Source: Nemertoderma westbladi (lineage: Eukaryota > Animalia > Xenacoelomorpha). From it: a stretch of DNA of 64,000 nucleotides. The DNA lies in NCBI GenBank assembly GCA_032718475.1, contig JAUCBJ010000961.1, positions 1-64,000 on the forward strand. The letters are read 5' to 3'. Positions 1 through 64,000 of this stretch are shown here, piece by piece. The translations under genes and the position numbers were made by a program. The notes under the pieces were generated by a model, which was not told where the DNA came from, did no database searches, and saw only the letters and a list, made by a program, of their open reading frames with translations. Numbering within the stretch: the first letter of the stretch is position 1; each line of letters begins with the position of its first letter.

Positions 1-1730
1 TGTTATTGTATTAGAGAATATAGTGTATTCAGTTTTCTTTAGGTTTAGAGATAGTCGATTAGCGTTCAGCCAATCAGATAGTTTGTTTAGTTCAAAGTTT
101 GTTTGATCGATGAGTTGATGGATTTCTGGGTTAGAATGGAGGAGGGTGGTGTCGTCAGCGAAAAGGGTGGATAATAGATTGGTAGCGTTAGGTAGGTCAT
201 TAATGTAGAGGAGAAAGAGAATAGGTGAGATTACCGAACCTTGAGGAACACCACAGAGGAGGGGTTCAATAGCAGATAGTTTGTTACTGATACATACTTG
301 TTGAGTTCTGCCCGTTAGAAAACTGGATAAGAGTTGATTGGGGATTCCTCGAATGCCGTAACAGTCTAGTTTGCGTAGTAAGATCGGGTGGTCAATGGTG
401 TCGAAGGCTTTTTTTAGGTCAATATATATCGCACATGTTGAATTTTTGTCATCGAGAGAACGGTGAATTTTTTCAATTATTGATAGAAGAGCGTGGGAGG
501 TTGAGGTTCTAGGGCGGAAGCCATACTGGGAAGTTGTTAGAACTGAATACTTAGTTAAATACGATTGCAGTTGCGAGTTTATTATTTGTTCGAATATTTT
601 TGTTAGTACTGGAAGAAGAGATATTGGCCTGTAATTATTGGAGTCTGTTGGGTCATTGCCTTTGTAAATAGGAATAATTTTAGCTGGTTTGAGTGCACTG
701 GGGAAGAAGCCTTGGGTAATAGACAGGTTAATTAAATAGCTTAGGTGAATTGATAGCGGTTTTGCAGCGTGTAATAATAATTTGGTTGGGAATTGGTCAT
801 TCGAGGAAGAATTAGGGTCAAGTTGCAGTAAGCGGTACTCTACTTCTACAGGGGAAGTTTCAGTTAAAACAAAGGAATTTGGTTGATTACGATTTATATA
901 ACGGAGAGGTGAACGTGGTGAATTTGGTATTTCTTTAGCAAGCTTAGGTCCTATTGTAGCGAAGTGGGTGTTTAGGATATTTGCGATGCGTTCCGTGTCG
1001 GTTACCGTTTCAGTAATGTCTCCAGTGCGAATAGTTAGTTTTTTAGGTAGATTAAGTTTAGTCGATCTATTTAGTGCAGAATTTATTATAATCCAGGTTT
1101 TACGAATGTTTTTAGAATGTAATTTGAATTGTGTATCATAGTATGTTTTTTCAGCCGCCCGTAGAGTAGATGTTAATTTGTTTCTGTATTTATTGAATGT
1201 GTTGCGGTTAGCGTCCGTTGGGTGTCTTACAAATTTGCGGTATAAAGTGTTTTTTTTAATTGTGCATTTGATTAGATTAGGGGTCATCCATGGCTTTTGT
1301 GGGATTAGTTTGGGACGTATATTTTTTTTGGTGACATAGGAAGAGCATAATTTTTCAAGGTCGCTATAAAAGACGTTAAATTTATCATTATGGGGGACGG
1401 AGGATGAGTTATAGGACCAGGTGTTGGATGATGTAATATCACTTACGAATTGGGCTTGATTATAGTCAGAAAAATCAAAAACCGAATGGGTTTTATCTCT
1501 TTCGAAGTAACAAGAGTACTTCTGAAAGATAACAAATGTGGGTTGGTGATCAGATGTGCCTATCTTAGATTGGAATGTACCAGCATGGGAAATGGATGTC
1601 GTGATATTTGTAATCATATGATCGATTAGAGTTTTGGACCATTGTGTAATGCGGGTTGGTTGGTTTATTAATTGGATAAAGCCATGGGAATGGAGGAGGT
1701 CGATATATTTTTTGGAGATTGTAGTAGGTT
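1..1730 (-). mobile_element. Non-LTR retrotransposon (CR1/L2/Crack-like LINE) ORF2: end of APE endonuclease plus reverse transcriptase; 5'-truncated, continues off the left edge
   Basis: Minus-strand translation gives INQPTR..SKTLIDHM..TSDHQP (endonuclease C-terminus, ~1670-1540), IDLKKAFDTIDH (~423-388), CGVPQGSVISPILFLLYINDL (~255-195) and LFADDTT (~168-146). Confidence 0.9.
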
Positions 1731-1741
1731 CTAGGTTCTCA

Positions 1742-2080
1742 GTTCTAGGTAGTGCGTTGATATCTCGGTCAGAGTTCGATACCTACTCAATTCTAAGTTG
1801 GATAGTTGATATCTCGGTCAGAGTTCGATACCTACTCAGTTCTAGGTAGTGCGTTGATATCTCGGTCAGAGTTCGATACCTACTCAGTTCTAGGTAGTGC
1901 GTTGATATCTCGGTCAGAGTTCGATACCTACTCAGTTCTAGGTAGTGCGTTGATATCTCGGTCAGAGTTCGATACCTACTCAGTTCTAGGTAGTGCGTTG
2001 ATATCTCGGCCAGAGTTCGATATCAACTCAATTCTATGTTGGTTAGTTGATAGTTACGGCCAGAGTTCGATAACTACTCA
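1742..2080. repeat. 48-bp minisatellite, about 6-7 copies
   Basis: Unit GTTCTAGGTAGTGCGTTGATATCTCGGTCAGAGTTCGATACCTACTCA recurs every 48 bp (tctagg at 1841 and 1889), directly abutting the LINE truncation point. Confidence 0.95.
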
Positions 2081-2771
2081 ATAATTCAATAATAATACAT
2101 TATTATCAATAAATATCATAATTTCTTACATAATCATGGATGCAAGTTATAGGTTATGGTATGTACAGAAACACAATGTAAGTAAACTGAAAGATCGTCA
2201 GATGCAACACCTTGTCGTTATTGTAAGAGAAAAATGTAATGAACCCAACCAACTCAATATCCGTAGGGATTCATTGAATTTCTAAATTAATTATTTCCTT
2301 TACTTTTCCCGAACCCGCCCAGTCTCGGGTACGTCTGTCTGCTGTTATAAACGTTCGCGGCCATCACTATAACAATTACATTAATGTTCGGGGCACCGCC
2401 CTTCCTCAACTGTAACTTATGGTGGTCGGTTTCTCTACACCCACTCAGCTCTGGTAATCTTCCCTCTCAAAATCAGTTCTTTTGTAATACTTTTAGACAA
2501 ACTACCATAATTGGTCTCAAGTTATTACGAAATGTAAAATATATTCAAGGACTTCGACTTTTAGTGGCGTCTTCTCTACGTAAGAATTGGTATAAAGGGG
2601 CCACTTCAATTATATAGATTGCAGTTCACTATATGTTACCATGGTTACAATCCAGGACTCATTCCCAATCGTTGTTCACAATCATTCATCCCATATGTTA
2701 ATTTGAAGTGAAAATAATATAGTAATTGTTACATAGACTAATTGGTCTTATTCCACGACGTTTGTATCCCC

Positions 2772-5738
2772 AGAGTAGGGGGGGCTACGGGTGTAAACGC
2801 TGCCCCGATTTGGGATACATACTAGGGAGGCCCACGGGTGTAAACGCTACCCCGATTAGGGATACATAGTAGGGAGGCCCACGGGTGTAAACGCTACCCC
2901 GATTAGGGATATAGAGTAGGGAGGCCTATGGGTGTAAACGCTACCCAGATTAGGGATATATAGTAGGGAGGCCCACGGGTGTAAACGCTACCCCGATTAG
3001 GGATATATAGTAGGGAGGCCCACGGGTGTAAACGCTACCCAGATTAGGGATATATAGTGGGGAGTCCCACGGGTGTAAACACTACCCCGATTAGGGATAT
3101 AGAGTAGGGAGGCCTATGGGTGTAAACGCTACCCAGATTAAGGATACATAGTAGGGAGGCCCACGGGTGTAAACGCTACCCAGATTAGGGATATATAGTA
3201 GGGAGGCCCACGGGTGTAAACGCTACCCCGATTAGGGATATATAGTAGGGAGGCCCACGGGTGTAAACGCTACCCAGATTAGGGATATATAGTGGGGAGT
3301 CCCACGGGTGTAAACACTACCCCGATTAAGGATATATAGTAGGGAGGCCCACGGGTGTAAACGCTACCCCGATTAGGGATATAGAGTAGGGGGGCCTACC
3401 GGTGTAAACGCTACCCAGATTAGGGATATATAGTAGGGAGGCCCACGGGTGTAAACGCTACCCAGATTAGGGATATATAGTGGGGAGTCCCACGGGTGTA
3501 AACACTACCCCGATTAGGGATATAGAGTAGGGAGGCCTATGGGTGTAAACGCTACCCAGATTAGGGATACATAGTAGGGAGGCCTCGGGTGTAAACGCTA
3601 CCCCGATTAAGGATATATAGTAGGGAGGCCCACGGGTGTAAACGCTACCCCGATTAGGGATATATAGTGGGGAGTCCCACGGGTGTAAACACTACCCCGA
3701 TTAGGGATATAGAGTAGGGAGGCCTATGGGTGTAAACGCTACCCAGATTAGGGATACATAGTAGGGAGGCCTCGGGTGTAAACGCTACCCAGATTAGGGA
3801 TATATAGTAGGGAGGCCCACGGGTGTAAACGCTACCCAGATTAGGGATATATAGTGGGGAGTCCCACGGGTGTAAACACTACCCCGATTAGGGATATAGA
3901 GTAGGGAGGCCTATGGGTGTAAACGCTACCCAGATTAAGGATACATAGTAGGGAGGCCCACGGGTGTAAACGCTACCCAGATTAGGGATATATAGTAGGG
4001 AGGCCCACGGGTGTAAACGCTACCCAGATTAGGGATATATAGTGGGGAGTCCCACGGGTGTAAACACGACCCCGATTAGGGATATAGAGTAGGGAGGCCT
4101 ATGGGTGTAAACGCTACCCAGATTAGGGATACATAGTAGGGAGGCCTCGGGTGTAAACGCTACCCCGATTAAGGATATATAGTAGGGAGGCCCACGGGTG
4201 TAAACGCTACCCCGATTAGGGATATAGAGTAGGGGGGCCTACCGGTGTAAACGCTACCCAGATTAGGGATATATAGTGGGGAGTCCCACGGGTGTAAACA
4301 CTACCCCGATTAGGGATATAGAGTAGGGAGGCCTATGGGTGTAAACGCTACCCAGATTAGGGATACATAGTAGGGAGGCCTCGGGTGTAAACGCTACCCC
4401 GATTAAGGATATATAGTAGGGAGGCCCACGGGTGTAAACGCTACCCAGATTAGGGATATATAGTAGGGAGGCCCACGGGTGTAAACGCTACCCAGATTAG
4501 GGATATATAGTGGGGAGTCCCATGGGTGTAAACACTACCCCGATTAGGGATATAGAGTAGGGAGGCCTATGGGTGTAAACGCTACCCAGATTAGGGATAC
4601 ATAGTAGGGAGGCCTCGGGTGTAAACGCTACCCCGATTAAGGATATATAGTAGGGAGGCCCACGGGTGTAAACGCTACCCCGATTAGGGATATAGAGTAG
4701 GGGGGCCTACCGGTGTAAACGCTACCCAGATTAGGGATATATAGTGGGAGGCCCACGGGTGTGAACGCTACCCAGATTAGGGATATAGAGTAGGGAGGCC
4801 TACGGGTGTAAACGCTACCCAGATTAGGGATACATAGTAGGGAGGCCTATGGGTGTAAACGCTACCCAGATTAGGGATACATAGTAGGGAGGCCCACGGG
4901 TGTAAACGCTACCCAGATTAGGGATATATAGTAGGGAGGCCCACGGGTGTAAACGCTACCCAGATTAGGGATATATAGTGGGGAGTCCCACGGGTGTAAA
5001 CACTACCCCGATTAGGGATATAGAGTAGGGAGGCCTATGGGTGTAAACGCTACCCAGATTAGGGATACATAGTAGGGAGGTCTCGGGTGTAAACGCTACC
5101 CCGATTAAGGATATATAGTAGGGAGGCCCACGGGTGTAAACGCTACCCAGATTAGGGATATAGAGTAGGGAGGCCCACGGGTGTAAACACTACCCCGATT
5201 AGGGATATATAGTAGGGGGGCCTACCGGTGTAAACGCTACCCCGATTAGGGATATATAGTAGGGAGGCCCACGGGTGTAAACGATACCCCGATTAGGGAT
5301 ATATAGTAGGGAGGCCCACGGGTGTAAACGATACCCCGATTAGGGATATATAGTAGGGAGGCCCACGGGTGTAAACGCTACCCCGATTAGGGATATATAG
5401 TAGGGAGGCCCACGGGTGTAAACGCTACCCAGATTAGGGATATATAGTGGGGAGTCCCACGGGTGTAAACACTACCCCGATTAAGGATATATAGTAGGGA
5501 GGCCCACGGGTGTAAACGCTACCCCGATTAGGGATATAGAGTAGGGGGGCCTACCGGTGTAAACGCTACCCAGATTAGGGATATATAGTAGGGAGGCCCA
5601 CGGGTGTAAACGCTACCCCGATTAGGGATACATAGTAGGGGGGCCTACGGGTGTAAACGCTGCCCCGATTAGGGATATATAGTAGGGAGGCCTACGGGTG
5701 TAAACGCTGCCCCGATTAGGGATATAGAGTAGGGGGAG
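2772..5738. repeat. 47-bp satellite/minisatellite, about 63 copies, containing TTAGGG
   Basis: Consensus GTAGGGAGGCCCACGGGTGTAAACGCTACCCCGATTAGGGATATATA; period 47 (gtaggg at 2963 and 3010). Confidence 0.97.
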
Positions 5739-7890
5739 GGGTTCTTCTATAGACGGGTTCTTGTACAGACGGGTTCTTGTACAGGCAGGTTCTTGTACAG
5801 ACATGTTCTTGTACGGACATGTTCTGGCCCATGTGACGAATACCAGACTTTCTGCCGTTATATTTCACTTTGCAGTTACCCCCATGTGAAGAATACCAGG
5901 TTTTCACCAAAAACACAGGTTACAGAAGGGCTGCATCTAACCAAAACAATAAACTAATTAGTATATGTACGTACAGGTTATAAGACAGAAATAAGCGCTA
6001 TAAAACACTTAATAAAGATAAATTAAAAAAAATTAAAAATATTCATATATAAAATTCCAATAAAAAGTCGACTGAAAAGTGAAATCCTGGTATTCTTCAC
6101 GTGGGCACAGGTTCTTGTACAGACACAGACAGGTTCCTGTACATACAGGTTCTTGTACGTACAGACAGGTACTTGTACATTCAGGTTCTTGTACAGACAG
6201 GTTCTTGTACATACAGGTTCTTGTACAGACAGGTTCTTGTATAGACAGGTTCTTGTACAGACATGTTCTTATACAGACAAGTTCTTGTACAGACGGGTTC
6301 TTGTACAGACAGGTTCTTGTACAGACATGTTCTTGTACAGACGGGTTCTTGTACAGACATGTTCTTGTACAGGCAGGTACTTGTATAGACAGGTTCTTGT
6401 ACAGACATGTTCTTATACAGACAAGTTCTTGTACAGACAGCTTCTTGTACAGACAGGTTCTTGTACAGACATGTTCTTGTACAGGCAGGTACTTGTACAG
6501 ACAGGTTCTGGTACATACAGGTTCTGGTACAGACAGGTTCTTGTACAGACATGTTCTTGTACAGACATGTTCTTATACAGACAAGTTCTTGTACAGACAG
6601 CTTCTTGTACAGACAGGTTCTTGTACAGACAGGTTCTTGTACATACAGGTTCTGGTACAGACAGGTTCTTGTATAGACAGGTTCTTGTACAGACATGTTC
6701 TTATACAGACAAGTTCTTGTACAGACAGGTTCTTGTACAGACAGGTTCTTGTACAGACATGTTCTTGTACAGACAGCTTCTTGTACAGACAGGTTCTTGT
6801 ACATACAGGTTCTGGTACAGACAGGTTCTTGTATAGACAGGTTCTTGTACAGACATGTTCTTATACAGACAAGTTCTTGTACAGACAGGTTCTTGTACAG
6901 ACAGGTTCTTGTACAGACATGTTCTTGTACAGACAGGTTCTTGTACATACAGGTTCTGGTACAGACAGGTTCTTGTATAGACAGGTTCTTGTACAGACAT
7001 GTTCTTATACAGACAAGTTCTTGTACAGACAGCTTCTTGTACAGACAGGTTCTTGTACAGACATGTTCTTGTACAGGCAGGTACTTGTACAGACATGTTC
7101 TTGTACAGGCAGGTACTTGTACAGACAGGTTCTGGTACATACAGCTTCTGGTACAGACAGGTTCTTGTACAGACATGTTCTTATACAGACAAGTTCTTGT
7201 ACAGACGGGTTCTTGTACAGGCAGGTACTTGTACAGACATGTTCTTGTACAGACAGCTTCTTGTACAGACAGGTTCTTGTACATACAGGTTCTGGTACAG
7301 ACAGGTTCTTGTATAGACAGGTTCTTGTACAGACATGTTCTTATACAGACAAGTTCTTGTACAGACAGGTTCTTGTACAGATAGGTTCTTGTACAGACAT
7401 GTTCTTGTACAGACAGGTTCTTGTACATACAGGTTCTGGTACAGACAGGTTCTTGTATAGACAGGTTCTTGTACAGACATGTTCTTATACAGACAAGTTC
7501 TTGTTCAGACAGCTTCTTGTACAGACAGGTTCTTGTACAGACATGTTCTTGTACAGGCAGGTACTTGTACAGACATGTTCTTGTACAGGCAGGTACTTGT
7601 ACAGACAGGTTCTGGTACATACAGGTTCTGGTACAGACAGGTTCTTGTACAGACATGTTCTTGTACAGACATGTTCTTATACAGACAAGTTCTTGTACAG
7701 ACAGGTTCTTGTACAGACAGGTTCTTGTACAGACATGTTCTTATACAGACAAGTTCTTGTACAGACAGGTTCTTGTACAGACAGGTTCTTGTACAGACAT
7801 GTTCTTATACAGACAAGTTCTTGTACAGACAGGTTCTTGTACAGACAGGTTCTTGTACAGACATGTTCTTGTACAGACAGGTTCTTGTAT
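5739..7890. repeat. 16-bp minisatellite (TTCTTGTACAGACAGG), about 115 copies, interrupted at 5826-6105
   Basis: Direct tandem periodicity of 16 bp with recurring variants (ACATG, TATAC, GGCAGGTAC, TCTGG). Confidence 0.97.
5827..6106. mobile_element. MITE-like element inserted in the 16-bp array
   Basis: Inverted repeats CCCATGTGAAGAATACCAGGTTTTCAC (5881-5907, with a degenerate extra copy at ~5829) and GTGAAATCCTGGTATTCTTCACGTGGG (6079-6105). The internal part is homologous to 26987-27084 on the minus strand. No clear TSD. Confidence 0.7.
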
Positions 7891-7954
7891 AAACAATGAA
7901 TGGAAACGAGAGTTTATGGTACGGTAATGGATGAAAAGGCTGCGTATTCACCAG

Positions 7955-8431
7955 TTATTGACGTGTCACATGTCACGGTTGAAGTGGTATATGCCACAGT
8001 TGACGTGTTATATGTTACGTTTGGAAGCAGGACAATTCGGTCCCGGACAATTCGGTCCGGACAATTCAGTCCGGACAATTCGGTCCCGGACAATTCGGTC
8101 CCGGACAATTCGGTCCGGACAATTCGGTCCCATTAATATGCATGTTTTGGGACCGAATTGTCCTAGTCGGACAATTCGGTCCCAAAACACAAAATTAATG
8201 GGACCGAATTGTCCGGACCGAATTGTCCGGGACCGAATTGTCCGGGACCGAATTGTCCGGGACCGAATTGTCCTACATCCGTTACGTTTAACGTGTCACA
8301 TGTCACGGTTGACGTGTCACATGTTACGGTTGACGTGTCACATGTCACGGTTGAAGTGTCACATGTCACGGTTGAAGTGTCACATGTCACGGTTGAAGTG
8401 TAACATGTCACAGTTGACGTGTCACATGTCA
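7955..8431. repeat. 21-bp minisatellite (GTTGACGTGTCACATGTCACG) split by a MITE
   Basis: About 3 units at 7955-8013 and about 7 units at 8290-8431. Confidence 0.9.
8023..8280. mobile_element. Foldback/MULE-type MITE with 9-bp TSD
   Basis: Termini GGAAGCAGGACAATTCGG / CCGAATTGTCCTACATCC. The arms are tandem GGACAATTCGGTCC(C) units in inverted orientation. Perfect flanking duplication GTTACGTTT at 8014-8022 and 8281-8289. Confidence 0.88.
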
Positions 8432-8487
8432 CTTTTGCTGGTTGATGTGTCACTGTTTACCCCGTTGATTTGAAACATTAACACATG

Positions 8488-8726
8488 GCGGGGGTGGAAC
8501 TGGACGCAAATCCCATCTTGGCGAATTAATATCCCGCCTCAATGTTAAATTCTCAATTTAGGGAAAGGAGCAGGTTACAGTGGCACGTTATTTTAACCAA
8601 AACAATAAACTAAACACAATAGAACAGGTTACAGTTTTATTTTTTAGAGTAATCATCTGTTATTTGCGTCGAATTTCCCCTGGAGAAGGATGAATTTTTA
8701 TTGCGTCCAGTTTCCCCCTATCTGCA
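8488..8726 (+). mobile_element. MITE family A, copy 1 (upstream of CNNM)
   Basis: TIR GGGGTGGAACTGGACGCAA / TTGCGTCCAGTTTCCCCC; a close inverted copy lies at 11221-11469. Confidence 0.8.
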
Positions 8727-9503
8727 TTTATTTCAACATGAACATTTTGTAATAATTGAATTACTTCAGATGATCGATCGAAATATTTTGTAAATTTCGA
8801 AAGACTACAACGCTAGACAGACAGACAGTAGAGACCCCCGCCCCCACACCCACACCCTCCCTTGTGCTGTAGATTGAACTTTAGTTAGACTGCTGTAGAT
8901 TTTTTTGCGTTTTGACCTCAATTTGTTATTTAATAAAAACAAGGGACTTAAATTTCTCTACTTTTCAAGTTATGCAGTTCTAGAACAATTTAAAAATTAG
9001 CTTCCATAAAAAACAGTAGCTACCATTAATAACTAACTGACTGACTAACAACACATAATAAATGTACTACTTCGCCCTGTCGACACCCCCTGCAAATTTT
9101 TTAACCAGTAATTTTTTTTTTTTGTAATTTTTTACTTTTTTCGTGTTCTAGTCTAGCTACCATGACTCAGAAATTATTATTAAATAATAATTTATGATAA
9201 TTATTTTTTGATACACCTATACGATTTCAAAAAAAAATATGTTATATATTTTTTACTTGAGTATAAAAAAAAGTACAAGATAGTACCAAATAAAAATTTA
9301 GTTACCATCTTCACTGTCAAAAGGTCAAAATATTTGTTCTAGAACAGAAAACCCCATGATATTTCTAATAGTCATTATCATGGTCAACAATTTTTTAAAA
9401 GGCGGGTGCACCACGGGACACATAGCAAATTAATGCCTTAAATTATTCTCTGTGTTCAGAATAATTAACTTTATTACTCTCCAGTAAAAAAAATTACATT
9501 ATC

Positions 9504-10886
9504 ATGAACATTTGTAAACTGTTGGTAATTATAATATCGGTGTTATTAGAAATGTCACTGAAACTTAATTTTAGTGAAACTGATAACGATAATTCGTGTT
9601 TAAATTCCACTGAAATACTGGGTGTTTTCTTGAATGACCCTGGCGGTGGATTCAGTCCCTATAAGATGGCGTCTCCCGAAGGTACCGTGACTATTGCTCA
9701 ACATCAACGCGCATCGTTGAGAGTTATTGGATCCGGGTTGCGAGATCAAATGCGTATCAAACTGACATCGTCCCCAGCCGCAAAAGGGGTTAGCTGTAGT
9801 TCGTTACCTACAAGTGAGATATTTACCGTAAGCGAGGTGGATCGGTCCAATTCCACGGGTTTAGTGAACGTCCACCTCGAGACTGATGATTCGTACCACA
9901 TCTGTTTCGCGCTCCCATCCTCGGATAATTTCTACCACGCAGGAACCTCCAAGTGGACTGTGGTCCACGTTGTCTACGAGTTGCCAATATATGCCAAGAC
10001 TTTGTTTGTTATCGGGCTTTTATGCTTTTCCGGTTTATTCAGCGGGCTGAATCTCGGTTTGGTTGGCATTGATTTGACCGTTCTCCAGGTGTTAATGAAC
10101 AGCGGCGAACCTAATGAGTTGAAATACGCCAAGGAGATTTACCCAGTTAGAAAGCACGGCAACTACCTGCTCTGCTCTCTGCTGTTCGCCAACACTTTCG
10201 TTAACGCCTTTATGACGATTCTTCTCGGGGGTTTATTTCAGGGCTATCTGGCTGTTGCGTTTTCGACATTTGCGATCGTGATATTCGGCGAAATAATCCC
10301 GCAGTCTATTGCATCCCGGAATGGTCTCGCTCTCGGCGCCAAAACAATACTGATTACCAAGATAATCATGCTCGCTACTTTCCCACTATCATATCCAATA
10401 GGTAAGATTCTAGATTTTACTCTTGGTCGCGAAGTGGGTGTGATTTACAACCGTCGCCAACTCAAAGAGTTGCTGCGTGTTACCGGGGAGCCAGCTGATC
10501 TGGCTAGCGACGAGATGGATATTATCAGTGGAGCCTTGGATATGCATACAAAGACAGCGCTGGAGGTAATGACACCTCTGGAAGATTGCTACATGCTTGA
10601 TTCAAATGTTACTCTCAACTATGGAACTATTACCGAAATTAAAAATAATGGTCATTCTAGAATACCGATTTATGAAGGGCAGAGATCCAACATTGTGGGT
10701 TTGATTTGGATAAAAGACCTTTTGCTAATTAATCCCATCGAAAACATACAAATTAGTGCGCTACTCACCACATATCAGCACCCTGTAACCAAGGTGAAAC
10801 CCGATACAACACTCGGAGTACTGTTTCAAGATTTCAAAAAAGGGCGCTCCCATTTAGCTTTCGTGGAGAGGCAAAACCCCCCAAGA
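9504..10886 (+). CDS. CNNM: CNNM/ACDP metal (Mg2+) transporter, exon 1: signal peptide, extracellular domain, DUF21, CBS pair
   Basis: FSGLFSGLNLGL, YAKEIYPVRKHGNYLLCSLL, IVIFGEIIPQ, VMTPLEDCYML, GHSRIPIYEGQRSNIVG and FKKGRSHLAFV match the CNNM family. Best donor is AGA|GTGAGT at 10886/10887, phase 0; alternatives are discussed in findings. Confidence 0.92.
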
Positions 10887-11220
10887 GTGAGTGAGAACGA
10901 AAACGATTCCGCGGTTCAAACGGGAAATAAAATTATATATTGTTTTGGTTAGCTTGGCGTTAATTTCCCGTTTAAAAATTATACATTATTAAATATTTTC
11001 ACGGCTCTCTCCATTTAAAGGCATCTTGTTTTACCGATCACTTTTTTTTGTTCACGTGTTAAATTCTAAAATTTATTTGTAGTTTTGTATGTTGGTTATT
11101 TGTCATTTAACATAACGTTGAAATTTCATTGTCTAAAAGCCAGTGCGTAGTGTAATTATTATAATACTTAATGTTGTAATTTTGCTTCTCAATCTCATTT
11201 ACGTGAGTTGTTATGAAATT

Positions 11221-11469
11221 TGCAGATAGGGGGGGGGGGGGGGGGGGGGGGGTGGAACTGGACGCAATAAAAATTAATCCTTCTCCAGGGGAAATTGGAC
11301 GCAAATAACAGCTGTTTACGAGCAAAAATTAAACTGTAACCTGTTCGATTGAGTTTAGTTTATTGTTTTGGTTAAAATAACGTGCCACTGTAACCTGCTC
11401 CTTTCCCTAAATTGAGAATTTAACAATGAGGCGGGATATTAATTCGCCAAGGCAGGTTTTGCATCCAGC
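11221..11469 (-). mobile_element. MITE family A, copy 2 (inverted, in CNNM intron), with expanded poly-G
   Basis: Reverse complement of 8488-8726, e.g. TTATTGTTTTGGTTAAAATAACGTGCCACTGTAACCTGCTCCTTTCCCTAAATTGAGAATT. Confidence 0.8.
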
Positions 11470-11597
11470 TGTCTCGAAATTTGTGTCGCCGGGGATGGTG
11501 AGGAAGCGGAGAGAAAATAATATATTTCTTAAATCAGCTTTCACCTTAAAATATGACAATTGCTTCCAAAACAATATATAATTTTTAAATCTTCAAG

Positions 11598-12320
11598 ATC
11601 GTTGGATTGTGTACATTAGAGGATGTTATTGAAGAAATATTCCAAGAGGAGATTGTTGATGAAACTGACCTGATCACGGACAACCGCACTAAACGTGCGA
11701 TACCTGATCGAACAACTGCAAAGACTGTTACATGGTCGAAGTCGGTATCTCTACTTCGCCGGCCCAGTAAATACCTCGTCCTTTCCTACCAACTAAAGTC
11801 CGCAGCTGCCAGTTTTCTAAGACAGGAGGTTGTTCCCTTTTCGGTTGCGTACATGAGTACACCGATACTGCACAAACTCTTAGAGAAGTCCACCTGCATT
11901 AAAGTTGCCCCCGGGAAAATTTTATTTCGAGGCGACGACAGTAGACAAGCCGTTGACTTCAATTTAATTTTGGAAGGTCGAGTTTATTTCACATCATCCA
12001 ATGGAGATCTAAGACTCGATAGTTGTGCGTTTAGCTATTTTGGTTTAAAGTCGTTATTGCCACGACAACGGGGCCGGGGGTCATCCCTGGCGACGCAGAC
12101 TAGCGAGAGAGCTTTACTGTCAACCTACCGTTGGTCCACGGATGAGTCGAACTCAATCGTGGACGCGGTCGCCACTGGACTGCCGAGTTACAGCGTGGTC
12201 GCCGCCACTGAGGTCGTCTACCTAAAGATCAGACGCTCCCATTACCGGGTTGCCATATCTAGTTACAAGGATATATTCGCTAATATTAGTAGTAACTTAC
12301 CAGAGAGAAATAGCGATTAG
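11598..12320 (+). CDS. CNNM: CNNM exon 2: end of CBS2 plus cyclic-nucleotide-binding-homology domain, stop TAG
   Basis: Acceptor CTTCAAG|ATC, phase 0. IVGLCTLEDVIEEIFQEEIVDETD and DFNLILEGRV..FSYFG are conserved CNNM motifs. Spliced product about 701 aa. Confidence 0.9.
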   Translation: MVGLCTLEDVIEEIFQEEIVDETDLITDNRTKRAIPDRTTAKTVTWSKSVSLLRRPSKYLVLSYQLKSAAASFLRQEVVPFSVAYMSTPILHKLLEKSTCIKVAPGKILFRGDDSRQAVDFNLILEGRVYFTSSNGDLRLDSCAFSYFGLKSLLPRQRGRGSSLATQTSERALLSTYRWSTDESNSIVDAVATGLPSYSVVAATEVVYLKIRRSHYRVAISSYKDIFANISSNLPERNSD

Positions 12321-14381
12321 CTAAATTATAAGTTACTGAAATATATTTAAGTACTGAAAATTGTCTGATTTCTTCTGTCACTGGTGTTCTGGGTATGACC
12401 TCATTAGGATTCAACTCAGGTTATCCTTTATTATCTTAATAATAATCTATAACAGTGGCTATTTTAAATAGTTAATATTTTCCATATTATTTATCAGTCA
12501 TAGCCGCGCGCGCGCAGCTGTGATAATGCATTAGATGATGGATTGGTGTAGTTAGTGCGCAATTCGGATTACTTAATGCTTCCTGGGCTGGGGAATGAAT
12601 CCATCAATAGGTGTTGGTAGTGTAAATGATTCAGCCCTGTTCTCGGAGGCAGTGCTTCTTCTAGCCTATTAATACTATCCTATTAATTTAACTATTGGCG
12701 CGGAATAAAGTGAATGAAGTTGCACCACTGTTAGTCTTTACACAACCTATACTCCTATGTATTCATACATTATAAATAAGGGCCTGATTATTATTTACGT
12801 AATCGTGTAAACGGGATTTCATTGAATTTTGCTGCTGCAACCATGGCCACCTGTTCACCATGGTTACACTCTGCCATGTATATTAATCGTTGACAATAAG
12901 AAGCTACGTGCTTTGCTTTCTCTTTGACGAACTAAGTCAGCAGTTAAACAGCGTGAGATTCCGGATTCGATGGTTAATGGAAATGCTAATTGAATGTGGA
13001 TGATTGCCGACCCAAACTCGGTTTGACGTCCCACAAAAATCCGCGGATACCCTCCAGGGAAATTAGCATTTATTTGCCTTCACAAGACATATATTCTCTT
13101 CACATAAATTTTCCTTTAATATTTAACAAGCCTAGGATGGCCTACATACGTTGACAACACGTGTTGGTGGATTTGTTGTAATCACATTAAAAAAACGAAA
13201 TTGGATTAAACAATTCCAGATTAATGATGTTTCTTCTGAATAAATCAATGATATTAGTAATTAGTCGAGTTGAGAAACCTATCTGTGGGGCTAGCCTCGT
13301 TTTATAAGAGGACTTAGCTTATAGATACACGGTGATCATTTGTTTAATGTTGTCTTACGTGGCTGTCTTGCTCGAATTATGTTAACGTCACGATTACCCC
13401 ATTTACTATTCCGATATACATCCATATGTCTACCGATACGCATGTCTCATCATGTACACACCCTGAATGGTATGGATTCCACATTACTTGATTTATAATG
13501 GGATCCCACGCAATCCTCATTAAGTTACGAATGTGGTATGAAGCGCCATGCCATGTCATATAATACAATACAATGCTGCTATGAGTATGATATTATACCT
13601 TTATTATTCCCGAAACCCAGGAACAACTGGAGTTTCAGATTAATTTCTGCAACTCAGTTCTGTTTTTTATGTTGTTATGTATGTATGTACCGCAACTGCA
13701 CCGGCTATGGTACCGTTGAATGTGAACGGGCTCCGGGTAGTGTACTTCTGGCAATACCGCAAGATTAACAAATGTGTCCAAACTACCTGCCAATGGGTAG
13801 TTCGCCGCTCACGCACCGGTGAGTGTGAACGGGCCTTTAAGTATTAGGAACTATTTATTTCGTGTTTAATATGGGTGAAAACTGGGTTATTTCCCTTGGA
13901 AACCCACAAGGAATTTGAGCTAAAGTTTTTTTTTAATCTGATAATAGCCTGAGTTTTAGGTTTTAACTATTTCCAGTTTTTCCCGAGATGATATCCAATC
14001 AGATAAAATTATTAAATCGTCATGCTCATGCTCATGGCTTCGTTTCGATACATAACGTAGAAAACCCTAAATTTTTGTATATCTTTACATATTATACGTA
14101 GCAGCTACCTGACATTGTTCATCGACAAAGTACAATTTACATAGCAACGAGGTTCTAGTTGTAATATTTCCCAGGGAATAATGTTAAGCTGATGGCGTAT
14201 AAAGTTATAAATCAATAAGTAATCAGGTAATCGCAATCGATGTCGGGTCTTGGGTCGCACATATTGTTAACATATTGTCTTTAAAGATTAGTGGAATCCA
14301 GGAAAGCCATAAATTGGCTTTTCTGGAAGTGAAAGAACAGTAAATCATTTTTTCTCTAATTTAATATTTTTTGTGTTTCAG

Positions 14382-14518
14382 GGAGAACCTTGCTACAGAT
14401 ACGTACCTACGTTCTCAGATGGATGGCGAACAGTTTGTCAATGTCTGGACTATAGCGTCCTTCAACATGGTCAAACGACTTACGAGCGACGTGGATCTGG
14501 TTATCGCGGTGCTCAAAG
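14382..14518 (+). CDS. LARP4: La-related protein 4/4B, La-motif exon (first exon visible)
   Basis: TTTCAG|G GAG AAC..: (R)ENLATDTYLRSQMDGEQFVNVWTIASFNMVKRLTSDVDLVIAVLK resembles the LARP4 La motif; donor AAG|GTTAGT. This frame is not in the supplied ORF track. Confidence 0.9.
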
Positions 14519-14807
14519 GTTAGTAGTAGACTTATTATATCTACGCGTTAAAACTGAAATACTAATGGAAGGACATTAGTCGCACCCAATCGGGTTAACT
14601 TTAAATTTAACCAGTCTATTACAGTCTATTAAGTTCCATTTATTATATTTATTGAACATAGAGCACCCCGGTCAAAACAAATCAACCCGGGCGCGGTCAA
14701 GTTTAGCGAACGGCCGATCCCTATAGTCATTAGAAAAATAATCAATGCAGTAAGGTGCTACTGGGTTGTTATCATTTGTAATGATATTATTTTATTTTAT
14801 TGTTTAG

Positions 14808-14911
14808 ACTCACATTTAGTTGAGGTAGACGAAGTGAATCTCCGTGTGCGACCTGCTTGTAAACGTTGTATAATCATACTGCGGGAGGTTCCTGGTGAAA
14901 CCCCGATGGAG
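14808..14911 (+). CDS. LARP4: LARP4 La-motif end / RRM start exon (to the first donor)
   Basis: TTTAG|AC: DSHLVEVDEVNLRVRPACKRCIIILREVPGETPME|GTGAGT, compare LARP4 [31 protein letters not shown]. Phases 1 and 0 fit the neighbouring exons. Confidence 0.9.
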
Positions 14912-17900
14912 GTGAGTAAACGTTGTATAATCATACTGCGGGAGGTTCCTGGTGAAACCCCGATGGAGGTGAGTAAACGTTGTATAATCATACTGCGGGA
15001 GGTTCCTGGTGAAACCCCGATGGAGGTGAGTAAACGTTGTATAATCATACTGCGGGAGGTTCCTGGTGAAACCCCGATGGAGGTGAGTAAACGTTGTATA
15101 ATCATACTGCGGGAGGTTCCTGGTGAAACCCCGATGGAGGTGAGTAAACGTTGTATAATCATACTGCGGGAGGTTCCTGGTGAAACCCCGATGGAGGTGA
15201 GTAAACGTTGTATAATCATACTTCGGGAGGTTCCTGGTGAAACCCCGATGGAGATGAGTAAACGTTGTATAATCATACTTCGGGAGGTTCCTGGTGAAAC
15301 CCCGATGGAGGTGAGTAAACGTTGTATAATCATACTTCGGGAGGTTCCTGGTGAAACCCCGATGGAGGTGAGTAAACGTTGTATAATCATACTGCGGGAG
15401 GTTCCTGGTGAAACCCCGATGGAGGTGAGTAAACGTTGTATAATCATACTTCGGGAGGTTCCTGGTGAAACCCCGATGGAGGTGAGTAAACGTTGTATAA
15501 TTATACTGCGGGAGGTTCCTGGTGAAACCCCGATGGAGGTGAGTAAACGTTGTATAATCATACTTCGGGAGGTTCCTGGTGAAACCCCGATGGAGGTGAG
15601 TAAACGTTGTATAATCATACTTCGGGAGGTTCCTGGTGAAACCCCGATGGAGGTGAGTAAACGTTGTATAATCATACTTCGGGAGGTTCCTGGTGAAACC
15701 CCGATGGAGGTTGGTAAACGTTGTATAATAATTATACTTCGGGAGGTTCCTGGTGAAACCCCGATGGAGGTGAGTAAACGTTGTATAATCATACTTCGGG
15801 AGGTTCCTGGTGAAACCCCGATGGAGGTGAGTAAACGTTGTATAATCATACTTCGGGAGGTTCCTGGTGAAACCCCGATGGAGGTGAGTAAACGTTGTAT
15901 AATAATTATACTTCGGGAGGTTCCTGGTGAAACCCCGATGGAGGTGAGTAAACGTTGTATAATCATACTTCGGGAGGTTCCTGGTGAAACCCCGATGGAG
16001 GTGAGTAAACGTTGTATAATCATACTTCGGGAGGTTCCTGGTGAAACCCCGATGGAGGTGAGTAAACGTTGTATAATCATACTTCGGGAGGTTCCTGGTG
16101 AAACCCCGATGGAGGTGAGTAAACGTTGTATAATCATACTTCGGGAGGTTCCTGGTGAAACCCCGATGGAGGTGAGTAAACGTTGTATAATAATTATACT
16201 TCGGGAGGTTCCTGGTGAAACCCCGATGGAGGTGAGTAAACGTTGTATAATCATACTTCGGGAGGTTCCTGGTGAAACCCCGATGGAGGTGAGTAAACGT
16301 TGTATAATAATTATACTTCGGGAGGTTCCTGGTGAAACCCCGATGGAGGTTGGTAAACGTTGTATAATAATTATACTTCGGGAGGTTCCTGGTGAAACCC
16401 CGATGGAGGTGAGTAAACGTTGTATAATCATACTTCGGGAGGTTCCTGGTGAAACCCCGATGGAGGTTGGTAAACGTTGTATAATAATTATACTTCGGGA
16501 GGTTCCTGGTGAAACCCCGATGGAGGTGAGTAAACGTTGTATAATCATACTTCGGGAGGTTCCTGGTGAAACCCCGATGGAGGTGAGTAAACGTTGTATA
16601 ATCATACTGCGGGAGGTTCCTGGTGAAACCCCGATGGAGGTTAGTAAACGTTGTATAATCATACTGCGGGAGGTTCCTGGTGAAACCCCGATGGAGGTGA
16701 GTAAACGTTGTATAATCATACTTCGGGAGGTTCCTGGTGAAACCCCGATGGAGGTGAGTAAACGTTGTATAATAATTATACTTCGGGAGGTTCCTGGTGA
16801 AACCCCGATGGAGGTGAGTAAACGTTGTATAATCATACTTCGGGAGGTTCCTGGTGAAACCCCGATGGAGGTGAGTAAACGTTGTATAATCATACTTCGG
16901 GAGGTTCCTGGTGAAACCCCGATGGAGGTGAGTAAACGTTGTATAATCATACTACGGGAGGTTCCTGGTGAAACCCCGATGGAGGTGAGTAAACGTTGTA
17001 TAATCATACTGCGGGAGGTTCCTGGTGAAACCCCGATGGAGGTGAGTAAACGTTGTATAATCATACTTCGGGAGGTTCCTGGTGAAACCCCGATGGAGGT
17101 GAGTAAACGTTGTATAATCATACTTCGGGAGGTTCCTGGTGAAACCCCGATGGAGGTGAGTAAACGTTGTATAATCATACTTCGGGAGGTTCCTGGTGAA
17201 ACCCCGATGGAGGTGAGTAAACGTTGTATAATCATACTTCGGGAGGTTCCTGGTGAAACCCCGATGGAGGTGAGTAAACGTTGTATAATCATACTACGGG
17301 AGGTTCCTGGTGAAACCCCGATGGAGGTGAGTAAACGTTGTATAATCATACTGCGGGAGGTTCCTGGTGAAACCCCGATGGAGGTGAGTAAACGTTGTAT
17401 AATCATACTTCGGGAGGTTCCTGGTGAAACCCCGATGGAGGTGAGTAAACGTTGTATAATCATACTTCGGGAGGTTCCTGGTGAAACCCCGATGGAGGTG
17501 AGTAAACGTTGTATAATCATACTTCGGGAGGTTCCTGGTGAAACCCCGATGGAGGTGAGTAAACGTTGTATAATCATACTGCGGGAGGTTCCTGGTGAAA
17601 CCCCGATGGAGGTGAGTAAACGTTGTATAATCATACTTCGGGAGGTTCCTGGTGAAACCCCGATGGAGGTGAGTAAACGTTGTATAATCATACTTCGGGA
17701 GGTTCCTGGTGAAACCCCGATGGAGGTGAGTAAACGTTGTATAATCATACTTCGGGAGGTTCCTGGTGAAACCCCGATGGAGGTGAGTAAACGTTGTATA
17801 ATCATACTTCGGGAGGTTCCTGGTGAAACCCCGATGGAGGTGAGTAAACGTTGTATAATCATACTTCGGGAGGTTCCTGGTGAAACCCCGATGGAGGTGA

Positions 17901-20900
17901 GTAAACGTTGTATAATCATACTTCGGGAGGTTCCTGGTGAAACCCCGATGGAGGTGAGTAAACGTTGTATAATCATACTTCGGGAGGTTCCTGGTGAAAC
18001 CCCGATGGAGGTGAGTAAACGTTGTATAATCATACTTCGGGAGGTTCCTGGTGAAACCCCGATGGAGGTGAGTAAACGTTGTATAATCATACTTCGGGAG
18101 GTTCCTGGTGAAACCCCGATGGAGGTGAGTAAACGTTGTATAATTATACTACGGGAGGTTCCTGGTGAAACCCCGATGGAGGTGAGTAAACGTTGTATAA
18201 TCATACTGCGGGAGGTTCCTGGTGAAACCCCGATGGAGGTGAGTAAACGTTGTATAATCATACTTCGGGAGGTTCCTGGTGAAACCCCGATGGAGGTGAG
18301 TAAACGTTGTATAATTATACTACGGGAGGTTCCTGGTGAAACCCCGATGGAGGTGAGTAAACGTTGTATAATCATACTTCGGGAGGTTCCTGGTGAAACC
18401 CCGATGGAGGTTGGTAAACGTTGTATAATCATACTGCGGGAGGTTCCTGGTGAAACCCCGATGGAGGTGAGTAAACGTTGTATAATCATACTTCGGGAGG
18501 TTCCTGGTGAAACCCCGATGGAGGTGAGTAAACGTTGTATAATCATACTACGGGAGGTTCCTGGTGAAACCCCGATGGAGGTGAGTAAACGTTGTATAAT
18601 CATACTTCGGGAGGTTCCTGGTGAAACCCCGATGGAGGTGAGTAAACGTTGTATAATCATACTGCGGGAGGTTCCTGGTGAAACCCCGATGGAGGTGAGT
18701 AAACGTTGTATAATCATACTTCGGGAGGTTCCTGGTGAAACCCCGATGGAGGTGAGTAAACGTTGTATAATCATACTTCGGGAGGTTCCTGGTGAAACCC
18801 CGATGGAGGTGAGTAAACGTTGTATAATCATACTTCGGGAGGTTCCTGGTGAAACCCCGATGGAGGTGAGTAAACGTTGTATAATCATACTACGGGAGGT
18901 TCCTGGTGAAACCCCGATGGAGGTGAGTAAACGTTGTATAATCATACTTCGGGAGGTTCCTGGTGAAACCCCGATGGAGGTGAGTAAACGTTGTATAATC
19001 ATACTTCGGGAGGTTCCTGGTGAAACCCCGATGGAGGTGAGTAAACGTTGTATAATCATACTACGGGAGGTTCCTGGTGAAACCCCGATGGAGGTGAGTA
19101 AACGTTGTATAATCATACTTCGGGAGGTTCCTGGTGAAACCCCGATGGAGGTGAGTAAACGTTGTATAATCATACTTCGGGAGGTTCCTGGTGAAACCCC
19201 GATGGAGGTGAGTAAACGTTGTATAATCATACTTCGGGAGGTTCCTGGTGAAACCCCGATGGAGATGAGTAAACGTTGTATAATCATACTTCGGGAGGTT
19301 CCTGGTGAAACCCCGATGGAGGTGAGTAAACGTTGTATAATCATACTGCGGGAGGTTCCTGGTGAAACCCCGATGGAGGTGAGTAAACGTTGTATAATCA
19401 TACTACGGGAGGTTCCTGGTGAAACCCCGATGGAGGTGAGTAAACGTTGTATAATCATACTTCGGGAGGTTCCTGGTGAAACCCCGATGGAGGTGAGTAA
19501 ACGTTGTATAATCATACTGCGGGAGGTTCCTGGTGAAACCCCGATGGAGGTGAGTAAACGTTGTATAATCATACTTCGGGAGGTTCCTGGTGAAACCCCG
19601 ATGGAGGTGAGTAAACGTTGTATAATCATACTACGGGAGGTTCCTGGTGAAACCCCGATGGAGGTGAGTAAACGTTGTATAATCATACTTCGGGAGGTTC
19701 CTGGTGAAACCCCGATGGAGGTGAGTAAACGTTGTATAATCATACTACGGGAGGTTCCTGGTGAAACCCCGATGGAGGTGAGTAAACGTTGTATAATCAT
19801 ACTACGGGAGGTTCCTGGTGAAACCCCGATGGAGGTGAGTAAACGTTGTATAATCATACTTCGGGAGGTTCCTGGTGAAACCCCGATGGAGGTGAGTAAA
19901 CGTTGTATAATCATACTTCGGGAGGTTCCTGGTGAAACCCCGATGGAGGTGAGTAAACGTTGTATAATCATACTTCGGGAGGTTCCTGGTGAAACCCCGA
20001 TGGAGATGAGTAAACGTTGTATAATCATACTTCGGGAGGTTCCTGGTGAAACCCCGATGGAGGTGAGTAAACGTTGTATAATCATACTGCGGGAGGTTCC
20101 TGGTGAAACCCCGATGGAGGTGAGTAAACGTTGTATAATCATACTACGGGAGGTTCCTGGTGAAACCCCGATGGAGGTGAGTAAACGTTGTATAATCATA
20201 CTTCGGGAGGTTCCTGGTGAAACCCCGATGGAGGTGAGTAAACGTTGTATAATCATACTGCGGGAGGTTCCTGGTGAAACCCCGATGGAGGTGAGTAAAC
20301 GTTGTATAATCATACTTCGGGAGGTTCCTGGTGAAACCCCGATGGAGGTGAGTAAACGTTGTATAATCATACTACGGGAGGTTCCTGGTGAAACCCCGAT
20401 GGAGGTGAGTAAACGTTGTATAATCATACTTCGGGAGGTTCCTGGTGAAACCCCGATGGAGGTGAGTAAACGTTGTATAATCATACTGCGGGAGGTTCCT
20501 GGTGAAACCCCGATGGAGGTGAGTAAACGTTGTATAATCATACTTCGGGAGGTTCCTGGTGAAACCCCGATGGAGGTGAGTAAACGTTGTATAATCATAC
20601 TTCGGGAGGTTCCTGGTGAAACCCCGATGGAGGTGAGTAAACGTTGTATAATCATACTACGGGAGGTTCCTGGTGAAACCCCGATGGAGGTGAGTAAACG
20701 TTGTATAATCATACTTCGGGAGGTTCCTGGTGAAACCCCGATGGAGGTGAGTAAACGTTGTATAATCATACTACGGGAGGTTCCTGGTGAAACCCCGATG
20801 GAGGTGAGTAAACGTTGTATAATTATACTACGGGAGGTTCCTGGTGAAACCCCGATGGAGGTGAGTAAACGTTGTATAATCATACTACGGGAGGTTCCTG

Positions 20901-22330
20901 GTGAAACCCCGATGGAGGTGAGTAAACGTTGTATAATTATACTACGGGAGGTTCCTGGTGAAACCCCGATGGAGGTGAGTAAACGTTGTATAATCATACT
21001 GCGGGAGGTTCCTGGTGAAACCCCGATGGAGGTGAGTAAACGTTGTATAATTATACTTTGGGAGGTTCCTGGTGAAACCCCGATGGAGGTTAGTAAACGT
21101 TGTATAATCATACTTCGGGAGGTTCCTGGTGAATCCCCGATGGAGGTGAGTAAACGTTGTATAATCATACTGCGGGAGGTTCCTGGTGAAACCCCGATGG
21201 AGGTGAGTAAACGTTGTATAATCATACTTCGGGAGGTTCCTGGTGAAACCCCGATGGAGGTGAGTAAACGTTGTATAATCATACTGCGGGAGGTTCCTGG
21301 TGAAACCCCGATGGAGGTGAGTAAACGTTGTATAATCATACTGCGGGAGGTTCCTGGTGAAACCCCGATGGAGGTTAGTAAACGTTGTATAATCATACTT
21401 CGGGAGGTTCCTGGTGAAACCCCGATGGAGGTGAGTAAACGTTGTATAATCATACTTCGGGAGGTTCCTGGTGAATCCCCGATGGAGGTGAGTAAACGTT
21501 GTATAATCATACTTCGGGAGGTTCCTGGTGAAACCCCGATGGAGGTGAGTAAACGTTGTATAATCATACTTCGGGAGGTTCCTGGTGAAACCCCGATGGA
21601 GGTGAGTAAACGTTGTATAATCATACTTCGGGAGGTTCCTGGTGAAACCCCGATGGAGGTGAGTAAACGTTGTATAATCATACTTCGGGAGGTTCCTGGT
21701 GAAACCCCGATGGAGGTGAGTAAACGTTGTATAATCATACTTCGGGAGGTTCCTGGTGAAACCCCGATGGAGGTGAGTAAACGTTGTATAATCATACTTC
21801 GGGAGGTTCCTGGTGAAACCCCGATGGAGGTGAGTAAACGTTGTATAATCATACTTCGGGAGGTTCCTGGTGAAACCCCGATGGAGGTGAGTAAACGTTG
21901 TATAATCATACTTCGGGAGGTTCCTGGTGAAACCCCGATGGAGGTGAGTAAACGTTGTATAATCATACTTCGGGAGGTTCCTGGTGAAACCCCGATGGAG
22001 GTGAGTAAACGTTGTATAATCATACTGCGGGAGGTTCCTGGTGAAACCCCGATGGAGGTGAGTAAACGTTGTATAATCATACTGCGGGAGGTTCCTGGTG
22101 AAACCCCGATGGAGGTGAGTAAACGTTGTATAATCATACTGCGGGAGGTTCCTGGTGAAACCCCGATGGAGGTGAGTAAACGTTGTATAATCATACTGCG
22201 GGAGGTTCCTGGTGAAACCCCGATGGAGGTGAGTAAACGTTGTATAATCATACTTCGGGAGGTTCCTGGTGAAACCCCGATGGAGGTGAGTAAACGTTGT
22301 ATAATCATACTGCGGGAGGTTCCTGGTGAA
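14859..22330 (+). repeat. 57-bp tandem array (~130 copies) built from the LARP4 exon 3' end plus splice donor
   Basis: Unit GTAAACGTTGTATAATCATACTKCGGGAGGTTCCTGGTGAAACCCCGATGGAGGTGA. The first unit overlaps the exon, and a few units are 60 bp (+ATA). Confidence 0.97.
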
Positions 22331-22444
22331 TCGTTATAGTTACTTTAATTAGTTACTTATAGTTAATTACTATTACTAATTACTATTAGTTAATAGTTAC
22401 TTTATTGTCAATCATATTGATGTTAGTTTATTTAATAAGAGTAA

Positions 22445-22905
22445 TATTATTAATATTCCCAGATGGTATCCATTTTTGATAGAGCTACCCAAGCCTTTGC
22501 TTTCCTAACTTCTATGTCCTTTTTGCTACTCTCTATCCATGATCCAAGGTACTGGAAGTCGTCGACCTTCCTTAGTTGATTATTATCAATGGTTGTCAAC
22601 ATTAAAGGTCATGAATTCGGTCTTGGTAGCATTTACATGCAATCCAACCTCCTTAGCAGCCCTCTCCACTTTATTTAGTAGAAGCTGTGCATCTGCTAGC
22701 GTATTAGAGAGCAGGGCGATGTCATCCGCAAAGTCGGTGTCTGTGACTGTAGTTGCCGGATATCTACTACTTCTCCGTTCTTGAAGTGTGAATCCCAGAT
22801 CTTCATCCTTTGTGGCCGTCCTCATTGCGTAATCCAGCACAATTACAAATAGTAATGGTGCTAATGTGTCACCTTGCTGTACGCCAGTCAGGATTGAGTC
22901 TGAGT
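22445..22905 (-). mobile_element. RTE-clade LINE reverse transcriptase fragment (intronic)
   Basis: GVQQGDTLAPLLFVIVLDYAMR..DTDFADDIALL, and further on VDDFQYLGSWIES..KAWVALSKMDTIW. Confidence 0.85.
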
Positions 22906-22913
22906 GTCTGTTT

Positions 22914-23047
22914 ATTTGCATCCCGCAGAACTTCGTGTTGTTTTTATCGACATTGAAGCCTTGAAGGGATTCTATAGTAACTGGTTTATTTTCCTTGTTT
23001 AACGGGTTTTTGTATGGCTATAATAGTCGTTTGGGAATAAACTACAA
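22914..23047 (+). repeat. Dispersed ~135-bp repeat, copy 1
   Basis: Near-identical to 25884-26020 (TTTGCATCCCGCAGAACTTCGTGTTG...GGGAATAAACTACAA). Confidence 0.85.
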
Positions 23048-23128
23048 CTTTATCATAAACGTACTGTCCCTATTTAACTTTTTAACTGGTTTTCTCACAA
23101 TAATTTGTTAACATGATTATCTACCCAG

Positions 23129-23287
23129 GAGGTGAGGGCCTTGTTCTCCAATCCCAGATGTCCCCCGCATCTGTCGTGTCATTATGCCGGGAACGACAAC
23201 TGGTATATATCCTTCGAGACTTCGCAGGACGCCCAGGCAGCATTCGCGTTTATTCGTAGCGAAACCTTTCTTGGGAAAGAGGTTAAG
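23129..23287 (+). CDS. LARP4: LARP4 RRM exon
   Basis: CCCAG|GAG: EVRALFSNPRCPPHLSCHYAGNDNWYISFETSQDAQAAFAFIRSETFLGKEVK|GTAAGT, compare LARP4 EVKGLF..NSNWYITFQSDTDAQQAF; phase 0/0. Confidence 0.92.
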
Positions 23288-23899
23288 GTAAGTTGTTGTT
23301 GTAGCCGACTTATTGTATACTTTTTCACCTATAATAGTATCTAATTTCACACATCCATGCGGCGGTTTGCAGTTCCCTGCACCGGTACAGTCTGCTAATT
23401 GGATGCAATTGGCCAATTGGTAGCAAAAGTGTGAGGTCTAAAGGAGTTGGTTAACATAATTAAATTACTAATATTTGTAAGATAACCATGACAACAGAAA
23501 AGCTATATGAGTATGACGGAATTAAGCCTAGATACTTGGGCTTGTTCAAGTAAATCTATATATAGTTTAAAGGGACATTATAATTATTTTGTATGGAGCT
23601 ATTCGTTGTCGTTTTTAAGTACACTTCTACCCCGTAAAGCAGCCCTGTGCCCAAGGCCTTCCATTCACTGACAGTTTCACTCCTGCCCGCATGAGTATAG
23701 GTAAATTCCAAAGCCACAAAGATAAATACAGGTAAATACACCTCTGAAGGGGAAAATCTCTTCTCCCAATTGAATTCCCAATACTCAAAAAGATCTCTCA
23801 ACTTTGACTTGTAGGAGTCCTGAATGATTAAATACTAGTATATAGTTGAACGAATCCATGCCAAGGCAGCTCATAAATATATACCAATCGTAAAAAGGA

Positions 23900-24570
23900 T
23901 GAAAGCCCTAATAAGGAGGAAGAATGCTTGGATCCGCTCAACTATAAGCTCAAGGAAAGGATATCCACTACCAAAAAGCTTATAGATGTGGCGAAAGTCT
24001 ACCGATGAAGCTGATAAGGTGGACCACTGATCCAAGACACTAGTCCGTCGCCTTCGCAATCCACTTTCAAACAACAAACCCAGCATTATCTAATCAACGC
24101 AACTACTACCTCTTTTAAAACCAACCCGAAAAGGTTCTGGTCTTACTTTGGAAGCCAACAACACCGTATTCCTCCAGATAAAGTACAAAATGAATTCAGG
24201 AGAAAGATTCAATCGATCAACAAGATGGAGATGACATAATAATCTCAAGAGGGAAATAAAAAAAAAATGCGACATCGGAACCAATTAACCCACCCGTTGT
24301 TATGAAACGACGGGGACATAAGAAAGGGAAATCACCCAACTTTCATTATCTTACAGTGGAGCCCCTTTTCTATACCAACCCCGATACAACCTCTAAGACT
24401 AATGCCAACATCTTTAATGGTTCTATCAGACTTGGTAAAGTACCTCATACCTTCGGGAACACCACTGGTTACCCATGTGTACAAGGGAAAGAAAAAGGAA
24501 TCCCCAGCTCGCGCCCTCTTATCGTCCTATTGCCTCAATACCTATCCTCGCGAAAGTCTTGGAGGGATCA
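23900..24570 (+). mobile_element. Degenerate LINE ORF2 fragment (CR1/L2-like)
   Basis: Frameshifted motifs NPKRFWSY (~24123) and VTHVYKG..YRPIASIP (~24468-24542). Boundaries uncertain. Confidence 0.5.
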
Positions 24571-25182
24571 ATATTATCGTTGTACTTCTCGGAGTAACTC
24601 AACAAATAAATAAATAAAAAATAATTAGTGCGGACACGGCAATTATTGGACAAGCACTTGGATGCATAGAATATTATCGTCAATATAAAACTCCTCTATG
24701 AATGCCAATAATGGTGAAGATTTACATCCCGCGTGTTTGCACGCCACTAGTATAAAACAAAATTTCTATTATGAGCCCCGGAAGCTATTATTAACGGAAG
24801 TCTTATAAAAGCACATAGGAAGCTACTAACAGCTACGTAGACTACCTCTCTGAGGGAAATTATGTGGGTAACAAAATACCATTTACGGCTTAATAGTGGG
24901 CTCTCACGTATAAAACCCGGGGAACTAAAATTAAATGAGAAAAATGATGCTAGCTTTATCTCAAACTGCTATAAAGTGGCAATATTTCCTCGCTAGACAC
25001 AAATATATCCTTGACTATTTTGGAATCATATAACCCAACACTAGTATTATAAAATTTAAGCGCTGTTAGTTCCATGCTGAACCTGATTAGTCACCGAGTC
25101 ACCGATTAGTCATTGTGTTGTAATGCGATTACATATTTAGCAATGTCCTTGTAAACTTTTACCTTATTTATTTATATTCCAG

Positions 25183-25549
25183 GCGAGAATTAAAACGCAG
25201 TCTGTAATCCAGTCGACCAACTACCCCAAAGGGTCTACAGCCCAGGGCGCCGCCATGCGGACACCAACGGAAATGTCCCCGGGTGGCGCCGAGCCCCAGT
25301 CCCCCGGTCTGACCTCCTCCCCCCCTCCCCCTAGCAACCAGCAGCCCCTCCCGCCCATGGTAGTGGCTGGACTGCCCCCCTCCCAGACGGTAGCCGCCGC
25401 TCCCATACATATGCACGGGGCGCCCCCTAGCGCCCAGCCGCAGCAACCGCAGACGTTGCAGCTGCTGACCGCGACCCCGGGTTTAGTGGCGGCCCAGACC
25501 CCGATGCAGGTCCAGCAGACAGTCGGGGGCCAGTTGCCTTTAATGCAAA
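25183..25549 (+). CDS. LARP4: LARP4 exon (RRM end ARIK plus Pro/Gln-rich region)
   Basis: TTCCAG|GCGAGAATTAAA = ARIK, the conserved end of the LARP4 RRM; donor A|GTGAGT, phase 1. Confidence 0.88.
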
Positions 25550-25883
25550 GTGAGTGTGTTTGCTCGGCTTACTGTTAGTTATCGAATCTCTATCACATTA
25601 GGTATCCTAGACTCGGACTGAAATAGGTTTAAAGGACGGAAGCTCTAATCTCTACGTGGTTTATATTTTATTTTACGAATTTTCCAATGTAAACAAAAGG
25701 ATCATAACTTAGACCGCTGAACTAATAAATAAAATTATAAAAAACTTTTTAAAATGACGAGTTACCCTAATAATCCAACCATTTTTGTCCGGGTAACATT
25801 TTTTGCCCTAAAGTATATAAACCTATTTAACCTCTTGTTGTTGGATATTATTGAACATTGCTTCGCGGTTGCGGTGTGTATAA

Positions 25884-26020
25884 TATTTGCATCCCGCAGA
25901 ACTTCGTGTTGTTTTTATCGACATTGAAGCCTTGAAGGGATTCTATAGTAACTGGTTTATTTTCCATGTTTAACGGTATTAATTGGATGGCTATAATAGT
26001 CGTTTGGGAATAAACTACAA
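25884..26020 (+). repeat. Dispersed ~135-bp repeat, copy 2
   Basis: Near-identical to 22914-23047. Confidence 0.85.
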
Positions 26021-26186
26021 AATTAACCTATTTATAATTCGTTTATTTGTGTTATTTTTCGTGGACAGCACTCTCTCTGCTTCTAATTTCTATTTTTCTA
26101 TATGTATATCTATATTATAATATCGCTCACCTATATTCGTGGCTCGCCCCCACATTGTAATCGTTGAATTAATATCTTGTTTGTAG

Positions 26187-26464
26187 ATCTACCTGGAGGT
26201 TCCGTGATCATACCGGGTGTCGGTGGACAGACACCCACGTCTATGGTGACCCCCACTGGCGGTGCGCAGCCCTACCTGGGCCAGGGCGGTATGCCGCCGG
26301 CGGCGGCGGCCGCCTCCCTAGCCGCCGCGGCCCAGTACATCCAGCAGACCCCCTACTCCCCCCAGGCCGGGGGCCAGGCCCCCCACTACCGATCCTTCCC
26401 AACCACGCCGGTCTCAGCCGGTCTGCAGTTACAGTCCGGAGCCCCACCAGCCGCCGCCGCCCAG
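26187..26464 (+). CDS. LARP4: LARP4 low-complexity exon
   Basis: TTGTAG|AT (phase 1) to CAG|GTACAC (phase 0); GC-rich block within AT-rich introns, in frame with both neighbours. Confidence 0.8.
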
Positions 26465-26705
26465 GTACACCAATCCTGCGATTTATTAGAATTTATTTCA
26501 TTACCAATAAATTTGACTGAAAATCTATGAAGAATTATATTTTTTTGTATTTTTATACCTTTTGAGTATTTTTTTATTAGATACACCCCAAGTCGGGGTA
26601 AATATAAATTATAATATTGGTAATATGTAGGTATGTAGGTATGTACGGTAGAATGTAGTTAAGATTACGTACGCGCACAGTAAATCATAATTATACTAAT
26701 AGTTT

Positions 26706-26882
26706 GGGTCAGAGTAAAACGCGGATCCGGATCAGGATCCGGATTCTATCATTTAACATTGTCCCTATGGAAGTCGACTGAATTTACATTATCCGTATCC
26801 GTATTACATTATCCGTATTACAGGATCCGTATCCGGATCCTGAATCCGGATCCGGATCCGGATCCGCGTTTTACACCTACCC
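26706..26882. mobile_element. MULE-type palindromic MITE with 9-bp TSD
   Basis: TIR GGGTCAGAGTAAAACGCGGATCCGGAT / ATCCGGATCCGCGTTTTACACCTACCC with (GGATCC)n arms; TSD TAATAGTTT at 26697-26705 and 26883-26891. Confidence 0.88.
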
Positions 26883-26986
26883 TAATAGTTTAAGGTAAAA
26901 TATTATATGAAAATTATTATAATTAAGCTAGTAAATGCACACAGTTATTAATTATGGTTATAAATAAGGCAATGCTAGTACGCTTG

Positions 26987-27084
26987 AGTGTTTTATAACG
27001 CTTATTTATGTCTTATAACCTGTACAGATGCTAATTCGTTTATTGTTTTGGTTAGATTCAGTCCTTCTGTAATACTGGTATTCT
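26987..27084 (-). repeat. Partial inverted copy of the 5827-6106 element
   Basis: Reverse complement GAATACCAG..TTACAGAAGGACTGAATCTAACCAAAACAATAAACGAATTAG..ACAGGTTATAAGACATAAATAAGCGTTATAAAACACT aligns to 5891-6009. Confidence 0.8.
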
Positions 27085-27445
27085 GAAAAAAAAAGGAAGT
27101 AGAACAGCAGAAAGTTTCATATACTTCACATATTCGTTTTTAAAACATCCCGAACAGTCTGTTTTTCTTAACTTCGGCCTATGATTGCATTGTATGCCTA
27201 TGGGGGTTTGTCTTTATTTGTATACCTTTGAGACTGTCGTTTGGGGTATATTTAATAATTAGTAACCCAGGCATATTGTGTATGTATCGGTGATCATCTG
27301 ATCTGTTTTAGAGGTCGTTCTTCGGATGATAACGGTAAAAGGAATCGGCCTTAGGGTCGACTATCGTGTTTAGCGTCGTAAAATGTTGTTGTGTTGTTTA
27401 GCGTTGTTGTGTGTTCCTGTTGTTTTATTACAATATTCCCCGCAG

Positions 27446-27741
27446 GTGGCCTATCACCAATCAGCTGCGGCCCTCCAGTACCCCTACTCACAGACTGGCG
27501 GAGGCCACCCTACCGGCTCCCATCTGGTCCCGTCCGGGCATCCCGTGGGCGGCTCCCTCTACGCCATGTCGGGCACGCCCCCTGGCGGCAGCGTGGTCCC
27601 TGTCTCGATCGGGAGCGCCGGCCTGTACAACCCCGGTTCCAACCTGTCCCTGACCACCAACGCGGTCCAGTCCCAGTCTGCCGTCGCCGGCTCCCAAGGG
27701 GCCAACCGGTACCAACAGATACCTCTGTTGTACAACACACC
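27446..27741 (+). CDS. LARP4: LARP4 low-complexity exon
   Basis: CCGCAG|GTG GCC (phase 0) to CC|GTGAGT (phase 2); in frame. Confidence 0.8.
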
Positions 27742-27876
27742 GTGAGTATCTCTTATACAAATAATGAAAGAAAGTTAACTAAAGCAACTCGATATGGAGT
27801 TTAGTTATTATTAATTGCTCAAAACATTGATTAATTATTATAATATGGTTAGGCAATACAGAACGTCGTTATTACA

Positions 27877-28097
27877 GAGACAGGTTGTCCAGGTGGTTAT
27901 AGCGTCTGCCTTCCAATCGGAAGGTCGTGAGTTCGAGCCCATGAAAAGGAATCGCCCAGTTTTCTTTACGCTCTTCACGCAGCTGTAATGGGAACCTGAC
28001 ATATAATGGCGTAGAAAATAAAAGGGTTGGATATGAGTTAGTGTGACGCCCCCCGTCTTATAGGTAACAGCCAAGAGAGAGGAGGAGCCTTCGTTTT
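27877..28097 (+). mobile_element. tRNA-derived SINE (intronic)
   Basis: A-box-like TCCAGGTGGTTA, B-box GAGTTCGAGCCC and a tRNA-like head. The body motif CAGCTGTAATGGGAACCTG is shared with the SINE at 46650 (CAGCGGTATAATGGGAACCTG). No intact acceptor stem. Confidence 0.65.
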
Positions 28098-28168
28098 CAG
28101 TTTTCCACGATAATTTAATCTAAATTTATAACAGATTATTATATTTAATATGTTTTTGTTCCCAACAG

Positions 28169-28352
28169 ATACCAGACAGCTGCTATGGCGACTCCGTCGT
28201 TGTATTGGACGTCGCCCGGTACCGGGTTCGTTGCCGCCACCGGTAACTGGCCGGGCCCCACTGCCGCCTACTACGACCCGGCCACCGGCCTCTTTCAGCA
28301 GGCCATATTCGCGCCGCACGGTCCCGCGACCAACGGCTTCTCCGGCACACAG
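28169..28352 (+). CDS. LARP4: LARP4 exon
   Basis: CAACAG|A TAC (phase 2) to CAG|GTTGGT (phase 0); YQTAAMATPSLYW..FSGTQ. Confidence 0.78.
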
Positions 28353-28808
28353 GTTGGTACTATCGCTATACAACCCAGATATTATGTTTCATTCCTATAA
28401 TAATACATTATATAAGATAAGGATTGACGATGCTGTATTGTGTGCTCCAATATAAAGATTCAGCTTTATTAATCCATTACTATACGCTTGTACTTCTATC
28501 CATTTGTCCATAGGAGTTGAGTTGATATTACATGTAGTCGGAGTGGAGATATTGATTTGTTTCCATTTTTCTCCCGCTGCACTGCGTGATTGATTACTTT
28601 TCTCCTTTCTACTACTAGACAGTAAAGCAATGAGAATTATAAGTTTATATTGACATTAATGGATGTGGAGGGTGGGGGGGGGGGGGGGGGGGGGGTATTC
28701 GATTTGGGACTTCGGAATAACTCTGGCTGGGTATAGTGGGCAGAATAGTGTCTCCGGTCAATTTATGTTTGTCGATTTTAATATTATGTTATTTATATTT
28801 GGTTTCAG

Positions 28809-30068
28809 CCCAAGATCGTTCCTACTATTCCGGCCGCCACGCCTATAGGTAACCACGGCAACCATGGCAGACCCGGTAACTTTCTTGGCCGCAGGACGAG
28901 TCCCAAACCCTCGACGATGGGACCCCGGAGTCTGAGTACCGGGTCGTCTACCGGGGGACGGGACGCGCTCGCCGCCCAACCCGGCCCCGACCCCTCGCCG
29001 CCGTCCCCCCGGGGACCGGGCCACCCGACGGGGCCCCCCGGCGGCCCGGCGTCCCCCCTCCCCCCGGAGCCGCCCGCGGAGCCCCTCAACCCGGTCCGGG
29101 ACTCCCCGCCCGAGGCCGAACGGACTCGCTACGTCGACTCGATCGGGCCGCGACTCAACCGGGGCCTCCCCCCGCCCGGCGCGCCGCACAGACTGCCGCC
29201 CCATCATCCGCGCGCCGGCCAGCCCACCGAGGTCTCCCTCAGCGGGCTCGTCGCCCAGAAGTCGGCGCGGCACCAGCCGACGCAACGTCGCGGCGGCGGC
29301 GTGGCTCCGGCCGTCGGAGTCGGTCGTACAGCGCGGGTCCCGCCGCGGGGAGTCGGACGACGCCTCGGCGACGAGGAACCCTCGGAGGAGTCCGACGGGC
29401 TCCACCACGAAGCCACTCCTCCCGACATGACGGCGGCCCAGTTCCCGCCGCTCCAGTCGACCAACGAGGACGTTGTCGTCGCCTCGGTTGTACAACTCCA
29501 GCCGGTATCTTCGCCTCTCGTTGCTACGAACGGCGGCCACGCGACAACCGCCCCCGTCAAAGACTTTAAGAAATTCTCGTCTCCCGCGGTTGTTGCTGTT
29601 GTTTCCCCGAAACCGGTAGTGGAGTCGACGTCGTTGCCGGCGTCGCCGGTTCGCTCGCCGAGCCCGGTGAATGGCGCCTCGACCGAGTCATCCGGCTCGG
29701 TTAAACCCTCGTCCTCAGTGGACGCGCTATCCGAGGCGGTGGAGTCGTTGGGCTCGGGCGGCTCGCGTCGCAGCTATGCCGACATCGCGAGGGCCCCGGG
29801 ACGGCCGACGGAGGCCTCCGGGGTCTGGAAGGACGACGAGTCGGTGGACAGCGAGCCCAGCGAGCCACCGACGCCGGGAGGGGGCGGGGGGCCCCCGGAG
29901 GAGCGACCCCCGTCGCCCCACGGGGGCGGTCCCCCCCACGGGGGCTACCGACGCGGCTACAACGACCGCGGTTACTACGGGGGCCGAGGCGGCGGTCGCG
30001 GGGGACGCGGTTACTATGACGACAGGCCGCCCCGAGGCGGACGTGGCGGGCGGTCCTTCAGGAACTGA
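28809..30068 (+). CDS. LARP4: LARP4 terminal coding exon (PAM2-like FPPL motif, SYAD motif, RGG tail)
   Basis: TTTCAG|CCC, phase 0, open to TGA at 30068. PDMTAAQFPPL and RRSYADIAR resemble the conserved LARP4 C-terminal motifs (..NFPPL, ..SYAEV). Confidence 0.85.
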   Translation, partial: PKIVPTIPAATPIGNHGNHGRPGNFLGRRTSPKPSTMGPRSLSTGSSTGGRDALAAQPGPDPSPPSPRGPGHPTGPPGGPASPLPPEPPAEPLNPVRDSPPEAERTRYVDSIGPRLNRGLPPPGAPHRLPPHHPRAGQPTEVSLSGLVAQKSARHQPTQRRGGGVAPAVGVGRTARVPPRGVGRRLGDEEPSEESDGLHHEATPPDMTAAQFPPLQSTNEDVVVASVVQLQPVSSPLVATNGGHATTAPVKDFKKFSSPAVVAVVSPKPVVESTSLPASPVRSPSPVNGASTESSGSVKPSSSVDALSEAVESLGSGGSRRSYADIARAPGRPTEASGVWKDDESVDSEPSEPPTPGGGGGPPEERPPSPHGGGPPHGGYRRGYNDRGYYGGRGGGRGGRGYYDDRPPRGGRGGRSFRN

Positions 30069-30734
30069 CGGATTCCGCATCTATTCGACGACACATTCGG
30101 CTGTTACGCTGTCTATGAACTGAACATTGGTTTCACCAACCAGTATTATTTACTCCAGGCAGTAATGACGTAATGCTTTTCTATGGTACTTTCCATTTGT
30201 CCTTGTACCCATTATTTGTTTAATATTGGCCCATTGTGTAAGTTCGTTACCCCGGGTTACTATGCACTGTGTATTATTGCCTCGCTGCCAACCCTAATGA
30301 GGGTATTTAATGATGGTTGATGGTGGATCTAACATTGTGTACCCCAGTGGCTCCTCTTTGTTATATTCGCGCGATACTAATTTTGGCGTTGTGTGATTGG
30401 ATAAGATTGAACTAATTAATCTTCCCCCCTACACCACATGTGGAGGAATTATTAAATAATTAACATTAATATGGTTGTAATTGCTACTGTTGATTGCGTC
30501 AATTGGTCTGCGTCCTGTTTAGTTGTTGATGACGTGATTTACATGGCGTGCTGTGCTGTGTTATTGTAAAGTGACAGATCGGCGGTGCACATTTAGGTAT
30601 TTGTCTGGTCTAAAACATATTCTTTGACAATGTGTGGTGGTCATGGCTACCAGAGGTGGTAAAATGTCAATTTTATGATGATGTTATTATTTTTTTAAAA
30701 GTTAAATTATGCATATTGAAATAGTGAAGGGCGC

Positions 30735-32430
30735 TCCGGGTTGTGTTATGTCACCGGTTTCTTGGAAGTTATATGACGTCATACTATTTCCGGGTTATAG
30801 GAAGGACGCACTACTTCCGGGTAGTATTTCACGGTTTCTTGGAAGTTATATGACGTCATACTATTTCCGGGTTATAGGAAGGACGCACTACTTCCGGGTA
30901 GTGTTTCACGGTTTCTTGGGAGTTATATGACGTCATCCTACTTCCGGGTTATAGGAAGGACGCACTACTTCCTGCTAGTGTTTCACGGTTTCTTGGAAGT
31001 TATATGACGTCATGCTATTTCCAGGTTGTAGGAAGGACGCACTACTTCCGGGTAGTGTTTCACGGTTTCTTGGAAGTTATATGACGTCATCCTACTTCCG
31101 GGTTATAGGAAGGACGCACTACTTCCGGGTAGTGTTTCACGGTTTCTTGGAAGCTATATGACGTCATACTATTTCCGGGTTATAGGAAGGACGCACTACT
31201 TCCGGGTAGTGTTTCACGGTTTCTTGGGAGTTATATGACGTCATCCTACTTCCGGGTTATAGGAAGGACGCACTACTTCCTGCTAGTGTTTCACGGTTTC
31301 TTGGAAGTTATATGACGTCATGCTATTTCCAGGTTGTAGGAAGGACGCACTACTTCCGGGTAGTGTTTCACGGTTTCTTGAAAGATATATGACGTCATCC
31401 TACTTCCGGGTTATAGGAAGGACGCACTACTTCCGGGTAGTGTTTCACGGTTTCTTGGAAGCTATATGACGTCATACTATTTCCGGGTTATAGGAAGGAC
31501 GCACTACTTCCGGGTAGTGTTTCACGGTTTCTTGGGAGTTATATGACGTCATCCTACTTCCGGGTTATAGGAAGGACGCACTACTTCCGGGTAGTGTTTC
31601 ACGGTTTCTTGGAAGTTATATGACGTCATCCTACTTCCGGGTTATAGGAAGGACGCACTACTTCCGTGTAGTGTTTCACGGTTTCTTGGAAGTTATATGA
31701 CGTCATCCTACTTCCGGGTTATCGGAAGGACGCACTACTTCCGTGTAGTGTTTCACGGTTTCTTGGAAGTTATATGACGTCATCCTACTTCCGGGTTATC
31801 GGAAGGACGCACTACTTCCGTGTAGTGTTTCACGGTTTCTTGGAAGTTATATGACGTCATCCTACTTCCGGGTTATAGGAAGGACGCACTACTTCCGGGT
31901 AGTGTTTCACGGTTTCATGGAAGTTATGACGTCATCCTACTTCCGGGTTATAGGAAGGACGCACTACTTCCGGGTAGTGTTTCACGGTTTCTTGGAAGTT
32001 ATATGACGTCATCCTACTTCCGGGTTATCGGAAGGACGCACTACTTCCGTGTAGTGTTTCACGGTTTCTTGGAAGTTATATGACGTCATCCTACTTCCGG
32101 GTTATCGGAAGGACGCACTACTTCCGTGTAGTGTTTCACGGTTTCTTGGAAGTTATATGACGTCATCCTACTTCCGGGTTATCGGAAGGACGCACTACTT
32201 CCGTGTAGTGTTTCACGGTTTCTTGGAAGTTATATGACGTCATCCTACTTCCGGGTTATAGGAAGGACGCACTACTTCCGGGTAGTGTTTCACGGTTTCA
32301 TGGAAGTTATATGACGTCATTCTACTTCCGGGTTATAGGAAGGACGCACTACTTCCGGGTATTGTTTCATGGAAGTTATATGACGTCATACTATTTCCGG
32401 GAAGTAGGAAGGACACTACTTCCGGGTTGT
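30735..32430. repeat. 77-bp minisatellite, about 22 copies, carrying CRE and ETS motifs
   Basis: Unit TTCTTGGAAGTTATATGACGTCATCCTACTTCCGGGTTATAGGAAGGACGCACTACTTCCGGGTAGTGTTTCACGGT; period 77 (cacggt at 30830, 30907, 30984). Confidence 0.96.
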
Positions 32431-33273
32431 TTTGCGCTGCACTGCTTTCGGCCTACTTCTAGGAGAGTTGATATTAATATTATGTGCATTTTTTGTGCTG
32501 CCGCCTTTATTAATTTCGTATTTGAGATGAGTTTAAGGGAATTCACCACCCCGCGCATGTCACATAAATTATTCGCTTACCTTTTCTGGGCTGTAAACGA
32601 TTCCCTATGCCGACTCTCATCAACGCCGTAACAATGTTATATTTGTTGTTGTTTGTTTGTTTGTTTAACAATTGAGTCTGTGACGTTGTTGTTGACTTTA
32701 TAAACCCGCTAGATTGGGTGGTGCAAGATTCCCATGACGTCATACTATCGACGGTATGTTTGTTTAACTCGCGTGCTATTATAGTACCGTCAACTCCTGT
32801 GGTCCACTCTGTTATTAATAGGTCGATAGATTTATTTTTTTATATATAAAAAGTAATTATTAAAATGTACAAAAACAGTTACAAATATTATTAACGCATA
32901 GAGTGGGGTGAGGGGTATTATGGGGTATACGTAACATTTACAATGTATAATCTCTCTAGACAGTATTTTCTTTTGGAATATTTGTTTACGTTTGTCATTA
33001 TATTCTAGGATGGGGTTTGTTTGGTTTAATAAGTTCTCACTTATTGGTGGTGGGAGGTGTGTTTGTTAGGCCCGCTTCTCTTGCACGTAAGTAACATTTT
33101 TTCGAAAAAGTTCAGAAACAAAAATCCGCAGTTTGCGAAATAGTTAAATACGAAACAAAGGGTGGGCGAGGGGTTAAAAAAATTGATTAACTTTATTTTA
33201 CTCTGATTACTTTTTTTAAGTCTAGAGCTGAGATCGTATTAATAATTAACAGGATATTTAGCCACACGCGCTA

Positions 33274-35498
33274 GCTTGTAGACCCAGCTGTTTACGTGGC
33301 TTGTAGACCCAGCTGTATACGTGGCTTGTAGACCCAGCTGTATACGTGGCTTGTAGACCCAGCTGTATGTGGCTTGTAGACCCAGCTGTATACGTGGCTT
33401 GTAGACCCAGCTGTATACGTGGCTTGTAGACCCAGCTGTATACGTGGCTTGTAGACCCAGCTGTATACGTGGCTTGTAGACCCAGCTGTATACGTGGCTT
33501 GTAGACCCAGCTGTATACGTGGCTTGTAGACCCAGCTGTATACGTGGCTTGTAGACCCAGCTGTATACGTGGCTTGTAGACCCAGCTGTTTACGTGGCTT
33601 GTAGACCCAGCTGTATACGTGGCTTGTAGACCCAGCTGTTTACGTGGCTTGTAGACCCAGCTGTATACGTGGCTTGTAGACCCAGCTGTATACGTGGCTT
33701 GTAGACCCAGTTGTATACGTGGCTTGTAGACCCAGCTGTTTACGTGGCTTGTAGACCCAGCTGTATACGTGGCTTGTAGACCCAGCTGTATACGTGGCTT
33801 GTAGACCCAGCTGTATACGTGGCTTGTAGACCCAGCTGTATACGTGGCTTGTAGACCCAGCTGTATACGTGGCTTGTAGACCCAGCTGTTTACGTGGCTT
33901 GTAGACCCAGCTGTATACGTGGCTTGTAGACCCAGCTGTATACGTGGCTTGTAGACCCAGCTGTATACGTGGCTTGTAGACCCAGCTGTATACGTGGCTT
34001 GTAGACCCAGCTGTATACGTGGCTTGTAGACCCAGCTGTTTACGTGGCTTGTAGACCCAGCTGTTTACGTGGCTTGTAGACCCAGCTGTATACGTGGCTT
34101 GTAGACCCAGCTGTTTACGTGGCTTGTAGACCCAGCTGTTTACGTGGCTTGTAGACCCAGCTGTATACGTGGCTTGTAGACCCAGCTGTTTACGTGGCTT
34201 GTAGACCCAGCTGTATACGTGGCTTGTAGACCCAGCTGTTTACGTGGCTTGTAGACCCAGCTGTATACGTGGCTTGTAGACCCAGCTGTTTACGTGGCTT
34301 GTAGACCCAGCTGTTTACGTGGCTTGTAGACCGAACTGTTTACGTGGCTTGTAGACCCAACTGTTTACGTGGCTTGTAGACCCAGCTGTTTACGTGGCTT
34401 GTAGACCCAGCTGTTTACGTGGCTTGTAGACCGAACTGTTTACGTGGCTTGTAGACCCAACTGTTTACGTGGCTTGTAGACCCAACTGTTTACGAGGCTT
34501 GTAGACCCAGCTGTTTACGTGGCTTGTAGACCCAGCTGTATACGTGGCTTGTAGACCGAACTGTTTACGTGGCTTGTAGACCGAACTGTTTACGTGGCTT
34601 GTAGACCCAACTGTTTACGTGGCTTGTAGACCCAACTGTTTACGAGGCTTGTAGACCCAGCTGTTTACGTGGCTTGTAGACCCAACTGTTTACGTGGCTT
34701 GTAGACCCAGCTGTTTACGTGGCTTGTAGACCCAGCTGTTTACGTGGCTTGTAGACCCAACTGTTTACGAGGCTTGTAGACCCAGCTGTTTACGTGGCTT
34801 GTAGACCCAACTGTTTACGAGGCTTGTAGACCCAGCTGTTTACGTGGCTTGTAGACCCAACTGTATACGTGGCTTGTAGACCCAACTGTTTACGTGGCTT
34901 GTAGACCCAGCTGTTTACGTGGCTTGTAGACCCAACTGTTTACGAGGCTTGTAGACCCAACTGTTTACGAGGCTTGTAGACCCAGCTGTTTACGTGGCTT
35001 GTAGACCCAACTGTTTACGTGGCTTGTAGACCCAACTGTTTACGTGGCTTGTAGACCCAGCTGTTTACGTGGCTTGTAGACCCAGCTGTATACGTGGCTT
35101 GTAGACCCAACTGTTTACGTGGCTTGTAGACCCAACTGTTTACGAGGCTTGTAGACCCAGCTGTTTACGTGGCTTGTAGACCCAGCTGTATACGTGGCTT
35201 GTAGACCCAGCTGTTTACGTGGCTTGTAGACCCAGCTGTATACGTGGCTTGTAGACCCAGCTGTATACGTGGCTTGTAGACCCAGCTGTTTACGAGGCTT
35301 GTAGACCCAGCTGTTTACGTGGCTTGTAGACCCAACTGTTTACGTGGCTTGTAGACCCAACTGTTTACGTGGCTTGTAGACCCAACTGTTTACGTGGCTT
35401 GTAGACCCAGCTGTTTACGTGGCTTGTAGACCCAGCTGTATACGTGGCTTGTAGACCCAACTGTTTACGTGGCTTGTAGACCCAACTGTATACGTGGC
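33274..35498. repeat. 25-bp minisatellite, about 89 copies
   Basis: Unit GCTTGTAGACCCAGCTGTWTACGTG. Confidence 0.97.
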
Positions 35499-36627
35499 GG
35501 GATTTAGGAATGAAAATTTAATCAAATTTATTGCAGTAATTCGTAGATTACGCGGTTAACCCCTTTTTTTATTCCACTTTATTTCCCTAAATATTATTTA
35601 CAAACACTCCCTTTTCTATGGTAAGTTGACTGGCGCGTTAAATTCTCATCAACAAATAGGATTCTGCGACATATTTGTTCTGGGGAATTAATATTTTATT
35701 GTAAATATATTATATTATTACTTATTAGAAATTGAAATGTCTCACTCTCGTATTAGAGTAATATGTTACTGATGGTGCAGAAAACAGCTGTGTGTTAAAA
35801 TAACGGCCGGATTGTTAACATTATATTTTCATTATCATTACATTTACTATCATTATCAAAGCCCTTAAAATTATCTTACCGGTATATACAACACTTTTTT
35901 AACCTCCAAAATATTTTTCGCATTTTTTTTTGAGGACGTTAATAATAATAACATGGTGTCCGGACCATATTAACGCGTCTGACATGTGTGTTTTGTTTAA
36001 AAAAAACTAAACTCTGATCTTATAACGTGCTAATGTAATTTTTCCTAATTAATATTTATAATGTGACAAAAAAAAATATAAAATGTCATATTATTCCGAA
36101 AAATTAAACAATAAAAATGTGTTGTACCTAAATTTATATAGTTCTCGGTACCGTAGGATGTTATTTGGAATTGGCTGTGGAAAAACTATTGAAATTAAAT
36201 ATTATTTTTTAATTGTTCAATTTTTTACTTTGTCTTTGTTAATTAATATTACATACCTACGTATTTGTCTTTTTTTTTCGCTCTTTCAAAGCGAATTTAG
36301 GATTATTCAATTGTAATTTGACTTATTGCATAATTACCATATAATTTGTTTTAACAAAGTTATTAATATTGGTAAATTAATCATTTAGTATTATGTATAT
36401 CTTTATTTTGTTCGACTGTCTGTCTAATCGCTACAACAAAGACCCATTTTATACCAACGCATCAATAACGGCTTCTCATATAAATTAATGATCTACTCGA
36501 TCGCAAATTATAATCGATCTTTTACAATATTGAATTAATTGACTCGTCAATATTCTTTATTAGTTACCCGTGGTTACCCGTTCATCGGAACTCCCGCTCA
36601 GGAAATTTTATAGCTGACGTTATAGTA

Positions 36628-36860
36628 ACATTGTTCTAGAATGTTATTGATATGACTAATGTTCTAGAATGTTATTGATATGACTAATGTTCTAGAATGT
36701 TATTGATATGACTAATGTTCTAGAATGCTCGTGTTATCGATATTAACTTTGTTCTAGAATGCTGGTGTTATCGATATGAACATTTTTCTAGAATCATACT
36801 GTTAAACATTGTTCTAGAATGTTAATGTTATTGGTATGAACATTGTTCTAGAATGTTATT
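36628..36860. repeat. Degenerate 28-33-bp tandem repeat centred on TTCTAGAA
   Basis: AATGTTCTAGAATGTTATTGATATGACT three times, then diverged copies; eight TTCTAGAAT cores. Confidence 0.8.
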
Positions 36861-38159
36861 GTAAACGGGGGTCCACTTTATTCGCTAGCCTTTGGCCGCA
36901 ACACATATCTGCGAATTAAATTCTTGTTTGCATTTTTCTGAAATTTCGACGTAAAATGTATTCATTTAATCCAACAATCCCTACAATAATGATGGCTGCT
37001 CATTGGAGTGCGGATTTTCATTAAATTTAACGATATAAATGAATTGAGGCTGTGGGATATTATGGTTTATCGGTTGAGTTGTGTTTTTTTTTTCTATATG
37101 AAACCCTGTCTGCTCTGCTGACAGGGTCAAACAATATTTCTATTTTTATACCTGGTTTATTCGTTAAATAATTGAGGTGTATTTTATTCGCAAAGAATAC
37201 GAATACCATATGTACGTACGTAAGTAAATATATTATTATAATTTACTATTTTAGATTCTTTTGTAGAAAATATCGTTTGTCTATAGAATCATGGAATGCT
37301 AGATATATAGAGAAGAGACGAGTAATTGATGCTAGTCTACCTAGCATCTAGCATTACCCTTCTATATATCTAGCATTCCGTTGTCTAATTTAAAAATCAA
37401 CACGTTTTGTTTGTTAATTTTCCCCCATATCGTATTATTATTTTTTAAAGATGAGTTACCCAACCCTATGTAATTATGCGTTTGTTGATTTTTCGTTATT
37501 TAGTCAAACGATTTATTCTCCTAAATTTTTTCAGTTTACATCCAGTCTGTTCATGTGTCGTTCTCTTCTTTCTGTTTATGTAAGCCTTACGTATATTGAT
37601 TCATTATTATAATTTATAATAAATATGACGTAGATATTAATTACAACCAAAACATTAAGTACATACTACATAGGTGTGATGTTTTATCACCTTAAACTTA
37701 CTTTTTTCTATATAATAAATGAGCTAAGTTAGGTAGTATAATAATATATGCGTTGTAGTTAACGTAGGAGATCTACTGTTCTATTTTATCTTAATTAAAT
37801 TTGAAGAAGATTTTTGTACTACGAAATATATTCAATTGAAATCGTTGAGTCTTTAAACTTCGTAACATACTCTATAACATCGGCAACCACATTCTACATC
37901 AAATTATTTAAATTTTAATTTAAATTTAAATTAAAGTTACCAATTTAGTAACTATTAATAATTCGTCATGTTAAAATGTTTTGTATTACCATTGGATGTA
38001 AGGAAGGTTATTATTAGTTTTGAGTTTCATATTGTAATTGTAGTTTTGTAAAAATCATGTATTAACCAACCAAATATTACAAAAATAACATCATAATTTA
38101 CCAAAATGGGTAAAGAATTACATGGATATCTTGGTTTCTTGTGTTACACAGTTGGGTGA

Positions 38160-38520
38160 GACACCTAGATGGCGAGCCTTGGCATTCGGTTCATATAGGG
38201 TAAATGATGCATGTCCGTCCGTCTGTCGGTCTGTCTGTCCGTCCGTCTGTCTGTCCGTCTGTCTGGTATGATAAGGTAAGTAATAGAGGGAAAGTTTATA
38301 AAGTTTGGTGAAAAATCATGCAGTCTGACGTCAGCTACGACAGATACGTAAATAATCTGGAGTTTGGTCAAAAATGAGACAGTCTGCCAGTCGGTACCGG
38401 TAGTTTCAGACTTTTGATAAAAACCGAAATAAGTCGGTCAATCACAGATTAAATTAAACCAAATTTGGTACGTACGTAGCTAGTCTCGTGCTGCGCGAAG
38501 ACCCCACGAACGTGTTTGAT
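38160..38520 (+). mobile_element. Possible Helentron/DINE-like non-autonomous element
   Basis: Internal (GTCY)n microsatellite at 38212-38263, a hallmark of DINE-1/HINE elements. Termini not resolved. Confidence 0.35.
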
Positions 38521-40129
38521 AAAATACTATAAATTAATAATTCAATACTTTCTATACTTGTAGTGTGTTCGTTCTGTACGTATTACTTAGTATTACTTTC
38601 ATACACTGTCGTCTTGTTTCTCTATGTACCTACGTATTATAGTTTACTATATCTACACAGTAATTATACCGGTTTTTAACATCAGAACAAATGTATGCTG
38701 CTATCGTCATTCACAATACAGCGGTGCTACAGGCATAGACATCGCCAATGCTGTTAGCAACAAGTTGTTTGGTATTAAATATGTTTGAATTAATACTAAT
38801 AGAGATAGACTTTTTGTCATCTAAATGAGAAAATTGGCGAAGACAAAATAATATAGAACAACGTATATTGATTGACTGGAATATGAACATTCATTTTGGA
38901 GTGTTTAAGTGTGCGTGTTGTGTGTATCAATGTATGTATGCGGGAATGCGTGTTGAGTTTGTATGGTATATTCTCTGGGATACATATTTTGACTTAATGC
39001 CAGCGCACTTGTTATTACTTGCGTGATATGTACGTATGATATGCATTATTATTGCCCTGTGTTGCAAATTCTATCATTTTAGGCCTTCAATTGTATTTCA
39101 ATTCCTGGAATAGTTATAAGTTATTTATTTAGTAAACAATGTGCAAATTATATATTAATTTTATTTTTTGCTAATTGATTTGCTTAATTAATTAAGTGAT
39201 AAATATTGTGGAAATAAGTGTTAACATTCTAGAACATACGACATCAATAATCAACTGTATACAACTTTAACTTTGGAATCCTATTGGACGATTTGATTTC
39301 TCAACAAAATCGATTATTTCTTTAATTGTTGCTGCTTATATTTTTGAGAATGTTAACATTTTTTCCTATAAATAATTATATTTTCGGTAACCCATAGCAA
39401 CAAGCGTTGTAATCCAATTTGTTAACAGTTACTACAACATTGTGCACATTGAAGTCTACCTTGTTTTGGTTTACATTGTGCCATTTCATTGAATAACCCA
39501 ATCAGTTATCTGATTGGATGCTCTGTAATCCAATCAGTTATCTGATTGGTTGCTCTGTCTACCTTATATTATCTCTTTGACGCTACTCACGATTTACTTG
39601 TTCTAATTTACAACCACTATTGGTAGGTTGATGTTGTAACCATGACAACCGTTGTATTTCGGTATCATCCTACCTACCACATTGTAGGACAATAATTATC
39701 GTTTGTTGTCAGTTTAACTTAAATGCCTTAATTAACTCAAACATTTATGGTTAAATCTTGTGATTTGTGATATTGGATTTACTAACTCGTAGTAATAAAA
39801 TTCCCAGAGAAATAAATATAATAATTTTCTTAATGTGGAGTTCAGTGGGTGGGGCGAAGAGTTTCAATGAACTTTCTCATTGAAGGGATGGTGTGAGACC
39901 TTCGGGTGGACGGTACGTTGTTCTAAACTTGACGTTTGCGAACTTTGTTCAAATAGGTGGGGAACTTTGTTCAATAGAGTGCGAATTTTGTTTCAATGGG
40001 CTGCTTCAACTGTTCCAATTACCCCTCCCGCCGTTCTCTATATCAGCTGGAGACAAATATGAAGCGCTTAAGCGTTCTATCCTCCCTAAGGAATGTTAGA
40101 TGTTTTAACCACTTATCGTAGGCGAACTA

Positions 40130-40331
40130 ATCGCGGGGAGTCCATGCTGGGCTCTAACTGCTGAGCACACCTAATCTCTGGATGGCACATTCACAAGAAT
40201 GCTACGTCGGGTTCACTGTGTCAAGTACAATGAACACACCTCAAATCAGACTCTTTTATTGGTCTCCCCCAGCTTGACACTTGAACGGAACCGCCTCCGC
40301 TTTGCAGGACATTGCTTTCGCGGTGAGGACC
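40130..40331 (+). mobile_element. RTE LINE 3' fragment (host copy, left part)
   Basis: LDGTFTRMLRRVHCVKY..RLRFAGHCFR; it is the inverse of 40860-41008 and resumes at ~42282. Confidence 0.7.
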
Positions 40332-40643
<312 letters not shown>

Positions 40644-42280
40644 GCTGCATTATATGTATATATTACATATATATTAAGAATGTTGTGCCGGCTTGTCGAC
40701 AAAGTTGCGCCTCCACAACTCCCTATCACCCATGACATTTGCTAGATCATCCGCATCTTCAAGGCCAGTGTCCTTTAAGATGCGTCTCAAGAACGTCACG
40801 GGCTGTCCACCATGCTTATTCACTCAATTAGGCCGCCAAAACACAAGATTATGCACTGGCTGGTCCTCACGGCGAAAGCAATATAGTGGCAATATAGTGT
40901 CTGGTTGGAGCTGTGTGCATTGTACTTGACACAATGAACCCGCGTATCATTCTTGTGAATGTGCCATCCAGAGATTTCGTGTCCTCAGCAGTTAGAGCCC
41001 AGCATGGGATGCTGGAACTACTGATAGATTGATAGATTTATTTATACATTATGTAAAAGCAATAACAAATACACCAAACAATGTACCGGTATAAAGGTAT
41101 TGTCCAACATAACATATAGGATTACCCCTAAAGCTTTGCAGCTTATTTCCAAGGGGGTCCTTTATGTTACTTGGTTACAAATACAATATTACACTACGCT
41201 AACCTAAAACCAATATAAAACGTAATTACACTATGTACATGTACAACTTTACCGAGAGCGTGACAATGTCCGACTCAACGATAAAGATGTAATGTACAGA
41301 ACAATTTATTATAAAACGTAATTACAGTATAAATAGTATAAATAGTGCTGCTGCTCTAAATAATCGGACCTAAGTTTCCGATGAATTCTATGTGACTTCC
41401 AAATCCTGGAAAGCCTATTCAATGCTGTCCATGCCTTTCCTTTACGTATTCGAAGGTTCTCACCTGACTTCCGGATCCATGATACCAGGTAACAGAAGTC
41501 GTCCACATGCTCAAGCATGCCAACCTTTGAGATTATGCTCATCCGGTCAGAGATTTGCTGAGGACTTTCAAAGTTAACTGTCAAAATTTTGGTCTTTTTA
41601 GAGTTAATAAAAGGACCGACTCTAGAAGCAACCTGTTCTAATGAGCTGAGGAGCCGTTGGGCTCCCTCTAGTGATTCTGAGCGTACTTGGCAGGATTTCC
41701 TCGACTTCTGGAGCCAGTAGGTGGAATTACCATTACCCCATCATCATTATGATGATCTAAGGACATGTGTAAAACATAGTAACCCATAATTATGAACAAT
41801 AATGGCGCAAGTGTGTCTCCCTGGAATACTCCCCATATATCTTCGAATTTTTCTGTATCACCACCAACAGTAGACACAAATGTTGTCGAACCATCGTATA
41901 CCGGTACTGATATCATTGCTGCAATAATTTCATCAGGAATCCCATATAATGAAAGTATGCTGAACATACGTGAGCGAGAGACTGAATCAAAGGCCTTGAA
42001 GAAGTCAACAAAGATAACAGTCAGATGCCTGGCTTTCTTCTTTGATAACTCTTCAATTATCCTTCTAAGTGCAAAAATGGGCTCCATGGTCCCACGAACT
42101 TTACGGAACCCATTCTGATTTCCACGGAGCAGTCTCTCAATGGGATCCCTGATGCGATTTAATAGAATTCTATTGTATAGTTTTGCAGCAATCGAGATCA
42201 ATGAGATTCCCCGAAAAGAACCATAGAGTGTTAGGTTGCCCTTCTTGGGAACTGGCACCAACTTATTTGTTTTCATTTAT
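40644..42280 (-). mobile_element. 5'-truncated, frameshifted RTE-clade LINE
   Basis: LVPVPKKGNL..FRGISLISIAAKLYNRILLNRI..NQNGFR..FVDFFKAFDSV..GVFQGDTLAPLLF, then VDDFCYLVSW..KAWTALNRLSRIW. The 3' region is at 40644-41008. Interrupted at ~41020-41345 by unrelated sequence. Confidence 0.88.
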
Positions 42281-42369
42281 TCGTGAGGGCCAGCCAAACA
42301 ATATTGTGCTTTGGTGGCCTCATGGAGCGAATAAGCATGGTGGACATCCCATTCCTTTCCTAAGACGCC

Positions 42370-42985
42370 AACTCTATAAATACTTCAAATCTGTGCGTAA
42401 CACCAGTGCTATACCACCTCTTGTAACTTATAATGGTTATACTGTATGTACACCGGCAGAACAAGCTGACCTTTTTTCCGAATTCTTCCACTCAGTTTAC
42501 AAAAAGCCAGCAATAAAAACAGCAGCAATTACTCCTCCAACATTATCCCCCACTGAGGATCCCTACCACGATAATTTTATTGACGACTACGATGTGTCTG
42601 TATCCACTGTACAACTACTCCTAACATCACTAAATGTTACCAAAGCCAGAGGCCCCGATCACTTACCACCACGTTTCCTCCAACAATTAAGCGTACAACT
42701 AGCACCATCTTTAGCTGCATTATTTTTAGTGTTTTAACTGTTACTTTCCACTAGAATGAAAACATGCATCAATATCATCACGACATAAGAAGGGCAATAT
42801 AACTCCAGTACCGCTTTACCGTCCAATATCTTTACTTGCTATCCTCTAGAAAGTTCTAGAACGATGTATCTACATGCCAATTTACAGCCATTTTCGTCCA
42901 CTTTATCATCGCGCTCAGTACGGTTTTAGAAAAGGCCGCTCACTTGTTCTTCAACTGCTATTGGTTTTAGATAAACTCTATAAAA
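42370..42985 (+). mobile_element. CR1/L2-like LINE ORF2 fragment (degenerate)
   Basis: LYKYFKS..QADLFSEFFHSVY..LNVTKARGPDHLPPRFL..LAPSLAALF, then YRPISLL and QYGFRKGRS with stops and frameshifts. Confidence 0.8.
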
Positions 42986-43991
42986 ATACGCTGTAGAAAA
43001 TAATGATTCAACAGTATAAGTCTAAATAATAAATTCCAAATCCCACGGAATCACAAATTCATTAATTTAAAATTACCATATTTATCCATTGGATCTGTAT
43101 CTAGATTTTAGGGCGTCCTTTTGGCACAACTTTTGCGTCCAATACCTAATTTAAGGTATGTCAGATTAAGTCGTGACTGCTGACTGTTACTGAATGTGAG
43201 CAATCGTAATTGCTTAAATGCCTTTTTTTTGCAACTATCTACTTGAGGGTGGGAATTTCCACTGAACAACCTGTTTTAGTGTACTTTTCACTTATTCTAT
43301 TATGGTACAAGAGCAGGTTACAGTGACTGAGTTTCTAACCAAAACAATAAACGAATACATTTGATTGTAAATAAATTATTTAATAAAAATAGTTATTATT
43401 TTACTATTAAAGTAAAAAAAATATTAAATTAAATTAACTTTATAAAAATTGTAATATATATTTATTTAATTCACCAAAAAAGGTATTATTAATAATTATT
43501 ATTAATATAATATATATAAATAAAATTATATAAAATTTCAGCTGGCGCGTTGCCAAGTAACACCTAAAACAATATTAGATACAAAACAGAATTAATACCA
43601 CAGTCAGGCAAGTTGATGTCTCAGTACCGGTGCAAGAAACCGGTGTAAAAGAGCTGTCTACATCCAAGTGGACCCTGAAATCCAAACCGTCAGGTAAATT
43701 AAATCTGCAGAATAATAGGATAGATTGATCTTTAAAAAATGCTGAAATGTTCGGGATACTGACAGACAGGTCGCTTTGTTAATTCGCGCGTTAGCGTTAC
43801 CGGTAAAGCCGCATTATTCTGACTTACGTCTAATATAAATATTATAGACGGCAGATAGATCAGGTAAGGCTGTATCTGTAGGACCATGCAATAAATACAC
43901 ACATACATCACGTAGGCCTATGGCATCTTGCTCATCAGTTCGATTTTCGTTTTCCGTAAATTGAGGTTGATTTCTTTATATAGATAGATAA

Positions 43992-45620
43992 ATGTCCGAA
44001 TTGGCAGTTAACGCTGAAGCTGAGGCGCTATTAGCCCCAGACGCGATTCCCAAACCGCCAAACGAACTTCCCGCAAAAGCGACCTCAAAGGATTTCGCAA
44101 CAACTTCGATAAAATCCGCAACAAAAACCGGTGCAAAGACAAAACCCCCCGAGTTACCGTTATTCGAAGGTCGAAATTACCTCATCCATCTCGACTACAT
44201 AAATAAGGATTACGAAAAATGTAAGGAAGTTATAGCAGAGCAACTTCGGGAGTCAGGGGGTTTCTGCGAATACGCCCTCCTAGTGAAAGGTTTAATCCTC
44301 CGAAAAGAAGGAAAGATTCTCGAATCGTTGGAGTGTTTCCAGGGCTGTACGGTAATAAACCCAACAGCGGGTGAGTATCTCAAACAATGCGGTCGGTCGT
44401 TGTTCCTGCTAGGCCGCCATAAAGCCGCCATCGACACGTTCAACCAGGCGCTCAAACAGTGCGGCCTGGATGACTGGGAAGTCAACCACAACCTCGCGGT
44501 CTGCCACATGTTCCAGAAAGAGTTCGAAGTCGCAAAGACCTACATAGGAAAGGCGATCTCCGGCATCCGACACGAGACTTCATTCACCGTCCTGGCCAAC
44601 ATATTCTTAGAGGAAGGCGATAAAGAGAGCGCGGTAGAAGTTTATACCAAGGCTGTGGAACAATTCCCCGAGAACGTGGAGCTGCTCACCGAACTGGGTT
44701 TACTTTACCTCGAGTTGGGCGTCCCGACCAAGGCCTTCGAGTGTCTCGGCACCGCGATGACCTACGATCCGACACACAGCCGCGCGGTCATGGCCGTCGG
44801 CTCGGTAATGCAGGGCTGTGCCGACTTCGATGTGGCGCTCACTAAGTACCGAGTCGGCGCAGTCCACATGCCGGAGTCAGCCGCCCTCTGGAGTAACATC
44901 GCCATGTGTTTCTACGGAAAGCGGAAACCCGTGGCCGCGATCTCGTGTCTGAAACGCGCGGTTTATTTGGCTCCTACGGACTGGAAGATTCTGTACAACC
45001 TCGGGTTGGTCTATCTGTTTATGCAGCAGCCCGCGTCCGCGTTCCAGGCGCTCAACGCCGGGGTCAACGCCCACGGCGGTTCGCCACGGATGTTTATGTT
45101 ACTCGCGGTCGCGCTGACGCGTCTAGACGACGCGGATAACGCGTTGATCGCCTACCGACGAGCCGCGCAGATCGCCGCGAGCGCCGCCGATCTGGTTTAC
45201 GTGCAACTCAACTTCGCGGTGTTCCTCCGGTCGCGAGGGCGACGGGATGCGGCGGTGGCGGCGTTGGACGCGATGAACGCGGCGCTCGGGGGGATGGGAG
45301 AGACGGAGATGCGGGCGTTGAGTCCCGAGGTGGTGGCCACTGCGGCGCGGTTGGGCGTCGAGCTGGGGGTTAGTGAACGGCTCAACTGGACGCCCAAACC
45401 CACGGACAGTAAACCGACAGAGAGTAAACCGACTGAAAGTAAACCTACGGAGAGTAAACCCATTCCAACTTCCGACTCGACTCCCTTCTCCCCCACTCGA
45501 GAAGCGCCCCCTGGCGGCAGTAACAACCCTCCCCCCAACGTGGACGCGGCTGCTAAGCAGTCCAGTCTCGCCTCGCTAGGGGGCGCCAGTAACCACAGCC
45601 AATCCAACGAGCGCTTTTAG
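43992..45620 (+). CDS. BBS4: Bardet-Biedl syndrome 4 protein (BBSome TPR subunit), single-exon CDS, 542 aa
   Basis: NYLIHLDYINKDYEKCK, RSLFLLGRHKAAI, DWEVNHNL, DFDVALTKYRV and VAAISCLKRAVYLAPTDWKILYNLGLV match BBS4 colinearly. Confidence 0.95.
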   Translation: MSELAVNAEAEALLAPDAIPKPPNELPAKATSKDFATTSIKSATKTGAKTKPPELPLFEGRNYLIHLDYINKDYEKCKEVIAEQLRESGGFCEYALLVKGLILRKEGKILESLECFQGCTVINPTAGEYLKQCGRSLFLLGRHKAAIDTFNQALKQCGLDDWEVNHNLAVCHMFQKEFEVAKTYIGKAISGIRHETSFTVLANIFLEEGDKESAVEVYTKAVEQFPENVELLTELGLLYLELGVPTKAFECLGTAMTYDPTHSRAVMAVGSVMQGCADFDVALTKYRVGAVHMPESAALWSNIAMCFYGKRKPVAAISCLKRAVYLAPTDWKILYNLGLVYLFMQQPASAFQALNAGVNAHGGSPRMFMLLAVALTRLDDADNALIAYRRAAQIAASAADLVYVQLNFAVFLRSRGRRDAAVAALDAMNAALGGMGETEMRALSPEVVATAARLGVELGVSERLNWTPKPTDSKPTESKPTESKPTESKPIPTSDSTPFSPTREAPPGGSNNPPPNVDAAAKQSSLASLGGASNHSQSNERF

Positions 45621-45749
45621 GAAGTCTACTCCAATGCGATGGTAGCAGTATAAGCCCCGTCAATGTACTCTTAGATTCATTGGAATTCGTAACTCATTAA
45701 TTTATTGAGTAAAACTAAACTTGTTTTTTTCTCACAAACTAATTTAGTT

Positions 45750-45755
45750 AATAAA
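45750..45755 (+). terminator. Candidate polyadenylation signal for BBS4
   Basis: AATAAA about 130 bp after the stop, followed by a GT/T-rich tract. The AT-rich context makes it weak evidence. Confidence 0.35.
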
Positions 45756-46220
45756 TAACTTGTTTTTGTTTTTTGTAAATTAAATCACAAATGTAAATAT
45801 CACATGTAATAAATATTAATTTATATTGCTTGATTTAACTATTTGAATAGGCCTACTTGGAAAGCCAATAGAAAGACTTATTTTCTCACCGACAGCAGAT
45901 AGAGGGAGAAAAAGTTGTAACAACAATAAACAAATAATTGAATAAAAGTTTAACCAATAAAAGCAGGAAGGGGCATCCTAAACGATTGGATCTTCTGCAA
46001 AGTCCCTGTAAGTGAAATCTAGAAAATGGAAGACCGTGAATGATTTGGAATAAATTGTTGATAAAGTTTTTTAATTTTTAATATTTATATACGAAAAATG
46101 TGAGGAATAAAAGTTACTGCATCCATCATTTGCCGAGTCAAAAAATTAAGGTGTGATAAAAGGGAAACATCGATTTGTTTTGACTAATAAGTTTTCCTTC
46201 CACGCAATCCTTCCCGTCGC

Positions 46221-49200
46221 CTACAGCAAGGTCCCATATCCGTTAATGGCAAGGTCCCATATCCGTTAATGGCAAGGTCCCATATCCGTATGGCAAGGTC
46301 CCATATCCGTTAATGGCAAGGTCCCATATCCGTCTACGGCAAGGTCCCATATCCGTTAATGGCAAGGTCCCATATCCGTTAATGGCAAGGTCCCATATCC
46401 GTATGGCAAGGTCCCATATCCGTCTATGGCAAGGTCCCATATCCGTCTACAGCAAGGTCCCATATCCGTTAATGGCAAGGTCCCATATCCGTCTATGGCA
46501 AGGTCCCCTATCCGTTAATGGCAAGGTCCCATATCCGTTAATGGCAAGGTCCCATATCCGTCTATGGCAAGGTCCCATATCCGTCTATGGCAAGGTCACA
46601 TATCCGTTAATGGCAAGGTCCCATATCCGTATGGCAAGGTCCCATATCCTGTCGCAGTGTCCGAGTGGATATGGCGCCTGAACTGCTTACACAATAGTGT
46701 TTGGTGGCGCAGGTTCGAATCCGACTAAAGGCTGTAGAAATTTCGCACTGTTGTGTCCCTAGGCAAGATACTTTAGACATTAGTGCCTACGTCAACCCAG
46801 CGGTATAATGGGAACCTGGCTTTGCTGGGGTAATGATAATAAAAGCGCTTTGAGTATGCCGAGCATAATAAAGCGCTATATAAATAACCAATATTATTAT
46901 TATTATTATTATTATCCGTTAATGGCAAGGTCCCATATCCGTCTATGGCAAGGTCCCATATTCGTCTACAGCAAGGTCCCATTTCCGTCTATGGCAAGGT
47001 CCCATATACGTCTATGGCAAGGTCCCAGATCCGTCTACGGCAAGGTCCCATATCCGTATGGCAAGGTCCCATATCCGTTAATGGCAAGGTCCCATATCCG
47101 TTAATGGCAAGGTCCCATATCCGTTAATGGCAAGGTCCCATATCCGTCTACAGCAAGGTCCCATATCCGTTAATGGCAAGGTCCCATATCCGTATGGAAA
47201 GGTCCCATATTCGTCTACAGCAAGGTCCCATTTCCGTCTATGGCAAGGTCCCATATACGTCTATGGCAAGGTCCCAGATCCGTCTACGGCAAGGTCCCAT
47301 ATCCGTCTACAGCAAGGTCCCATATCCGTTAATGGCAAGGTCCCATATCCGTTAATGGCAAGGTCCCATATCCGTATGGAAAGGTCTCATATCCGTCTAC
47401 AGCAAGGTCCCATATCCGTTAATGGCAAGGTCCCTTATCCGTCTACGGCAAGGTCCCATATCCGTTAATGGCAAGGTCCCATATCCGTTAATGGCAAGGT
47501 CCCATATCCGTATGGAAAGGTCTCATATCCGTCTACAGCAAGGTCCCATATCCGTTAATGGCAAGGTCCCTTATCCGTCTACGGCAAGGTCCCATATCCG
47601 TCATGGAAAGGTCCCATATCCGTCTACAGCAAGGTCCCATATCCGTCTATGGCAAGGTCCCATATCCATCTATGTCAAGGTCCCATATCCGTTAATGGCA
47701 AGGTCCCATATCCATCTATGTCAAGGTCCCATATCCGTTAATGGCAAGGTCCCATATCCGTCTACGGCAAGGTCCCATATCCGTCTACGGCAAGGTCCCA
47801 TATCCGTATGGCAAGGTCCCATATCCGTCTACAGCAAGGTCCCATATCCGTATGGCAAGGTCCCATATCCGTCTACGGCAAGGTCCCATATCCGTATGGC
47901 AAGGTCCCATATCCGTCTATCCGTCTACAGCAAGGTCCCATATCCGTCTACAGCAAGGTCCCATATCCGTCTACGGCAAGGTCCCATATCCGTTAATGGC
48001 AAGGTCCCATATCCGTCTACAGCAAGGTCCCATATCCGTTAATGGCAAGGTCCCATATCCGTCTACAGCAAGGTCCCATATCCGTTAATGGCAAGGTCCC
48101 ATATCCGTCTACGGCAAGGTCCCATATCCGTTAATGGCAAGGTCCCATATCCGTCTACGGCAAGGTCCCTTATCCGTCTACGGCAAGGTCCCATATCCGT
48201 ATGGCAAGGTCCCATATCCGTCTACAGCAAGGTCCCATATCCGTATGGCAAGGTCCCATATCCGTCTACAGCAAGGTCCCATATCCGTCTACAGCAAGGT
48301 CCCATATCCGTCTACGGCAAGGTCCCATATCCGTTAATGGCAAGGTCCCATATCCGTCTACAGCAAGGTCCCATATCCGTCTACGGCAAGGTCCCATATC
48401 CGTTAATGGCAAGGTCCCATATCCGTCTACAGCAAGGTCCCATATCCGTTAATGGCAAGGTCCCATATCCGTCTACAGCAAGGTCCCATATCCGTTAATG
48501 GCAAGGTCCCATATCCGTCTACGGCAAGGTCCCATATCCGTTAATGGCAAGGTCCCATATCCGTCTACGGCAAGGTCCCTTATCCGTCTACGGCAAGGTC
48601 CCATATCCGTCTACGGCAAGGTCCCATATCCGTATGGCAAGGTCCCATATCCGTCTACAGCAAGGTCCCATATCCGTATGGCAAGGTCCCATATCCGTCT
48701 ACGGCAAGGTCCCATATCCGTATGGCAAGGTCCCATATCCGTCTATCCGTCTACAGCAAGGTCCCATATCCGTCTACAGCAAGGTCCCATATCCGTCTAC
48801 GGCAAGGTCCCATATCCGTTAATGGCAAGGTCCCATATCCGTCTATGGCAAGGTCCCATATCCGTTAATGGCAAGGTCCCATATCCGTCTATGGCAAGGT
48901 CACATATCCGTTAATGGCAAGGTCCCATATCCGTCTACAGCAAGGTCCCATATCCGTTAATGGCAAGGTCCCATATCCGTTAATGGCAAGGTCCCATATC
49001 CGTATGGCAAGGTCTCATATTCGTCTACGGCAAGGTCCCATATCCGTTAATGGCAAGGTCCCTTATCCGTCTATGGCAAGGTCCCTTATCCGTATGGCAA
49101 GGTCCCATATCCTTGTACGGCAAGGTCCCATATCCGTTAATGGCAAGGTCCCATATCCGTCTATGGCAAGGTCACATATCCGTTAATGGCAAGGTCCCAT

Positions 49201-52200
49201 ATCCGTCTATGGCAAGGTCCCATATTCGTCTACAGCAAGCTCCCATTTCCGTCTATGGCAAGGTCCCATATACGTCTATGGCAAGGTCCCAGATCCGTCT
49301 ACGGCAAGGTCCCATATCCGTTAATGGCAAGGTCCCATATCCGTATGGAAAGGTCCCATATCCGTCTACAGCAAGGTCCGATATCCGTTAATGGCAAGGT
49401 CCCATATCCGTCTACGGCAAGGTCCCATATCCGTCTATGGCAAGGTCCCATATCCGTATGGCAAGGTCCCATATCCGTCTACGGCAAGGTCCCATATCCG
49501 TCTATGTCAAGGTTACATATCCGTTAATGGCAAGGTCCCATATCCGTCTATGGCAAGGTCCCATATCCGTATGGCAAGGTCCCATATCCGTCTACAGCAA
49601 GGTCCCATATCCGTTAATGGCAAGGTCCCATATCCGTCTATGGCAAGGTCCCATATCCGTTAATGGCAAGGTCCCATATCCTTTAATGGCAAGGTCCCAT
49701 ATCCGTTAATGGCAAGGTCCCATATCCGTCTATGGCAAGGTCCCATATCCGTTAATGGCAAGGTCCCATATCCGTCTACGGCAAGGTCCCATATCCGTCT
49801 ATGGCAAGGTCCCATATCCGTCTACAGCAAGGTCCCATATCCGTCTATGGCAAGGTCCCATATCCGTTAATGGCAAGGTCCCATATCCGTTAATGGCAAG
49901 GTCCCATATCCGTCTATGGCAAGGTCCCATATCCGTCTATGGCAAGGTCCCATATCCGTCTACAGCAAGGTCCCATATCCGTCTATGGCAAGGTCCCATA
50001 TCCGTTAATGGCAAGGTCCCATATCCGTCTATGGCAAGGTCCCATATCCGTCTACAGCAAGGTCCCATATCCGTTAATGGCAAGGTCCCATATCCGTCTA
50101 TGGCAAGGTCCCATATCCGTCTACAGCAAGGTCCCATATCCGTCTATGGCAAGGTCCCATATCCGTCTACAGCAAGGTCCCATATCCGTCTATGGCAAGG
50201 TCCCATATCCGTTAATGGCAAGGTCCCATATCCGTCTATGGCAAGGTCCCATATCCGTCTACAGCAAGGTCCCATATCCGTTAATGGCAAGGTCCCATAT
50301 CCGTCTATGGCAAGGTCCCATATCCGTCTATGGCAAGGTCCCATATCCGTCTACAGCAAGGTCCCATATCCGTCTATGGCAAGGTCCCATATCCGTTAAT
50401 GGCAAGGTCCCATATCCGTCTATGGCAAGGTCCCATATCCGTCTACAGCAAGGTCCCATATCCGTTAATGGCAAGGTCCCATATCCGTCTATGGCAAGGT
50501 CCCATATCCGTTAATGGCAAGGTCCCATATCCGTCTATGGCAAGGTCCCATATCCGTCTACAGCAAGGTCCCATATCCGTCTACAGCAAGGTCCCATATC
50601 CGTCTACAGCAAGGTCCCATATCCGTTAATGGCAAGGTCCCATATCCGTCTATGGCAAGGTCCCATATCCGTCTATGGCAAGGTCCCATATCCGTCTACA
50701 GCAAGGTCCCATATCCGTCTATGGCAAGGTCCCATATCCGTTAATGGCAAGGTCCCATATCCGTCTATGGCAAGGTCCCATATCCGTCTACAGCAAGGTC
50801 CCATATCCGTTAATGGCAAGGTCCCATATCCGTCTATGGCAAGGTCCCATATCCGTTAATGGCAAGGTCCCATATCCGTTAATGGCAAGGTCCCATATCC
50901 GTCTATGGCAAGGTCCCATATCCGTTAATGGCAAGGTCCCATATCCGTCTATGGCAAGGTCCCATATCCGTCTACGGCAAGGTCCCATATCCGTTATGGC
51001 AAGGTCCCATATCCGTCTATGGCAAGGTCCCATATCCGTCTATGGCAAGGTCCCATATCCGTCTACAGCAAGGTCCCATATCCGTCTATGGCAAGGTCCC
51101 ATATCCGTCTAATGGCAAGGTCCCATATCCGTCTATGGCAAGGTCCCATATCCGTCTACAGCAAGGTCCCATATCCGTCTATGGCAAGGTCCCATATCCG
51201 TCTATGGCAAGGTCCCATATCCGTCTACGGCAAGGTCCCATATCCGTCTATGGCAAGGTCCCATATCCGTTATGGCAAGGTCCCATATCCGTCTATGGCA
51301 AGGTCCCATATCCGTCTACAGCAAGGTCCCATATCCGTTAATGGCAAGGTCCCATATCCGTCTATGGCAAGGTCCCATATCCGTTAATGGCAAGGTCCCA
51401 TATCCTTTAATGGCAAGGTCCCATATCCGTTAATGGCAAGGTCCCATATCCGTCTATGGCAAGGTCCCATATCCGTTAATGGCAAGGTCCCATATCCGTC
51501 TACGGCAAGGTCCCATATCCGTCTATGGCAAGGTCCCATATCCGTCTACGGCAAGGTCCCATATCCGTCTATGGCAAGGTCCCATATCCGTTAATGGCAA
51601 GGTCCCATATCCGTTATGGCAAGGTCCCATATCCGTCTATGGCAAGGTCCCATATCCGTCTATGGCAAGGTCCCATATCCGTCTACAGCAAGGTCCCATA
51701 TCCGTCTATGGCAAGGTCCCATATCCGTCTAATGGCAAGGTCCCATATCCGTCTATGGCAAGGTCCCATATCCGTCTATGGCAAGGTCCCATATCCGTCT
51801 ACAGCAAGGTCCCATATCCGTCTAATGGCAAGGTCCCATATCCGTCTATGGCAAGGTCCCATATCCGTCTATGGCAAGGTCCCATATCCGTCTATGGCAA
51901 GGTCCCATATCCGTTAATGGCAAGGTCCCATATCCGTCTATGGCAAGGTCCCATATCCGTATGGCAAGGTCCCATATCCGTACGGCAAGGTCCCATATCC
52001 GTTAATGGCAAGGTCCCATATCCGTCTATGCAAGGTCCATATCCGTTATGGCAAGGTCCCATATCCGTTATGGCAAGGTCCCATATCCGTCTATCGGCAA
52101 GGTCCCATATCCGTCTACGGCAAGGTCCCATATCCGTTATGGCAAGGTCCCATATCCGTCTATCGAGCAAGGTCCCATATCCGTCTACGGCAAGGTCCCA

Positions 52201-55200
52201 TATCCGTCTATGGCAAGGTCCCATATCCGTTAATGGCAAGGTCCCATATCCGTTAATGGCAAGGTCCCATATCCGTCTATCGGCAAGGTCCCATATCCGT
52301 CTACGGCAAGGTCCCATATCCGTTAATGGCAAGGTCCCATATCCGTCTATCGGCAAGGTCCCATATCCGTCTATGGCAAGGTCCCATATCCGTATGGCAA
52401 GGTCCCATATCCGTCTACAGCAAGGTCCCATATCCGTCTATGGCAAGGTCCCATATCCGTCTATGGCAAGGTCCCATATCCGTCTATGGCAAGGTCCCAT
52501 ATCCGTCTATGGCAAGGTCCCATATCCGTCTATGGCAAGGTCCCATATCCGTCTACGGCAAGGTCCCATATCCGTCTATGGCAAGGTCCCATATCCATCT
52601 ATGGCAAGGTCCCATATCCGTCTATAGCAAGGTCCCATATCCGTCTATGGCAAGGTCCCATATCCATCTATGGCAAGGTCCCATATCCGTCTACAGCAAG
52701 GTCCCATATCCGTCTATGGCAAGGTCCCATATCCGTCTATGGCAAGGTCCCATATCCGTCTATGGCAAGGTCCCATATCCATCTATGGCAAGGTCCCATA
52801 TCCGTCTACGGCAAGGTCCCATATCCGTCTATGGCAAGGTCCCATATCCGTCTACGGCAAGGTCCCATATCCGTATGGCAAGGTCCCATATCCGTTATGG
52901 CAAGGTCCCATATCCGTCTACGGCAAGGTCCCATATCCGTTATGGCAAGGTCCCATATCCGTCTATGGCAAGGTCCCATATCCATCTATGGCAAGGTCCC
53001 ATATCCGTCTACAGCAAGGTCCCATATCCGTCTATGGCAAGGTCCCATATCCGTCTACAGCAAGGTCCCATATCCGTCTATGGCAAGGTCCCATATCCGT
53101 CTATGGCAAGGTCCCATATCCGTTACGGCAAGGTCCCATATCCGTCTACGGCAAGGTCCCATATCCGTCTATGGCAAGGTCCCATATCCGTCTATGGCAA
53201 GGTCCCATATCCATCTATGGCAAGGTCCCATATCCGTCTACAGCAAGGTCCCATATCCGTCTATGGCAAGGTCCCATATCCATCTATGTCAAGGTCCCAT
53301 ATCCGTTAATGGCAAGGTCCCATATCCGTCTACGGCAAGGTCCCATATCCGTCTATGGCAAGGTCCCATATCCGTCTACTGGCAAGGTCCCATATCCGTT
53401 ACGGCAAGGTCCCATATCCGTTAATGGCAAGGTCCCATATCCGTCCAGCAAGGTCCCATATCCGTATGGCAAGGTCCCATATCCGTCTACGGCAAGGTCC
53501 CATATCCGTCTATGGCAAGGTCCCATATCCGTTATGGCAAGGTCCCATATCCGTCTACGGCAAGGTCCCATATCCGTCTACGGCAAGGTCCCATATCCGT
53601 CTATGGCAAGGTCCCATATCCGTATGGCAAGGTCCCATATCCGTCTACGGCAAGGTCCCATATCCGTCTATGGCAAGGTCCCATATCCGTTATGGCAAGG
53701 TCCCATATCCGTCTACAGCAAGGTCCCATATCCGTCTATGGCAAGGTCCCATATCCGTCTATGGCAAGGTCCCATATCCGTTAATGGCAAGGTCCCATAT
53801 CCGTCTACGGCAAGGTCCCATATCCGTCTATGGCAAGGTCCCATATCCGTATGGCAAGGTCCCATATCCGTCTACAGCAAGGTCCCATATCCGTTACGGC
53901 AAGGTCCCATATCCATCTATGTCAAGGTCATATCCGTTAATGGCAAGGTCCCATATCCGTCTATGGCAAGGTCCCATATCCGTTGGCAAGGTCCCATATC
54001 CGTCTATGGCAAGGTCCCATATCCGTATGGCAAGGTCCCATATCCGTCTACGGCAAGGTCCCATATCCGTCTACTGGCAAGGTCCCATATCCGTCTATGG
54101 CAAGGTCCCATATCCGTATGGCAAGGTCCCATATCCGTCTATGGCAAGGTCCCATATCCGTTAATGGCAAGGTCCCATATCCGTCTATGGCAAGGTCCCA
54201 TATCCGTTAATGGCAAGGTCCCATATCCGTCTAATGGCAAGGTCCCATATCCGTTAATGGCAAGGTCCCATATCCGTCTATGGCAAGGTCCCATATCCGT
54301 TAATGGCAAGGTCCCATATCCGTCTATGGCAAGGTCCCATATCCGTTATGGCAAGGTCCCATATCCGTCTACGGCAAGGTCCCATATCCGTTAATGGCAA
54401 GGTCCCATATCCGTCTATGGCAAGGTCCCATATCCGTTATGGCAAGGTCCCATATCCGTCTATGGCAAGGTCCCATATCCGTTATGGCAAGGTCCCATAT
54501 CCGTCTACAGCAAGGTCCCATATCCGTCTATGGCAAGGTCCCATATCCGTTAATGGCAAGGTCCCATATCCGTCTATGGCAAGGTCCCATATCCGTTAAT
54601 GGCAAGGTCCCATATCCGTCTATGGCAAGGTCCCATATCCGTTAATGGCAAGGTCCCATATCCGTCTACAGCAAGGTCCCATATCCGTTAATGGCAAGGT
54701 CCCATATCCGTCTATGGCAAGGTCCCATATCCGTTATGGCAAGGTCCCATATCCGTCTATGGCAAGGTCCCATATCCGTTAATGGCAAGGTCCCATATCC
54801 GTCTACGGCAAGGTCCCATATCCGTCTATGGCAAGGTCCCATATCCGTTAAGGCAAGGTCCCATATCCGTTATGGCAAGGTCCCATATCCGTCTACGGCA
54901 AGGTCCCATATCCGTCTATGGCAAGGTCCCATATCCGTCTATGGCAAGGTCCCATATCCGTCTACGGCAAGGTCCCATATCCGTCTATGGCAAGGTCCCA
55001 TATCCGTTAATGGCAAGGTCCCATATCCGTCTACGGCAAGGTCCCATATCCGTCTACGGCAAGGTCCCATATCCGTCTATGGCAAGGTCCCATATCCGTT
55101 AATGGCAAGGTCCCATATCCGTTAATGGCAAGGTCCCATATCCGTCTACGGCAAGGTCCCATATCCGTCTATGGCAAGGTCCCATATCCGTCTACAGCAA

Positions 55201-58200
55201 GGTCCCATATCCGTTATGGCAAGGTCCCATATCCGTCTACGGCAAGGTCCCATATCCGTATGGCAAGGTCCCATATCCGTCTACGCAAGGTCCCATATCC
55301 GTTAATGGCAAGGTCCCATATCCGTCTATGGCAAGGTCCCATATCCGTATGGCAAGGTCCCATATCCGTCTACAGCAAGGTCCCATATCCGTCTATGGCA
55401 AGGTCCCATATCCGTCTATGGCAAGGTCCCATATCCGTTAATGGCAAGGTCCCATATCCGTTAATGGCAAGGTCCCATATCCGTCTACGGCAAGGTCCCA
55501 TATCCGTCTATGGCAAGGTCCCATATCCGTTATGGCAAGGTCCCATATCCGTCTACGGCAAGGTCCCATATCCGTCTACGGCAAGGTCCCATATCCGTCT
55601 ATGGCAAGGTCCCATATCCGTCTATGGCAAGGTCCCATATCCGTTAATGGCAAGGTCCCATATCCGTCTATGGCAAGGTCCCATATCCGTCTATGGCAAG
55701 GTCCCATATCCGTCTATGGCAAGGTCCCATATCCGTCTACAGCAAGGTCCCATATCCGTCTATGGCAAGGTCCCATATCCGTCTAATGGCAAGGTCCCAT
55801 ATCCGTCTATGGCAAGGTCCCATATCCGTATGGCAAGGTCCCATATCCGTCTACAGCAAGGTCCCATATCCGTTAATGGCAAGGTCCCATATCCGTCTAT
55901 GGCAAGGTCCCATATCCGTCTACGGCAAGGTCCCATATCCGTCTATGGCAAGGTCCCATATCCGTCTACAGGCAAGGTCCCATATCCGTCTACGGCAAGG
56001 TCCCATATCCGTTAATGGCAAGGTCCCATATCCGTCTATGGCAAGGTCCCATATCCGTCTATGGCAAGGTCCCATATCCGTTAATGGCAAGGTCCCATAT
56101 CCGTCTATGGCAAGGTCCCATATCCGTCTATGGCAAGGTCCCATATCCGTCTATGGCAAGGTCCCATATCCGTCTATGGCAAGGTCCCATATCCGTCTAC
56201 AGCAAGGTCCCATATCCGTCTATGGCAAGGTCCCATATCCGTCTACGGCAAGGTCCCATATCCGTCTATGGCAAGGTCCCATATCCGTCTATGGCAAGGT
56301 CCCATATCCGTCTATGGCAAGGTCCCATATCCGTCTATGGCAAGGTCCCATATCCGTCTATGGCAAGGTCCCATATCCGTCTATGGCAAGGTCCCATATC
56401 CGTCTACAGCAAGGTCCCATATCCGTCTACAGCAAGGTCCCATATCCGTCTACAGCAAGGTCCCATATCCGTCTATGGCAAGGTCCCATATCCGTCTATG
56501 GCAAGGTCCCATATCCGTCTATGGCAAGGTCCCATATCCGTCTACAGCAAGGTCCCATATCCGTCTATGGCAAGGTCCCATATCCGTTACGGCAAGGTCC
56601 CATATCCGTCTACGGCAAGGTCCCATATCCGTTAATGGCAAGGTCCCATATCCGTCTATGGCAAGGTCCCATATCCGTACGGCAAGGTCCCATATCCGTC
56701 TACGGCAAGGTCCCATATCCGTCTACGGCAAGGTCCCATATCCGTCTATGGCAAGGTCCCATATCCGTCTATGGCAAGGTCCCATATCCGTCTATGGCAA
56801 GGTCCCATATCCGTCTACGGCAAGGTCCCATATCCGTCTATGGCAAGGTCCCATATCCGTCTACATGCAAGGTCCCATATCCGTCTACGGCAAGGTCCCA
56901 TATCCGTCTATGGCAAGGTCCCATATCCGTTATGGCAAGGTCCCATATCCGTCTACGGCAAGGTCCCATATCCGTCTATGGCAAGGTCCCATATCCGTCT
57001 AATGGCAAGGTCCCATATCCGTCTACGGCAAGGTCCCATATCCGTCTATGGCAAGGTCCCATATCCGTACGGCAAGGTCCCATATCCATCTATGTCAAGG
57101 TTACATATCCGTTAATGGCAAGGTCCCATATCCGTCTATGGCAAGGTCCCATATCCGTCTACGGCAAGGTCCCATATCCGTCTATGGCAAGGTCCCATAT
57201 CCGTTAATGGCAAGGTCCCATATCCGTCTACGGCAAGGTCCCATATCCGTTAATGGCAAGGTCCCATATCCGTTAATGGCAAGGTCCCATATCCGTATGG
57301 CAAGGTCCCATATCCGTCTACGGCAAGGTCCCATATCCGTCTACATGGCAAGGTCCCATATCCTCTATGCAAGGTCCCATATCCGTTATGGCAAGGTCCC
57401 ATATCCGTCTATGGCAAGGTCCCATATCCGTCTATGGCAAGGTCCCATATCCGTCTACGGCAAGGTCCCATATCCGTCTACGGCAAGGTCCCATATCCGT
57501 CTATGGCAAGGTCCCATATCCGTCTACGGCAAGGTCCCATATCCGTCTATGGCAAGGTCCCATATCCGTCTACGGCAAGGTCCCATATCCGTCTATGGCA
57601 AGGTCCCATATCCGTCTATGGCAAGGTCCCATATCCGTCTACGGCAAGGTCCCATATCCGTCTACGGCAAGGTCCCATATCCATCTATGCAAGGTCCCAT
57701 ATCCGTTACGGCAAGGTCCCATATCCAGTCTATCGATGGCAAGGTCCCATATCCGTCTATGGCAAGGTCCCATATCCGTCTACGGCAAGGTCCCATATCC
57801 GTCTACGGCAAGGTCCCATATCCGTCTACGGCAAGGTCCCATATCCGTCTATGGCAAGGTCCCATATCCGTCTACGGCAAGGTCCCATATCCGTCTACGG
57901 CAAGGTCCCATATCCGTCTATGGCAAGGTCCCATATCCGTCTATGGCAAGGTCCCATATCCGTCTACGGCAAGGTCCCATATCCGTCTATGGCAAGGTCC
58001 CATATCCGTCTACGGCAAGGTCCCATATCCGTCTATGGCAAGGTCCCATATCCGTCTACGGCAAGGTCCCATATCCGTCTACGGCAAGGTCCCATATCCG
58101 TCTATGGCAAGGTCCCATATCCGTTAATGGCAAGGTCCCATATCCGTCTACGGCAAGGTCCCATATCCGTCTATGGCAAGGTCCCATATCCGTCTACGGC

Positions 58201-61200
58201 AAGGTCCCATATCCGTCTATGGCAAGGTCCCATATCCGTTAATGGCAAGGTCCCATATCCGTTAATGGCAAGGTCCCATATCCGTATGGCAAGGTCCCAT
58301 ATCCGTCTACGGCAAGGTCCCATATCCGTTAATGGCAAGGTCCCATATCCGTCTACAGCAAGGTCCCATATCCGTTATGGCAAGGTCCCATATCCGTTAA
58401 TGGCAAGGTCCCATATCCGTCTACAGCAAGGTCCCATATCCGTCTACGGCAAGGTCCCATATCCGTCTACGGCAAGGTCCCATATCCGTCTACGGCAAGG
58501 TCCCATATCCGTCTACGGCAAGGTCCCATATCCGTCTACGGCAAGGTCCCATATCCGTCTACGGCAAGGTCCCATATCCGTCTACGGCAAGGTCCCATAT
58601 CCGTCTACGGCAAGGTCCCATATCCGTCTACGGCAAGGTCCCATATCCGTCTACGGCAAGGTCCCATATCCGTTAATGGCAAGGTCCCATATCCGTCTAC
58701 AGCAAGGTCCCATATCCGTCTACGGCAAGGTCCCATATCCGTATGGCAAGGTCCCATATCCGTCTACAGCAAGGTCCCATATCCGTCTACGGCAAGGTCC
58801 CATATCCGTCTACAGCAAGGTCCCATATCCGTATGGCAAGGTCCCATATCCGTCTACGGCAAGGTCCCATATCCGTCTACGGCAAGGTCCCATATCCGTC
58901 TACGGCAAGGTCCCATATCCGTCTACAGCAAGGTCCCATATCCGTCTATGGCAAGGTCCCATATCCGTCTACGGCAAGGTCCCATATCCGTCTACGGCAA
59001 GGTCCCATATCCGTCTACGGCAAGGTCCCATATCCGTCTACGGCAAGGTCCCATATCCGTCTACGGCAAGGTCCCATATCCGTCTACGGCAAGGTCCCAT
59101 ATCCGTTAATGGCAAGGTCCCATATCCGTCTATGGCAAGGTCCCATATCCGTCTACGGCAAGGTCCCATATCCGTCTACGGCAAGGTCCCATATCCGTCT
59201 ACGGCAAGGTCCCATATCCGTCTACAGGCAAGGTCCCATATCCGTTAATGGCAAGGTCCCATATCCGTTAATGGCAAGGTCCCATATCCGTCTACAGCAA
59301 GGTCCCATATCCGTCTACGGCAAGGTCCCATATCCGTCTACGGCAAGGTCCCATATCCGTCTACGGCAAGGTCCCATATCCGTCTACGGCAAGGTCCCAT
59401 ATCCGTCTACGGCAAGGTCCCATATCCGTCTACGGCAAGGTCCCATATCCGTCTACGGCAAGGTCCCATATCCGTCTACGGCAAGGTCCCATATCCGTCT
59501 ACGGCAAGGTCCCATATCCGTCTACGGCAAGGTCCCATATCCGTTAATGGCAAGGTCCCATATCCGTCTACAGCAAGGTCCCATATCCGTATGGCAAGGT
59601 CCCATATCCGTTAATGGCAAGGTCCCATATCCGTCTACAGCAAGGTCCCATATCCGTCTACGCAAGGTCCCATATCCGTTAATGGCAAGGTCCCATATCC
59701 GTTAATGGCAAGGTCCCATATCCGTCTACAGCAAGGTCCCATATCCGTCTACGGCAAGGTCCCATATCCGTTAATGGCAAGGTCCCATATCCGTCTATGG
59801 CAAGGTCCCATATCCGTCTATGGCAAGGTCCCATATCCGTCTACAGCAAGGTCCCATATCCGTTAATGGCAAGGTCCCATATCCGTCTATGGCAAGGTCC
59901 CATATCCGTATGGCAAGGTCCCATATCCGTCTACGGCAAGGTCCCATATCCGTTAATGGCAAGGTCCCATATCCGTCTATGGCAAGGTCCCATATCCGTC
60001 TATGGCAAGGTCCCATATCCGTTAATGGCAAGGTCCCATATCCGTCTATGGCAAGGTCCCATATCCGTCTACGGCAAGGTCCCATATCCGTTAATGGCAA
60101 GGTCCCATATCCGTCTACGGCAAGGTCCCATATCCGTCTACAGCAAGGTCCCATATCCGTTAATGGCAAGGTCCCATATCCGTCTACAGCAAGGTCCCAT
60201 ATCCGTTAATGGCAAGGTCCCATATCCGTATGGCAAGGTCCCATATCCGTCTACAGCAAGGTCCCATATCCGTTAATGGCAAGGTCCCATATCCGTCTAC
60301 AGCAAGGTCCCATATCCGTTAATGGCAAGGTCCCATATCCGTATGGCAAGGTCCCATATCCGTCTACAGCAAGGTCCCATATCCGTTAATGGCAAGGTCC
60401 CATATCCGTTAATGGCAAGGTCCCATATCCGTCTATGGCAAGGTCCCATATCCGTCTACGGCAAGGTCCCATATCCGTTAATGGCAAGGTCCCATATCCG
60501 TCTACGGCAAGGTCCCATATCCGTCTACAGCAAGGTCCCATATCCGTTAATGGCAAGGTCCCATATCCGTTAATGGCAAGGTCCCATATCCGTCTACGGC
60601 AAGGTCCCATATCCGTCTATGGCAAGGTCCCATATCCGTCTACAGCAAGGTCCCATATCCGTTAATGGCAAGGTCCCATATCCGTCTACAGCAAGGTCCC
60701 ATATCCGTTAATGGCAAGGTCCCATATCCGTATGGCAAGGTCCCATATCCGTCTACAGCAAGGTCCCATATCCGTTAATGGCAAGGTCCCATATCCGTCT
60801 ACAGCAAGGTCCCATATCCGTTAATGGCAAGGTCCCATATCCGTATGGCAAGGTCCCATATCCGTCTACAGCAAGGTCCCATATCCGTCTATGGCAAGGT
60901 CCCATATCCGTCTATGGCAAGGTCCCATATCCGTCTACGGCAAGGTCATATATCCATCTATGACAAGGTCCCATATCCGTCTACGGCAAGGTCCCATATC
61001 CGTCTACGGCAAGGTCCCATATCCGTCTATGGCAAGGTCCCATATCCGTCTATGGCAAGGTCCCATATCCGTTAATGGCAAGGTCCCATATCCGTCTACG
61101 GCAAGGTCCCATATCCGTCTATGGCAAGGTCCCATATCCATCTATGTCAAGGTTACATATCCGTTAATGGCAAGGTCCCATATCCATCTATGTCAAGGTC

Positions 61201-64000
61201 CCATATCCTTGTACGGCAAGGTCCCATATCCGTTAATGGCAAGGTCTCATATCCTTGTACGGCAAGGTCCCATATCCGTTAATGGCAAGGTCCCATATCC
61301 GTCTATGGCAAGGTCCCATATCCGTCTATGGCAAGGTCCCATATCCGTCTACGGCAAGGTCCCATATCCGTCTACAGCAAGGTCCCATATCCGTCTATGG
61401 CAAGGTCCCATATCCATCTATGTCAAGGTTACATATCCGTTAATGGCAAGGTCCCATATCCATCTATGTCAAGGTCCCATATCCTTGTACGGCAAGGTCC
61501 CATATCCGTTAATGGCAAGGTCCCATATCCGTTAATGGCAAGGTCCCATATCCATCTATGTCAAGGTCCCATATCCTTGTACGGCAAGGTCCCATATCCG
61601 TTAATGGCAAGGTCCCATATCCGTATGGCAAGGTCCCATATCCGTCTACGGCAAGGTCCCATATCCGTCTATGGCAAGGTCCCATATCCGTTAATGGCAA
61701 GGTCCCATATCCGTCTACGGCAAGGTCCCATATCCGTCTATGGCAAGGTCCCATATCCGTCTACGGCAAGGTCCCATATCCGTCTACAGCAAGGTCCCAT
61801 ATCCGTCTATGGCAAGGTCCCATATCCGTTAATGGCAGGGTCCCATATCCGTCTACGGCAAGGTCCCATATCCGTCTATGGCAAGGTCCCATATCCGTCT
61901 ACGGCAAGGTCCCATATCCGTCTACGGCAAGGTCCTATATCCGTATGGCAAGGTCCCATATCCGTTAATGGCAAGGTCCCATATCCATCTATGACAAGGT
62001 CCCATATCCGTGTACGGCAAGGTCCCATATCCGTCTATGGCAAGGTCCCATATCCGTCTATGGCAAGGTCCCATATCCGTCTATGGCAAGGTCCCATATC
62101 CGTTAATGGCAAGGTCCCATATCCGTTAATGGCAAGGTCCCATATCCGTCTATGGCAAGGTCCCATATCCGTCTACGGCAAGGTCCCATATCCGTCTACA
62201 GCAAGGTCCCATATCCGTCTACGGCAAGGTCCCATATCCGTCTATGGCAAGGTCCCATATCCATCTATGACAAGGTCCCATATCCGTGTACGGCAAGGTC
62301 CCATATCCGTCTATGGCAAGGTCCCATATCCGTCTATGGCAAGGTCCCATATCCGTCTATGGCAAGGTCCCATATCCGTTAATGGCAAGGTCCCATATCC
62401 GTCTACGGCAAGGTCCCATATCCGTCTACGGCAAGGTCCCATATCCGTCTACAGCAAGGTCCCATATCCGTCTACGGCAAGGTCCCATATCCGTCTATGG
62501 CAAGGTCCCATATCCGTTAATGGCAAGGTCCCATATCCGTCTACGGCAAGGTCCCATATCCGTCTATGGCAAGGTCCCATATCCGTCTACGGCAAGGTCC
62601 CATATCCGTCTACGGTAAGGTCCCATATCCGTATGGCAAGGTCCCATATCCGTTAATGGCAAGGTCCCATATCCGTCTATGGCAAGGTCCCATATCCGTC
62701 TATGGCAAGGTCCCATATCCGTCTACGGCAAGGTCCCATATCCGTTAATGGCAAGGTCCCATATCCGTTAATGGCAAGGTCCCATATCCGTGTACGGCAA
62801 GGTCCCATATCCGTCTACGGCAAGGTCCCATATCCATCTATATCAAGGTCCCATATCCATCTATATCAAGGTCCCATATCCGTCTACGGCAAGGTCCCAT
62901 ATCCATCTATATCAAGGTCCCATATCCATCTATATCAAGGTCCCATATCCATCGCGTCTACGGCAAGGTCCCATATCCGTCTACGGCAAGGTCCCATATC
63001 CATATATATCAAGGTCCCATATCCGTCTACGGCAAGGTCCCATATCCGTTAATGGCAAGGTCCCATATCCGTCTACAGCAAGGTCCCATATCCGTTAATG
63101 GCAAGGTCCCATATCCGTTAATGGCAAGGTCCCATATCCATCGCGTCTACGGCAAGGTCCCATATCCGTCTACGGCAAGGTCCCATATCCATCTATATCA
63201 AGGTCCCATATCCGTCTACAGCAAGGTCCGATATCCGTTAATGGCAAGGTCCCATATCCGTCTACGGCAAGGTCCCATATCCGTCTATGGCAAGGTCCCA
63301 TATCCGTATGGCAAGGTCCCATATCCGTCTACGGCAAGGTCCCATATCCATCTATGACAAGGTCCCATATCCGTGTACGGCAAGGTCCCATATCCGTCTA
63401 TGGCAAGGTCCCATATCCGTCTATGGCAAGGTCCCATATCCGTCTATGGCAAGGTCCCATATCCGTTAATGGCAAGGTCCCATATCCGTCTACGGCAAGG
63501 TCCCATATCCGTCTACGGCAAGGTCCCATATCCGTCTACAGCAAGGTCCCATATCCGTCTACGGCAAGGTCCCATATCCGTCTATGGCAAGGTCCCATAT
63601 CCGTTAATGGCAAGGTCCCATATCCGTCTACGGCAAGGTCCCATATCCGTCTATGGCAAGGTCCCATATCCGTCTACGGCAAGGTCCCATATCCGTCTAC
63701 GGTAAGGTCCCATATCCGTATGGCAAGGTCCCATATCCGTTAATGGCAAGGTCCCATATCCGTCTATGGCAAGGTCCCATATCCGTCTATGGCAAGGTCC
63801 CATATCCGTCTACGGCAAGGTCCCATATCCGTTAATGGCAAGGTCCCATATCCGTTAATGGCAAGGTCCCATATCCGTGTACGGCAAGGTCCCATATCCG
63901 TCTACGGCAAGGTCCCATATCCATCTATATCAAGGTCCCATATCCATCTATATCAAGGTCCCATATCCGTCTACGGCAAGGTCCCATATCCATCTATATC
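46221..64000. repeat. 23-bp satellite array (>17.7 kb, runs off the right edge)
   Basis: Core GCAAGGTCCCATATCCG plus a variable linker (TTAATG, TCTATG, TCTACG, TCTACA, TATG); roughly 770 units. Confidence 0.98.
46650..46912 (+). mobile_element. Full-length tRNA-derived SINE with L2-type 3' tail inserted in the 23-bp satellite
   Basis: A box TGTCCGAGTGG and B box GGTTCGAATCC; V-domain-like GTTGTGTCCCTAGGCAAGATACTT; tail AAAGCGCTTTGAG..AAAGCGCTATATAAAT followed by (TAT)n; short flanking duplication TATCC. Confidence 0.85.

Follow-up and report, generated by a model that had tools for sequence, protein, structure and literature searches.

LARP4 gene and tandem array

We analyzed a window of 64,000 nt (positions 1 to 64,000 of contig JAUCBJ010000961.1 of Nemertoderma westbladi), which holds, on the forward strand, much of a LARP4 gene with a minisatellite that starts inside one of its coding exons (Table 1). 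The identity of the gene, as given in the original prediction, is confirmed by the La domain (E 1.7e-15, Pfam) and by the best PDB matches, which are human LARP4 (6i9b/2cqk); the La motif, a short linker and the LARP4-type RRM, all features of the family, are present. The 5' exons, including the PAM2w region, fall outside the window. Transcripts were studied in run X4, a third sample labelled "DNA?" that we judged to be RNA solely because it is spliced. The first exon in Table 1 ends in the donor GTTAGT, and the 289-nt GT..AG intron behind it is skipped in the X4 contig. In the C-terminal part, the joint 25549-26187 is seen in RNA (X4), and the other joints were assigned from GT/AG dinucleotides and reading frames.

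Table 1. Features of the LARP4 locus and the evidence for each of them
Feature	Position	Strand	Evidence
LARP4 exon, second part of La motif	14382..14518	+	Pfam La E 1.7e-15; PDB 2cqk/6i9b; spliced in X4 contig
LARP4 exon, 104 nt: La motif end, KR linker, first RRM strand and loop	14808..14911	+	6i9b residues 71-103, E 3.6e-7; X4 contig
Minisatellite	14859..22330	+	130 full units and 1 partial; Tandem Repeats Finder, unit splitting; DNA runs X1, X2, X3
First (authentic) donor GTGAGT	14912..14917	+	In X4, the loose end behind 14912 leads into the 23129 exon
12-unit block of variant units, two copies	19043..20467 (starts 19043, 19784)	+	Unit-order shuffles
Residual intron, 798 nt: AT-rich stretch, LINE fragment, acceptor	22331..23128	+	RVT_1 E 9.2e-14; depth, loose ends
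High-copy LINE reverse-transcriptase fragment in residual intron	about 22455-23017	-	RVT_1 E 9.2e-14
Next LARP4 exon, RRM remainder, phase-0 acceptor	23129..23287	+	X4 contig; translation
Remaining LARP4 exons, low-complexity C-terminal part	25183..30050	+	X4 records; ORFs

The units of the array stand head to tail and are of minisatellite size, with a period of 57, 130.7 copies and 97% matches over the whole interval (Tandem Repeats Finder). Each unit is composed of the terminal 51 nt of the LARP4 exon and its donor; the first one, formed by the last 51 nt of the 14808..14911 exon, straddles the true exon-intron boundary and thereby includes the splice site in the repeat; exon and donor are verified there by the PDB match and the spliced contig. 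Splitting the array into units gave a length of 57 nt, or 60 nt in seven units that carry an additional ATA codon, and among the 130 full units the donor hexamer is GTGAGT in 120, GTTGGT in 4, GTTAGT in 3 and ATGAGT in 3. Thus, GT is kept in 127 of 130 full units, always in the phase of the first donor (phase 0), and the exon frame runs through the array with 0 stops, being open for 2568 codons in the ORF list. Beyond the first donor there are 129 donor positions, 14969 to 22286, with GT in 126, and the last of them, if used, would append 2458 aa. About 130 in-frame, stop-free copies of an exon end plus donor had been predicted at 14859..22339; copy number, unit composition and phase are all as described, and the 3' end has been moved to 22330, which lies within a unit. 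The first donor, previously placed at 14911, begins with the G at 14912 (the exon ends at 14911), and the intron that starts there is 8217 nt long.

Open reading frame and repeat setting

Ten arrays occupy 34,346 of the 64,000 bases of the window (54%). One of them, the 48-bp array at 1738-2080, repeats in tandem part of the LINE frame next to it, and its units contain a stop, which indicates that satellites in this region arise from arbitrary local sequence. One antisense frame of the LARP4 array is likewise stop-free, for 2515 codons. Because the antisense frame is open and the window is 54% tandem repeat, the open frame of the array carries little information. Of 3631 non-array 57-mers, 89% would leave one or more frames open if repeated in tandem, and 8 random substitutions avoid a stop 79% of the time.

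These values bear on the proposal that far donors are used and that tens to 129 LARP4 repeats are made as a beta-solenoid or long spacer, which would be consistent with the long open frame and with the synonymous bias of unit variants described below. AlphaFold2 folded ten units into a regular two-strand repeat (pLDDT 89.6, pTM 0.84), compared to 69.8 and 0.26 for the antisense frame, which was the single control. However, the five models ranged from 55.6 to 89.6, the ten-unit model had no PDB match at E <= 0.001, and AlphaFold2 is described, in the available text of PMC11795689, as producing confident but unrealistic beta-solenoids from perfect repeats of random sequence; the model was therefore set aside as evidence. 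Moreover, an mRNA with many units, in which the words of the array are multiplied, should assemble most easily, yet it is absent from the X4 contigs, and among 67 homologue matches the unit motif is single in 63, twice in none and unmatched in 4. We consider this proposal most improbable.

The array in independent samples

The array is not an assembly artefact, because its tandem junction is found in short-read DNA contigs of two samples from two studies: run X1 is one sample, and runs X2 and X3 are one other sample from a different study. In X1, an 87-nt contig closes one turn of the unit at a depth of 2013, compared to 23.5 for a flanking contig. Word multiplicity should average 93.8 according to the assembly, and the ratio observed in X1 was 86-134 (seven X1 reference contigs), i.e., near the assembled number. 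The junction is present in both X2 and X3, and the majority variant is common to X1 and X2/X3. Copy number varies between alleles in boundary-spanning minisatellites of the F7 and mirage type discussed below; in X3, the best array piece has a depth of 817 versus 12-31 for the flanks, which suggests fewer copies, although X3 depth falls with GC. No contig spanning the whole array was found among the contigs listed, as would be expected of an artefact or of a private expansion in one individual; given the high-depth junctions, the depth ratio and the ordered blocks of variants, this explanation is extremely improbable.

Searches for similar sequences returned little. An exact 30-mer had 0 matches in metagenomes, and protein searches by word index, which are weak, found nothing for either the La exon or the exon together with repeats. 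For BBS4, identities were about 45-55% over many bilaterians, and there was no close relative among the 120 of 582 matches listed. Protein patterns in metagenomes matched 599 stretches and gave one locus (L001), where the antisense match is due to chance and the surroundings lack a LARP4 exon, and the repeat-rich matches P0128 and P0177 were rejected as being without the LARP4 motif.

Turnover and variants of the units

The exon sequence is unchanged in units 1-6, and a dead donor first appears in unit 7. The CTG codon of the exon is retained in units 1-6 and 126-129, the 60-nt units are confined to units 16-34, and, when the order of the units was shuffled 300 times, the duplication of the 12-unit block was reached once. 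The variants are clustered and the units at both ends are of the exon type, which, together with the duplicated block, represents concerted evolution inside the array with the ends spared.

The four commonest unit variants (83, 18, 13 and 7 copies) are synonymous, whereas four rare ones are nonsynonymous, and the sole indel of the array is one whole codon. This synonymous bias (post hoc; p 0.004-0.007, or 0.016-0.024 if the exon-shared variant is omitted) would be a weak hint of selection on a translated repeat. It should be noted that C14875T, an array variant, also occurs in the exon, in X4 and in one X2/X3 haplotype; part of the bias can thus be explained without translation. Of the eight variant sites, three are among the six intron bases of the unit (post hoc, p 0.04), and the changes there weaken or destroy the donor.

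Among the 63 homologues with the motif, 49 genomic read-throughs end at the same position. Judging from these alignments, the intron holding the array is old, and the array grew at a pre-existing intron.

Transcripts and donor choice

The only spliced contig, from X4 (475 nt, depth 18.3), joins four exons via the first donor (14911 to 23129); the same record also aligns to 23127-23227. It contains one unit, so in that one run the repeats of a coding VNTR were not seen in mRNA. There is no array-derived contig in X4, depth is 0 over 14936-14980, and the last units reach a depth of 3.3, for which the single 475-nt contig accounts (3.3-3.4). The predicted ladder of proteins with up to ~2500 extra aa is accordingly unsupported. 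Use of the first donor only, with no array-derived RNA, had been named as the result that would speak against the original prediction, and this is the result in X4; it comes from one run, contigs lose rare forms, and an array-less allele fits the lack of an array contig equally well. Run X5, which has no array bin and covers mere scraps of the gene, is uninformative.

A less extreme possibility is that donors 2 to ~4 serve a real share of transcripts and add one to three 19-aa pieces between La motif and RRM, with mild selection on the near units and on the frame. Exon sizes with these donors would be 161, 218 and 275 nt, units 1-6 are identical to the exon up to the first dead donor, and the synonymous and donor-base biases point the same way, as do the two extra donors used in the human CBS and 6-16 genes (PMC1557585, available text). 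However, 14936-14980 is uncovered by X4 contigs, exon-like end units are normal repeat turnover according to the available text of PMC3087553, and the exon-shared C14875T accounts for part of the bias; such leakage is unlikely.

The array might also act as RNA that tunes LARP4 output, being a U1 snRNP decoy, a telescripting platform or a recursive-splicing track. AG/GTRAGT sites number 120 in the 7.5-kb array, compared to 2 on the + strand in the rest of the window, so binding of U1 to the nascent array RNA is likely from sequence; it would, however, be a by-product, with no sign of selection for it. A recursive-splicing ratchet point is an AG/GT that follows a polypyrimidine tract. The AG/GT occurs twice per unit with no such tract ahead, and the pyrimidine share at unit AGs is 0.35-0.53, compared to 0.59-0.76 at four exactly placed acceptors of the gene, which argues against the stepwise splicing substrate that had been suggested. 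The telescripting suggestion is weakened as well, as neither AATAAA nor ATTAAA, i.e., signals needing protection, was found within the array. Rfam produced 0 matches on 1-47000. A role of the array as RNA is very unlikely.

According to RNA folding, pairing is alike for first and inner donors and the fold z is 0.09, thus no predicted RNA structure marks one donor. The donors differ neither in the 51 nt before them nor in the sequence after them, which suggests that the choice between them is made by position.

Interpretation

The most likely explanation, with a probability of roughly three in four, is a real minisatellite over the end of a LARP4 exon and its donor that was born by chance local duplication, is subject to ordinary turnover and is removed with the intron via the first donor. 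Its directly seen elements are the unit anatomy, the presence in two samples, the block duplication, the exon-like ends and first-donor use in one RNA contig. The array may have started as a short duplication at GT microhomology (exon TGT against donor AGT) and would have grown by slippage or unequal crossing-over. The first donor would be picked by position, through exon definition or 5'-to-3' scanning; the evidence for scanning is mammalian, and the splicing rules of this animal may differ. A slip to donor 2 or 3 would be tolerated, since it is in frame and only adds length between the La motif and the RRM, and sequence may be exchanged sporadically between array units and the coding exon.

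Under this explanation, the locus puts first-donor choice to an extreme test in nature, as the true donor is followed by ~120 strong, identical ones; the gene is a conserved RNA-binding one, and the host lies beyond mammals and amphioxus. It is also a warning to gene predictors, as a 2568-codon open frame invites a false giant exon. The array would be more important if carriers use downstream donors or if it feeds variants into the exon. For example, carriers might use several donors, so that array length and variants set an in-frame LARP4 ladder with a tunable La motif-RRM spacer, and selection on the frame together with array-exon traffic would explain the synonymous variants; we regard this as quite unlikely. 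If true, the array would be a 130-copy reservoir rewriting the end of a conserved coding exon.

Comparison with known arrays

In a 2023 human VNTR study, downstream donors were reportedly used in proportion to allele length. The La module of human LARP4A (6i9b, PMC6486636) has the same order of La motif, short KR linker and RRM as the present gene, and the repeated unit begins at the linker; in the available text, the domain orientation is not fixed and the La module is minor in RNA binding. None of the 63 motif-carrying homologues repeats the segment, unlike the array. The Rogers model of intron gain (cited in PMC3087553, available text) likewise involves tandem AG/GT-bearing copies in a gene, in an intron that is absent from relatives, whereas the LARP4 intron is old.

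It had been stated that no such satellite was known. The kind is in fact described, and the scale is what exceeds earlier examples: donors number 5-26 in the available text of PMC1557585 and PMC3087553. A boundary-spanning array of ~100 copies, or one in LARP4, was not found in the literature searched, which covered few subscription papers. Minisatellites that repeat a donor are known in five human genes, F7, CBS, IFI6 (6-16), LMNB2 and PDGF (Borensztajn et al. 2006, PMC1557585, available text here and below). The VNTR of F7 intron 7 has 5-9 copies of 37 bp, and the same paper cites LMNB2 (100 bp x 10-15), PDGF intron 4 (81 bp x 16-18), CBS intron 13 (15-20 copies) and interferon-inducible 6-16 (25 pseudo-sites). 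Only the first donor is used in F7, LMNB2 and PDGF, and the first three in CBS and 6-16. As in the LARP4 array, the first unit of F7-type arrays lies over the exon-intron boundary and the first donor is seen in RNA. The differences are that the LARP4 array has 130 donors over 7.5 kb, at least 5 times the largest in that text, that the exon contributes 51 of 57 nt of the unit versus 4 of 37 in F7, that every donor keeps the frame and no stop intervenes, and that the host is a non-model animal.

The amphioxus "mirage" minisatellites of Adh3 and the globins BflGb6 and BflGb9 (Ebner et al. 2010, PMC3087553, available text) are invertebrate tandem copies of exon boundaries that leave splicing undisturbed and show concerted evolution sparing the end units. 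The turnover of the LARP4 array, with exon-like ends and a duplicated block, resembles theirs. The globin mirages have only 3-6 units, and the LARP4 array is an extremely large example of a kind already described.

Array structure and its presence in independent reads

The original prediction of about 130 tandem copies of a LARP4 exon end plus its 5' splice site holds: the array has a period of 57 and 130.7 copies (130 full units and one partial), and each unit joins the last 51 nt of exon 14808-14911 to the six intron bases behind it. Seven units are 60 nt long, each by one additional ATA codon, and there are 13 unit types, the partial unit counted. The assignment to LARP4 is supported by a La domain match, with human LARP4 (2cqk, 6i9b) as the best solved relatives. 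According to PMC6486636, the linker between the La motif and the RRM of human LARP4A is three residues, HKR; thus, the unit comprises the linker, the first RRM strand, and the loop behind the strand. The full units carry the donors GTGAGT (120), GTTGGT (4), GTTAGT (3), and ATGAGT (3), all in phase 0; nearly every unit keeps an in-frame GT donor, as proposed, and joining from the last one would give 2458 additional residues. The array ends mid-unit at GGTGAATC (22325-22345), where an A-to-T change matches units 110 and 116; the original intron start was either lost or joined at the array end via GGTGA microhomology.

Six sequencing runs of one organism were found, and run contigs were compared with region 13900-14980. 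In run X1, an 87-nt contig corresponds to a single, closed turn of the unit and has a depth of 2013, the flanking contig having a depth of 23.5. The mean word multiplicity expected from the assembly for this turn is 93.8; the observed array/reference depth ratio is 86-134 over seven X1 contigs taken as reference, and about 100 after correction for the array words of the flanking contig itself (factor 1.18), a rough comparison, as depth is not equal to copy number and X1 is possibly the source sample itself. Runs X2 and X3, from one sample of another study, contain the tandem junction too, their majority variant being that of X1, and their flanks show about 20 substitutions per 1 kb. Therefore, the array is neither an artefact nor confined to one individual, and an assembly artefact can practically be dismissed.

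Donor choice

Run X4, from a third sample, is labelled 'DNA?', yet its sole contig in region 13900-14980 is spliced. This contig leads from an exon outside the window to the 14382 exon, lacks a 289-nt GT..AG intron, and continues to 14912 and the 23129 exon; the same 475-nt record also matches 23127-23227. Because the contig contains unique exon sequence 5' of the unit, the donor used is the first, authentic one. The X4 depth is 0 across 14936-14980, and the depth of 3.3 across the last units is fully accounted for by this contig, which is one contig from one run, a kind of record that loses rare forms. Variants at 14875, 26257, and 26263 (exon and downstream) are common to X4 and the X2/X3 sample; the latter carries the array, and among the loose ends listed there is none at the donor for X2 or X3, which makes it likely that the X4 individual carries the array as well. 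The outcome set beforehand as refuting a ladder of up to ~2500 extra residues was use of the first donor only, with no array-derived RNA or U1 binding; in this single run of a likely carrier, the one spliced contig uses the first donor and no contig derives from the array, so the ladder is not supported.

The exon measures 104 nt with donor 1 and 161-332 nt with donors 2-5. All donors share identical 51 nt upstream and everything downstream, and the first and inner donors fold alike, no better than shuffles; hence, local sequence cannot choose between them. The best explanation, to which we assign a probability of about 0.74, is a minisatellite that was born from a chance duplication of local sequence and enlarged by repeat turnover, with the first donor chosen by position. 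Most likely, the spliceosome takes the first donor by position; in F7 minigenes, according to PMC1557585, the most upstream working site alone is used, and its destruction shifts splicing to the next one. Slippage to donor 2 or 3 would keep the frame, the RRM being completed by the last copy, and the additional pieces would stretch the link between the La motif and the RRM. The human LARP4A domains have no fixed orientation (PMC6486636), and in-frame slips together with a flexible domain link may be a reason why the array is tolerated.

An RNA-level function of the array is very unlikely: for recursive, stepwise splicing the array lacks pyrimidine tracts, and a telescripting platform would have no poly(A) signal inside the array to guard. 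A long functional ladder is still less probable. AlphaFold2 predicts a confident beta repeat for ten units, the antisense control being poorer, with no PDB match at E <= 0.001; however, perfect repeats are documented to yield such folds as an artefact (PMC11795689).

Open frame and unit variants

The open frame says little by itself. The unit derives from an exon, which leaves just two new codons; one of the antisense frames is likewise open, 89% of 3631 non-array 57-mers would yield some open frame, and eight random changes to the unit leave no stop in 79% of cases. Relative to the exon-type unit, four variants, present in 83, 18, 13, and 7 copies, are synonymous; four others, in 4, 3, 2, and 1 copies, are not. 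This synonymous bias has p 0.004-0.007 when weighted by copies, 0.016-0.024 without C15T, and 0.09 unweighted (4/8), and the six intron bases hold three of the eight variant sites (p 0.04); the tests are post hoc and the copies non-independent, so that these values serve as hints only. As such, they favor leaky splicing from a few donors behind the first, an unlikely alternative overall, and the synonymous bias hints against a mostly silent array. In X4 and in the X2/X3 sample, the exon itself has C15T as an allele, which points to sequence exchange between exon and array; such exchange would bring in only exon-tolerated changes.

Origin and turnover

Ten tandem arrays fill 54% of the window, and each of six array units tested matches its own place only. 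The 48-bp minisatellite repeats in tandem a part of the LINE frame next to it, and its units contain a stop, indicating that this genome builds satellites from whatever sequence is local. In the LARP4 unit, the joint between donor and exon lies at a GT common to both. The CTG codon of the exon is kept in units 1-6 and 126-129, the middle having mostly CTT; the 60-nt units are confined to units 16-34, and a 12-unit block is present twice (reached by 1/300 shuffles). This is the pattern of ordinary repeat turnover that spares the ends, as reported in PMC3087553 for the mirages of amphioxus, minisatellites spanning exon boundaries.

Among 67 homologous matches, the motif occurs once in 63 and twice in none. 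At one common position, 49 of the 63 switch to V and unrelated sequence, a count favored by a query that ends in donor read-through; the other 14 go on E/D-V-K. Judged by this common break and the never-doubled motif, the intron predates the array.

Neighbouring features

The LARP4 exon preceding 14382, seen in RNA, was not located within the window; with CNNM upstream of the 14382 exon, a LARP4 intron longer than 14 kb probably holds CNNM, nested on the same strand. The same adjacency is implied by the lengths of the X1-X3 contigs. For BBS4, no close relative appears among the 120 of 582 matches listed. The motifs of the 77-bp unit, TGACGTCA and ACTTCCGG, are presumably CRE-like and ETS-like, and this array is possibly an amplified promoter piece. 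The inverted repeat is probably a MITE-like element.

Features of the window
Feature	Position	Strand	Remarks
LINE frame (ORF)	1-1782	-	
48-bp minisatellite	1738-2080		
CNNM metal-transporter gene, two exons	9465-10949, 11589-12320	+	domain match; directly upstream of 14382 LARP4 exon
LARP4 array	14859-22330		
LINE-fragment end pieces, 93 nt and 48 nt	22913-23057		recur at 25884-26030 (99% and 90% alike), ~2.97 kb away in next-but-one LARP4 intron
44-nt inverted repeat around GGATCC-rich sequence	26703-26885		in LARP4 intron; high copy in 4/4 runs examined
77-bp array, 22 copies	30755-32427		directly behind LARP4
Perfect (CTA)104 run	40332-40643		
BBS4 gene, intronless	43992-45620	+	about 45-55% identity to bilaterian BBS4
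Short 15-bp coding repeat	45396-45460		at BBS4 end
23-bp satellite	46226-64000		over 17 kb, extends past window end; preceded by short outlier array

Comparison with known arrays

The suggestion that no satellite born from an exon-donor junction had been described at this scale does not stand as regards the kind. PMC1557585 describes F7, CBS, 6-16, LMNB2, and PDGF in human, where splicing uses the first one to three of 5-26 donors, and PMC3087553 describes amphioxus mirages, which leave splicing undisturbed. A literature search, with most subscription papers outside its reach, found no larger array of this kind. The LARP4 array resembles the mirages in its protected ends and ordinary internal turnover, and belongs to the described class of boundary-spanning repeats; its notable feature is the scale, 130 copies compared to the 5-26 donors of the human genes, which exceeds the cases described there, as was originally proposed.
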